A stretch of DNA of 64,000 bases from Raillietiella orientalis. Its lineage: Eukaryota. Location: assembly GCA_036172245.1 (NCBI GenBank), contig JAYWIR010000027.1:2480001-2544000 (forward strand). Reading direction: 5' to 3'. A program made the translations under genes and the position numbers. Positions within the stretch are counted from its first letter, which is position 1. Every line of letters starts with the position of its first letter. The notes beneath the pieces were generated by a model. It did no database searches and was not told where the DNA came from. It saw nothing but the letters and a program-made list of their open reading frames with translations. This document shows positions 1 through 64,000 of the stretch, in pieces.

Positions 1-3000
1 GAAAACCTTGTTCTGCTGTTTCTCTTGCATTTTTATTTACAAACAGCTATTTTTCCAAAGAATAAAGGATGATAAACAAATCATGAAGCCCATTCAAGGT
101 TTCACATTCAAGATAAATGATACAAAAGAAAAGAAAAAGTGAACAATAAGTCCACCTTGAAGGATGAAACTCGAACGAATTTCAAGCCGAGGGGCAACCA
201 TGAAGTATTCCCAATCTAATTTCGGCAGCATCCTAAAAGGAAAGCCGAATGACCACAAATTCATCTCCTAGCGATCGAGTGATGTTGATTTAGAACAGAC
301 ACAGTGCACAGTGAAGCAGGTGTCACTGCCGATAACTCTAAGAGGTTTTCATTTAAAAAAAAAAATGAAAAAACAAGGTCGCCCTTAGCTACTTAGAAAA
401 TGCTGTAGTTCAAATTCTTGTTTTTGTTCTCTTCCAAGGAATATGCATTCCGTGAATACATGCGTTGTGAAATCGAAAGTATCTGAGAAAGTCTTTTTTT
501 TCTTCTTTTCTTCCTCCACCTTCCCTTCCTTTTTTTTTTGTTCTTCTTATTATTTAACTATTCGGATCCACGAGGCGAAGAAAGTCCTTGCTTTCGATCC
601 CGTGGCTGCAGGATTGCCGACTCCGCTCATCTCAGTCTCTCATCGACTCCTTTGAGACGATGGCGAAACAAAAACGCTACCTGCCGTCCTTTGTTCCGTG
701 GTCTCGTAAATTTCGGATGTTTTGAGCACCGCTTCCGCATCCATCCCCTCTGCCTGATGATCATGCACATGTGTTCCCGGAAGAGTGCGTCTCTCTCCGA
801 TACTTTTTGTCGTGCTTCCACTGGGTAGGCAAGAAGAGTCGAAAGCAACGCAGAAAGACATAAGAAATGAGAGCGAAAAGCGACCAGAACGGGGGGGGGA
901 AAAAAACGAAGCAATCCGTTCGCCCGGGAGGAAATCAGCATCCGCCAACAACGAAGGAGCACGTGGATGATTTGAATTTCTCCTAGGCTCTGCCTGTTCT
1001 CTTCTGCGCATCTCGCCGACCAGCAGCCCGGAATCCGAGGATGCATGGGGAACGGTTCCTGGGATCAATGCGGGACGCACGACACAGCGTGCCGCCTTCT
1101 CGTTCATTCCTTCCCCACGACACCGCCGCGGACGGTGGAAGCTCAGAACTGCGAAGAGCCTTCCTGCGGGAGTGACGTGGATGAGGAAGGCAAGTCGGGA
1201 AGGTTCCTGCACGAGGACATCCACGGCACGCGCTTCTGCAAGAGCCTCCTCTGCGGTGGCGAACCGGAATTGCGAGGCTTTGAGAGACCTCCCCCGTGCA
1301 GTCGAGGGTGCTTGGTGCTGATCTTGAAGATGTCACCACCGACACGCCATCTGTGCAAGGGCAGCGCCATCTGTGTATTCGGTTCATGGCGTCCAGAGCT
1401 CCATCCCGCCAGGCAAGAGAGCAGTTCGGTAGGTGGAGGGTGTGTGCGTACATGGAGAGCCGGGAAAGATTCGGCAGCGGCGAGACTGCGCCGTTCGTCT
1501 ACCGTCCCTCTTCGTGCGGGTCGCTGCGGGAAGAGCGCACGAAGACGTTAGCGAGTCGGCTCTTCCGGCGCAGTGGCACGAAGAGTTGGCACGGCATCAC
1601 AGCGTCTCTGGCAGTGGCGCGTGGAAGGTTCGTCCAGTCGAGGGCTCCAAGGGAAGGAATCTCTTTCGCGATGCTCCCGGCGCAAGAGATGAGCGAGCCC
1701 GTTTCGGATAGAGGTGGCCGCGCCTGTTTTCCCATTTCCGGACACGTCGGCCGCGCACATCGGGCACACGCGTCGGCCCGCGTTCACGGACTCGCCAAGG
1801 CGCATGCGCTCTTTCGCAGCGCAAGGCATCCCTGCTCGCGGCTGCAAAACTGAAACCCTTTGCACGTGACCGGAGACAAATGGCGCGCGCGCACGCAGTG
1901 TAGCCAGATCCCTCCTAAAAAAAACATGCGCGGGGAGTGGGTGGGTGCCAGAGAAATTTTTTTTTTTTCTCTCCCCCCTCTTGCCGTCGTGGAAGAGCCC
2001 CGACCCAGAGAATCCTTCACGGTGCTCTTTGTTTTTGCTCGTCGTTGACAATTCCCACGGATTCTTCCTGTCTCAAGAAGAGCAGCTTTTTCGCTCTTTC
2101 CATTCAAATATTTTCCTTCAGATCATCTTTCACAGACGTCACTTGAACGGGCTCTGTTGATTTTCTCTCTCTCTCTCTCTCTCTCATTTTTTTTTTTTTT
2201 TTAATTTTTTGCGCCGGAAGACCTCTGGGAATGGTGTGATGTCTCGTATACGATTCTTGGTATTTACGCTTTCAGATGACTTGAGAAATTAATCGCGGAT
2301 TCTTGCAGGACGCTTTGCAGTGAGTGACCTTCGAATTCTTCGGAAGCGCAGCACCACCGGTAGCTCTTAAGCTCACCGAGTTACCGAGTTCCACGGGATA
2401 CATGGATCGTTTTCATATTTCAGCGCCTGTCATCTTCGCGAAGCTGGGGAGAGAGAGGGTTCTTTTGCCAACGTGCTGCGTGGGATTCCTTGCTCTCCTG
2501 GTCAACCGACACATCCCCCCTGCGCGGGCATCAAAAACAAAATTCAGGACAATCTGGCAAAAGTTTGGACGCAAATCCAGGAGAGCACGGCAGCGCGCTC
2601 CGCTCCCGCGAAGCCTAATTTCTCCCGTCCCGTCGAAAAAGCCGAATTTTCGTTTCACCCACAAAGTCGGACTTTGGTCAAACGCGTCACGTCCTCCTCC
2701 TTCAAACCGAGCGGCCGCAGGGTCCTCAGTTCTCGGGCTGCTTCCCTGCCTAGCGAAAATCGCCACCCTCTCGGTTTTCCCCGAGCTCCTTGCCACACTC
2801 CGTGCTTGCTAGCCACACGTCCATCGGCCACTCGCCTCGAAGGTTCGGGGAAAGAGTGTGTGCGCGCAAGCGCCGATCCGTTTCGGCACGGATCGCGCGG
2901 ACGGGCAGAATCCGAGAAGGAAACGGTGGGAATCCCACGGAAGGGGGGGGGGGGTAGGGGTGGCGAAACTCGTTGGCGGGTCCGATGGTTCATTCCTTCC

Positions 3001-3529
3001 TTCGGGTCCAGCAGCATCCCGAACGAAGCGGGACGATAAACGAACGGCAGAGCCTCGCCGCTGCCGAATCTTTCCCGCTCTCGGTGTATGCACGCCTCCC
3101 TCCCATGTACAATTCAAACCTCGAAGCCCGGTAAGGTACACGGTGAAACGGGACACCTACGCCAAGTTCCTCTGCCGTCGACTTGGGGGTGCGTGCAACA
3201 GCGACGTGCTGCTGCCATTGAGCGAGGTGTGCTCCGTGTGCCGTCTCCATAACAACCAAAGGTTTGTCTACGCATCGAAATACAAGCAGCAGCCGGGTAT
3301 AGTTCAGAACCCCGCAAGATTCTAAAAAATAATGCATATTCTGCAAAGCTTAACGTAGAAAATTAAGCATGAAAATTATAAAACTGCATTTGCTGCCATA
3401 AACTGCAACTTCATTTGTGCGATTGGAAAGATCCTCCACCCATCGCACTTGGTAACGATAGCAAGCAGCTGTATTCGGGTTTGCATTTACTGAGGTACGT
3501 GTATAATACAATGCCAGATACCTGTTGAA

Positions 3530-3960
3530 TAAAATGGTTTAGAATTCGGGAAAAAAATATATGTATAAAAATTAATATGCATTCACATATACATCCATTT
3601 ATTTATGTAAAGATTAATATATGGATAAATGTAAAATAGAACGGTTATAATGAATAAACATGTGTGCTCATTACATTTATTTATTATAGGTCAATATACA
3701 AATTAATATATATTATGAGGTTTATAAAGGATGAACATATGTGCTTATCCTACATAGGTTAATATGTAAACTTGTTCGAACCCGCACGGTTATTCATATT
3801 TATTAACGCACATATTATTAGCAGTAATCTTAATGAATATAATCTGTTTCATAATATTAGTGCTAATAATAGGCATGTTAATAGATATGAATAGCTTTGT
3901 CTATTAAAATAAATTTGTGTATCAATCTATGTAGGATAAACATGTATGCTTATTTTTTAC
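3530..3960. repeat. AT-rich low-complexity tract with a recurring AT(A/G)AACAT(A/G)T(G/A)TGCT motif
   Basis: Motif near 3654, 3731 and 3936. Confidence 0.6.
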
Positions 3961-4249
3961 GACCTTTCGAGATTTCGGCGTTCGGGGTCTCGATCGGCAC
4001 CCGCAGCAACCAGAACTCCTCCTAGTAACACGATTAGGGCGCTGTAGGTTTCCTAACCGTGTCGCTAGCGGTCATCGTTTTCCTGCCGGCGATGGTTTGG
4101 GAAACAGGGAGCCCATGTGGTGAAGAGCTCTGCGCCCACGTGAATGGGTTTGCTTCCCCCTTCGAGACGGTTGTGTTGGCTTCGAAGGAATGAGTTTCCG
4201 GAAACCGTGGTGTCCAGGCAGGGGGATGGAGGTCATTTTTAAAGGATGC

Positions 4250-5022
4250 CTCGATGGCGACCGCGACCTGCCTCAGCGCGCGCGGCACCTCACGTCGCGG
4301 GTTCGAATCCCCCCCAGGGAAGAAGCGTCGACGCCGACAAACGGGGGGCCGCGTCGCCTGGGTTCGAGTGCCCTCCCCGCAGGATGGCGCTGGTTGAGTG
4401 CGTTCCTGCTGACCACTTGTGAATCGAAACTTTCGAAAAAGACGGGGATAAAGGAAAAATTCGGTGGATTGCAAAGCGAAGCAAAGAATTGCCTCTCATT
4501 TTATCAAGTCAGCGATGCCGTTGCCGAAAGGGGTGCCGTGCGGCACCGGTGGAAGCCGGAAACCCCCGGATGCCCCCGTTAACTGGCCGGGACTGGGAGT
4601 TGACCTTCCGGGGTGATTCCAGAAATCAAGGAGCCCTTCGGGGTTCCCCTCCGGCTGCGAAAAGGGGAGCTGGTTTTGATAACCCTCTCTGGGGGTTGCC
4701 TTTCCAGAGTGTTAAGAAGCTCGCTGTCCCCATTCGGGAGCCACTCTTCAGGGAAAAGGAGAGGCGTCCTTTCGGGGTTCTCTTCAGAGGAAGAGGAAAT
4801 GGGGGGCGGATCCTTTCCGGGTTCCCTTCGGAGAAGAGACGAGGAGCGACCCCCACAAATTGGGGGGTCCCTCCAGAGGGAACAAGGAAGAGGCTCCCTT
4901 CGGGGTTCTCCTCCCACGAGTAAGAGAGGAACGGGACTCCTTTCTCCGGAGCCTTCCTGGATTCTCAGGGCAGTCCCTCCGTGGCCACCTCCCAACTCGA
5001 GGAGTCACACGCATTCTCCGGG
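4250..5022 (+). mobile_element. tRNA-headed, hairpin-array repeat (SINE-like family 2), longest copy, with an internal insertion at about 4400-4530
   Basis: B-box GGTTCGAATCC at about 4300; conserved core ATGCCCCCGTTRACTGGCCGGGA; homologues at 9225-9800, 38780-39170 and 43670-44240. Confidence 0.65.
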
Positions 5023-5332
5023 GGGGGGGGGCGTGTGGCAGCCGAGCTTTCCCAAATGTGGCGAACGTCAACTCGCGTCCCGGAAGGTCTCTGAGCGAAT
5101 ACGAGACGCGGGACTCTTCAGATCCATGGCTTCCTGGAAGCCCCCAACATGATAGCAGAGGGAAGACGGGGGCAGCGTCTCCTGCGGGAAGAGGCCACTC
5201 GACAAACGGGAAGTGGAATCGATGAAGTCCGTAGGAATGGAAACGAAGGCGAAAGAAAGGCCTTTGCTTTTCGGGCTGCGTCATTTCGTCACTTCAGAGA
5301 CGAGTTGGGCAGAGATCGAAAGGAACGCAGAA

Positions 5333-5500
5333 ATCATCATCACTACCACCACCACCATCATCATCATCATTAACATCATCATCATCATTACCGCTATTGC
5401 TATCGTCCATATTATTATCACCATTATTATCATCATCGTTTTAGTCATTAGCATCCTCATCATTGCTATCATTAGCACCATCATCATCATCGTCATCATC
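5333..5500. repeat. Degenerate (ATC/ATT)n trinucleotide tract
   Basis: Directly visible. Confidence 0.9.
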
Positions 5501-5699
5501 TCGCAAACAGTAGTGATTACTAGCACTGCGTGCACGAATCAACTTGGTGACGTAAGGATTTGAAGTCAATCTGAGTAGCGCACCCGCATGTGCGAAGCGC
5601 AAGAGCAAGGTCGGGTTCCGATGACAGGAAAGGGCAGACCGCTCAAACCGGTAGTCGTCAATAGTTCCAGTTGGTGCGGCGTGGGCCGGGCAGCCGGAC

Positions 5700-7306
5700 T
5701 GGACCCGCTTGGGGATACCCACGGGCGGGTACTTTAAGTACCTTGGCGTTGCATCGGGGGACTTCTGCGTTGCCGAAGCCTGGTCAGGCCGTTTCCAAAA
5801 AGTGGAGATGGCTCTCGGCCCGTTCCAGGACGGCAAGTTTTACATGCAGGAACGCGTTTGTGGCTCTCCTCATCCGCCTCCTGCTTTTTGTTTGCCCTGC
5901 CCCACCCAACATCAGGAAGCGAACCGAGGACCTCCTCATGAAAGCCCTATGAGGCACAGGGAGGACCAGAGTTCACTTAAAAAACTTTTGTGCTCCGCGT
6001 AAGGATGGAGCGTCAGCTCCAGATCAGAAGAATCTCCCTCGCGGCGAGGCTATGGAACACGCCTTGGTGCGCGCCTGCACGGCTCCTCACCAGAAGAGCG
6101 ACCGGATGCGAAGGATTGACTTCGATCCTCGTGGCCAACGACACCAGCCTGAGGCGATGTGACTATCAGCTGCGTCGAATGCATGCCTTGGTGCAGGAGA
6201 GCACATGGATCTCCTGCCTCCCCGCGAACTGCATTGCCTGGCTTGAGGAGTTGATCTCGCCTGGGGAAAGATCCATGGCTCAAGCGAGGAGTACTCCGGA
6301 AAGGGCGGTACACTCGACAGCCACTTCCGGAGATCGTATGCAACCCACGCAAACTGCTGTGGGCCTCGTTCACTCCCCTTAGCCCAGCGCTTCCCTTCCT
6401 TAAAAACACTGGGGACAGCGACCTCTTGGCAAGATGGTAAGTATCCTGCCGTGTCCAAGGCAGGAAAAAACTCTTAAGCGCGTGGGCAACTCGGCAGCTA
6501 GTGGACGCTGCGACCCCGAGTGCCCCGCCTAAAAAAGGAATTGCACGCTGGGGCGAGGTGCTCACGATACCTCTGGAGGAGGTGAAGTGGTCCCCAGCGT
6601 GTTGGGATAGTGGCGTCCTCCCCCTCAAGTGGCGATAGGTGGCGTTGCTGTTGTTGCATTGGGGAATCTCATGCGGAGCATGCCTCCATCATCGGACACC
6701 TGGGAGTGTGGATGCCAATTGCGAAAGTTGCAGAGAGAAGGAGACCTTCCCACACTTATTAGTAGACCGTGTCTCTCTCTGAGCCCTTCGGGATCGACTC
6801 TCGTTGATTTTTAAAATCCCGGTAGGCGAGCCCAAGAACATTTTCTGGCGCTTCTTCATGAGTGACGTCCTGCCACCTGCCTCATCTCTAGCAGTTCTCT
6901 GCTGTGTACGCGGAATCGTGGCAAAGCGGAACTCAAGAAGAGGCCAGGGATGCTATCCTCCGCGGGAATCTTCTTGAAGACAGCCTCCCAATGACCCCAC
7001 CTAGGGAAAAAAAAAACAGAACTTCTCAGTATCCTGGACAGGATGCAGAAGACGTCTTCAGGAGAACAGAGATCCCTTCCCTGCCCTCCTTTACCCAATA
7101 AACTCTCCTCCCCCTTTTCCCCCTCTTTGTTTGTTTTTGTATGGTTTTCTCTCCCCCTTCACCGATAGAGCGAACTTCAACGGTCTGCGTACCGGTTTTT
7201 GGCAAGTTCTTCGCGCGTGGTGGAACCAAGCGTTCTACCATCAATATGTAAATCTTACGACTTTATTATAATTCTTTATAAATGCCTCGGCAAGTCCGGA
7301 TGAAAA
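5700..7306 (+). mobile_element. L1/Tx1-like LINE, 5'-truncated copy A (end of RT, thumb, zf-RVT, 3' UTR)
   Basis: FKYLGV at 5733; NCESCREKETFPHLLVD near 6715; structured 3' UTR; terminal hairpin 7284-7302. Confidence 0.8.
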
Positions 7307-7309
7307 ACT

Positions 7310-8900
7310 GGTTGGCGCAAGGGAGGCCGGGGGTTCCTGAAACGCGCGTGCCATCCTGGCGCACGTGGACAATGCCTGGAGCCTTTCTCGTAGGAGTCGT
7401 CCGCCTTCGCTGGTCACCGCACTGAGTGGAGCGCGTGTCCGGATCTTTCCGAGCCGGGAGGACGCTCGCGGTCACCTCGCCGCTCTGGAAACGGGAGGAC
7501 CTCCCTCTAACGATTCGTTTCCACGGAATCCGGAAACGAATGTCTCATATCCGCTCTTCCGACAGGCTTTCACAGAGACACCCTCACCTCTTCCGGCCGT
7601 TTCGCCTCTTTCCGATGTCGGCGATCGCGGCCTGGGATGCTCAGCACCGGCGGGGCATGGCCGGGAGGGCGGAAGGGCGCAGCTGGGGGTGTGGGGCCCG
7701 GGGTGCGGTTTGGCGCTCGACGGGCACTCGACGGGTGCGTTGCGCGGCGTCGCCCGGTCTCCCGAGAAGATGGGCGGGCGGGTCGGGACCTCTGCAGCCG
7801 CTCCGGCTCGTTTCCGGGTCTCCCGAACGCCTGTCCCGAGCGCAGAGAGGTGCGAGCTGGGAAACGGGATCTGGAGGGACTTCCCCCCTCCCCTCTTTTC
7901 GTCTTTTCCAGCCGGAGTGGGACTCCCTCCTATGGGACCGACCGGCCTCGTGCTGACGAAGGGGCTGTCCGGGAGAGGTGGTACCTAAGGGAGGGGAGGG
8001 GGTTGCGTCTGGAATAGTGAGGCTGCCGGCGCATCTTCGCAGGCGTCTAGGAAAAGGCGGCAGAGCGTCCCCTTTCGGCACAGCATCGCTCGCGAGCGGG
8101 CTGGGCGTCCGCGGGACGTGAGAGGGAGGGGGAGGTAGAAGAAGGGGGGGGGAGAAGGAGAGTGGGGGGGAGGGAGAATGGCACGCTGTCCGCCCGATGC
8201 ACGCGGCTCCTGGAAGCGCGGATTCCATCCACACCGACCTTTCCAAAAATCGCAGCGGTGCGAGCCTAAGCGACCGGTTCTCGGACGGCCGGAGGCGGGG
8301 CGTTGGCGGAGTTCCAAGGCCTCCGCGGCCCTGCCGACATAGGGAAACCGAGAGAGTAGGCATGCCCGAGATTCTCCCCCCACGGAGGTGGGCACTCCCT
8401 TCCCTTCTTGCCAGAGGAAGCAACCCCCATCCACTCACTCTTCCCACGTTCATCGGATGGGAGAAGGGAGGAGGCACTGACTACTACGCATTGGAACGAC
8501 GGCCTGCCGGACACGGCAGCGGCTGTGGATGCGGAGGCGTTGCAACAGCTCACGCAGGGGACGGCGCCGCCGGCCATGCTCCGTGGCACGGCGATGAGCG
8601 CGCTCTCTCTCACGTTCCCGAGCCCCCTTCGCCCGTCCTTGGCCAGGCGAGAGCGCCGAGAGGCAGCCGCACCGCGGAATTGCGCTGGGCGGCTTCTCCT
8701 CCCCTCCCGGCATCGCGGCCAGGCTCCGGGAGTTGGCGAAACCTCCTTCCTGCACCTTTCGCGGAATCACCTCCGGGAGGTTTCGGGAGCATCTCTCCAG
8801 CCAACGCCCCCGCCTCCCTAGGGAGCCGCTGGCTCAGTCTCTCCCTCGTCTGCATTAGGGCGGGTGGGACCATCTCCAGGGGGGCTGACATCTTCCCCAG
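7310..8900 (+). mobile_element. Degenerate LINE ORF2 piece (APE endonuclease, linker, start of RT)
   Basis: Frameshifted motifs GVPET (QET-like), GRTLAV, VGDR (GDFN-like) and GQAPGVG (KAPGxDG-like) in the expected order. Confidence 0.4.
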
Positions 8901-9059
8901 GTGCACAGCCTGCCGGTGCGAGTGTGCTCGGTATGTTCTGCTGTCCACCCTCTTCTGGGTTCCCTTCCCTTTTAGGAGGAGAGGGAGAGGTCTCAAGGAG
9001 TGCCGAAGAACCGTTCAACCTCCTTTCGGGTGTCTCACGAAGCTCTTTAAGCACCGCCC

Positions 9060-9205
9060 ACGCCACCATCATCATTACTGTCATCACCGCCATCCTCATC
9101 CTTACTATCATTATCGTTATTGTCATTAGCATCATTATTATTACTATCATCATTAGCATCATCATCTCTATCATTAGCATCGTCGTCATCATCACTATTA
9201 TTATC
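9060..9205. repeat. Degenerate (ATC/ATT)n trinucleotide tract
   Basis: Directly visible. Confidence 0.9.
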
Positions 9206-9224
9206 CATTCAACTTGGTGACTTT

Positions 9225-9805
9225 ATAAGGAGATGGATGGGTGGGGATACCTGCAGGAAAAAATGTCTGTTCTTCTTACGCTTGGGAGGGAACCCCGAAG
9301 GGAACCACCTCTCCTTTGTTCTCTCTGGAGGGACCCTCCCTGGTTCGGGGGGGGAGCTCCTCATTGCTTCTCCGGAAGGAACCCGGAAATGATCCGTTCC
9401 TAGAATTTCCTCGGAAGGGGGTTCCCCCACAGGAGCAGCGCGCTTCTTGACACTCTAGAGAGGCAAAAGAAGCAACCCCGTCCTCCCTCCCGAGAGGGGC
9501 ATCAACCAGATCCATGGAAGGGCTCCATTTTGAAAACTAGGGATGGGGGGAGAACCCGAGGGATCCCGGAGGAGAGTCGACTTCCAGTCCCGGCCAGTCA
9601 ACGGGGGCATTCGGATTCCACCGGTGCCGCCGCAACCCGAATGAAGGCCAATCAGCGCCATCTTGCGAAGGGGGAAGGGGGAACTCGAAACCCACGAGGT
9701 CCCTCCCCCCCATTTGTCGGCGTCTCCCTTCTCCAGGCGGGATTCGACCTCACGACGCTCAGTGCCGCGCGCGCAGAGACCGCGGCCGCCACCAGCGCAC
9801 GCAGA
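9225..9805 (-). mobile_element. Family 2 copy
   Basis: tRNA-like head (ggtcgaatcccgcc), CAAGATGGCG, conserved core at 9571-9629, hairpin array. Confidence 0.65.
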
Positions 9806-10189
9806 ACGGCCCATCCCTCTTTCTGAGATGCCTGTTCCCGTTCCCCTGTTTCAAGGCCCTCCACTGCGGTGCGCGTGTCCAGGGCTGCGGATCTGGCGCG
9901 TCAAGGTCAGCGAGCTCGATGGTGCTCGTGAGAGGTGATGCGCGCTCCCCCCTTATTCTCAATTTGTCCAGGCTCTTCAGAAGGAAGGGGGCTCTCGTCG
10001 TGCCCTTGTATTGAAGGGCAAGGACAGAGGAAAAGGGGTGACGTTGTACGCGTTACCACTGGGCGGGACGCATTGTCCCACCGAGTCAACGAGAAATTCT
10101 TAGGGGGGGGCGCAGGAGAGTTTACGACTGAAACGAAGGGGGGTTGGATGGAGAAGAAGAGAGGCGAAGGCGAGGACAAAAAAGTCCGT

Positions 10190-11410
10190 TCATAGTTCCC
10201 AAAAGGTGGGGAGAAGGGAAGGGACCCTTGTCCGTGTCATTGGTTCTTCTGCATAGTTCTCAGGACCTTCATGACTGCCCAGACGGGTCTAACCATATCG
10301 GTGCCATCCTCAGGAACCGAGTGGGAAAGAGGGCAGCGGCTCCCCTTGCCGTTGCGGTCTCCCTCGGCCTCGCACCCCGCTGAGGGCAGCTTGCGGGCGG
10401 CATGGCATTCCGCCCAACGAGGGGTTCGGAAAGTTCATCCGCCGCCTTGCAAGGAAAGGGCGCGGGAAAACGTCCCCAGTTCTCCAGCAGACTGGGAGAC
10501 GCATGAGTTGGTGTAGGCTCCGCCACTACGACGCGCAGTGGCGACGGGACTCCTTCGGTGGAACGAACTGTTGAGTCTTGTCCCCGAAGAACTCGAGGTC
10601 CCTCCCCATTGGTTGGACGCTTCCGTGTTCCCACTATCGTAGAAACACTGGAGATTGCGGTGCAACGAGCTCAGGCACCCTCGTTTCCGCAGGGGTTGCA
10701 TCCCCGAACTGCGCCAGATGCGGGTCGGCAGATTCGATCCCTCCGCGCCTGCTTTTGGACTGCCGTGATCCCCCCGGGAACTATGGCGGAGGCTGGCGGC
10801 AGCGCTCCCCCACAGGGAGGACACTGCTCGAGATGTGCTGCGACGGTCCTTCGGCGCCGGGAGGACTCTCAACGGATGCAGTGGTCGCAACCACGGGGTT
10901 GCATCCGCTCCATAGTCAAGGCCCTCCATGTGCTGGAGAGGACCAGGACGCAAAGGGAGGTCACCAGGATGGCAGCCGCCTACATGAGGACGGCTACGAG
11001 GTGGCCTCACCTGAACGAAGAAGCGGAGGCGATGGCGGGCATCCACCGCCGGTTTGACGAGAGTACAACGGCGGTCCTCGGTGACCCCTGTCTCCTGCCT
11101 CCCTTTACTATTTTTCTTTCTCATTCCCCCATCCCCGTTCGCTCCTTTACTTTCCTGGCGTTTTTTGTCTCGTTTCCAGTGCTCACGCAGCCAACTTAAA
11201 GATCCCTGCCCCATCCCACCCACCTTCTTTTATTTATTCATTTTTGCTGTTGCTGTAACCTTTCCCTCCCCCGTTCCGAACTGTCTGTTGTCCCGGCCTG
11301 CGTGTCGGTGGAACTTCCCCCTTGAACTTCGGTCTTCGGTTGGGAACCAGCGTATTCCCAACTGGTTTGTTTTTTATAAAAGAAACGCCCTGGCGTAACC
11401 TAGTGGAAAA
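10190..11410 (+). mobile_element. L1/Tx1-like LINE 3' copy B
   Basis: NCARCGSADSIPPRLLLDC near 10707; homology to other copies; 3' terminus aaacgccctggcgtaacctagtggaaaa. Confidence 0.75.
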
Positions 11411-11499
11411 CTCCCCTGGCAGTTGGAAGGGGGGGAGGGCGAGGGTTCTTCTACCATGCATCTGGCAGAGTCCGAGGTTGCCTTCGTCCAATGGCGGCG

Positions 11500-11950
11500 G
11501 CGCGCGTTGAGAGGAAGTTCCTAATGCAGCATCAGCAGCGCCGAATGCTTCCGCCTGAGGGGGAGGAAGGAGCTGTCTTCGATCGCCGTGGACACTTCCA
11601 GAACGTCTTCGGGAATTCCTGAAGAGCTCTCTCCCCAGCGAGGAAGTCTTTCCGGAGGAGTCGTTGGTGTTGCCGCGCCAGCGAGCCGACTCTCAGTCGG
11701 GCATCCGAGGGGTGTCCTGCGGCTGGAGATCTCGCAGGAAACCTCCCTCGCCTGCGGTGAAGGGTAATAGGCTTATAACACGGAAGACACCGCTGCGGCG
11801 GAGGGGGGCGGCCGCTGGAGCAGACCAACGCGTGCAGCTCGCTGCCCACCTCTGCCCCACTGCTCTGCCGGCGTCTTGTTGCCTGGGACATGGCTCGTTG
11901 ACGACGGAGTAAGAGACAACAGCTGCTGATCGCCTCCTGCCGGACCCCAT
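11500..11950 (-). mobile_element. Degenerate LINE RT N-terminal fragment
   Basis: GNKTPAE, VGSELHALV and GVFRVISLLP..GE..LRDLQP resemble KSPG..AEFY / GVITLLPK / WRPI. Confidence 0.35.
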
Positions 11951-14900
11951 GCGTTCTCCTCCTCGGCTGGTTCACTCAGCTAAAGCTGTTGCCAAGATCC
12001 CCAGGCCATCTTCCTGGCTCTTTCGAGAGTGGGCCTCCCGCTGAGAGTGCGGCACGAGAGGGATGGCTGTCTCGGTGGGACGGGAAGCGCGTCATCCCGA
12101 GCAACCCGTTCCAAAGGAAGCGACGTGGGCTCGCGCGCTTCCTTCTTACCCCCGAGAGCAGACGCGTATGAACCGACAACAAACGCTCATTCTTCTGCGT
12201 TTTCTCCGAAAAAAAAAAAAAAAATGGTGGCTTGGACGAACAGGAGGAGGAGGTACCATTTCTCCTTCCGGTCCTTCGTCACCTTTTCCCTACCTTTTGA
12301 CGCTCTCGACATGTAATCACGAGGATCTCCACGGGAAGGAAGGAAGGGTGGCAGTGTTGTTCGGAGTCCCTAGGCGCGTCCCAGGATCATCGCCATCTTT
12401 CGCGATCGCGCAAAAGTCCTTCCGTCGCCGTTCGGGCGTTCCTCCCCTTGCGGTGTGTCGATTTGACCGCAGCTCGTTCCGGGAGGCGGCAGCAACTCGT
12501 CCCTGCTGCCTACTCTTACTCCTCTGCTTCACGTGAGTGCACGTGCCCGACCATCTCCCTGGAAGGCAGGTGGGGTGGGTGTGATGGGGTAGGTTTGTGT
12601 GAGTTCCTGGGACGAGCTTCATCTTCTTACGCTGCCTCTACTCTTAACTCAGGAAAGTCTCGGCCACGCCTCCTCGAGGCTTTTCTAAGTTTTCCAGGTT
12701 CCTCCAACAAGGAAGAGGATCCTCTTCCTTGTCGCGCACGCCGCCAACAGAGGTGTTTGCACTTCTCTCCTCCTTCTTCCTTGCATCAGCAGGAATCTCA
12801 TAGGATTGAAACCTCTATCGACCTCTGTCTCTCCTGAGAAATTCCTTCCGTGCACCAGCGGGCTCTTCACCCCCACATTATCTCCATTCAGTCAACGCCC
12901 CTGCCCCTTTAGGGAGCCTCGGCTGCATTGGAGCGAGGGGCTTCAGAGGGTTCTGCATCTCCCCCAGGTCTCCAGCCTGCCGGCGCAACAGGGCGCACAC
13001 GGTGTATCTCACCCTCTTTCTGGTCCCCCCACCCCCTTCTTCTGCCTCTGTACCGTGCTGTTAACTTTTCAGCCGATGCGAATGCTCCATGAGCCATTTT
13101 CGGCAATGGGGGAAGGAGAGAGAGAGCCGTTTGGCTTCCTTACTTACCCTTTTCTGGCTTTTCCCCGTGTGGCCTCCCTGGAGAGAACGTTCGAGGACGT
13201 CTCGCGGAGGTTACGGGGCAGCGTTGGGCGGATAGCCGTCGACCTTCCTCCTTCATCGGCATTCCTGTCGCGGTGGAGGTTGCGATAGCGATAGCGGAGG
13301 GGGAAGGGAGAGGTTTTTGAGGAAGGAGACCGATGACGAAAGGGAGAGTCTCATACCCCTCTTCCGCATCTGTCGTCCTCCCCCTCAAGGTCGTGTCATC
13401 GTCAGAAGAGAGCGCCTGCGCGCGCGCTTTCTTCACTGAAGTTCCCAAACGACGCGAGCAGCACCGATTCCCGTGGAGTCCCGAGGAAGTGCATGGAAGA
13501 GACTTAGAGAAATCCTGGCAAGGAAGAGGAAACTTAGTGACTTCCATTGCACCCTCCATCTTCTCCCCACCCCCCTGCAGTAGGTTTCAGCCGCACATCG
13601 CTTCTCTCCATCGACTCGGATTCGTTCGCTCTCACCGGCTCATTGTTTCTGTCCTGTCCGTGCCCGTTACTCAGGGCAACGCATGGCTCCTTACGAGCTC
13701 CTCTTACGAAGCCCCAGAAGAAGGGAGAAGAGCAACCGAGCGGACAACAGTGGCTCCTTTCGAGGCTGGCGCACGCCGTCAACCGAGGTGTTTGCACTTC
13801 TCTCCCCCTTGATCCTTGCATCAGATTCGCGGGCTTTTCAACGCATCCACAGCCATGCAGCTACGCGGCGTGCAGAAGAGAGAAAGGCGAGAGTGGGCAA
13901 AGGGGGGGAAGTGGTCTCCCAGATAGGATGCTCTCTTACGTGTCCACTTCTTTTTTTCTCCTGCTGCTCTGTTCCCTTTTCCAGAGTCAACTTTACGCCC
14001 TACCTTCTTTTCTTCGATTTCCTCCCCATTTTCCTCCACTTTTCTCATGCAGTTCCGCGGAACGAATTAGGATCGGGAACGAGAGGATGAAAAGAGAGAT
14101 GTCAAGACCGTTCCTCCAAAGGGAAAGCAGGGGAGTGTTGGAGTGAGGTGGGAGGAGAAGGGAAAAAACAGCGTTTTCTCTTCCTGTCAGTTTCAGCTCT
14201 GCTTACCCAGGAAAGAGGTGTGGCTATGGAGTCATGTGGACAAGGGCAATCCTCTTTATGACGAGACAGCAAGCAGCACGCCACAGAAGCCTTTCTTCTC
14301 ATGGATTTCTCCTAATTCTTCTTTCTTGTAGCGGGTTCATTCATTCAGAAAGTCAACTGCCGCTGATACTGCTGCTGCCTCAAGTAGGCTGCACCGACCC
14401 GCTGCGCCGCTGCCCCGCTTTTCTCCCTCCTTTCCACGGACACTACCACATGACGACCGTCCCAGGATCCGTTGAAGCGAACATTAACATGAATGAGAGG
14501 AGAAGGATTCTTCATCCTCAGAATCCTATCCTCGCCTCTCCCGAGGAAGCGCTTCCGGTTTCGAGGCGGTGAGGGGAAATCGAGAGGCTCCGAAAGTCCC
14601 GAGCTCTCGTCATGGAGGAGTCAGAGGTTTGATGTGTGTCGAACCCAGAGAGTCGCCTACCTCTGGGGAGCGGACAAGGAATCTCCGAGCAAGGCGCCCA
14701 CCACTAGTCTAGGCGAGAGACCACACGCAGACCGGTGGGCTGCAAGGGACGACAAGCTCCCTGGGAGGATGCGCACAGAATCTTGCATCCATACGGCAGG
14801 AGCAGGTCAGCCAGGTTCACGGAAGCCAGACTCCCGAAAATCTCCTCCCTTTCATCCCTCCTCCCCTCTCTTTCCAACCCTCCTGCGGAAGAGGCGGGTG

Positions 14901-16559
14901 AAACTCAAGAAATGCCTCTGCTAACCTATTCTAAGTGGGCAGAGGCGGTTCGTTCTCTGGAAAAAGCGTAGATCAGAGGATCACGCCTCTGTCAGAGGAG
15001 TGGGTTGTCAGTCAGAAAAACAAAAAACAGATTGACCTTGCCGGGAGTTCACTTCCGTGGTCAGAGGAAGAACAGACTCAGGTCTGCAAAGCTCAGGAGC
15101 AGAGGATTAGCAGAGCCGGAGAGAGCGCAGTCGCTCAAGGCGGCGGATCGCAAAGGCGAGGGAACTTCCCGGATGCACCGTCAGAGAGCAGATGGGAGCC
15201 GTTGCTTCCAGCTGCAGCTAGTTCCACCTTTCCAGCTAGGATCCTCCGGAGAGAAATCGACTGTCCAACCCTCTTGCTTCCTTTCCAAAGAGCGGAGAAC
15301 GGAAGAGGAGGAGTACTGTTCCTCTCACTCTTCTTGTATCTTCCAGGAAGGAAGAGAACTTTCGTTTCCTGAGGAGCAGGCACCCCCGCAGCTATGTCGG
15401 GCGGCTCCAGTTGACGTCCTGATACCTGAGGGATCACGATTTCTTGTAGGCTCCCCTATCCACCCTCCGCTTTCCGCCGCAGAGGTCTTTGTTTTCCGAG
15501 GGAGATGGGAAACGGCCGGCAGGGGTTGCTCATTCCCTGCGAGTCGAAACGACGTGCTTCTCGTCTTTCCATTCTCTAATCCAATCCCTCCTGTTCCAGA
15601 GAATGGATCCTTCTGGAGATTACAAGTGCCATATGGAGGGATCTAGCGAGGCTTCATGCTTAGGGGAAACCCGAGTCTCCACTTCAGCAGCGGCAGCAGC
15701 TCCTTCTGGCTGCTCTCGGAGGAGGCAAGAACCGCTCGCATCCCTGTTTCCGTTCCTTTCCCCGTCATCCTTTTTTCCTCCTCCTTTCCCATCCGCGCTG
15801 AAAGCGTGGTCCTGGAAGAAAACTTTGCCTGTCGGCACTCCCGAAAGGTTGAAGGGACTTTTCTGGTCACAGAATGAGGGCACAGTAAGGAAGGAAAGAA
15901 GCCGAGAGTTCTGGGAACCGGCAAGCTTGCCTTGCAAGGAAGGACGATGGTCGGCTGAGGGTCCACTCCGATTTCTCGACCCGGGATTCCATTCGAATGC
16001 TGGACAGGAGATGCTTTCGGTCGAAACTGTAGGAAGGAAAGAGAAAAGTCCAAGGAGAATCTTTCGTCAGGATTGCATGCAATGTTCCTGGCGCCCGTGA
16101 CGGTCCCTGCTGCTTCTGGACCTCCCTATTTCGAGTGAGTAATTTGATATCCACTCGAAAGAAGCTTCCTTTCGAGAAGAGGAAGTCGTCCCTCCGCTGC
16201 CCGGTCTGCAACTGGAGGAGGAGCAACAGAAGAGAGGAGAAAGTAAGGTTTCCATCTTGCCTCGATGCCTGAGACCTCGCTTACCCTGAACGTGCCTTCG
16301 ACCCTCGCCCGACTTTCGCAAGAAGGGTCACTCTGAAAATCGACTCCAGGTCGTTGCAGCGGTAGGGAAAAGCCTCGCTGGTGAGACGACGGGTGCGGAG
16401 ACCTGGTGGCTGGAAGCTAAACGACGCCGTTTCGCCAAGCTTCCGCCGGGCGAAGTGGCGGCAAGAGACTCCGACGTCTTCCTTCTGTCCTTTCTTAGGA
16501 AGTTTTATGGGAGCTCCTCAGTTCCTTCCCGGTAGTCAGTAGTCACGACTACCTCTGTG

Positions 16560-16965
16560 ACGACGCACGATGCTACTCGAAGCAGCTCTTGACACATTGG
16601 TAGCGTGAGAGGGCATTGTGGGAACGGAAAAGGGTGGCACACATCTCTCCCTCTTGCGCCCCATTATTCCGTGATAGAAGAGGGGGGTAGGGCCTCTCGA
16701 ATAGTGTATGTGAATTTCTCTGGAGAGGATCCATGCTATCCATAGGAGAGTGCCTGCGAAAACCAAGGCATCTGCTCGTCTCCCACTCGCAGGCTCGCGT
16801 TCGCTATGGTTATGTTCACAAGGGACGGAGTGCAAGGAAGCAGCCCACCTTCTGTGATCGACAGAGCTGTAACCATCAAGTGTAACCATCCAGCCATCAT
16901 CTCCCTGCGTATGGACTTCTTCTGACCTGAAGATTTTTCTAGATTCGAGTAATGCCTCTGTGATG
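16560..16965 (-). pseudogene. Possible scrambled cathepsin B-like (papain family) remnants
   Basis: Frameshifted pieces HYS...SIRREMM, VGC..VPCEHNHSEREP, DVCHPFPFPQC resemble the cathepsin B occluding-loop region; no catalytic Cys/His seen. Confidence 0.3.
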
Positions 16966-17287
16966 TCACGTGCGGAGAAGTCTAGAACTTATAGTTAGAC
17001 AGAAATGAAAAGAAAGGCAAAGAGGAGGAGGAGAGGAACTCTCCGTCCGCTGAAGGATCAGGGCGAAGCGCGGAACATGCGACGCAAAAGCTCTCCAAAA
17101 AGCGGAAGAGAGGGAGACGGTGACGCTTTTTGGAGTTTCATCTCATAGAAGCCGATTAAATGAAGAGCGACCTTCTCCCCCTCATAACATTCGTCCTCGC
17201 CGCGTGAGAATGCGGTAGAGGGAAGCGGGGATTACGGGAGTTGCACAACAACGCGGCAGCGAGGGAACATCCACAGCATGCAGACAG

Positions 17288-17642
17288 ACAAATAATAAAA
17301 CAAACATTCTACCACCATATTCCACATTATAACCAGATACCAACTCAGACTCACCTTCCAAAAAATCATATGGCAAACGATTAACTTCTGTCAAACACAC
17401 AACAACTCATACAACTAATCCACCCAAACTACAAAACATTAACCACCTTCCCATTTCCAGCCTTAACCCATATCCTCCTATAAACACAACCACACTCAAT
17501 CATGCATACCACGTACAACAATCATGCATACTTCATAAGAAATCATTTGAGCTATCGAATGTACCACACCTATATTTACTATTACTAACCCCATATATCC
17601 TTCCTGTTAAATAACACACAAACAACATTAAACCCATTAGTG
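17288..17642 (-). pseudogene. ND1: NUMT: degenerate mitochondrial NADH dehydrogenase subunit 1 fragment
   Basis: Encodes SNSKY, AQMISYEV and [26 protein letters not shown]; needs TGA=Trp and AGR=Ser; strong G/T strand skew; contains deletions and frameshifts. Confidence 0.92.
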
Positions 17643-19830
17643 GTATGGAGCACCCCCGAACCAGGGAAAAAGTGAAGTTTGAAAAAAAGGAGAAACGGAA
17701 CGAAAGTTCATGGAGAGTAAATACATCATTCGCGGGAAGATTCGACTCCTCCGCTTCTCTCCTTCCAATAGAACATTTTTTTTTTCTTTTCTGTTGCTTC
17801 TGTTTCAAGATTTGTGTCGTAACTAAAGGGGAGAGGAAGAGAGAGAAATAGCATATACTCACGTACATAAGGTAACAACAACCAAGGAATTAACGCCGGT
17901 TGCCGTCCCAAGAGGGCATGAAGGTCATACTAGCATAGAAAGTGAGTCGTGCAGCCACGTCCAGCAGCCGCGGGTTCGTCTTGAAAGCACCTCCGGTGCT
18001 CAGATGAGGGAAAACGGGGATTCCGTGCAATCTTGCGTCACGCAGGAACAACAGTGCGGGACTCTGTCGCTGACGTCCGCGGGCACGTGACGCCTCCTGT
18101 CTGTTTAAGGGCACGGGGAGTTCTGAGAACTGACTGACGAGGAATAAGAAGGAAATCAACCCCAGACTTCCCGAACCATCTTAGCCAAAGGGCCGAGGAG
18201 CCTCCATTGCTAACTTCGTGCGGGTTATCCTTCCTTCCGGTGTCCTTTTCAACGGCCCGCTCGCGGGCGCCGCTGCCAAGAGTACGGTGGTAGTCCCCGT
18301 TTGCTTTGAATCTTCCTTTTTTTTTTTTTTTTTGACACGATCGATCTTCGGATCTACCTGTGTCCCTTCCGATGCCATCCATGCGTCGCCGACGACTTCA
18401 GCACCGCCGCAACCCGGGTCGCTCTCAACGCGAGGTGCACCTCTGGCGCTTTTCCTGCTCTCGTCTTTCGTCTCAGTACGTATTCTCGAAGGAATGGCAA
18501 CGATCTCGCAACCACTTGGTAAGGACCCACAGGACCCACAGACCACCTCAGAGCTGCCCTCATTTCCAAATTTTCCTAAAGACCGTCGCTAAGGAAACTC
18601 TGCGTAACGTCCTTACGTAGAAATGCCTTCGTTTTTTTTTTTTTTTCTTTTTTTTTCCCCCTTTTTCCTTTTCTCTCTCTCTCTCGCTCTCCCTGCAATC
18701 GAACCTGCTTTTTGTCTGGTACTTCGAGACTTGACTCTTCATTATTCTCTTGGGAGCTTCTTTCCAGGGTGTCTGTGATGATCTGCATGAAATCGTAACC
18801 TTGAAAAAAGTTTCATGTTTTAAAAGAACAAGCGGAAAACGAGTAGAAATCCAGAAACGGATCTTCCATTCTAATAGCCGGAGGTGCGTACGTAAGCGCG
18901 TGGATCTCAAAAATGCTGACTTGCGTGGCTCGAAGCGTTCTTGACCCTAGAAGGGTAACATGGAGTCTTGTTCGGCACTCGGCAACTCAAATGTGCACAC
19001 TCTCTCTGCCGGGGTCCGCGCTGCGAACATCCCGTTCCAGGCTGCCTGTTTCTGAGCCTTCCGTGTGCCCGGGGTCGCAACCGCGTGCATATCGGTTGGT
19101 TTCGTTCCATTTCGTGCCCGACCGTGTCGTACACGGCACCGTACACGGTACACGTTGCCTTTCACGTTACACATCAAAATCTGCACCCGCCGCCTCTCAT
19201 AATGAAATTTTCACACAAAATGAACGGGGAAGGTTGGTGGGGAAACCAATCGGGAAGAGTTTTCATCTGATGAAGACCAAGATTTGGATGATGGAAAATT
19301 CGGAAGCAGACAGCGTACAAGACGACGACTTTCCAGCTGATGGAAGTTTTCTCATGCAATGTTGGACGGGGCCGGGATAAATTCGCATGTGGTGTTCATT
19401 GCCAACAGCCTTGGGAGTCCGAGTTTCCAGAAAAATGTTCCTTCGAAATCGAAGATACCAGCTTGCTACACCTCGCAAGGAGCGCTGGTTACTGATGCAA
19501 ACATTCGTCTCGTTCCTTGCGAAATTTGATTTCATCCGTCCGAAATGAAGGTCCCAAGATGTTCCAGAAGAGCCTTAAACCGTCCACAAGCGCTGTGAAA
19601 TGCGCCCACGTTCCGCCCAACCGGAAAGGAACGGAAAAGTGAACCTGTCGCCAAAAAGACATAGACGCCCAACACCAGGGGGCCTTTAGGCTGCACATGT
19701 GCAAACAACTCGCGAAATAATTTGCAAAGATGGTTGTATCATTCACGAACAAAATGAAAGACAATTAAAGTTTCATCGTTTTAATCGGTGCACCAGAGGG
19801 CCTCACGCAACCATTCAAGTACAATATAGT

Positions 19831-20655
19831 CCCATCACCCTGCTAGGGTGACGTGACGGGGCATTTATTATGAAAAAAGTGTAATAAAAGTCGTCTATAT
19901 TATAGGTTCGTGGCAGAACGTTCGGTTCTACCACGTGCGAAGGACTTGTCAAAAGCGGTACGCAGACGGGTGAGGTCCGTTCCATCGGCGAAGGGCGAGG
20001 GAAAACCACACACAAAAAAAAGGAGGGGGAAAAGTTTCGTAGGGAGGGGAGGGGAGGGAAAGGATCACTGTTCGCCTACAGACGTCCAGTGGATTGTCGT
20101 CCAGTGTATGGAGTCCCTGAGATTTCGCCCTCTCCTTGTTGCGTTCCAGCATGCCACGATTCCACGGAAACTGCTAGGGACGCGGCTGGAGGAAGATCGG
20201 TACGCCGGGGGAGGAGTCGGAAAATGTCCTTTGGTTCGCCCGCCAGTTTTCCTAGGATCATTGAGAGACGGATCTAAAGGGGTCGAAGGGCAAAACTGTC
20301 TACCAATAAGTGCGGGAAGGTGTCTTTGTGGCCGTCCCTTTCACAACGGGCATCGACGTTCCCCCGTGTCCCTACACGGGGGAGCGTGCTCTGCTGGGAT
20401 TCCCCAATGCAACAACAGCGACGTCATCTCTTGCCATCTCTTGAGGGGGAGGGCGCCACTGTCCCAACACGCCGGGGGCCACTTCACCTCCTCCGGAGGT
20501 ATCGTGAGCAGCTCGCCCCAGAGCACAAGTCCTTTCTGCGGGGCACACGAGGTCGCAGCGTACGCTAGCTGCCGAGTTGTCCACGCGCTTAAAAACGTTT
20601 TCCTGCCTTGGATACGGCAGGACGCTTCCCATCTTGCCGGGAGGAGATGGGTCAA
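19831..20655 (-). mobile_element. L1/Tx1-like LINE 3' copy C
   Basis: EEVKWPPACWDSGALPLKRWQEMTSLLLHWGIP shared with other copies; 3' UTR hairpins; AATAAA plus terminal hairpin at 19831-19870. Confidence 0.8.
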
Positions 20656-22142
20656 TTAAATGAGTTGCAAGTTTTTCATATTTTTTCTTTGAAAAAAAAA
20701 ATAAAAACAAAAAATGCTGCTCTCGTGTGACAGAACTGGATGAATTACATTAACTGCAGGTACTTACGAACCTCAGGATTTCTCGTCGGCATGAATTACG
20801 GGAGCGCTCCCTACAGAACCAACCTGTCTATTTGTCTGCTTCCTGTTCCTCGTTTTCGGGCTTGCAATCAGGGCAGGCTTCGCTAACATCTGCGAAGAGC
20901 CACGGAGCGTCCGACGTCGCGCTGATGGAGGCCGCCAATGTTTGGTTCCTTCGTAAGCGACGGGGTGGCTGGAAAAAGCCACGTGAGCAACCTAGCAACG
21001 GCGGACCTTTGGTAAGGGAAGCTCCTTACTGCCCACCTACCATTTGATTTTTTGGTCCGTGTGTACACGTCTGTACACAGAACAGTACACAGAATCTGTA
21101 CGCCTGCTTTTCATCTTTTTTCCTTTCCTCTTGAACCATTACTTACGATGGTTTCGTAATCGACGGTACATTTCTGGAATTAAGGCCGGGATGCATCGAA
21201 GGGCTTTTGGGAGCCATCAAGTCAGCCAGAAGAACTCCCGAGGCACTCACTGCTGCCTCAATTCGTTGGTCGGTTTCGGTGCTCCTTCCAGGATGACGAG
21301 ACTGGAAGAAGCGCACGTGCACTCCGAAGAGGGATGCTGGATGTCGTGGTGCGCGGCGTTGAGAACCGGGCGGCTGCTTCGGATCCCGCCGTCCCCCAGC
21401 CGGGAACCATGGAGGTCGGTCGAGCTGGGAACGCGGTATGCTCGCCGAAAGACGCGCAACTCCGCCATCTCCGTTGAAGTGGGCGCTGCCGCCGCAGACG
21501 CGGTGCGGCATTTGCCTGCGCACAGCCCGTTCGGGAATCCGCGGGAGGGAGAGGGGCCGCCGGCACCACGCGCGGCCTTGCCCACGGAGCTTCAACCTGC
21601 ACTTCTCCAAGAAGTTTCCTCCTTCCGCCGTCGTTACATTCCACACAGGTTTCGGGGGAAATCCCCGCTCCTGGGTCATCGGGAATTCTCAGGGGAAGGG
21701 GGGGATTCGAAGACACTGAAGCGAGCCGATGGAAAGAAATCAGTTGTAACTGGAACCAGGCCTCGCGCAGATGGCTGCCCTTTCCTCCAAACACTTCAGG
21801 GCTGGTTCTCAGATGCTTGGCTCCGGAGAAATCTGCGCCTTTTCATCTTTTCATTCTCTTTTCTTTTACCGTCGAAGGACGAGGACTCGTTCCCGTGTTC
21901 CAGACGTTGGTTCGAGCCCATGGACCTTAGTTTCCGATACCTCTTCGCTGCGGAAAGGGCACTTTGTTGCTGTCTTCCCGCTCGAGGGAACGTTGCGACC
22001 TGCTGCTGAGGGACATCCGGTGCCCTACGCTGCAGCCGGATGCCCTCCACTCTCGCGAGAGCGTCGCCTCCATAGCAGGTGGCAGCGGAGAGGAGGCTGC
22101 AGGCCCGGGCTTGATGAGTTGGACTGCTACCCCCTGTGCGCT

Positions 22143-22693
22143 AACCCGGGGGCTGTGTACCCAAACTGCTGCGGGTATGAGGAACGGGAGTCTTCCCGCA
22201 CCTGCATGTGGACCGTGTTGCCCTCCACGTTCCTGTGAGAACCCTACGGACCCCGGTTGACAACCTCAGGGACGTTATACAGCTCCTCTTCACGCGGGAC
22301 GCCCTGCAGCCAGCCTCAGCTCCAGTGGCTCTTTACTGCATCCGCGGGATTGTGGCGGCCTGGAGCGACGCACAAGGAGGACCTACGAGAGGGACGCCAT
22401 CGAGGGTCACTTCGCTTTCTGCGGATGGCAGCAAGATGGCCTTTCTCGGGATGGACCTAGCACCGGCATCCTGGAAAGGATGCAGAGGACTCTCTCCCGA
22501 GGGCAGTAATCCCTTCCCGGTTCTCCATAGTGTTTCTATTTATTTTTCCTTTTGTTTTCCCCTTTCCCTCCGCCGCTGAGTCGCCGGTCCACTGACCGGA
22601 GACCCTGCAGGTCCATGGACAAACGGAGCGACAAATACAATTTGCGAGTTTCTTTTCGATTTTAAGAAACGCCCCGGCGCGTCCGGGTGGAAA
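22143..22693 (+). mobile_element. L1/Tx1-like LINE 3' copy D (near-identical to 44935-45485)
   Basis: LLFTRDALQPASAPVALYCIRGIVAAW; terminus gccccggcgcgtccgggtggaaa. Confidence 0.8.
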
Positions 22694-22974
22694 TCGGAGA
22701 CGAACAGGGCGGAGGGCGCCCTCCCAAGAGTAAGAGAGGAACAGACTCCTTCCTCCGGAGCATTCCTGGATTCATGGTGTGGTCCCTCCGTGGTCACTCC
22801 CTATTACCTGAAGCATCAAACGTCCCCTCGGATGACGTGGACAGTCTTTAAAGGCTTCGTGAGCCCCCCCCCCCTCCCCCGAAAGGGAGGCTCCTTTCTT
22901 ACGGTTCTTCAGCACTCCTTGAGGGTCAAAAAAAAAAAAAATCTGTAAGGAAGGCAGCGAAAGCAGAACCCCCA

Positions 22975-24081
22975 AAATCTTACCATGATCATGGCTCCGC
23001 ATAGGGATGGTGGACTGGACACTCTTATGCTGGAGAGGATGGAGCGTCAGCTCCAGCTCATAAGACTCGCCCTCGCAGCGAGATTATGGACCGCTAACCT
23101 GCGCGGCTCCTCGCGGGGAGTGCAAGACCGGTTGCGAGGGAGACGCATCCCTCCTCGTCGCTAGCGATTGCATTGCGGACGCCGACTCCGCTAAATGGCT
23201 GTCTTGGTGGAGGAAACACTTGCATCTCCTGTCTCCCCGCCAACTGCACTGCTTGGCTCCAGGAGTCGGGGCTTCGCTTCTAGAAAGATGCACGGCGCGA
23301 GCGAGGCGGGCTAGGCCTGCTCTGCAGTAATGAATCAACGCTCGCAAGTCGCTGGAGGAGGTTGTGAGCAACCCGCAATAGGTGGGCCTCCTTCACCCTC
23401 CTTCACCCAGTGCTGTCCTCCCTGAGGGACGCAAGGGATAGAGTAATCCCGGCAAGATGGGAAGTAAAGAAGAAACTTGGGGGGGGGGGGCGTGGACAAC
23501 TCGGGAGGTGGCGGACGCTGCGACCCCGGGTATCCCACCCCAAGGACTTCTAAGCTGGGGAGAGCTGTTCGACATCCCTACGGAGGAGGTGAAGTGGCCC
23601 CCAGCGTGTTGCGACCGTGGCGCCCTTCCCCTTAAGTGGCGGGAGTTGGAGTTGCTGGTGTTGCATGGGGGAATCCCATGAGAGGCGCGCCTTCACCACT
23701 GGACACGGGGGAGCATGGACGCTCAGTGCGACAGGTGCGGGAAGGAGGAGACCCTCCTGCACCTGCTGTCTGACCCCTTCGGAATCGCCTCGAGACGATC
23801 CTGGGGACCCCGGTGAACATTTTCCCAAAGCGTGGCCCCAGGAACATTTTCAAACACCTCTCCGAGCGTGACGCACTGCCGCCAGCCGCGTCCCTCGAAG
23901 TCATCTGCTGTCTTCGTGGCACAGTGTACGCCTGGAACGCGGGAAGAAGAGGCCGAAATGGCAGGAACGCCATCCGCTGGATGCGGATCTTCCTGACGAT
24001 CTCCTCGAGATGGTCCCGCCTGGGAGCTATACGGACAGAACTGACCCGGATGCAGAGGACGTCTGGTAGCGTACCGTGATC
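22975..24081 (+). mobile_element. L1/Tx1-like LINE copy E (thumb to ORF2 end, no 3' UTR)
   Basis: APHRDGGL (PxxxGGLG-like) at about 23003; QCDRCGKEETLLHLL at about 23724. Confidence 0.75.
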
Positions 24082-24084
24082 CTT

Positions 24085-24480
24085 GCTGAGGTTGGGCGGC
24101 GGCGAGCCGGTGCCGCGCTGCCATGGGCGCAGCAGATGCGTCCACGGAAGACTCGGAGGGCTGCAGTCCTTCCCGCGCGAGGACGCCTCGCCAGTTCCCC
24201 CCTAGGGCTGTCCTTCGGGTGCAGAAGTCCGACTGCGTCGGAGGCCTCCGCATTCCGACAGTAGGTGTCTTGGGAACGATCGCGGTCTCCCAGCACTCCA
24301 ATCGGCAGTGCCATCGGTAATAGACCCGCCACGAGCAACGCCCACGCGTTTCATGGGGGAAGGGGGTCACTGTGTATCCGGCCAGGTGTTCGGGTCGGCC
24401 TGTTGTTGCACCGGCGCCCACCCTCGTGGGTGAGAGGGAGGCAATCATCGGCGATGACTCCCTTAGGAGGGTCACCGCTA
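24085..24480 (-). mobile_element. LINE APE endonuclease remnant
   Basis: LPIGVLGDRD, DAVGLLHP and FRGRI resemble GDFN / DxWRxxHP / SRIDR. Confidence 0.4.
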
Positions 24481-25439
24481 GCGCCACGCAAGGGGCGCGC
24501 CGCGGTTGGTTTGCAGTGACGAGAGATCCCTCCCGATGCTTTGGAAACGTAACAGCCAGATCCAGGTGTATTTCTCCATTTCTGCATTTGGTGCCCCCCC
24601 CCCTTCCCCTCTTCCCACGAGGCGGATCTCACTGGCCGGTTTCCACCCAGAGTGCCCAGAATCATGCGAGTTCTAGGAGGAAGTCTTGCCCCATTCCTCT
24701 CCATGATTCTCTTTCATCTCTCTCTCTCACTTTTGGCAATAAAAAAAAAAGAGAGAGAGAGATAAAAGGGAATCATGAAGAGGAATGGGGCAAAAGTTGC
24801 AACGAACGCCTCCCAGCGTGACTGGATGTCGCAAGTGGCTTCCGGGGAGGAGACAACTTCCTTTTCCAGGACGAGATCGGACACTAAGGTGGGGCCATCG
24901 TGACGGCCCGCAAGGAGTGCGGTGGCACCGCCGCCAAAAGACTTCGCTAGCCCCACCTTCCCTGCGAGAAAAGCAGTCGGAGTCGCGGTCTTAATTCCCA
25001 ATAGGAAATCCGAGAAACTCACGTTGTGACCGAATGACGTAGTTGACACCGGAGAGCTGCACCCCAGCATCTTTACCCCCCCCCCCCCCTCCGTCCTTCC
25101 ATCTTCGCACACATACACACCATCCCGTTCCTACCCGCCGCACACACATCCTTCCCGCCGGACGCCGGTCCCCGGGAAGCAGCCAGTCCGCCCTCTCCCC
25201 TCTCTCACTTCACCGGAGCTGCCCCCCACCCTCGCGTACTCCTTGCGTGGAAGATTCCCGATTGATTCGCCTCAGGCGACTTCCGCGGAAGCCCTGGTTG
25301 CTTCATGAGAATGAACGACCGGGACGGGACGCACTTTCGGTATCTCGGGGCAGACGGAAGGGCGGTACAGAGGTCCATCAAGCACGGGGGGCACTCCGCC
25401 CCAGTCTTGGGAACCCACACTGCGCTTCCACGTGCATGC

Positions 25440-25940
25440 GGCTTCCATCGCCACCACCGCCACCAACTGTCAGATGGCGCTCAGCAGAACCCAGGGATAT
25501 TACGCCCGGGGAGGTTACGCCTGCTCCTCAGCAGAACTGGAGAGGTTCTCCAAGAAACCGGAGAAGCCGTTCCAAGCGTTCCGGAAGCGAAACATCTCGT
25601 CGAGGTGGCTGATTTGCTCCTCTGCACTGGTGGGGTGGGAGCGAGGAGGTTCCTATCCACGCTTTGCTCGTTCCCGTGGAACCGCTATGGAACGCATCCT
25701 GGTTCCCGATCACCGCCACGACGTTTCGACTTTAGTTTGTCGAGCTGCAGAGAATCCGCAGAGCCTTACCTGCCCGCGATCTATTCGTGTAAACAAGTGC
25801 CATCAAGAGAAGCTGCCACGCTTTGGGACCACTCGCCTGCTAGGATGGGCGCAGCGGTGATCCCCGCTTTCGGTTGCCCGGGTCGCCACTGAAGCAGGAG
25901 CTCGCCTCGATCGGTCCCTTCCTCCTCAGTCGAATCTCTT
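25440..25940 (+). mobile_element. LINE APE endonuclease N-terminal remnant
   Basis: EVLQET, GGVG, AIYS and SGDP in endonuclease order. Confidence 0.45.
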
Positions 25941-25959
25941 AAGGTAGAGGTTCTTCTTC

Positions 25960-26115
25960 ATGGAGGGAGAGGAGATGAGAAGAGAGAAGTCTCCTCCTCC
26001 TGAAGAAAGGAGGAGGAAGAAAGAAGAGAAGAGAAGAGAAGGGGAAGAAGAAAAGAGAGAAGAGGGAGAAAGGAGGAGGAGTCTTTTCTCTTCGCCTCCT
26101 CTCTCACTCCTCTCC
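25960..26115. repeat. Purine-rich (GAA/GA) tract followed by a pyrimidine-rich tract
   Basis: Directly visible. Confidence 0.8.
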
Positions 26116-29100
26116 ACGAGGAGGAACCTCTCCCTCCTGCACGGAACGAACGACACCGGGACGTCGGTTGCCACGAAACGGGGCCACCGCGCCAAGTCGA
26201 AGAGATTCGACCGGAAGGGACCGATCGAGGTGAGCTCCTGCTTCAGTGGGGACCCGGGCAACCGAAAGCGGGGATTGCCGCTGCCCCGGCTTTATCAGAA
26301 CAGCGAGGGACTTGCGTGCGACCTTTGCGGACTCCGCCTGGAGAGGTCATCCGCGATGGCTTCTCGCAAGATTTCGCTCGCAGCATCCCCGGGGATCGCT
26401 GCTCCCGTCCGCGTAGCGCTTGCGAGACAATTCCGAACGGAACCCGGAAAGGTGCGTTGCATCACCTCGGCTCAAAAATAAGAAGCGAATTTCTAAAATT
26501 AAAATCGCACTTACATAACTGCGAAGCTGTCGCAACACTGGCGAGAAGTTCTTTTGCGTAATTCCTCAAACAAGCCCCGCGACCCTGAACATGACATTAA
26601 ATAAAATTTACAATTGGAGAAGTTTTTCCATAAATTTCCCGATCACTGAAACCTGCTCTCGAAGGAATCGGCAGGTCGACTGGGACACCTTCGGGGTTTT
26701 TCGCTCGGATGCGATTTTTGCTCACAGTAGCTCACTCCGAGTATCCTTTCGTTTCCGAGCAGATCGCCCACGATCGCTCCAAACGCTGGCGGAAAAAGGG
26801 GATGAAACACCGCCCATGAGCAAACTCGCAGAATCAACGAGTCTGCCACGGTGCACAGCTCAAGGATTCGAAATTAAGGATCATAAATTTTCTTAAACCT
26901 CAGTATATAATGTTTTTTTTAAAAAAGAAAAAAGGAAAAAACTTGCCAAATCTCATCTGGAGTAGCGCAGTGTTTTCTTATTCAATTTGTTTTTTTTTTT
27001 TTCCTTCTTTGTGTAGAATATCTCAAATGGAGTGACCGGAAAAACGTGAGTTTCCATGCAAAAAAGAAAGACAGAAAGAAGGCTACAAATCTTCGCCAGC
27101 AAACAGAGACTGAAGTTCTGACAGGGGTGGCATGCTTCGAATGAAATGTGGAGGAACACAGCGTGATTTAAGTCGTGGCACAATCGCTTGCCTCTTTAAT
27201 AGGGGAATACTCGAGATTCATATAATTTTCCGGGTTTATTCCCCTCTTCCCCCTCCAGGGTTTCGAGGAAAGAAATTTCCGCTTCCCTGTGCATGTTCAC
27301 CGTCTCCGAGGCCTCGTGACAAGGATTCGGTTATCTCCCTGCCTTGTGACACATGGCTGCGGGGTTCGGCGCAGCAGCTCGGTGGCTTTCGTTCAGTTCA
27401 ATAAGTTTTCGGGAGAAACGAGCGTTCCCCTCGAGTTGATCTCTTGAGGCACTTTAATCTGCAAGGCGTCTGTACGTAGAGACGAAGTGGCGGATGTTCG
27501 TAAGAACGTCAGATGCTTCCACCTGCATTCCCATGAACTCGTATAAAAAACTATTTACTGGATCATAAAAGTGCCACATAAAAAAAAATGTCTTTCTTTC
27601 TTTTCTTTTGGAAAAAAGAGGAAGAAGAAGAAACCGTTTCTTCCGATAAGAAACAATACACATTATTGATAGCGACAGTTTCTCAGAAGGTTGGCTTATG
27701 CTTATCACGGTTCCATGATGCCTGGCCGCTTCAACCGCCCACTGCATTTTCGAGCACAAAACGAGTGACCGAGGTCCAAGTTGCGCATCGGAGACAGGAT
27801 GCTTCAATAACTCCAGAGTGTCGTAAGCAGATGACCCTGAACTGGAAAACGAGCTAGGGATTTTCGGGACTCTTCTACGACAGCCTTTCGATTTTCCCTT
27901 GCGCTTACGCCTCTCTGCCGCGCTCCACGGAACGAACTCCTGATGTCCTAAAATGAGTCGGCAGATGCGCATCCCCCGTTTGCTGCGTAAAGACCACTCC
28001 CGGGGTACACACCAGGGTGGGGCTGGATCGTCCGGGGGAAGCAACCGTAAGGACTCAACTTCCAGCACCACTTGAAAACCGCGGGAGATTACCGGAAGAT
28101 TGCCAGCTGCGCTGAGCTACAGGCATCGTGGTCCGCTAAGATAAACCGCATTAGTTGGCCATACGGGTCCGGAAAATAAATAGCCGGAGGCAAAATCTTT
28201 TCATCCTCCCGGGTAGCCTAAAGAGGCCCTCGGGGCAAACGGCGGCCGAGATATCAACAGTGGACGTCATGAACTGCTGAAACGGCACCCAGCTCGGCCG
28301 TCTGACGTAAAGGGACAACGGCTGTGCCTGAATGGACGCATCCTTGGGGACGCTGCGCGAATAACTAACGGTGACTGTAACGGCGCCAGCGGTTCAACGC
28401 CAACTTTTTGCAGTCCCGAAGAATGGTTAAACAACCTGGTCGTGTCTTCATCCCGGACTATTTCCCATAACAGAACGATGAGGCACATACCAGTGCAGGA
28501 CTGAGAGAGCTTCCGTTGCGTAACAACGCCACAAGTCCCCCCAATACCAAGCATCACGAGAAGCAGCTGCTTTTTCATTTCGACATGTGCATCTGCTATG
28601 AAGATTTTAGATAAAAGAAAAGAACATGAATGTTTAAAACACATCATTTCCACACGCTCATTTTCATGTATTCTTATTTCACACATTTGTGCAGTCCCAC
28701 TTTTTTTTTTCTTTTTCTCGTCTTTTCTTCCAGGATGCCGAAACATTTCACGTGCTTTGAAAAATTCTCGTCAATTCGTATCCCGAAACTCTAATCACAC
28801 CAATACCCTGAAGACCAGATCGAAAACCGGCGAGCAGTCCACAGATAGGAATCCCCTTCAACACGTCGACCATTCGGCTTCACCTCAAAAAACATCACCA
28901 CAACTTTCCTTCGAATCCTTTCGCCTCTGTCGGTGTGTTTCCCACCGAAGGATGCGGGCTCTCCCGGGAAGCAAGCATCCCCAAACGCTGCAGGACAGCT
29001 TCGAACGAACGGCCTTTCCACAAAGCGAAACAAACGCTTCTTTCATTCCTCAACTTGGCGACGCTTGCTGAGAATACACCCTTCTTCTCGTGTGTCAGCA

Positions 29101-32100
29101 AAGGCAAGCCCATCATTAGTCATAGGATCTGGACGGCTCACGGTGTTTCTTCGTGTCTCATTTCGACCCTTAGGTCCACAACGAGCCTCGGTACGGAGAC
29201 AATAGTTGGGAGCAAGATTCTCCGAAAAGACGAGAGTGTTGCACTGAAAATATCAAAGAATGCCTTTCAAGGGAACTACTTTTGCTACTAAAATTTAATA
29301 GTTATTTTCAAGCAGCCCATGAAGACAAGACACACACAAATGGGTTGCGTGGAACAGGGTAAGATGTGATCCAAGGCTTCCCTTTCATCAGACGTAAATT
29401 CACGCTTGATGAAAGAGAAGTCCGTCGGACCTCACGAGAATGAGAAGAGTAACTGAATTTCCCTTGTTGAAGGTTGCAGAAATGGACGCCGTCCCATTTG
29501 AAAAAGATCGGCTCTTTGTCACCAGAAATCAATCGGTGGGAACCTTCCACGCGCCTCAGAGAAAATCAACTGAATGGAGCAATGTGAACTTTGCACACGC
29601 TTTGAGTCGAACTTTCGAGCCTCATGCGTCTGCCTTTTTCAGACTCTTCCAGATCTCGTCTCTTGAGCGCATCCCGATGACTACTCTAAGGCGTTCTCTC
29701 GAGACAGACATTTCTCGAAACAGCCTACTAAATGCACATAAAATGTAAAGCTTTCATGTTCTCATGACTGAAGCAGACAAGATTATTAGGAAAATCCGAG
29801 TTGCCAAAAAACAACACAGACTGGTAGATAACGTATATCTTAGACATCTGGACCTGATATACTTTATCTGCCATTTATATTATATTTATTTTCTTAATTT
29901 ATCTTTCTTCTGCTGCACATAACTCCAAAATTCAAGGACAAAACCCTGAATGCTGTAATCTCATTTGTAATCTAATCAAACCGGAAGTGTTAAGAAGGTT
30001 TTGGAGCTCGCTCATATGATCAGCTCCACACTAGAAGAAAAGTTGCACTTCAGGAATCCCTGGGTGCAGGCTGTACCGTGCGATGTGCAACACAGAAGGT
30101 GCATAGGTGCCAGAAAAAGCACGCGGATGTGCGAATATGATCGCGTAGCCCTTCAATCCGGAACGGTACATGAGGCGTAGCACTCGGGTTCGCCTATCAC
30201 TTGCATGCAATAAGCACTTTTCATGTGAGTTCACATGAAAAGAAACTGTGCACTACTCGATTCAAATAACCCATAACTTATCCCAGCTGCGAGCTTCCTT
30301 CCTGAGAAATACGAGACGGGAGCTGTCAAGATGAAAACAGCTGTCCCTTCCTCCTCCCCTTTGAAAACAAACAAACAAACCGGAAGTGAACTTTGGCGAG
30401 ATGCGACAGAGTCAGCTTCCACTTTTAGAAAAAGCCCGGTTTTCCAACTTGGAGAACCAAATCAAACACTTTTTTCGCACCTTATCGTGTGCCTTGCATC
30501 TTTCGACGAACAACCCGTTTTTTTTTTTTTTTTTTTTTTTTTCCAGACTCGTTGACAGCACTGTAAACGAATCCTCGGGTGATGCGTCGCTGCTGTACGT
30601 CTGCATACACTTTTTGTGAATCGTGGCTGCTTGCATTACATACAAATAACTGTTACTTTGGTTCCCTCAATCAGACCGATCCCACCTCGGTTTGGCGACG
30701 ATAGCTGGATTCATCTCTCTACGCTGCGCCGATTTTCAGCTTTGTATCCGCGATGGACCGAAACCTTTTCCAGGATTCCGTATTACATGCTTTCTTTTTT
30801 TTTCCCCCTTTAATTCTGATGCTTTGACCAGGGGCGTTTCATTTTCTGATGCGCGTAACTGACCGACACCCCCTCGCGGTTCTGGGCAGGCAGCGTCCCT
30901 TCACCCACTGCATCATTTCTCAAAGATCACGACTTTCGAAACTCAATGGCAAGAATTTGCTTCGTTTTGCTTTTCGAGGGCCACGCTTGGTCTTCCGAAA
31001 CGATTAAGTTATCGGGTCAACCGGTTCAACAGCTGTTGACGGCGCCAAGTGACCTTGCTGGGATTTCGCCTGCCTCGTCCGGAAGACATGCTCCCGCAGG
31101 AAAAAAGGAGGCTGATTAATGAACCCCCTTCTTATGCCTTTGAATGTGCAAACCATTTTTCAGAAGGGACCACGTATGTATCATTGGAGATTTAACGTTT
31201 CTTTGTACACACTGAAAGCAGTGTTCATAAAATTATCGAATGCGTGCAATCCATATTAAAATCCATCAGCGTGTGCAATAATTTCAATTACAGTAAAGTA
31301 AAACACCTCCAGAGGGCGGTAAATAATAATGCAATTTGGCAAAAATTTCCAAAACGGCATGAAACGTAATGCAATAATAGGCTTTCATGTGTTCTGCTCT
31401 CTGACCTGGCTGCAAAAGCTTGCTTTAAACATGCAATATAAATAACTAATAATTAATCCTAATGGACTCATAATGCTTCATTCACTCATGCTGAACAAAG
31501 TTATGCAAGCAGCATTCATGGACATCCTTTGGGAGTTCAATATTTCCGTCTACACTGCAAAGCAAATTTAATTTCAAAACTTTGGTAACATCGCTAATTA
31601 TTCTCTTATCTTCATGTAAATGTGTGAGAAGTTATATTGCTAATATCGCAAAACAAGTGATTAATGCATTTTGACCCGGTTGCCAAATATGCTTTGGTGC
31701 ATTCAACTACCATCCTTTAATAAGAGATGCAATCCACAAATTTTTGTTTTAAAGAATACAAGTAAATTTTACCCAGAAATATTCAGTGTTCAACCTTTCA
31801 AAACCACAAATACCAGTCAGATTAATAAACAGAATTGTGGTGTTAATACACATGTAACAATTCAAATGGATGGGCAACTCAGAATATGCTGAAAATGAAG
31901 TTCAAAACTCAGTGTGCCTCAAGTGATCTATATTGTAAGTTAGTTTGTTCTCACACTTAAAATATTTGAAATATCTAAAAACACCATGATGAAATATGTA
32001 AGAAATTTACAATTATACTTGAATAGGACACTATTGGAACAAAGCAAAGCTGCACAAAGCACAAACAAATTCCTGTTAGGTAATTATATCAAGAAACATT

Positions 32101-32942
32101 ATGGTATTTACCACAGGTACACTTTGATGTAGATCAGCTTACATAAAACTGACACCTTTTGCTGTGAAACAAGGCTTCTGCAGAATTGTGGTTTTTAAAG
32201 GTGCAATACATAGGAATGGTAACAAATACAAATTGCAACATTACTTATTTACACGTAGTTATCAATGAAATAAGAATGCATGAGCTTCTAGACAGATACT
32301 TCAGCTTAATCACAAAATTTCTAAAAACCCAGGTGCTTGAATGATTATCAGTTCTAGAGATGCCTTTGCAAAACCACATGTTCTAATTAAAGGCAGTTTT
32401 AATAAGCACAAAATTTCTAAAATTGCTTAAAAGCTCCCAAATTCACGAAATTAATAACAACTTCATTTGAAGTACCTTCAAAGGATGTTCAATGCTTCCC
32501 TCAGGGACATTTCATAAGCCTGCTTGTTCAACATCTTTCCACACAATAGAAACAGATGTGTACTGTCTCGATTTATTAAACAAACACCAATTCCTAAATG
32601 TGAAAGCCCAACAAAGAAACTGGTTTACATTCATGTAGGGCTTGGCAATTTATAAGTTTAAAGAAAGATATTAAATTTTCCATCAGTTCATGGGTCAACA
32701 AAATAGACTTTTGTTAGAAAAGCATCTTTTAAAATACGTCTATAAAAAAACATAACTTAAAAAGCAAACAATAAATTCCAGACTCGTTAAAGCCTGTAGG
32801 TTTGTGGTTTAACACTAAGTACGAAAACTTTTACACAATATGTATCAATATGTATTTAATGTGTAAGATAACATCTCATAAACGATGCTTATAATACAAG
32901 TTCCAAAATGAACTCCTATTATTAATTATGTTTCCAATTACC

Positions 32943-33602
32943 TCACTTTGGTTTGCTAAGAATACTAGGAGGATCACAAAATTGGAATCTAAAAGGTGGC
33001 TTTCTTGGTTCTGGCTTAAACTTTCTCAAAGCTTGTGCCTTTTCAATGATGCTTGTAACATATTTTCGTGCATCAAAATCAACAGCTCCTTTATAAATGT
33101 GTAAAAGTTCTGATTGGAATGCTTGTTCTCGTAAAGCGGACTTTCTCTTATACAGGTTCTCAAAATATACTTTATACTTTTTAAGAAATTTTTTTCTCTT
33201 ATGAGTTTTCATTTTCCTTCTTCTAATCCTGATGAGGCTCTCAGCTTGCTTATGAACTAAGGAATGAGAATTCCGAGCAGGCATCCTTAATACGACAGAT
33301 GTTTCTGGTTCAGTAATTTCAATTCTTCGTGGAACAATGAAATGTACACTTTCAACACCCTGTTTATGGGGCAAGACAATGCGTATCATGCAAGAACTCG
33401 GTAGCTTCAAATCGAACTGTGAATTATTTTCCTGAGTATGTAATCGTGGGCAAACCGGTGCTTTCAGTAAGGAAGGATTACAAACAACTATGTCTGCCGC
33501 ACTGCGGGCAGCAAATTTAGGTATAACGTTCGGTGCCTGAGGTGCACTTCCACTAGTAGTTACTGTTCCATAAGTTCCTAAAACATAACGCTGAATCACC
33601 AT
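32943..33602 (-). CDS. AURKAIP1: Mitochondrial small-subunit ribosomal protein mS38 / Aurora kinase A-interacting protein 1 homologue, single coding exon, 219 aa
   Basis: Intact ORF; C-terminal LIRIRRRKMKTHKRKKFLKK matches the basic mS38/COX24 (DUF1713) motif; N-terminus lacks acidic residues (presequence-like); in-frame stop two codons upstream of the ATG. Confidence 0.85.
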   Translation of the reverse strand: MVIQRYVLGTYGTVTTSGSAPQAPNVIPKFAARSAADIVVCNPSLLKAPVCPRLHTQENNSQFDLKLPSSCMIRIVLPHKQGVESVHFIVPRRIEITEPETSVVLRMPARNSHSLVHKQAESLIRIRRRKMKTHKRKKFLKKYKVYFENLYKRKSALREQAFQSELLHIYKGAVDFDARKYVTSIIEKAQALRKFKPEPRKPPFRFQFCDPPSILSKPK

Positions 33603-36600
33603 TTTTCAAAGATTGATAACTTTATTTCAGAAATGACCATCAATTCCGATTATTTTTCCTTAATTTAGTTTCCACACCGTTACGCCTTGCCTTCTGCTAT
33701 TTGCAAACGGTTCATCCTTTTATAAAAATAAAAGGATTAACTGTTTGAATACGCATGTAATTAAACAAACAATGGCAAACTCAACACACAGTTACAAAAA
33801 TGAACTTACTTCTTAAGCAGTGCCCAATAATTCTTAATAATTGCTGGGGATATTGGGGCATCTTGCTTCACGACACGGGTTGGCAAATTGTCATATTGAA
33901 ATCAGGATAGCCCAGCGTAATTTACCTAGTGCCAGGTGAAAATTGTGCTCTTTTGATAATGTTTCTTTGTTTCTGGAAAACAAATTATCATTCCAATGAT
34001 ACTGTGTATCGCAGAGGAAATCAAAACACAAATGGACATTTTTAGAATCTTTTTGCTTATCAGAGTTCTCCACTTTAGTCTCGAAACATCAACTAAAAGC
34101 ATAGGAACAAAACGCACTAGCTCTGTTGAAATGCATTATTTCTTTTTGTAACAGATGAACATTTTACAAAAGGAATAATGCAATAAAGATGGAGCAGAAA
34201 ATTAGTAGTGAGTGAAGAATTTTGAATTATAAGAATTTTGCAGAATTGTTAGCCAAATCGCAACCGTGATTACGATGTTCGTACTGAAATGTTGCTTTAG
34301 ATGATGCCTGATAATGTATCATTAACAAATACAGCAAAGTATAATCATCAACGACTGATTTTTCTTTGTACATATATGAATGCACATAATAAATATCTGT
34401 CAGTGAATATCACATTGCATTCTCCAAAATGTATGTTCAGTAAATTCTTTTGCAGGTTTACTCTTTTGCGATCTTTTGTGCATGGATACTCAATTTACCT
34501 GGTCATATATCTGCCTGCAGAAGAAAATTTATGCGCTTTTGTTTTACTGAGCGCTATTTTTTCCTCTTTACAAATATCTTAAAGAGAGGAAGTCATCGTT
34601 TTCAGGTGCACTGTTTCCTGGAATAGTGCAATAACACCGAAAACTGTGATTATGACGAAGATCATAGTGGATCGTAAAAAAAATTATAGCACAACTTGGA
34701 AACTTTGCACTGAAAATGCGACTTCGCAAAAGACAATATTTTTCTTAATAGAAGTCGGTATGCTTCTCAGTGGATTTGATCCACTGAGATCCCTGAAGCG
34801 TGACATTTCAGTTTATTGCAAAAGGAAATAAAAGGAATGAGATGCGATGAGAAATATGTAGGCATTGGAAGTCACTGCAACTGGTGGAAATGCTTATTTC
34901 TTCCAGGCTTTACCACCGCAAGCAGTACCCATGTCTTTTTACTAGATGGTCACATGAATTTTAACTCGAATTCCTCTCCTAATGGAAAGAAAACCTGGCA
35001 GAGCTATATTTCCATTGATCTGTCTTTTTTCAGAAAAAAAAATCGTTGTGACGGTGCTTTTCCTTGTCAAACTCAGAAACTTCCGCCTTTCACGTCCTCG
35101 TGCTCGTTTCCTCTAGCGTGCCCCGTGTACTGGTACTTCTTAAGCTGATCCTTGGTCCCGCTCCGACTGCTACCAAATTACTGCTTTTAAAGCATTGTAG
35201 CACATTCGCATGTCGATGGATCATTGTGGGATGCTTTTTTCATTCTTCATATATCCATAACAAAACCATCAGCGTGCCAAGATAAAGGCAACAGGACCAT
35301 GCATCTTTCCGTTGAAATGACTTCCTGCTGTACATTGTCGCGACCGTGGATACGACGAGCTGTTGCAGGACCGTTCCTAAGCATTCGCACTTCTCAAAAC
35401 ACCGCCGATAGGTGCAACAAGGAAGAACAGACAGAACTGCAAGCCGAAGATTTGCTTCCCTCCTCTTTAGCAGCAATCTTATTTTTCATGGAATGCTTTA
35501 CGATCTGTGTGACTCCCAAGTGGTTTTCTAAGCAGAGAACAAATTGCCAATCGACACGATACCAAAACTCATTTTCATCAGAAAACGGTTAGTCAGAAAT
35601 TTGATGGGAGAACTGGAAATGTGGCGGCTCTTTTGAATCTATATGCCTTGGTCAAAGTGTTCCCTACTACATGATTTCCGACAGCAAAAGATTCTTCCAC
35701 TCTGGTGACCAACGACTGATTGCAGAATCTGAAGCGGAGCACGTTTTCAGGAAACGAAATGCACAGCAGTGCAGAGTTGATAGGTTGGCAAAGGAAGAAA
35801 AGATACCAGTGATGAACAAGGCTAAGGAACTGTCTTCTGTCTCAAAGGTCTTTATAAGTTGCAATTGATATTTGAGATTACTAACTCTCAGCTAGGAGAT
35901 AACCGAGGCTACAAATTGGACTGGTAATTCATCTGAGAAAGGACTCATTTGAAAGTTATCGTCCTTCTATTAATGATCAAACGTTAAAGTGGTGTTATTG
36001 GTGTGCTTTTTTCTCTTTATCTTTTCTGATAAAGCTCACCGTTCCAAAGATCAGAAGATTGCTATGACTACCAGTAGAGTACACGAACGTTTTTATGATC
36101 CAATCCAAGAGTTCCTAAATTCAAATCTGCTGCAAGTTTCACCTGCCGGGGATGACAGCAGCCAAATTAAGTATTTCCAGTTAATGAGATGCAGAAAAGT
36201 TAGCAAAATATAATAGGGCTTTATCAGTTGTCTGGCAACATGTCACACCTTTTGATTCGGTGCAGGACGGGAATTGTCGGAATCTCTTGATCTGTCCTGG
36301 TTTGGTCACGCCGTTCGAATAGAAGAACATAACAAAAACAAAAATACATCATCGCTGTTTCTGGATGGATTTTACTAAACATTTTCCAAGGGACCAAACA
36401 TTCAGCTGCTTTTGAGACTTTTATTCCTTATGTCGCGAGTTATGTCTTCGTGCTCCCCACCACTATCCACGTAATCAGCTCTTCGGCTTGAGGTTTTTTT
36501 TTCTAAACTCTTTCACGAATCCCCCAATACTGTGGAGGTGTGTGCACTTCCACAGTATTCTGAAACTCTTCGTTTCTCTGAAAGGAGATGAGCCCAATTT

Positions 36601-37699
36601 TTCGCAAAGGAAGTTGGTGGGCATGTCGGGATGTGCATCATATCCACTGAGAGGTGGTCCCCGAACATCCCTGTCCTCCCTCGAATCCCTGGATCTGCGA
36701 TTATTCTCTTACGGCAAGAGCCCCAGCGAGATGCTTTTGTCCTTCGCCTCCTCGATCGTTTTCCCAAACACATCTCCCTATTCCACTATCTCGTTTAGCA
36801 CATTTGTTCTAGGATGTTCCGCTAGGTACTAGACGCAAGCGCCTTCCTTCTTTTTTTATCCTGACTCACTCGCATCGATAGGGATATCCTTTTGCTGTTG
36901 TTTTATTGCCAGAGGCGCTTGCACCTTCGACGCATACTTTGCAGGCCTTTGTGTTACAATCTTTGGTGTGGATACAGTTCCCCATTTCATCAGCACCACC
37001 ATCGTCGTGGATATTATCTGTAAAGAACGGCCATCAGATTAATTAATCAGATTAACGAAAGTCTCAGATATCCTGCCTAATACGGAATAGGGTTTTGAAT
37101 TTGCGTTTCGATTATCAATTCCAGCCGGTTCCACACAACCAACTAATCCTTGTCCCGTTCTGCCACAGTCGTCATTAAACAAGGAGAATTTTTTTCCCTA
37201 CAGTCATTAATTGTATCGAAAATGCATGCAGTAATCATTGACGGATGCAGAACAGTGTTTGGAAACTTTTATTAAAGAACAGGCTCGTCATCTGCGCTGT
37301 TGGACTCGACTTTAGTATGATATCCAGTAGACCTTTGTACTACACGGATTCGTCCCACGGACGCCAAGACACGGAGATGGCGCCAGACTTCGTATAAATC
37401 AACCCCACGCGACGGCATGGGTAGACTCCAATTTCGTAGTAAAGAGTCACCTGAGCTATTTGTTTTTGCTTTTTTTTTTTTTAAGGAGAACGCGGACATG
37501 ACTGCAGCACGTAGAATTTTGATGCATTAAACGTTCGAGAATGCAATAGCTCAAGGAGATGAGCATTTGTCGCCAACGAGAACGATGGAGATGAAGCGAT
37601 CGATTCCACGTGATTAAATGTCGCTGAAACGAAAAGTTTTTTTTTGTGTACTTCAAATTAAGCAAAAGCTGAAAAATTTTACTTTTTGCTCTTTGCAAT

Positions 37700-38750
37700 A
37701 TTTACTTTTTGCCATGAGCGAGGATGTAGGAGCCAAGCGCGGAATAGGTGCGACGTTTTCTGTACGCGCGTAACTGCACGCTCCGGGAGATCCCGGAAGA
37801 GCCCGCGAAGAGTGCATGGGCAAGCAGAACCACCTTCGCAGCCGCGCTGCCCTTCCTTAGGGAACACATGGACAGCAGCCTTATGGCTAGATGGGAGGTT
37901 ACTGTGGAAATTTCCGGAAGGAGAAGAGGACTAGGCGAGTGGTCGACGGACCAGCTCACTGACGCTGCGACCCCGGTTGCTCGACCTCTTGGGCTTTTGC
38001 GCTGGGGCGTGATGCTGGGTATTCCGGAGGAAGAACTGCCATGAACCCCAGTGCTGATGAACACCCGCACCCTCCTCCTAATGTGGCGGGAGTCGACCTT
38101 GATGCTGCTGCACTCCCGTGCAACGTCCCCCAACATCATTGGACACAGGGGGGAGGAGTGAACCCAGACTGTGCAAGGTGAGGGGAGCGGGGATCCCTCC
38201 CCAACATTCTAGTGGACAGTGTTGCCCTTCGGCTCCTTTGGGGACGCTTTGCTGAGACCCTTAGTACTCCCCGGCAAACTCAGGGACCTTTTTAAGCTGC
38301 TCTTCCTGCGCGAAGTCCTCACATCGGCTGCATCTCCAGAAGCACTTTGCCGCCCACGCGGCGGGATCGTGGCTCCATGGAGCAGTCCCAGGGAAAGCCA
38401 AAACGACAGGGACGCCATCTATTTAGCTGTCCTCATCGTGTAGACAGCGCCAAGATGGCCCCATCTGGGAGTCCTGAAACAGGCATCCTTGAGAGGATGC
38501 AGAGGAAGTCCTCCAGCACTCGTTGATCCCTTTCCGGACCCTCCCAATTTTTTGACTGTATGTTTTTGGTTTTATTTTTTTCTTTTTGTTTGTCCCCCCA
38601 CCCCCTCTGCTAGTGAGGCGAACCCGCTGGTCTGCGTGCCCGTTCCGGCAGGTTCCTTCTTGTAGCTATTAGAAACGTGGCAGGATCAAACGTCCTGCCA
38701 CAGACGTGTGTGTTTATTTTATAAATCCCCCGGCGTGACGGGGTGTCAAC
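37700..38750 (+). mobile_element. L1/Tx1-like LINE 3' copy F
   Basis: QLTDAATP...LLRWG; CARxGERGSLPNILVD; terminus ataaatcccccggcgtgacggggtg. Confidence 0.8.
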
Positions 38751-38779
38751 CAGTGTCGCACCCAAAGTCCGTGAGCCAA

Positions 38780-39172
38780 GCAGGGTCGTTCTCCGGGGGC
38801 GACTTGAGACCCACACGCACTTCCCGTTCTTGGTGTCACTACTTCTCTCCGGGCGGGATTCGAACCCGCGACCCGCGGTGACGCGCAGCAGCCTCCGCAA
38901 GCAGCGTGACCCTCCCTCCGAAGTGCTCCGAAGCGTCCCTTCGGAATTCTCTTCAGAGGAGGAGGAAACGAGGAGCTGTTCCCAGGGGTTCCTCCGGAGA
39001 AGGAACAGTGGGGTGTCCCCACAATCAGGGGGTTCCCTCCGGAGAGGATGAGGAAGAGGAGGTTCACTTCGGGGATCCCTCCCAGGCGTGAGAGGAACGA
39101 GACTCCCTTTCCCCGTAGCCCTTCCTGGATCCGTAGGTGTTCCCCTCCCTGGAAGAGTCACAAGCACTCCCG
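38780..39172. mobile_element. Rearranged family 2 copy: head on the minus strand (38780-38900), hairpin array on the plus strand (38930-39172)
   Basis: gggattcgaacccgcgac B-box on the reverse strand; array aligns with 4761-5022. Confidence 0.6.
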
Positions 39173-39929
39173 GACGGCGTGGAACGGTGTGAAGGAGCTG
39201 CTGCGCGAGCCGCCAGGCGCGCGACGGTTCCTGAGGCACTTGGCGAGCCAGAATTGCTGGGATGGGATCACGTCCTTTCGCCCTCATCTATGCTGGAGGG
39301 GAGCCGTGCAGCACACAGCTCCCGCAGGAAGGAGATGATTCCTGGGTTCCGCTGTCAAGAAGGTGAGCATCGCCTGATGCCTGGGGACATAGTTTCCTGG
39401 CTGGAGCCCTCTGTCATCCCCCCTCCCGGGCCTATCGCGCGCTCTCCAGCAGCTCCAGGAACGCGCATGCCGCCCATTTCTGGAGGTTTGGCGTTTCTGA
39501 AAAAGCTGCTCGGAAGAACCCGTCCAGACTTCCCCGAAGCGCCTGAGGGCACTCCCCTTTCCCCGCACGCGGGGACCGCAACCGAGGTGCTAGCGGCGAA
39601 GGGATCGGGGCGTCGAAGACCCGCACCCCCCCGCGGAGGGGCAGCGCGAGCGGTCGGCAGATTCGCGTCTTGCCTCATTCCGGGAGCGGAAGGGAAAATT
39701 CCGTCCGGTGCAGCCCACGCAGCGAGAGGCGACCCGCATCCGCGAGACCTTCCCGGATGGCCGCGATCCCTGAACCGTCCTCGGCCTCTGAACCTGAGGG
39801 AAAGGTCGGCGATGAACGACGCCCTCGTCCCGCTCCGCACACTCCGTCGCGCGCACTCGGCAGCTCCCACCCTAAGGACTGGTCACGACCGATCGCCTTC
39901 CCGGCTTCCGCGACACAGCATCCAAGTCA

Positions 39930-40370
39930 CTTGCATCCTCCGCCACCCCCCATCCTCCCCCTTGCAGGAACAGATTTCAACACCAGCGACGACCTCAGCA
40001 GCCCTCTCTGCTTCGAGGCTGCCCGCAGCACCTGAGCGACCTTACCTGCCACCGCACACAGTCCGAGATTCCAGTGACCGCGACCCAACCATGGTCTGCC
40101 ACACCGACCGCGGTCGCCCGGTTCTTCCGCTGGCAAGAGGCCGCCCTCTGGTCCGCCAGCTCGCGCAGCTTCCCCGCTCCGGAGCACGATGCAAGAGGAG
40201 CGACGGTGAAGCCGAGGAACCTGCCCGCCGGTGCGCCTCGACGAGGGTCCCCCAAAAACACTGGGATGACCAGAGCTTACGGGACGAGCTCCGCGGCTAT
40301 CGATCCGCCCTACGGCTGAACCGACCCCGTTCAGCCTCCGCGCCGACCATGAGACGGTCGCAACTTGCGG
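39930..40370 (+). mobile_element. LINE APE endonuclease remnant
   Basis: GTDFN, AAIDPPY (SRIDRxY-like) and ADHETV (SDH-like) in order. Confidence 0.5.
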
Positions 40371-41535
40371 GCGCGCGCACACCTAGCGGGGCGAGTTCGA
40401 ACCCGCCGCCAAGTTTTTGCGATGTTGCCAGCGAGAGCAGCAGCAGCAGCCGCGAGCTAAAAATAACGCGCGCGATCTATTTTTGTCTCCGCCGAGTGCG
40501 CCGGTCGCAGAGCCCCGCCGCGAACTACACGCAGCGCTCCTCGTGTCCGAACAAATGGGGGGTCACTCGCTCAGATGTGTCATCCGGAAGTCCCCCCCTC
40601 TTCTCGCAAGCAGCAGGCACGCCCAAGACCGGAATTCTCACCCACCCCCGACGCGCGTCCTGATCGTTTCTCTCGCTCTTGTCAGCCGTTGTTCCGCGCC
40701 AGCCGGAAGACGAGAAGCGTCCGGCGTGCACAGCGAAACTCACCCGCCTCCGGGGCGGCGACGTCCCTGGGGCCTCGCCCCTCACACCGAAGCGCGGCTC
40801 TCTCGGACGGCTCCGACGAGATGCTCTCACCGACTTCGGCCATTTCTCGAGCGGACCCCCCCCCCCTCTCCTCCCCCAGCGTGCGCGGGCAACTATGATC
40901 CAACGGACGTGGAAGACCCGCTCAGCGCGCGCAACTGCTGCGCTGAGTGCCGTCATGCGCCTAGGTGCGCCACCCACTCGCCAACTGAAGAAGCTGCGCG
41001 TGCTGGTCCGCTCGTGGAGCTTCCCCGGCCAAGGCTGCAGATCCGGGTGCAGATCGCCTCGCACGTGGATGGAAAAACTTGCTCCGCAACACTCGCAGCA
41101 GCGGAGTCGCGTTCGTCGCCTGGACGGCTGCTGAAGAAACAGCACCGCCGCAATGATGCCACCACTGCAAAAGGCTTCACGGATATTCGAAACCGTGGTG
41201 CAGATCCAGTCGCCATGGGCTCGGTCCACGCGAAGACCCGCGTCGGAAATTTAGCCGACTGGCGCATCGTCATTCTTCCCCACAGATTCGAGAGCACGTG
41301 TGCAACACTTCCCATGCTCTGCATATCGCATTGCGCAGAGCCGCGACACCAGAATGGCAAATGCGGGCTTACGACTCCTTGCTGGACACGGCTGGCCTTC
41401 TGTCTTAGCGCCAGCAGCGCAGATTGACCGCAGGCAGCTTCTGCTGCGTCCGTTCCACCTGTTAGAGGGATGAATCTCTGCTGTGGTTCTCTTCATGCAT
41501 GTTTGGCATGCTCTCTCCATGACAACGACGTTTGT

Positions 41536-41975
41536 CACACGGATTTGCCGGGGCATTTATTATTAAAATGTATATAAAAATTTTATGATAAAGTCGTTGA
41601 TTTTCATGTCGTGGTAGAGCACTTGGTTCTACCACGCGCGGAAGACTTGCCTTCAACCGGTACGCAGACCGGTGAGCTCCTCTCTGTTGGCAGCGCGGGA
41701 GAGAATTTAAAAAAAAATGAACAAAAAATCAACAAAAAGGGAGGCAAATGTTTTTCGGGGAGGGAAGTGCAGGGATGGGGTCACCGGTCTCCTGGAGTGG
41801 TCCTCTGCAGGGGTCGTCTCAGTGGTCCTCCTTACTGGATGCTGACAAGTGCTGTACGGATGTTCCGGAGTCGGGGCCATCGGGCGGCGTTCTTCACGAA
41901 GATTGCCGCCCAGTGGATGGCACCCCTGCTGTTTTGGTCTCTTTTTGCGCTCCATCTCGTCACGATTCCGCCTAC
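41536..41975 (-). mobile_element. L1/Tx1-like LINE short 3' copy G
   Basis: ORF2 C-terminus, 3' UTR hairpins, aataaatgccccggcaaatccgtgtg terminus. Confidence 0.8.
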
Positions 41976-42510
41976 GCAACAATGACGTCAATCGCCCGTA
42001 GAGGCATCTTACGACGCTCTTCGAAACTAAACGAAGAGGTTGGTCCAAATGTACGCTCATCACGCGAGTTCCCACCTCCACCACAAACGCCTTCGAAACG
42101 CTCTACACCAATGCGTTACCACCGACCACATTATCCAGAGCTTTTGCGAACAAGGAAGCTGCCACTTCAATATCACGTGCGAAAGCAGTGAAGCTTTTCG
42201 GTGCTCTTTGCTTTCCAGGGAGCTCATCAAGAAGCCTGCAAGCTGGGTAAGTCTCTGATCTTGTCAGTCTGCCTTCGAACAGCTCATTCGGGCCAAAGTT
42301 TGAAGTGACAAAAACGCAGATGCCCAGCCTGGTGGCACAGATGCAAACAGCATGCGCAGTAGCGCGGCATCTGCTACGCCGTTGACTTGTAGCTCGTCCA
42401 CACAGAGCACTTTACGATCTTTTTTTGCCATCCAACTGGCCACTCTTTCCAAAAGATCCGCTTCCGGGACTGTGGCAGCCCTGCTCTGCTGCCAATCGCG
42501 TGGACCTGTC
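41975..42510 (-). pseudogene. AFG1L: Intronless, frameshifted fragment of an AFG1/LACE1 (ZapE)-family ATPase
   Basis: VLCVDELQVNGVADAALLRMLF (Walker B region), then after a frameshift GICVFVTSNFGPNELFEGRL, then SFSFEE...PL.AID; these motifs occur in family order; one in-frame stop. Confidence 0.75.
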
Positions 42511-42529
42511 TGGAAATTCAGAGCTAACT

Positions 42530-43134
42530 TGTAACCCGAACTGCAGCAGTGCGGCGAAAGGGAGTCTCTGCTCGTGGCTCTGTGTGGCCCTCCGCCCCCT
42601 GTGGGAACGCTTTGCCGCGTTCCTGCGGATCCCTGAGGACAACCACAGGAACCTCCTGGAATGCCTCTTCCTGAGCGACGCCAGCACGCCGGTAGCATCC
42701 TAGCAGCACTTTGCCGCCCACGCGGCGGGATCGTGGCTCCATGGAGCAATCCCAGGGAAAGCCAAAACGACAGGGACGCCATCTATTTAGCTGTCCTCAT
42801 CGTGTAGACAGCGTCAAGATGGCCCCATCTGGGAGTCCTGAAACAGGCATCCTTGAGAGGATGCAGAGGAAGTCCTCCAGCACTCGTTGATCCCTTTCCG
42901 GACCCTCCCAATTTTTTGACTGTACGTTTTTGGTTTTATTTTTTTCTTTTTGTTGGTCCCCCCACCCCCTCTGCTAACGAGGCGAACCCGCTGGTCTGCG
43001 TGCCCGTTCCCGGCAGGTTCCTTCTCGTAGATATAAGTAAGGTGGCAGGATCAAACGTCCTGTCACAGACGTGTATGTTTGTTTTGTAAATAGAGTGAGT
43101 TGGCACCCCGGCATGACCGGGTGCCAACTCACTC
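42530..43134 (+). mobile_element. L1/Tx1-like LINE 3' copy H
   Basis: NCSSAAKGSL..LCVALRPLWERF; 3' about 385 bp nearly identical to copy F; terminal hairpin. Confidence 0.8.
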
Positions 43135-43229
43135 CTTGTACCAACCTCCAAGTAAGTGCCCATTGAACCATCTCTTCCTTCTCCCCTACTGCACTCATTG
43201 AGACAAGCTCTTGTCAAAAGAAAAGTGCG

Positions 43230-43480
43230 TACACGTGCGAGCAAACCAGGGAACCTTTGACCTCTTTATATCTGCTTTGTAGATATCTTTGCCGATTCCG
43301 TCCGCTTAGTATCCTCCGAGGACCGGAAAACTTTGGATCCATTTGGCACTTTGACCCTTGCGTGGCTTGACCATGCACACATCCGAAAATATCTAGCTCT
43401 TCTTGAAACGTTTTTGAGCGTTTTCTAGAATATGCTCCATGTTGACTACGAGCTGCATGAGCTGGGATGCACGACCCCAC
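43230..43480 (-). mobile_element. Possible Ty3/Gypsy integrase C-terminal (GPY/F) remnant
   Basis: HILENAQKRFK followed by PKFSGPRRIL...RY resembles AQ.RQK...KL.PKF.GPY.I. Confidence 0.35.
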
Positions 43481-43669
43481 CCGGACGCCGAGGTGCACAC
43501 CCCGCGGTGCATTACGCGATTTTTCAGGAGCTGTTTCCAACAGGTCGCCCGTGTAGGTGGTAAAATTTGGTAAAATTTTACAGTGTTTACCCAAGAAATC
43601 CATTGCTTTCCTGGCAGCTTTTTCTCTCCTTTTTTTTTTTTTCTCTCGGTTTTCCTTTCTTTCGGGCGG

Positions 43670-44240
43670 TCGGGATTGGAAGTCGCGCGGCTGCGGGACT
43701 CCCAATCCCTCGTGGAAGTTCGACGCCGAGCAGAAGGGGGCGCGCCGTGGATTTCGAGTTCCCATCGCGAGATGACGCTCGTTGGCTTCGGACGCGGAGC
43801 CACTGTGGAAGCAGCCGGATGCCCCCGTTGACTGGCCGGGATGGGAAGTTGACTCTTTGGGGTCCTTCCAGGACATCAAGGAGCCCTTCGGGGTTGTTTC
43901 CCTCCGCTTGTGAAAAAGGAGCCTCGCCTTCACGCTAGGGCGACCCTTTATGACGCACCACAGAGCTGGCTGACACCTCCCTGGGGGGGGAGGGGGGGAG
44001 TTGCCTCAGCAGAGTGTTAGGAAATGGGCCACTCCTTCGGGGAACACCCTTCGGAGAGACAGGGAAGCGTCCTTTGGGGGTTCTCTTCCGGGGAAGAGGA
44101 ACCAGAGAGCGGATGCTTTCCGGGTGGTTTCTCTGGAGAAGAAATGAGGACACCCCTCCGGAGGGAACAAGTAAGAGATGATCCCCTTCGCGATTCCCTT
44201 CAGATACAACAAACAGACAAAGGAAGAAGCGAGAGGGACT
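43670..44240 (+). mobile_element. Family 2 copy
   Basis: Core ggatgcccccgttgactggccggga at about 43817; atcaaggagcccttcggggtt shared with 4625. Confidence 0.6.
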
Positions 44241-44264
44241 CCGTCGAGTTTGCAGTTCATTTTA

Positions 44265-44588
44265 TGCAGATGGGGGCCAGATGACCGCACCTGGGACTTG
44301 TACGGACGGACCTAGGAAACGTCGGCATCTTGGAAAGAATGCAGATTCCAAGACAGTGGTTCCTTTCCGACCCTCTCCAAGATTTTTATTTATTTTTATT
44401 GACTCTTTTTTCTTTTTCCTTTTGTTTTCTCCTGTCTCCCTCCGCTGCCGAGGTGACTCCCGCCGGTCAGCGCACCGGGGACCTGGCAGGTCCGTAGAGA
44501 AATGAAGTGTGGTTGAACCACTTGTCCCACCACAACTTGTGAGTTTCTTTTACATTTTAGGGAACCCCTCGGCGTACCCTGGTGGAAA
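44265..44588 (+). mobile_element. L1/Tx1-like LINE very short 3' copy I
   Basis: ORF2 tail, 3' UTR module and terminus cccctcggcgtaccctggtggaaa. Confidence 0.75.
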
Positions 44589-44589
44589 T

Positions 44590-45485
44590 GAGGAACTTGC
44601 CGCAGGGCTGCCACCCTGAGAGAGGCGAATGGCAGCAGCCCTCCAGCGAGGTGGAGGTTCTCCTTAGAGAACACAGGCAGGAGAAAGAAAAGGAGCCGTT
44701 GGTCCACGGTGCAGCTAACCGACGCTGCGATTCCAAGTGCTCTTCCACGTGGAATTGTGTGCTGGGGCGAGATGCTCGTCATTCTCAGCGAAGACATGAA
44801 TTGGCTCCCGGCAATCAAGAACAGCAGCGCCCTCACCCTGGCGTGGAGGGAGTCGGCATTTCTGCTGCTGAACTGGGGTATCCCGTGCAACGCGGTTCAG
44901 CACCCTTGGACGCTGGGTAGGGCGTGTACGAACAAACCCGGGAGGCTGTGTGCCCAAACTGTTGCAGGTATGAGGAACGGGAGTCTTCCCGCACCTGCAT
45001 GTGGACCGTGTTGCCCTCCACGTTCCTGTGAGAACCCTACGGACCCCGGTTGACAACCTCAGGGACGTTATACAGCTCCTCTTCACGCGGGACGCCCTGC
45101 AGCCAGCCTCAGCTCCAGTGGCTCTTTACTGCATCCGCGGGATTGTGGCGGCCTGGAGCGACGCACAAGGAGGACCTACGAGAGGGACGCCATCGAGGGT
45201 CACTTCGCTTTCTGCGGATGGCAGCAAGATGGCCTTTCTCGGGATGGACCTAGCACCGGCATCCTGGAAAGGATGCAGAGGACTCTCTCCCGAGGGCAGT
45301 AATCCCTTCCCGGTTCTCCATAGTGTTTCTATTTATTTTTCCTTTTGTTTTCCCCTTTCCCTCCGCCGCTGAGTCGCCGGTCCACTGACCGGAGACCCTG
45401 CAGGTCCATGGACAAACGGAGCGACAAATACAATTTGCGAGTTTCTTTTCGATTTTAAGAAACGCCCTGGCGCGTCCGGGTGGAA
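44590..45485 (+). mobile_element. L1/Tx1-like LINE 3' copy J (head-to-tail after copy I)
   Basis: QLTDAAIPSALPRG...LLLNWGIPCNA; terminus gccctggcgcgtccgggtggaaa. Confidence 0.8.
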
Positions 45486-46105
45486 ATCGGAGACGAACAG
45501 GGCGGAGGGCGCCCTCCCAAGAGTAAGAGAGGAACAGACTCCTTCCTCCGGAGCATTCCTGGATTCATGGTGTGGTCCCTCCGTGGTCACTCCCTATTAC
45601 CTGAAGCATCAAACGTCCCCTCGGGTGACGTGGACAGTCTTTAAAGAGCCTTGTGAAGACGGAGCACCTTACATGATTACCACTGAAGGCTGAATTTCTT
45701 TGATGCTTATTTTACTTGATGCAGGTGGATCTGAAGCAGGGTGCCAGGCATTCATGATGCCTGTCTCAAGCGTTGGAACGGCTCTGCAAAGCATGGACCA
45801 TGGCGTTTTGCGGATGCGCCCAGAACGAAGCTTGCCTCTGGAAACCGCCGCACGCCAGCCAGATGTAGTCTTCAGCTGATCACACGGAGCATGCGGACAA
45901 GATAGCTTTGTTCCCGGTATCTGGAGGTGATGGAAATCCCACATGCGCACTCGGGAGTTCTTGCTTCCGCCGTTTGCAGAGAGCAAAGATATGGCACCAA
46001 GAATAGCCGAACCCCTTGGAATTCGAATGCTTCTTCATAATGCTCAAGACAAAGAAACGCCCTATGAACTTACCGTGCACAGTTGAGCCCACTGAGCGAG
46101 ACTGA

Positions 46106-47130
46106 TGATCCATATTTGCCGGTGCATTTATTATAAAAACAATAAAAGTACAGTAAATTTGTCATGTGGTGAAACTGCTGCTTCACCGCGTCCGTCCGAC
46201 TTGCCGGTCACCGGCACGGAGACCGGTGAGGTCCGCTCCGGAGGCAAAGAGAGAGGAAAACCGCAAAAAACAAAAAAGAGAAAATAAAGGAAGGGGGATG
46301 TTTCCCAGAGAGGGGAGGACGGGAAAGGGATCACTATACGCCGGGAGGCGTCTCCTGCATCCTCTCCAGGATGCTGACAAGTGGGGTTCTTGTGTTGCCC
46401 AGGTGAGGCCATTTGCAGGCGGTCTTCAAAAAGATCCGCGCGCAGTGGATGGCGTCTTTGCCATTCTGGCCTCTTCTTGTCGCGTTCCAGTCTTCCACGA
46501 TTCCGCGGATGCGGCAGAGAGCCGCTAGGGACGCGTCTGGTGGCAGCGCGGCACGCACGAAGAGGCGCCAGAAAATGTCCCCGGGACCGCCCACCGGGAT
46601 TATTAGGGCCGATCTCAAAGTGGTCGGAAGGCGGTACAGCCCAGCAGAAGGTGCTGGGAGGTCTCCTTCTTGCTGCACCTCTCGCAAGGGGCATGCAAAC
46701 TTCCCCGTGTCCAATGATGGAGGCGTGCTTTGCATGCCTCCAATGCAACACCCACAACGCCAACTCTTGCCACTCAAGGGGAAGGGTGCCACTGTCCCAA
46801 CAAGCTGGAAGTTACTTCACCTCCTCCGGAGGTACCACGAGCAGCTCGCCTCAGCTCAGAAATCATTTTGGCGGGACACTCGGGGTCATAGCGTCCGTCA
46901 ACTCCCGGGTTGTCCACGCACTTGACAGTTTCTTCCTTCCTGCAATGTGGTAAGACACTTCCCACCTTGCTGGAAGGTCACTGTCCCTTGTTTCCTTCAA
47001 AGAGGGCAGCACTGGGACAAGGGGGTGGACGATGCCATGGGTTCCTCATGATCTCCTTCAGCGGCTGTCGAGCGTGCCTCCCTTCCCGGAGGCAGGCGCA
47101 TTCCGCCTCGCTCGAGCCTTGGCTCTTTCC
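46106..47130 (-). mobile_element. L1/Tx1-like LINE 3' copy K
   Basis: CERCSKKETSQHLL zinc-knuckle region; DIFWRLFVRAALPPDASLAALCRIRGIV; 3' UTR module. Confidence 0.8.
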
Positions 47131-47769
47131 CGGTGCGGAAACTTTGCTCTATGAAGGAAGACACTTTTTTCCTATATATAATAAGACAATTTTTTGGAAA
47201 TTATTTTACAAAAGCTGCCATATTGTGTATACAAAAAAATTAACATTTGTATATAAACAGATGAACGCCTGGACGTGACTGGGTGAAAAATCTCCAGCTC
47301 GTACTCACAAACAATCGGAACCCTAAGGAGATGACTGGAGGAGATTCAGGTAAGTGATGCACACTGTGCCGCTCTGTGGTTGTAGTTTTGTTCGCTCGAA
47401 TGGCAGGATTTTTTGGACTCAACGCGAATTCACCCCACCGCAACCCCGTCCGGGGCGTCCACAGGACTCCCGAAAAAGCGTTCAGAGCGTGGGAGTGGGG
47501 CCTACGAATTGGGTGGCCATATCAAGGCAGCTCAATATTCAGGCGAGATATCAAGGTCGGACCCGCGTAGTCAGTTTGGTTCATCCCTTGGATTTGGGAT
47601 CGGTCGATCTACTTCTCGTTCGGGTGCTGGACAGTGGGCATTTGCCGCACTGCAGAGAATTCATTACCGGCCCTTTGATCACGGGAAGGACAGGAAAATT
47701 TTCGTCGCGTATTCGGGGCTCCTCACGCTCATTGCACGCGCCAATTTCTACTTTCAACGACTGGATTGA

Positions 47770-48870
47770 CACCCGGTTGCGCCGATGCTTTTATTTATAA
47801 AATAAGCATAACAGGACACTTAGTCCAGTCACGTTACAGATATGCACAAAAAGGAGCCTACCGAGAACCGGTGCGCATGTTTTCGCCTCGGTAGCAGAGG
47901 GGGTGGGGAGACAAACAAAAGAAAAAAATAAAACCAAAATATACAGTCAAAAAATTGGGAGGGTCCGGAAAGGGATTAAAGAGTGCTGGAGGACTTCCTC
48001 TGCATCCTCGTAAGGATGCCTGCACGTTCCTGTTTCAGGACTCCCAGGTGGGACCATCTTGATGCTGTCTACACGAGGAGGACAGAGAAATAGATGGCGC
48101 CCCTGTCGTTTTGGCCTCCTCTGGCGTTTCTCCATGCAGCCACGATCCCGCGTAGGCAGCAAAGTGCTTCTAGGATGCTACCGGCGTGCTGGCGTCGCTA
48201 CGAAAAGAACGTGGTCGACTAGTTCCGTCCGTGTCTCGCTCAGGTGGAGCCACCTCGCAGCGGGCCTCAGGAAGATTCCTGACCGGTGCCCAATGGCTAT
48301 CTTATCATCCCGGCCTCTTCTGGCCGCTGTTCAGACAGCCGCGATCCCGGCGAAGGCAGTGGGGAAACAGCGAGGAACGAGACTGGCGGCAAGGCGGCAC
48401 GCTCGATGACCTTGAGTTTCCAAATGTCCCCGGGGTAGCCAACTGGGATTCCAAGGGTCCTCTCCGGACGATCCCAGAATGGACTGGAGGGCAGCACAAC
48501 CTAGAGGCAGATGCAGGAGGGTCTCTTCTTTCCTGCGTCCACACTCCCCCGGTCCAGTGGCGAAGGCGTGCTTTACATTGGGCCATCCCCAGACGCAAGG
48601 TCAGCAGCGCCAGCACCTGCCACCACAGGGGAGGGTGTAGTTGTCCGTGAAGATAACGGGCAGCGCCAGATCTCCTGGAGGGGATTCGAGCAGCCGGACC
48701 CCTGACCTCCTGCAGCGACCAACGACCGTAGACGTCGCGTTGCAGACGGAAGAACTCCACTTCGCTCTCGACGCGGGTCCTCCCCCACATGCCAACGGAC
48801 TCCTAAAGCCAGATAGTATCGTCGCCGGACGATTCCAAAGGGGCCGGAGGGTAAAAGCAGGCGCGAAGGG
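47770..48870 (-). mobile_element. Composite of LINE pieces: 3' copy M (47770-48260), a second zf-RVT piece (48270-48640) and an RT fragment (48650-48870)
   Basis: 3' UTR related to copies F/H; NATSTVV..RSGVR resembles the RT region before QGCPLS. Confidence 0.7.
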
Positions 48871-49199
48871 CTGATTTGTTGGTGGTGATGCAAATCGTCA
48901 AAAAATGCCTAATTACACCGTCCAATTATTTTGGCTTCATGCGGTTGCCTTTGCGGATGACGAAAGCTTGACTGCTGTTTGGGCAGGTGGTGCGGAGTGG
49001 CTTTCCGAGGGGACTGCGCGCCTGCTTGCTTGGGGCTTGGGCCGCCAGTGCAGTAGGGTGACGACGAAGATAGATCCTGCACAGGACCTCTTGCGAACGT
49101 CGAAATATCGAACAGAGCGGCCATACCGTGGAGATTTCAGTAGTTGAAAATCCCGCACGTCCACGTTTCACTACGCAGTCCCTTGAACTTCGTGCCGAG

Positions 49200-50200
49200 G
49201 AGCTCAGCAGATTTTCTTCGTGCCGTGCTCTGGAAGTTCGACCGCGAGACCACTTCTATTCTTCCCCAGGGCATCTTGTCCACGTCGCGGAGATAACCCC
49301 TTTAGCTACGGTGCTGCCCTTCCTGCGAAAGGCACTCACCAGCTGCCGGACGCCAAAGGGGCAAGTCTCCTGCCGAATCTCAGTCAGGGAGAAGAGGAGA
49401 ACCATGGGAGAACTGGCGGATGCCACGACCCCGAGTGCCCTCCCGCGTGGACTTCAGAGATGGGGCGAGCTGCTCGCCATCCCAATGGATAAGCTGAAGT
49501 GGCCCCCGGTATTAAATGGATCGAGGATTCTGCCCCTTAAGTGGCAAGAGTCGGCGCTGCTGCTGTTGCATTGGGGTCTACCCTGCAACGCACGCCGCTT
49601 CCACTGGACGAGGGGAGCTGTGTGCCAGGTGTGGGGAGCGGGAATCGCTCTCCCACCTTCTTGTTGACTGTGCTGCCCTCCGACCCCTGTGGGAACGGTT
49701 CGGGACGACCTTCGTACTCCCAACAGGCAGCGTGCCCAGAGACATTTTCCGGCTACTCTTCGTTCGGGACGCCCTGCAGCCAGCCGCAGCCGTGGAAGCA
49801 CTTTGCTGCATCCGAGGCATCGTGGCGGCTTGGAGTGATGCCCACGACGAAGGAGATGGCCACTACGAGAGGGACGTCATCCCATATGCTCTTCGCTTCC
49901 TGGTGAGAGCTGCCGGATGGCCCCAGCTGGGCGGAATGCTGATGGACCTCAAGGGCATCCTGCGAAGGATGGGCCCACCTCAAAGTGGACAGTGATCCCT
50001 TCCCCTCCCTCCAAACTTTTTTTTTTTTTTCATATTATTTTATTTTTTCTTTTTGTTTTTTCCCCCATCCCCTTCTACTGCCGAGGAGAGTCACGCCGGG
50101 CTGCGTCCCGGCAGGTCCGGTGTTATTGGCCGTTAGTGGGGCCTGGTACCACGCTCTGCAGAGTTTATTTTAATAAACGCCCCGGGCGTATCCGGGTGGT
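49200..50200 (+). mobile_element. L1/Tx1-like LINE 3' copy P
   Basis: CARCGERESLSHLLVDC intact; aataaacgccccgggcgtatccgggtg terminus. Confidence 0.85.
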
Positions 50201-50421
50201 AACCACGTCTCCCTGTGAACTGTGCAGGTGGGATGCGACCGCTAAATTGTCAAGTGTTTCGAGAGCCGTGAAGGTGGAACCTCCGCGCTCTCCTGCGACA
50301 ATCGTGTGATGGGTCGGCGGTGGCGGGGCAGGACTCGCCTCTCCCGTCTGTCGGGAAGAACTCGCACGAAATCACCGAATCGCCTTCGGGATTCTTCCAT
50401 TGATCTCCCTAGGTGGCTTGT

Positions 50422-51020
50422 CACCCGGATTCTCTGAAACATTCATCATAAAAGTTTATAATAAAGTCGTTATTTTTTTACAATATCGTGGTGGAACATG
50501 TGGTTCTACCACGCGCGAAAGACTCGCCAAAACCGGTACGCAGACCAGTGAGGTCCTCTCCATCGGCGAAGGGGGAGGGAAAATCACAAAAAAAAAAAAC
50601 AAATGAGAGGAAAAAGAGTGAGGAGGGAATGTTTTTTGGGTAGGGTAGGATGGAGGAGGGGATCACTTTTCGCAGTGAGACGTCTTCTGCATCCTGTTTA
50701 GGATGCTGAAAGTTCTGCATTCTTTTGTTGAAGTTCAAGTCATCAGGAAGCTGTCTTCAAGAAGATATGTCCAATGGATGGCATCTCTGCTATTTTGGCC
50801 TCTTTTTGCCACGATTCCGCGTACACAGCAGAAAACTGCTAGAGATGCGGCTGGAGGCAGGGCGTCACTCATGAAGAGTCGCTGCAAAATCTTTTAGGGT
50901 CGTCTACCGGAATTTTTAGGATCAACCAGAGTCAATCCCAGAGGGCTCGGAGGTCGATACAGTCCATTCATAAGTGCGGGAAGGTCTCCTTCTGGCCGCA
51001 CCGATCACAATTGGCATCCA
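50422..51020 (-). mobile_element. L1/Tx1-like LINE 3' copy Q (subfamily similar to A, C, G)
   Basis: NCDRCGQKETFPHL; 3' UTR module; ends ...atccgggtga. Confidence 0.8.
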
Positions 51021-51703
51021 CCCTCCCCCTCAAGTGGCAGGAAACGGCGCTGTTGTTGTTGCACTGGGGTCTTCCCTGCAACGCGCGCCGCCACCACTGG
51101 ACGTTGGGGGACGTGGGACAGAACTGTGCAGTGTGCGGGGAGAAGGAATCCCTCCCCCATCTGTTAGTGGACTGCGCTGCCCTCCGGCCCTTGTGGGAAC
51201 GTTATGCTACGACCCTCCCTATGCCGGTCGGCAGTACCCCCAGAGACGTTGTGAGACTCCTCTTCGTGCGAGACGCCCTGCCACCAGCCTCAACCCTGGC
51301 AGCGCTCTGCTGCCTCCGAGGGATTGTGGCCGCGTGGAGCGCAGCCAACAGAGGAAGCAGCGACAGGGACCCCATCGTACACGCGGGTCGCTAGCTGCGA
51401 ATCGCGATCGGCTGGTCCCATCTGGGAGCTATGCAGAGGGACCTCGAGGGCATCCTGGAAAGGATGGTCTCTTCCTCCAGAGGACAGTGATCCCTTCCCG
51501 GCCCCCCAAATAGTTTCTTTTTGTTATTTCATTTATTTTTCTTTTTGTTTTACTTCCTATCCCCTCCGCTGCCGAGGAGAGTCAAGCCGGTCTGCGAACC
51601 GGCTTCCTGGCAGGTCCCAGGAACTATTGGCCGTAGCGGGGCCTAGTACCGCAGATGTACTGTGTTTTCTTTTAATAAACGCCCCGGCGTGACCGGGTGA
51701 AAA
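51021..51703 (+). mobile_element. L1/Tx1-like LINE 3' copy R (best preserved)
   Basis: Open LPLKWQETALLLLHWGLPCNARR...CAVCGEKESLPHLLVDC (zf-RVT CCHC); aataaacgccccggcgtgaccgggtgaaaa. Confidence 0.88.
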
Positions 51704-52653
51704 CTCCCAAGTGCGCTAGTTGATGTGACGCGTGCTTGGCACTTTTTGCAGTGCTCAGCATGCTTCCAGAGAAGTTCCCACGAGACGCAAAGACTCCTCC
51801 CAGATCCTGCCGTTTCTCTTCGACCTGATGTCACAACTGCTTTTCTCTTTTATCCACTCTCTGGTGTTTACGCTGTGTGCGTCCGGCAGTGCGCCAACCA
51901 GAGATCGATCCAACATTTAGATTTGCTTGTCGGATGGTTTGGTGCTCCCTCGAATGCCGAGGTCTCCCGCGGTGAAACGGTCACAGTACAAGACGTGATA
52001 GAAGGCCACGATATCGTCGTACGAAGTGCTTAGCGGAACCACTGCCAAGAGCAGTACGGTAGCGTAATGCTTTAAAAGCTTCGCTGCCCTGGATACGAAA
52101 TCTTCTTTTCCCTGTTCTAAAGGTGAATTAAGGAAGGAGTGGTTCGTGCCGCAAGCATTTGCTCTTGCGGCCTTTTTTCGCGTGTTGCATCATCCGGCGC
52201 TTGTATCACTGAGATTTCCAACGAGATACCGCTACCTGCAGCTATTTCTGGAAAAGTCGATGTACCAGGACACGTGCCGAGTTCCAGAAAACAGAGACCG
52301 TTCCTTCCTTTGTCGGGATCATACAGAACATCACTTCTTCTGATCGATCCGTAGCCCAGCACCTCATGTACTGTTTCAGCCACGTCTAGTACTACACACA
52401 TTCTGGGATTTGAGCTGGACGTAGACGATCGGTAATGCCATCGGTATGCCTTTGTGATTTAAGGTCGTGAAACCTTAATTTCGGCTCAGCCCAATGGCAC
52501 AGTTGCGGCTCCAGAAACCACGAGGGCCACTGATTTTCTCTCCGGGGGTGTACCTGTCAGTCGATACTTCGCTTCCATAACGCCAATCTTCATCGGCTGG
52601 GAGGCAGCGATCCTTCACTGAGAAGGCGCCTAACCTCGTTCAGTAGAATGTGG

Positions 52654-53245
52654 ATGCCCCTTGCGAGAGATGCAGCAAGAAGGAGACCTCCCAGCACCTT
52701 CTGCTGGGCTGTACCGCCTTCCGACCACTTTGAGATCGGCCCTAATAATCCCGGTGGGCGGTCCCGGGGACATTTTCTGGCGCCTCTTCGTGCGTGCCGC
52801 GCTGCCACCAGACGCGTCCCTAGCGGCTCTCTGCCGCATCCGCGGAATCGTGGAAGACTGGAACGCGACAAGAAGAGGCCAGAATGGCAAAGACGCCATC
52901 CACTGCGCGCGGATCTTTTTGAAGACCGCCTGCAAATGGCCTCACCTGGGCAACACAAGAACCCCACTTGTCAGCATCCTGGAGAGGATGCAGGAGACGC
53001 CTCCCGGCGTATAGTGATCCCTTTCCCGTCCTCCCCTCTCTGGGAAACATCCCCCTTCCTTTATTTTCTCTTTTTTGTTTTTTGCGGTTTTCCTCTCTCT
53101 TTGCCTCCGGAGCGGACCTCACCGGTCTCCGTGCCGGTGACCGGTAAGTCGGACGGACGCGGTGAAGCAGCAGTTTCACCACATGACAAATTTACTGTAC
53201 TTTTATTGTTTTTATAATAAAAGTATAGTAAATCTGGGTGAAAAA
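52654..53245 (+). mobile_element. L1/Tx1-like LINE 3' copy S (inverted near-identical twin of part of K)
   Basis: 568 bp match to the reverse complement of 46127-46694. Confidence 0.85.
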
Positions 53246-53760
53246 CCTTCATAGCGCAACGTGCCGACTAATTCCATCGTTAAAAAAGTTGCATACGTTT
53301 TTCACATCAGATGTAAAGACAGCGGATATCGTGAGGAACGTGCACGGTGGATTTTTGATGGGGAGGATTTTTGATGCTGCTAAGGAGAGATGTTTGTCGT
53401 TCAAAGAGCCACGTTTAGGCAAGCCATCCGGGCGGAGTTATCATTACTCTGAGTAAGGTGGGAGGAGGAACGGTACCTGATAACCAGAGATCAGTTTTAT
53501 CCGCTCTTTACATGAATGCTGCACCAAGGAGACTGCGGTGGAGGAAAACTGGCAAAGGGCAGTCCTTTCTTCGCTACCCGATACCATGGCTGGAATAGAG
53601 GGGAAGAAATCCAGGCATTTCATGTGCAGCAGCAGAACACTTTTCCTTTGATGGCGTTAAAAAGAAAAAAAAAAACAGCCTACATAGAATTACGGATGAA
53701 GCAGAATTCATCGAACACCAAGTGCAGCAAAGCGATAAAAGAGGCATGCAGTGGACGCAC

Positions 53761-54010
53761 TTGGCGAAGGTTTGCACGTCGGATCCCTTTCTGAAGTTTG
53801 TTTGCACAGCTCGAAAGAGGTCGTAGGTGACGGCGGCGTCCTTCAACGGAATGCGTTCACCGGCATGGACGCAATCTCGGTGCGCACTCCGCAGTGGCTC
53901 AGGCATGCTTTCCAGAGCACCCGCAAAGATCTCCTGGGAATCGTTGTTCCTGGAAGCGTTCGTAATGTGGATTCGAAACCACCCCTGTCGTGCGAGTATG
54001 TCACCGGCAA
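53761..54010 (-). CDS. Candidate internal coding exon of an unidentified gene (AGDILARQGWFRIHITN...QTFAK)
   Basis: ttttttgctgattccccag acceptor, aa|gtgcgt donor, 250 nt open frame with C/G-ending codons; no family recognised. Confidence 0.35.
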
Positions 54011-56435
54011 CTGGGGAATCAGCAAAAAAGATAACGTCAACGAAGTCTGGTTACTAGGAGGATCTCGGGAGTTCACCTCCCCTGGTCAGCATCCTCCATC
54101 TTTTTTCGAGACGTAGCGATACTTCCTGGCTGGGATTCGGCAGCGGTTCCTGATTCCCATCTCCCTCTGCAATACCCCTTTCGGGATATCGATCCCCGGC
54201 GGCAACGCGCATGTGGTGCGCTCAGTGCATGAGGTGCGCACTGCAACGCCTTCAGGGCATCGTTTCCTGATTCCGTAGGTTCCAAGTGAAATCCCTATTG
54301 CCGAGCCGTAGGGGAGGTGCGAAGCAGGTTCCCGACTCGCAACAGGGGGAAGGTGACAGCAAAATCACGGGAGCAGGCTTTTGCATATCGGTCTCGGGAG
54401 AGTCATGAACTTCCTTCCACGGATTCGCGCGCTGACCACTCATTCCTAATGGGGAAGGGGCCAAGTCACGAACGCCTCCTGCCTCTCAATAAAATAGGAT
54501 GCTTGGGGACAAGAAGCGACAGCTGCCCACCGGCGGGGCAGAAGTTCCCTGCCAGCTCCGTTGAGGGAGCGACCGAACTCCCAGACGACTGGCTGGAAGG
54601 TGAGCGAACTGGAGGGCACGCGTTTCGTTCCCTGGCGAAGGAAGGTCCCACCGGTCGAGCGGGCTGTCGAGTGCTCCCAACTCACCTTCTTCCCCGCGAA
54701 ACGCTCGCTGTCCAGCCCCTGAGCGCCAACACCTCAGCGCCCCCCTCGAGCTAAGAGTCACACAGTTTCTTTCCTCTCTGGGTTTTCCAGGGCGACTAGA
54801 GCAGGCACCTCGTCTCCGGGAGAGTGGCCTTGCTTTTCCAGGTGCGGGGCGGAAAGCGCGCCTCCTAAAGGACTGCGGCGGAAACGTAGCGTCTAACGCC
54901 GTCGCCTTCGGTGCTGCTCCGCACCGGGGACGTTGCCCGTGACCTGCCGCGGCGATTCTTCGCAGGTGGCGGTCACTGAAACTCAGTACCTATTTTTACT
55001 CACGGTGAAGTAACCCGGACCTGCAGAATGGCGTCGCGACGACGCGTTGCGTCCTCCGCGCCGTCGTCGCAGCTCGCCGCGACGATGGCGTGCGCTGGGG
55101 TCTTGGGCGCGCAGAGGGCCGAAGGGAGGCGCACGCATGGGGACGGCTACGGGGTGGCCTCGCAGGGAAGGAGAGGTCGGGTCGGAGGCCGCTACCGAGC
55201 CGGAAGGAGGAACTCGAACCAAAGACTCCCCGCCCTCCCTTCCTTCCTTTATCGATGGATTGACCCCTTTTTCCTCGGACGGACCCAAAAAGCGACCTTC
55301 CTAAGGGCAGACACTGCAAAAGACCTGCTGCTGCGGTTCCTCAGGCACAGCGCACTCTCGCGGGCGACGGTGCGTTGCGCCTTCTTCGCCGTCGTCGCCG
55401 ATCGCCATTTGCTGGAGGGTAGGGCGCGGCAGCGAAGGGAGGCGACACGCACACGGCGGTCGCCTCGATGAAGGAGGCCGTGGGGTGGCCTCTCAGGTAA
55501 GGAGAGGTCGTGTCGGAAGCCGCCTCCGGCAGCATCTGGCATCGCCTCTGAGCAGGAAGAAGCGACTCAAACCAAAGACCTCCGTCGTTATTCCCTCTTT
55601 CTTTCTGCCTTTATCTCTTGATTGATACCTTCCTTTCTGCTTCGGACGGCCCCAGTAGACGACCTACCTGTGGGCGAACCCTCCCACGGACTTCGTCTCG
55701 TTGTTTCGGGAGCGCTCCGCCGAATTGTTCTTTATTTCTATGAGATAAACGACCCGGGTCACAGGATGGAAAACTGACTGCAAGGGGGGAACCTCCAGCA
55801 TCCGTCCCTTTTGTCCCTTTTGCTTCCTAGGCAAAGATCCCGTTCCTTCCCTCCGAGAAACGGGGACTTCTTCGTACCCGGTCGCGCCGGGACGTTTACG
55901 TCCAGAAATAAACATTCGAAGACCTTGTCCGGGAAGGGAAGGAATCGGAGTCCAGTGCTGCAGGTCAGCCCATCCACAGAGAGAGGTCAAGGAGGAACAG
56001 GAGTCTCCGTGGAAGAAGAGGAAAGGGAAAGTATTAGAGGATATACTTTCGCACCACGTGCTGGGACTCTGCAGGCGCCCACTGCAGGAAGCCCCCTGTC
56101 CACTGCCTCCTTCGCTGGAGGCCGGCCTCCCGCCACCGTCTCCCTGAGCGACGAGAGGGCTCTCAGCTGGCGATCCCATTTCCGGTAGGTAGGCAACGGC
56201 CTCTCCATGGTGAAGCATCGAGTAGCCCGACCAGTCGAGCTCCTCCATCTGCTCTTCCTCCGTCTCCTCGAACGCCATTCTGCAGGTCCGGGTGGCTGCA
56301 CCGTGAGTAAAAAATAGGTACTGAGCTTCAGCTCCCCCCCATCGTGCCCGCGGTTGGTTCCACGCCGTGGCAAAGTCCTCACGCACCCTCGTGGCACGTG
56401 ATTTGCATCCCCCCACTGGCATTTCCTTTGTCTTT

Positions 56436-56450
56436 TGTTGTTGTTGTCGC

Positions 56451-56481
<31 letters not shown>

Positions 56482-56482
56482 T
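56436..56482. repeat. (TTG/CTG)n microsatellite
   Basis: Directly visible. Confidence 0.85.
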
Positions 56483-57859
56483 GGCAGGAGCAGGAAAATT
56501 AACGCATCAAATCTACTTTCCAGGTAGGGAATACCTGGAGAATAATACATTTGGCACGTTAATTTTTTGTTTACTCCCTCCCTGGACAAAGATGGGACGC
56601 TGAATCAGGCCGCTCGGGAGATAAGATGCAATCCCCACTATCAGCGACACGTCACAGATTATTACCGATAACTATCTTCTACACTTCACTTCCCTTGCAT
56701 ACCCACTTCGTGATGGTACCCACCAATTCCGGATAGTGGAAAGGAAAGAAAGAACAGAGGGAACTGCACACACCTTTTGACGGACGCCTGCGAGTTTTTG
56801 CAGATTAGGAAGGGAGTGTTGAAGCGATGCGATGGCGTCCACAGAAACCACTGAGAGCCAGAAGAGGACAGTCTCCAGGTAAATCCCTCTTCATGTTTTT
56901 CGCCCAGTGCAGCTCGGATTTCACCGTGTTCCTTCTTGCGCATTCTTCGACTATGGCGTATCAATTCCAAGGATTCTAAATCCTTGGCAGCCACCCGAAT
57001 CCCGACGACCGACCACTTTCCGAAGAGACGAAAGAAGAAGAAGATGCACTTTTCTTGCACGTTTCGCTCACATCATTCCAGAAACTTCTCACCCTTCTTC
57101 TTCTTCTTGCCTGTCTTCGCGGGTCCATCCGTCCACTCACCGCAAGCAAACTTCGCGCACTCGGTGGTGGGTGGTGCACTGCCCGCTCACGAACCACCAC
57201 GTCCACCACACGACTGGTTCCGGACATTTGAGAACCACCATCAGCGAAAATCACGTCACGCCTCCGTGGACAATGGAGATTGTGATCTACTCCCTGGTTA
57301 CGGAAGTCCTCGCTGGATCCCGTACCGGCAGGTTTCCCTGTGGCAGTTTCGTGCAACTCTCCTTGGAGTCTTGGTTGTTCACGGGGGAGGGTGCGCTCGC
57401 GCCTGAAAGCCGCAGCAGTTCCAAAGCGTCCCTCCCGCCCCCGTCCTCACGGGTGAGGTCAGGCCTTTCTATCCGTCCTAGCTGAGATCGACCAGGCCGA
57501 AAGAAAGCCGACAGCCGCTCAACCTCATCTCGCAACCGCGCCCCTAGCCAGACGGCGCTGCGCTACAACGCGAAGAGAGAGCGCCGTCGCGATGGTGACG
57601 TGTAAGCAGGGTCAAAAAAATTCAGTTTTGCCCTTCTGCTTGCTTTTCCCCAACGCATCGCGTGCGAAGCGAGCGATCGGGCCGAAGCGCGCACCAATGC
57701 CCAGGCCCTTTGAGGTCGTCGGGTGAAAGCAAGCGGATGACGCGAAGACGGGAGTTCCCGAGACTCCTTTCTTTTCGCTCCTTCCTTTTCCTACCTTTAG
57801 AATCCCATCCGCAAATTCCATTCCGTGAATCTTTCAGAGAGTCGATCATCCCTCCGCAG

Positions 57860-57950
57860 AACGAAGGTGCCGGCTATCTGAGGGTCAAAAAGCACGGCCA
57901 GCACGTCACGCTTGTCAAAGGCATCGCTCTGGTAGGCCTGAACGATATCG
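57860..57950 (+). CDS. Exon of Gfo/Idh/MocA-family oxidoreductase-like gene (Rossmann beta1, NEGAGYLRVKKHGQHVTLVKGIALVGLNDIG); upstream exons not identified
   Basis: cctccgcag acceptor and g|gtaagg donor; 91 nt ending in phase 1, which fits the next exon; GIALVGLNDIG occupies the GIALxGxGRxG position. Confidence 0.7.
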
Positions 57951-60606
57951 GTAAGGAACCATTTTCTGGCTCGCCGGGTCGGATTCGTGCGCCCCGACAG
58001 TCGTCCCCATGGAAACGCGGGGAATTCAACCGGATGCGAAAGAGGATGCCGTTTGGGAAAAAAAAGAGTTCGCTAAGCCTCATCGTCCGCTCCGGCTTTA
58101 CGTACGAAATGCGATCCCCTCCGGGTGGAGGATGCTGGATGGAGAGGAAGAGACAAAAATCCCTCCGACCCGACAGACACGAAGGAGCAATTTAGTCGTG
58201 CTTTTTCGTTTCTTATGATCAGCTGCTTTGCTTCTGCGATAGCCGGAAGCATGTTCTCCTTCCGCGAAACACCCCACCGGGCTGGAAGCGAATTCCCGTG
58301 ATTCCAGGAACCTTTCCCCTTCGAGTGTTCCTGGTTGCTCGATGCATCGACCCACGAAACGGAATGCCAGATCGTTCGATCGCTTCCCAGAGCAGCAACG
58401 CGACTCCTGCGACCGCGAAAACGAGTCGGGACGCAGTAACCATGACGAAGGTCACGAGGGAGAGAGTTGCACTAGTCACCCTGATGACTAATGCGAAGCC
58501 GTCACCCGGATGAACTTGCCGCTGCAAGGACACAGGAAACACACGGCGTGTTCGGGTCTTAATCTTCAGTGGGAATTGACAGGTGGGCACACCGCGCCGT
58601 GCCTGCCAAACGACTTCCCTTCCCAGTCGCTAAAAGCCACTTCTTATCCATAACTAATCCACGGCTGCCCACAATCATTTTTCATGGTGTCGAGGACCAC
58701 CCATCTCTTGCGTTCAAGCAAGCCTCCCGTTTCTCCTGCCTTTCACAGCCAACACTTCCGAGACTCCGACGCTGGCATCCGGTGTTTTCACCCTTGCTTG
58801 AGCACCAACAGGCCTCAAACGATCCACTGACACAGCAGCACTCCTGAAATCCCCGTCCCCACTTCGCGACGTACCCTTGAAAGAGGAAGACTGAGGGCGG
58901 GCGCGTGTTTTCCCCCTTTGGAGATCCCTGCTTCGACGATTGGCCGCACACCCTCAACGCGATTTCAGAGCTTCTTCCCGCGCCGCATCCACAGAGAGCG
59001 CCACTAGGTGCGGGAAACGAGAACTTCTGAACGTTCGGGAGCTATCCGATAGCTAGCGACGCCGTCGGTCCATCTCGAAAGGGCCTTCTCTCCGTTTCGT
59101 TTTCTCATGGCGGGAGGGGAATAGTGAGGGGAGGGGGGTGCTCGCTTGGTGACGAAGAGATGGCGGTAAACAGCTGAAGCGGGAGCACCGCGCCGATTGG
59201 GCGTCGTCGTACAAGAGCCAGAGGACCAGCTGAGGATGAAGCAAGAGTGCCGCGCTCATGCGCCGTCCGTCCCAGCAGGCAGTGTCTTCTATGCCCCCCT
59301 TCCGCGCGCGCTGTGTCGCGATGTTCCGCAAGGGGAGGATGTTGAGAGCTGACATGTCAGAAGACTTCCGGTCATTCCGAAGGGCTGGTCTTTGGAGCGG
59401 GCCTCGGGGCACCCGTTCAACCCAGTCGTCGCGTCAGGCTTTTCCAGTCGGCCCTTTGCTGACCTCTCCTGCAGGAGAGGGTCAGCCGCATCCCTCGCAA
59501 CCGCGGTGCCACAGGGACGCCGTTCAGCGTGCTTCTTTGCGCTCTCGCCCGCTCCCGATCAGCGAAGGAGGGGGGAGCATTGCTCCTCGCCCCCATGGTT
59601 TCTCGTGGCTCCTCCAGTCCCACCTCTCTCGTGAGCGTGAGACCATCCCAGTCGGAAGTCCTTCGAGGAGGGGCCCGCGAAATGGCGGAAGTGCCCTGCA
59701 TCGGTTCAGTGCCAACGAGCGGTCTCTTTCTGGGCGAGGGGGCTATTTGGTCGGTAGATCGTAGGGGAGGATGGGAAATCGATTCGGGGTGGGCTGTCTT
59801 TCATGGCTTCGAGGAGGGGGGGGAAGACTGTGGGTCCGACGGCCTTGCGAACGGATTCCCCACTGAGGAGCATCCGATCTGGGCAGCGCAGTCGGTCGCT
59901 GTTGGAAACGGTTGCACCCCACCGAGTGGGGCGCAGCCTCCCCACGCTGGACGGGACCATCCTGGCGTCTCCATGGGCACAAGAGAACGGGGCACCATCG
60001 GAGCGGCAGAGGGCGCTTAACGTGTCCAGCGGCAGAGTATCCATGGAAACGAGCGTGGCGGTCGTGCGAGCGCCCGGACCTGGGGGAGCTCAGCGGGCAT
60101 CCTGCGGACGCTTCCGGCGACTTTCCCAGGGGATCACGCACCCCCGTTGGATTTCCTGAGCAGGTCTTCCCTCTCGTCGGGTCGGGAGTCGCCGAGGCCG
60201 GGGTTCCAGCAAGGAAAGGCCCGTTCGTTGCCTGGGAACGGATAACGGGGCCCGAGGGAGAGACCGCTCCGGACGCTGGGGCTCGGCGCGGCGGTGGCGC
60301 TGTCTCGGAGAAAGGCCGGGACGAAGTCAAAGGGCACAGAGGGAGAAGGGACTGCTTGGTGGAGCGAAGGCAATAGTCGAAGGCCCCTCCTCGGAGTGAA
60401 CCACTTGACTGTATGCAGCATCCCGGGGCTTTTGGGATTCTGGAGGTGACCGCGCATGCGCGCGGGCGCATCAGACCGCCTGCCGCCCGAGGTCATCGCC
60501 CTCCGACGAGGGAGATGCCGGTCGCCGCCTTGACTCCAACGGCGGACCCGGGGAACGTGGGACGCTCCTCCTCCCATCCTCTCCGGTGAACCTGACCTTT
60601 CCGCAG

Positions 60607-60769
60607 GCATGTTTTTCGTGGATCTGCTCGCCGGCAGCCAGAGGGCGTCCCTCGTGTACGTGGTCGACAACGACGACCAAAGACTCAGCTCGGTGAAGAA
60701 GCGCCACGGCTGCAGCGCCACGCACTTCGTCCACGAGGACCAGCTGGAGCGCGTGTACCGGGACCTCAG
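60607..60769 (+). CDS. Exon of Gfo/Idh/MocA-like gene (MFFVDLLAGSQRASLVYVVDND...QLERVYRDL)
   Basis: tttccgcag acceptor, ag|gtgagg donor, 163 nt open in phase 1 to phase 2, high GC3; LVYVVD is Rossmann beta2. Confidence 0.8.
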
Positions 60770-62137
60770 GTGAGGGGGTGGAGGGTTCGCGGGCGGCGCC
60801 GTGCCTCCCCCGCCAGCCGCCGGGGAGCTCGCCCGGGGAACCTAGAGGCGGCCGCCGTGGGCTGGCGACGGCCTCGCGCGAACCCGGGACTACCGGCGCT
60901 CGATGGAAGGAACGTCCCCTTTTTGGGCGAAGTCATACAAAAGCCCTTCCGGTACCTTCGCCGGGGACCCCTCGACGCCTGCGCCTCAGCGCCACTCCAG
61001 GGCATACGAGACACCGGGAGGACCCTCTCGAATAGGAGGGAAAGGGGGGGGCATCGGACGAGCACGGGCAAGGTCAAAGGAGGCCGGGCAGGGAAGAAAT
61101 GGGACGAGGGCTCCTCCCCCTTCATCCTCCCACAGCCGTAGGAACAGAAGGTGTCTGAGGAAGGCAAGGAGGAGCCAGTGCTGCTGCCCTGCGGCGGACG
61201 GGCGAAGCGTCTAGTGCCGCCCGGCGCGAAGCGGACGCGCCGCTGCCCTGCCGTACCCTCCGGTTGTGTCTCTGGGGGTGGGGGGTCTCGAGTGAGCATC
61301 TGAGGTGGGGGTGTACCCCGGACCGAGCGAGATCGCCCCCGGATGACGTCAGATAGCCAAAGGCCCTCGGGTCCACTGCGGAGGTCTGCAGAAGTCGGGA
61401 CGGAAGGATAAATGAAAAAAAGAAAAAAAGTTGGACATTTCCGAGACGATGCGAAGCTCAGCCCGTGACTTCTACCCTCCGCGCGCTGGCCAAGGTGGCG
61501 CCACCAGCCCCGCTCCCTGCAGTGGGCGAACAACGGTGGACGGTCAGCCCCGTGGTGCCACCGCTGCTCCACCGCACCCTCAGCCGAAAGACCTCCCCAG
61601 GAGACTTCTAGGGGGTGCAGTCCCGGTGGTGGCGGCTGAACAGAGATGGGACTCCGTCCCCGGGGACGTCAGAGGCCTCCGCGTTCGCCGAGAAGCGCCG
61701 CCGCTTTCGAAAGTAAGTTCGGGTTGTGGAGGGGTCACTGAGGTCGTCACGCAGGTCGGGCATCGACCACGTCCAGAGCCGGAGGAAGGCGAAGGGGAGC
61801 AGGCGACGTCCTACCCTCCCCCTTCCTCTTCCCCCGCGCGAAATCGCTGCCACGCTGGCGAGTCTCCGTCCCGCACGCGCAGCCCGGAACTCCCAGCACA
61901 GCGGAAGCGCCGACACCACCGGCCGCGAAGGGTGGCTAGAGGACTGACGGACGGGAAGGGGGAGCGTAGACGGTCACGCGGTCACCGAGCCTTCTGGCGA
62001 TGAAGGGCGAAGGCACAGTGCACAGCCAGAGGGCGCAGCTCCTTCAGTGCTCCGGCGCCAACTCCCGGTGCGTTTCCCCGAGCTCATGCCCCGGGGGCGC
62101 GCTCCCGAGAAGAGTCGCCGCATACCGACCCTTCCAG

Positions 62138-62317
62138 CGTGGACGCCCTCATCGTCACGGTGCCCCTCCCCCGGAGGAAGGGCATTGTGCTGGCCGCCCT
62201 GAACGGGGATAAGAGCGTCCTCTACGAGCCCCTGCTGGCCCCCAACAGCAGCGACACGAAGAAGTGCTTCGAGCGGGCCATCCTGGTCAACCAGGTACTG
62301 ATGCCCCTGTACCCCAG
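62138..62317 (+). CDS. Exon of Gfo/Idh/MocA-like gene (VDALIVTVP...AALNGDKSVLYEPL...PLYP)
   Basis: cttccag acceptor, ag|gtacga donor, 180 nt phase 2 to 2; matches VDAVIxxTP..H....AL..GK.V.CEKP pattern. Confidence 0.85.
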
Positions 62318-62375
62318 GTACGAGTCGGGGGGCGGGAACGCGCGTGTGCGTCCACGGGGCGCGCCCTCCTTTCAG

Positions 62376-62485
62376 GCGCTACGACAAAACCATGAAGATC
62401 ATCTGCGACAGGATCCACCGGAAGGAGGTGGGAAGGGTGGAGATGGTCAGGATTTGCCATAGGGACCAGTCGCTCAAAGGCTCAA
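62376..62485 (+). CDS. Exon of Gfo/Idh/MocA-like gene (RRYDKTMKIICDRIHRKEVGRVEMVRICHRD); gene probably continues beyond the window
   Basis: 58-nt GT-AG intron before it, a|gtaagc donor; matches RRFD...G.IG.....RD of inositol-dehydrogenase-like proteins. Confidence 0.85.
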
Positions 62486-63389
62486 GTAAGCTCGGGGTTG
62501 CCGCGCGCCCGCGAGGGATGTCCGGCGCCTGGTGCCGGGAGCCGCGAGACTAGGCGAACGCCCGCCGGCTAGGCAGCGCGCTTGCCCGCGCCATGGCGGC
62601 GGAGGCGGGAGGCATGTGCGGACACCGTGGCCGCTTCCGCAGGGTCCGGCTTCATGTAGCCCTGGGGACTTCCCGGAGGAGCCGCCGGCGTGACAACCCG
62701 GACCTTACCCTCCCACGAGGAGTGAGGTGGGGTGGGGGGCTATGGACGCGGTATCCAGGCCCGGCGGCGGAGGGGGGGGAGGACCTATTCCAGCTCGCCC
62801 CGGTCGACTGTGGGGCCGCCTCGCCGAGCGACGGGAGCAATCCAGGAGAGCTCCCCGACTGCCGCTCCGTTCTTCGGCCTGGACCAATTAAGGCGATGCA
62901 AGCGGCGTGTGTCCCCGCGCACCTCCCTGAACAACGGCCGGGGGAATTTCGGGACCTTCTGGATCGCAGCAGGACACACGAATCCCGCTGCCCACTTTCC
63001 CCCTTGCTGGGAGGGTGGCGACCTCACTGACCAAACGACGTGGCCGAGCCAGCAAGGAAGAGCGCGCGTCGCGGTAGCGCGGGAGACTGCCCCTCCGGCA
63101 GGGATCGTAGCATCCGGACATGAGGAGCAAGCCCGTAGGCGGCAGGGAGAAAATGCGGCGGCGGAGGAGGCGTTGGCGGCACCTCCGCCTCGCTCCAGTA
63201 GGCTGCTGCGGTTCATTTCGCGCGCTGTCAGGGGCGCGCGCCACGGCGGGAAAGCCCGGCGGTGGCAGCGGCTCGCACGCTCTGTCGTCCTCCTCGAACG
63301 CGCAGGCGCAGAGCCTCTGACGGCCGTGGCCGGCGGGGCAGGCGGAATCGCGAACGAACGAAAACGGATGCGTACGGTCGATAATGTAC

Positions 63390-64000
63390 ATTAATCTGCG
63401 TACATACGTTCCGATCAGATTCATTTTAAAATACATATTTACTAACATTTTTCAACATACATATCATTAATGCAATTAAATAGGTATTAATATTTGATTG
63501 CAATCTGTATTAGAGATTATAAAAACACGTGTTCCTTATATAAATATATCAATATGAAGATCTCATATACAGAATTACCTTAACACACAGATTTATTGTC
63601 AACATAAATATTATTAATACAATTAAATAATATGTAGGAATATTTGATTAGTATCTGCATTAGAGGATACTATCTTTATTAGAGATTATAAAGATAATAT
63701 GTTCATTAAATATGGCAATATATAGATTAATATGCAGAGTTATTTATTCATGTAGATTTATCAATATTATCAGCATGCATATTTTTAATCAAATTAAATA
63801 ATTTTCATTCATATTTGATTGCTGTCTGTATTAGGAATTATAAATATATATACAGAGTCATTCCATCACGCATATTTATTCATATAATTAAGAATATATT
63901 ATTAACATATATGTATTAAGATCTTAAAAATAAATATACATGCTCAGTATGTATGTTAATGTACAGATCAATGCACAAATTATTCGAATTTATTAAAAAA
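63390..64000. repeat. AT-rich degenerate tandem repeat (about 150-170 bp period)
   Basis: atatttgatt...tctg(t/c)attag recurs near 63490, 63640 and 63811. Confidence 0.6.

Follow-up and report, generated by a model that had tools for sequence, protein, structure and literature searches.

Compensated hairpins at the 3' end of a putatively L1-like retrotransposon family in Raillietiella orientalis

The stretch of Raillietiella orientalis DNA analysed here (64,000 nt, hereafter the window) contains 15 copies of one non-LTR retrotransposon family, all of them 5'-truncated (nhmmer E <= 1.6e-9) and sharing a single order of modules. Because three of the 15 are near-identical segmental duplicates, 12 copies are treated as independent. 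The 3' UTR of the family is approximately 210 nt long and consists of a T-rich tract, an outer stem (P1) with a hairpin inside it (H1), a second hairpin (H2), an AU-rich linker, an AATAAA hexamer, a further hairpin (H3) and a short NNAAAC tail. The copy nearest to the family consensus, c41m (41528-41703, minus strand), has full P1, H1, H2 (CGTGGTAGA..TCTACCACG) and H3 as well as a candidate pairing, P2, that is considered below, and the most divergent copy is c11 (11260-11417, plus strand). The plus strand also carries c07 (7149-7309), c22 (22560-22696, with H2 deleted; duplicate c45 at 45353-45490), c38 (38597-38751; near-duplicate c42 at 42961-43135), c44 (44432-44589), c50 (50065-50210) and c53 (53091-53252; inverted duplicate c46m at 46099-46257). 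On the minus strand are c20m (19832-20001, with H1 decayed and H3 rebuilt), c48m (47758-47907, with the 5' arm of H1 deleted and a P1 of 8 bp) and c50m (50415-50579).

The initial annotation had drawn attention to one plus-strand copy, c51, whose closest relative is c50, and had placed a structured RNA module at 51565-51655. Upstream of this range, on the same strand, lies a C-terminal remnant of a putative ORF2 (51014-51490) that contains a CX2CX7HX4C motif. Its reading frame is interrupted by a stop after 51391 and closes with the TGA of the family at 51488-51490. The 3' UTR starts with a T-rich (pyrimidine) tract (51503-51560) that is present in all copies, although its sequence is variable (mean pairwise identity 0.54). 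It is followed by P1 (51569-51613), a stem formed by CTGCC (51569-51573) and GGCAG (51609-51613) that encloses H1 (51585-51604; AGCCGGT - CTGCGA - ACCGGCT, 7 bp). A competing hairpin specific to this copy (51604-51623; TTCCTGG-CAGGTC-CCAGGAA) overlaps the 3' arm of P1, and the whole-UTR minimum-energy fold of c51 picks it over P1. H2 is reduced to a remnant of 4 bp with a 9-nt loop (51636-51652; GCGG ... CCGC) that is unstable when folded alone (z -0.68). Further downstream are AATAAA (51674-51679), a candidate polyadenylation signal approximately 25 nt before the element end, then H3 (51680-51699; CGCCCCGG - CGTGA - CCGGGTG, with 5 bp followed by a bulged C, a G.U and a C-G pair) and a short tail, AAAAC (51700-51704), at which similarity among the copies stops and after which there is no poly(A). 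The range originally drawn around the module misses H3 and AATAAA, which lie just 3' (51674-51699).

Rfam gave 0 matches at gathering thresholds over the whole window, and at 49900-51800 it returned chance-level matches only (E 1.2-9.9, all far under gathering scores). Separately, a tRNA-like origin was dismissed when ARAGORN found nothing, and an ENE-like triple helix in the U-rich tract was rejected for want of Rfam support and of a conserved flanking stem.

A covariance model built from five copies (R1) recovered all 15 copies among 28 matches. Pattern scans for more copies gave two matches in viral contigs, both unrelated phage DNA by inspection, 0 and 0 in metagenome contigs, and 0 in genome contigs. 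Of the sampled words, a fraction of 0.26 occurred in one DNA sequencing run (X1); no RNA run was listed with the window's stretch. At 80% likeness X1 yielded 65 short contigs (89-234 nt among those listed), which added neither linked variation nor a 3' end.

The affiliation of the family was approached through the ORF remnant. The ORF tail of c51 matches zf-RVT at 22.8 bits (E 1.5e-4), which is under the cut-off of 27.5, and aligns in the homologous place with the C-terminus of the protein P0018 (36% over 67 aa). P0018 has 1253 aa and carries an APE domain (Exo_endo_phos), RVT_1 and zf-RVT; its best solved relative is human LINE-1 ORF2p (3e-96), with R2 at 4e-26. It was one of two full-length retrotransposon-type proteins, the other being P0038 (both Exo_endo_phos + RVT_1 + zf-RVT), among 41 profile matches at E <= 1e-3, in which four other long matches proved to be ankyrin proteins and spurious. 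The CX2CX7HX4C motif was also seen in copy translations by tblastn among the copies. Neither RVT_1 nor Exo_endo_phos was found in the 109 ORFs of at least 150 aa in the window, tblastn with L1-like relatives detected no RT or endonuclease part there, and a word-based protein search with the c51 ORF tail returned no longer protein. A similarity of approximately 70-100 aa gives indirect support for reading the remnant as the CCHC domain at the C-terminus of an L1-like ORF2. The family had been called L1/Tx1-like, a name that the route through P0018 to human ORF2p supports indirectly. The Tx1 group shares with this family the C-terminal zf-RVT-type CX2CX7HX4C motif and L1-clade relatives. Tx elements are, however, target-specific according to the sections of PMC3747384 available to us, whereas the 3' flanks of 12 copies here contain no common target sequence and nothing in common beyond the tail.

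The strongest evidence for a structured RNA comes from H2. In a pair table of 13 rows, 101 of the 108 cells are canonical, as compared with 31-56% when the partner is slid, and 15 double changes are compensated whereas one is broken; none of 2000 shuffles was as good, a count that should not be read as a probability because the 12 independent copies are related and come from a single 64-kb window. One of the rows is c42, the near-duplicate of c38, and dropping it gives alike results. The double changes fall at seven of the ten pair positions and, by reading of the pair table, go back to approximately 11 separate changes, which are found in c11, the c38 clade, c48m, c53 and c51. At every position the true partner column ranks first or second of ten candidates, and mean covariation is 0.55 for cognate columns vs 0.15 for non-cognate ones. 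Folded alone, the H2 slot reaches z <= -3.07 in nine of 12 copies, and 0-2 of 200 shuffles fold as well.

Several copies illustrate how this pairing has been retained. H2 is 10-11 bp long in most copies other than c51, and is missing in c22 and c45. In c11 it reads CGGTTGGGAA/TTCCCAACTG at 11340 (z -3.12), pairs 2-5 being doubly changed relative to the commonest pair and the sixth pair also G-C. Likewise, c38 has GTGGCAGGAT/GTCCTGCCAC at 38677, with two double changes and z -6.26, and even the remnant in c51 differs from its relative c50 by a compensated change (GCGG/CCGC at 51636 vs GTGG/CCAC at 50136). Mean pairwise identity is 0.53 in H2 and 0.50 in the adjoining linker; that pairing is kept in a segment as divergent as its surroundings points to selection on RNA structure while the lineage was active. 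The statement of the initial annotation that the copies diverge in sequence and keep their pairings therefore holds, and all of the H1 and H2 arms that it quoted exist where it put them, including those at 41611, 46147 and 53121.

It could be argued that no structure has been selected at all, and that short G+C-rich inverted repeats were passed on by common descent, with apparent covariation arising from hand alignment, kinship among the copies and chance. Folding energies do lend this argument something, being ordinary for the whole UTR (z <= -2 in only five of 13 copies) and for the P1-H1 domain (one of 13), and there is very little variation in H3 or in the 5 bp at the core of H1. The anchors of the 13-copy pair tables were placed by hand with the hairpins already known, and shuffle tests overstate significance among copies that are kin. 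Structure-blind alignment also breaks the pairing of c11. MAFFT and the covariance model both misalign H2 of c11 and c53, the most informative divergent copies, which also fall out of register when MAFFT is given the H2 slots alone. RNAalifold on the 13-copy MAFFT alignment recovered H2 and mispaired H1, and the R1 alignment was kept out of the pair counts because it treats H2 of c11, c42, c51 and c50 as insertions. Against this, H2 is 94% paired although seven of its ten positions differ between subfamilies, and each divergent H2 folds alone at z -3 to -6, a result that needs no alignment. Moreover, a structure-blind MAFFT alignment of eight copies (leaving out c51, c50, c22, c11 and c48m, which have indels) beats its controls for the five helices together, with 80.9% of cells pairing vs 26-43% when slid, and with 18 cells changed on both sides vs 10.0 +/- 2.2 in shuffles (0 of 500 as good). 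We accordingly consider an absence of selected structure improbable.

Support from covariation is modest for H1 and for P1. In H1, 69 of 84 cells are canonical and five double changes are kept while four are broken (32-41 of 2000 shuffles as good). Its arms are GCCGGG/CCCGGC at 50095, CCGGTC/GACCGG at 22584 and CCGGC/GTCGG, with one G.U, at 11293, and further examples lie at 41657 and 53121. The closing pair may be U-A, G-C, C-G or U.G and the sixth pair G-C or A-U, and the loop CTGCGT is exact in eight of 12 copies, CTGCGA in c51 being one letter off. With a mean pairwise identity of 0.70, H1 is, together with H3 and the tail (0.62), the best-conserved block of the UTR. In P1, 69 of 91 cells pair, with eight double changes kept vs three broken (2-3 of 2000 shuffles as good), and the stem takes forms as different as GUUCC/GGAAC (c11), CUACCGAG/CUCGGUAG (c48m) and UCGCCGA/UUGGCGA (c50m). 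An outer stem around H1, as originally proposed, has modest support from these counts, but its register is not fixed, the 5' arm being shifted by 3 nt between subfamilies, and in c51 it loses to the local hairpin.

The type of imperfect pair indicates which strand folds. On the sense strand, G.U pairs outnumber A/C mismatches by 6:1 in H1, 8:5 in H2 and 17:3 in H3, an excess which suggests that the sense RNA is the folding strand and from which we infer that the structure is one of RNA.

The initial annotation further proposed that a segment inside P1 pairs with sequence just outside it. P1 and this second pairing, P2, could form an H-type pseudoknot around H1, or the two overlapping stems could be alternative conformers of a switch. 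The order of the arms (P1a-P2a-H1-P1b-P2b) is indeed a crossing topology, both stems have at least four contiguous pairs in six of 13 rows (c44, c38, c42, c07, c41m and c50m), and one P2 pair alternates between G-C (four copies) and A-U (three) in the 8-copy alignment. However, P2 does not rise above chance in a 10-copy test, where 55 of 80 cells pair, seven double changes are kept and seven broken, and 1180-1396 of 2000 shuffles are equal or better. The copies c51 and c50 have no P2, it could not be placed in c22, c11 and c48m, and minimum-energy folding favours P1 or P2 depending on the copy. Formation of both stems at once also looks sterically strained: in c50m the 3' arms of P1 and P2 abut with 0 nt between them and the 5' arms are 4 nt apart, so that by standard pseudoknot geometry a pseudoknot would be implausible there, as 4 nt would have to span approximately 13 stacked pairs. 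The pseudoknot claim is not supported by these data, and we attach little credence to either arrangement of P1 with P2.

H3, which has the most suitable position of all the modules for recognition by the RT, presents a different kind of evidence. Its cells are canonical in 66 of 77 cases vs 26-57% when slid; none of its double changes is kept and one is broken, and since there is no compensated double change its structure is argued solely from a conserved inverted repeat. In every copy an AATAAA-like, A-rich hexamer, with variants, directly precedes H3, and in 11 of 13 copies H3 stops 5-7 nt short of the point at which similarity is lost. All 13 copies end in GGGTG NNAA(A)C/T and then diverge, and all A-runs are of five or fewer. 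A search for target-site duplications in 13 copies gave a single 10-bp candidate (c44), as compared with approximately 0.5 expected by chance over all 13 by our estimate; if real, it would set the element end right after GGTG. Two further elements, at 47255-47292 (plus strand) and 55866-55905 (minus strand), consist of H3 and the tail alone, without H1 or H2 and with no ORF similarity upstream. They may be partner SINEs or other non-autonomous elements with a common tail, or else LINE copies that have diverged or suffered deletions, and they fit H3 as the minimal tail. For annotation, the module order together with the terminal GCCCCGG-N5-CCGGGTG hairpin provides a convenient marker by which 3' ends belonging to this family can be recognised.

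Two copies show that an arm of H3 can be rewritten from nearby sequence. In c42 the H3 stem has grown to approximately 18 bp through exact copying, in reverse complement, of the sequence after the hairpin (43093-43135), and c20m has gained a 5' arm, CACCCT, that lies opposite AGGGTG (19836-19850, minus strand). Such events would fit inverted repeats that act or persist at the level of DNA or cDNA, by snap-back priming of second-strand synthesis or by template-switch copying of one arm from the other, so that double changes would look compensatory with no RNA structure under selection. Over the whole UTR, moreover, the two strands fold about equally well. Arm copying would, however, erase G.U pairs, of which 11-12 copies retain eight in H2 and six in H1, and both cases are confined to single copies and to H3, whereas the covariation is that of H2. 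An origin at the DNA level consequently has, in our judgement, only a slight chance of being correct.

Taken together, the data are best accommodated, with somewhat better than even confidence, by a 3' UTR of an L1-like (APE + RT + CCHC) family whose sense RNA would fold into conserved modules and serve as a stringent-type tail recognised by ORF2p, as judged from sequence. Under this model the transcript would be cut approximately 25 nt past AAUAAA, just 3' of H3, and the element's own ORF2 protein would bind the folded tail in cis, with H3 at the very end and H1 and H2 as further specificity or scaffold elements. Reverse transcription would then be primed at the nick in the target, beginning at a defined 3' end of the RNA instead of a poly(A) tail. 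Cleavage of the transcript, the protein that binds it and the part that the tail plays in retrotransposition are all predictions of the model.

The same hairpins might instead serve the element mRNA, in defining or enhancing 3'-end cleavage at AAUAAA, in shielding a transcript with little or no poly(A) from exonucleases, or in export or translation. Such a role would agree with the hexamer directly before H3 and an element end approximately 25 nt on, with the 13 of 13 copies that lack poly(A), and with a sense-strand structure as read from the G.U excess; yet it would leave the poly(A)-less insertions unexplained unless reverse transcription also had a fixed starting point, and H1 and H2 are situated 60-130 nt before the element end. 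We regard an mRNA role in place of recognition as unlikely, though less so than the alternatives above. A role in the mRNA and recognition by the RT could both hold.

Recognition of the tail by ORF2p, the reading preferred here, bears on a wider question, as template choice by LINE RTs sets which RNAs are mobilised, be they the element's own RNA, those of partner SINEs or cellular mRNAs. Stringent template recognition is known from L2, CR1, RTE, R1 and R2 and has been suggested for certain L1-clade LINEs of plants and algae, and the L1 clade as a whole is the textbook example of 'relaxed' users of poly(A). To our knowledge, from the papers searched, the stringent cases described in the L1 clade are a monocot lineage and a green alga only, and well-supported structured tails are rare in this clade, those known being limited to plants and a green alga. 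We tentatively propose, while giving it less than an even chance, that the present family is an animal L1-clade LINE, in an arthropod-like host, with structure-based stringent recognition, in which ORF2p takes hold not of poly(A) but of a multi-hairpin 3' UTR whose last hairpin reaches the element end. If this is true, an animal case would back a stringent ancestral L1, with dependence on poly(A) arising several times, and compensatory evolution of the 3' UTR combined with the lack of poly(A) would provide a second, animal test of the stringent-to-relaxed hypothesis. H1, H2 and H3 would then offer a defined RNA for binding and reporter assays. Should the structure prove ordinary for the clade in Repbase or Dfam, the finding would amount to a correct description of a known feature.

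Human L1 shares APE, RT and a C-terminal cysteine-rich domain with P0018, the nearest full-length relative, and a conserved 3' UTR stem-loop has reportedly been proposed for human L1 and Alu. Mammalian L1, however, ends in poly(A), where its RT primes, whereas 0 of 13 copies here have poly(A). Stringent LINEs require a 3' stem-loop, in a tail bound by the ORF2/RT protein, according to the available part of PMC4176376. Those compared here (eel UnaL2, zebrafish ZfL2-1/2, R2Bm and SART1) resemble the present family in having a 3' stem-loop, compensatory stem changes and no long poly(A). Of these traits, a stem-loop near the 3' end and a specific tail are both found here, and compensation is found in H2 but not in H3. 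These elements fall within the L2/CR1, R2 and R1 clades, and short tandem repeats such as TGTAA form the 3' end of many of them, whereas this family has an L1-like ORF tail, three to four helices over approximately 150 nt and an NNAAAC end without a repeat.

A structured 3' tail is in itself known behaviour of other LINEs, including plant and algal members of the L1 clade, and the novelty implied by the initial annotation is not supported, given that compensated 3' hairpins in a monocot L1 lineage and a common 3' tail in Chlamydomonas L1-1_CR are already described in the accessible part of PMC3472496. That part reports, for monocot L1 lineage 1a (LINE1-1_ZM), a 3' hairpin that carries compensatory mutations and keeps some of its loop bases, and the portions at hand of PMC3472496 and PMC3747384 take plant and algal 3' tails as evidence that L1-clade RTs recognise a specific tail. 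The present family resembles these stringent L1s, as described, in being a putative L1-clade LINE with a conserved 3'-end sequence. As far as those descriptions go, the monocot case has a single terminal hairpin of approximately 45-50 nt common to partner SINEs, and Chlamydomonas L1-1_CR ends in poly(A); the family described here differs in its host, which looks like an arthropod, in possessing several hairpins, and in showing covariation in the internal hairpin H2 rather than in the terminal one.

A profile made from six 3' ends and run on the window returned 15 matches at E <= 1.6e-9 and 7 weak ones. The 15 are 5'-truncated copies of one L1-like LINE family, at 7030, 11200, 22462, 38480, 42844, 44321, 45254, 49950, 51445 and 52974 on the plus strand and at 20087, 41809, 46374, 48022 and 50706 on the minus strand; they are named here by approximate position in kilobases, with m for the minus strand. 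Three are near-identical segmental duplicates (22145-22444 and 44938-45237, 98% identity; 38338-38637 and 42702-43001, 98%; 46127-46697 and 52651-53221, inverted, 99%), leaving 12 independent copies with a mean identity per column of 53%. The surrounding eukaryotic DNA is dense in nested repeats, and an AT-rich island (34-41% G+C) bears the only ordinary host gene recognised within the window, an ORF in one exon (32946-33605, minus strand) with a match to mitochondrial ribosomal protein mS38/COX24_C; most of its nearest Atlas clusters are arthropod. Two imperfect CAT/CAC/ATT-rich triplet arrays (5338-5500 and 9064-9217, plus strand), 3.6 kb apart, are mutually 61-72% identical.

A decayed reading frame lies 5' of each UTR, ends in ...GILERMQ...-TGA and has the motif CX2CX7HX4C, with a weak match to Pfam zf-RVT (22.8 bits vs a cut-off of 27.5). 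Run against 1.84 billion proteins, a profile of the ORF fragments gave 41 matches at E <= 1e-3, ten of which were scanned for families. Among these ten, P0018 and P0038 (~1250 aa) carry Exo_endo_phos, RVT_1 and zf-RVT, P0013 and P0005 are fragments bearing zf-RVT, and P0001 (87 aa, E 3e-26) is without a family; four ankyrin proteins were discarded as spurious. P0018 matches human LINE-1 ORF2p at 3e-96 vs 4e-26 for R2 proteins, and the fragment of c51, the copy singled out by the initial annotation, aligns to P0018 residues 1106-1171 with 36% identity. These sequence relationships indirectly support the L1-like half of the original L1/Tx1-like label; the Tx1 hallmark, one specific target, was not seen in the 3' flanks of the copies. 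No RT or endonuclease remnant was found in the window, so every copy is strongly 5'-truncated. Copies c50m (minus) and c51 (plus) abut head to head near 50990-51030 (region 50777-51290), and a plus-strand ORF (50843-51394) begins as c50m antisense; its first ~50 residues are therefore outside the c51 protein. An extra copy of the ORF tail within 24040-24650 (plus) reaches its stop codon near 24078 and is interrupted beyond it, with a possible continuation at ~24590-24640 where H1 has its loop deleted (CACTGG-CCGGTTT).

After the stop codon, the UTR consists of GATCCCTTCCC, a T-rich tract of 50-70 nt, CCCCTC, the 5' arm of an outer stem (P1), a purine-rich joiner containing the 5' arm of the proposed pseudoknot helix (P2), hairpin H1 (CCGGT-CTGCGT-ACCGG), the mutually abutting 3' arms of P1 (GGCAG or GGCGA) and P2 (GTCC or GTTC), a linker, hairpin H2 (consensus GTGGTAGAAC-CAAGT-GTTCTACCAC), an AU-rich linker, AATAAA, the terminal hairpin H3 (GCCCCGG-CAAAT-CCGGGTG) and a tail, NNAA(A)C. 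The range initially proposed for the module, 51565-51655, spans P1, H1 and H2 of c51 and misses AATAAA and H3 (51674-51699). Similarity between copies ends at the tail (flank identity 0.36), and an A-run of more than 5 occurs in none of 13 copies.

The 3' UTR structure is real and selected, and the case is strong for H2 and moderate for P1 and H1. When the H2 slot of each of 12 copies was folded alone, free of any alignment, the expected hairpin formed with z <= -3.07 in nine; the exceptions were c44 (z -0.24, two mismatches), c51 (-0.68) and c50 (+0.21). Homologous columns were then compared, hand-placed from conserved loops and flanks by coordinates only. For H2, 101 of 108 cells (one copy's base pair at one helix position) were canonical, vs 31-56% when the partner column was slid; 15 double changes kept pairing and 1 broke it, a result equalled in 0 of 2000 shuffles. 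Corresponding values were 69/91 canonical, 19-58% slid, 8 kept and 3 broken (2-3/2000 shuffles) for P1, and 69/84, 21-49%, 5 and 4 (32-41/2000) for H1. H3 is conserved (66/77 canonical, 26-57% slid) and has no covariation (0 kept, 1 broken). In a control preserving relatedness, the true H2 partner column came first or second in rank among ten columns at each position, with mean covariation of 0.55 vs 0.15 in non-cognate columns. Aligning 8 of the 13 copies with MAFFT, blind to structure, gave 80.9% paired vs 26-43% when slid, 18 double-changed cells vs 10.0 +/- 2.2 in shuffles (0/500), and 5 of 11 H2 pairs altered on both sides. By our own count from the pair table, about 11 separate events account for the H2 double changes: pairs 2-5 in c11, where the sixth pair too is G-C; pairs 5 and 8 across the c38/c42/c48m clade, with pair 4 in c48m alone; pairs 6 and 7 in c53; and pair 2 in c51. 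Sequence conservation of H2 (0.53) is on a par with that of the adjoining linker (0.50), which looks like the picture expected from a constraint on structure only.

Several results run against a selected structure. In 8 of 13 copies the minimum free energy of the whole UTR is unremarkable, and inspection of the folds of c42 and c53, two of the five outliers, traced their signal to copy-specific long palindromes. For the P1-H1 domain, z <= -2 was attained in one of 13 copies. Divergent copies were mis-handled by RNAalifold, MAFFT and a covariance model alike, so the 13-copy statistics depend on hand anchors. Relative to c51, the c38 clade has its P1 5' arm displaced 3 nt upstream, making P1 a recurrent outer closure and not a strictly homologous helix. 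H2 has been lost from c22/c45 and the H1 5' arm from c48m, and two H1 pairs are mismatched in c20m. In c51 itself H2 is reduced to a 4-bp remnant, and a local hairpin (51604-51623) beats P1 in the full-UTR fold.

The pseudoknot is unproven. On paper, the arm order P1a, P2a, H1, P1b, P2b gives the crossing topology that had been suggested, and in 6 of 13 rows P1 and P2 each have 4 or more contiguous pairs. P2 had no statistical support in a 10-copy test (55/80 canonical, 36-60% slid, 7 kept and 7 broken, 1180-1396/2000 shuffles) and is missing from the c51/c50 subfamily. With the 3' arms abutting and the 5' arms joined by only 4-8 nt, ordinary pseudoknot geometry leads us to infer that full P1 and full P2 cannot coexist in c50m. 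P1 wins in the minimum-energy fold of some copies and P2 in that of others, and we treat the two as alternative outer closures.

Ratios of G.U pairs to A/C mismatches on the sense strand are 6:1 in H1, 8:5 in H2 and 17:3 in H3, many H3 pairs being inherited; sense-strand G.U pairs are mismatches on the antisense strand. This excess is suggestive, not decisive, of a structure of the sense RNA. An origin of the pairing at the DNA level is kept alive for H3 only, by apparent arm copying in two copies. In c42 (43093-43135, plus), H3 is lengthened to a nearly perfect ~18 bp stem, the AATAAA region being replaced by the exact reverse complement of the post-hairpin sequence (GAGTGAGTTGGCA / TGCCAACTCACTC), suggesting template switching or snap-back at the DNA level. 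In c20m (19836-19850, minus), disruption of the normal H3 3' arm is accompanied by a new 6-bp hairpin, CACCCT-AGC-AGGGTG, whose end is the usual GGGTG, a second case of terminal arm rebuilding. Likeness between the inverted duplicates c46m and c53 (46127 / 53221; 99% identical) ends exactly inside H3, the 5' arm remaining in c46m and the 3' arm with the tail in c53; a duplication or conversion boundary thus falls at the hairpin.

For the RNA, we favour a reading of the tail as the cis-acting handle of a stringent-type LINE, whose reverse transcriptase recognises its own specific 3' tail. AAUAAA and H3 would fix a defined RNA 3' end, and ORF2p would bind the folded tail and begin target-primed reverse transcription there; such a start would account for the lack of poly(A) in the copies. 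Only H3 and the tail are present in two short elements, at 47255-47292 (plus; GCCTGG-ACGTGA-CTGGGTG-AAAAAT) and 55866-55905 (minus; GTCCCGG-CGCGA-CCGGGTAC), each with a stop-region-like motif upstream; both lack H1 and H2, and similarity to the ORF was not detected in either. Each may be a deleted copy, a member of a sister family or a non-autonomous partner, and their content hints at H3 as the minimal module. A 10-bp direct repeat on either side of c44, GAAATGAGGA (44141-44150 and 44585-44594), is the sole candidate target-site duplication among 13 copies searched, with an estimated ~0.5 expected by chance. Were it genuine, the element would stop immediately past ...GGTG, the "tail" then being target sequence at an A-rich, L1-type nick site.

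In Rfam 15 no described RNA family matched, and our literature search, to which Repbase and Dfam were external, found no comparable tail reported for an animal L1/Tx1-type family. L2-type, R2 and R1-type elements are established cases of stringent 3' stem-loop recognition (PMC4176376). Within the L1 clade, Ohshima (PMC3472496) described a monocot lineage whose conserved ~45-nt 3' hairpin carries compensatory mutations and also occurs in maize and sorghum SINEs. Structured LINE 3' tails are already a known kind of system, and this family adds to them.
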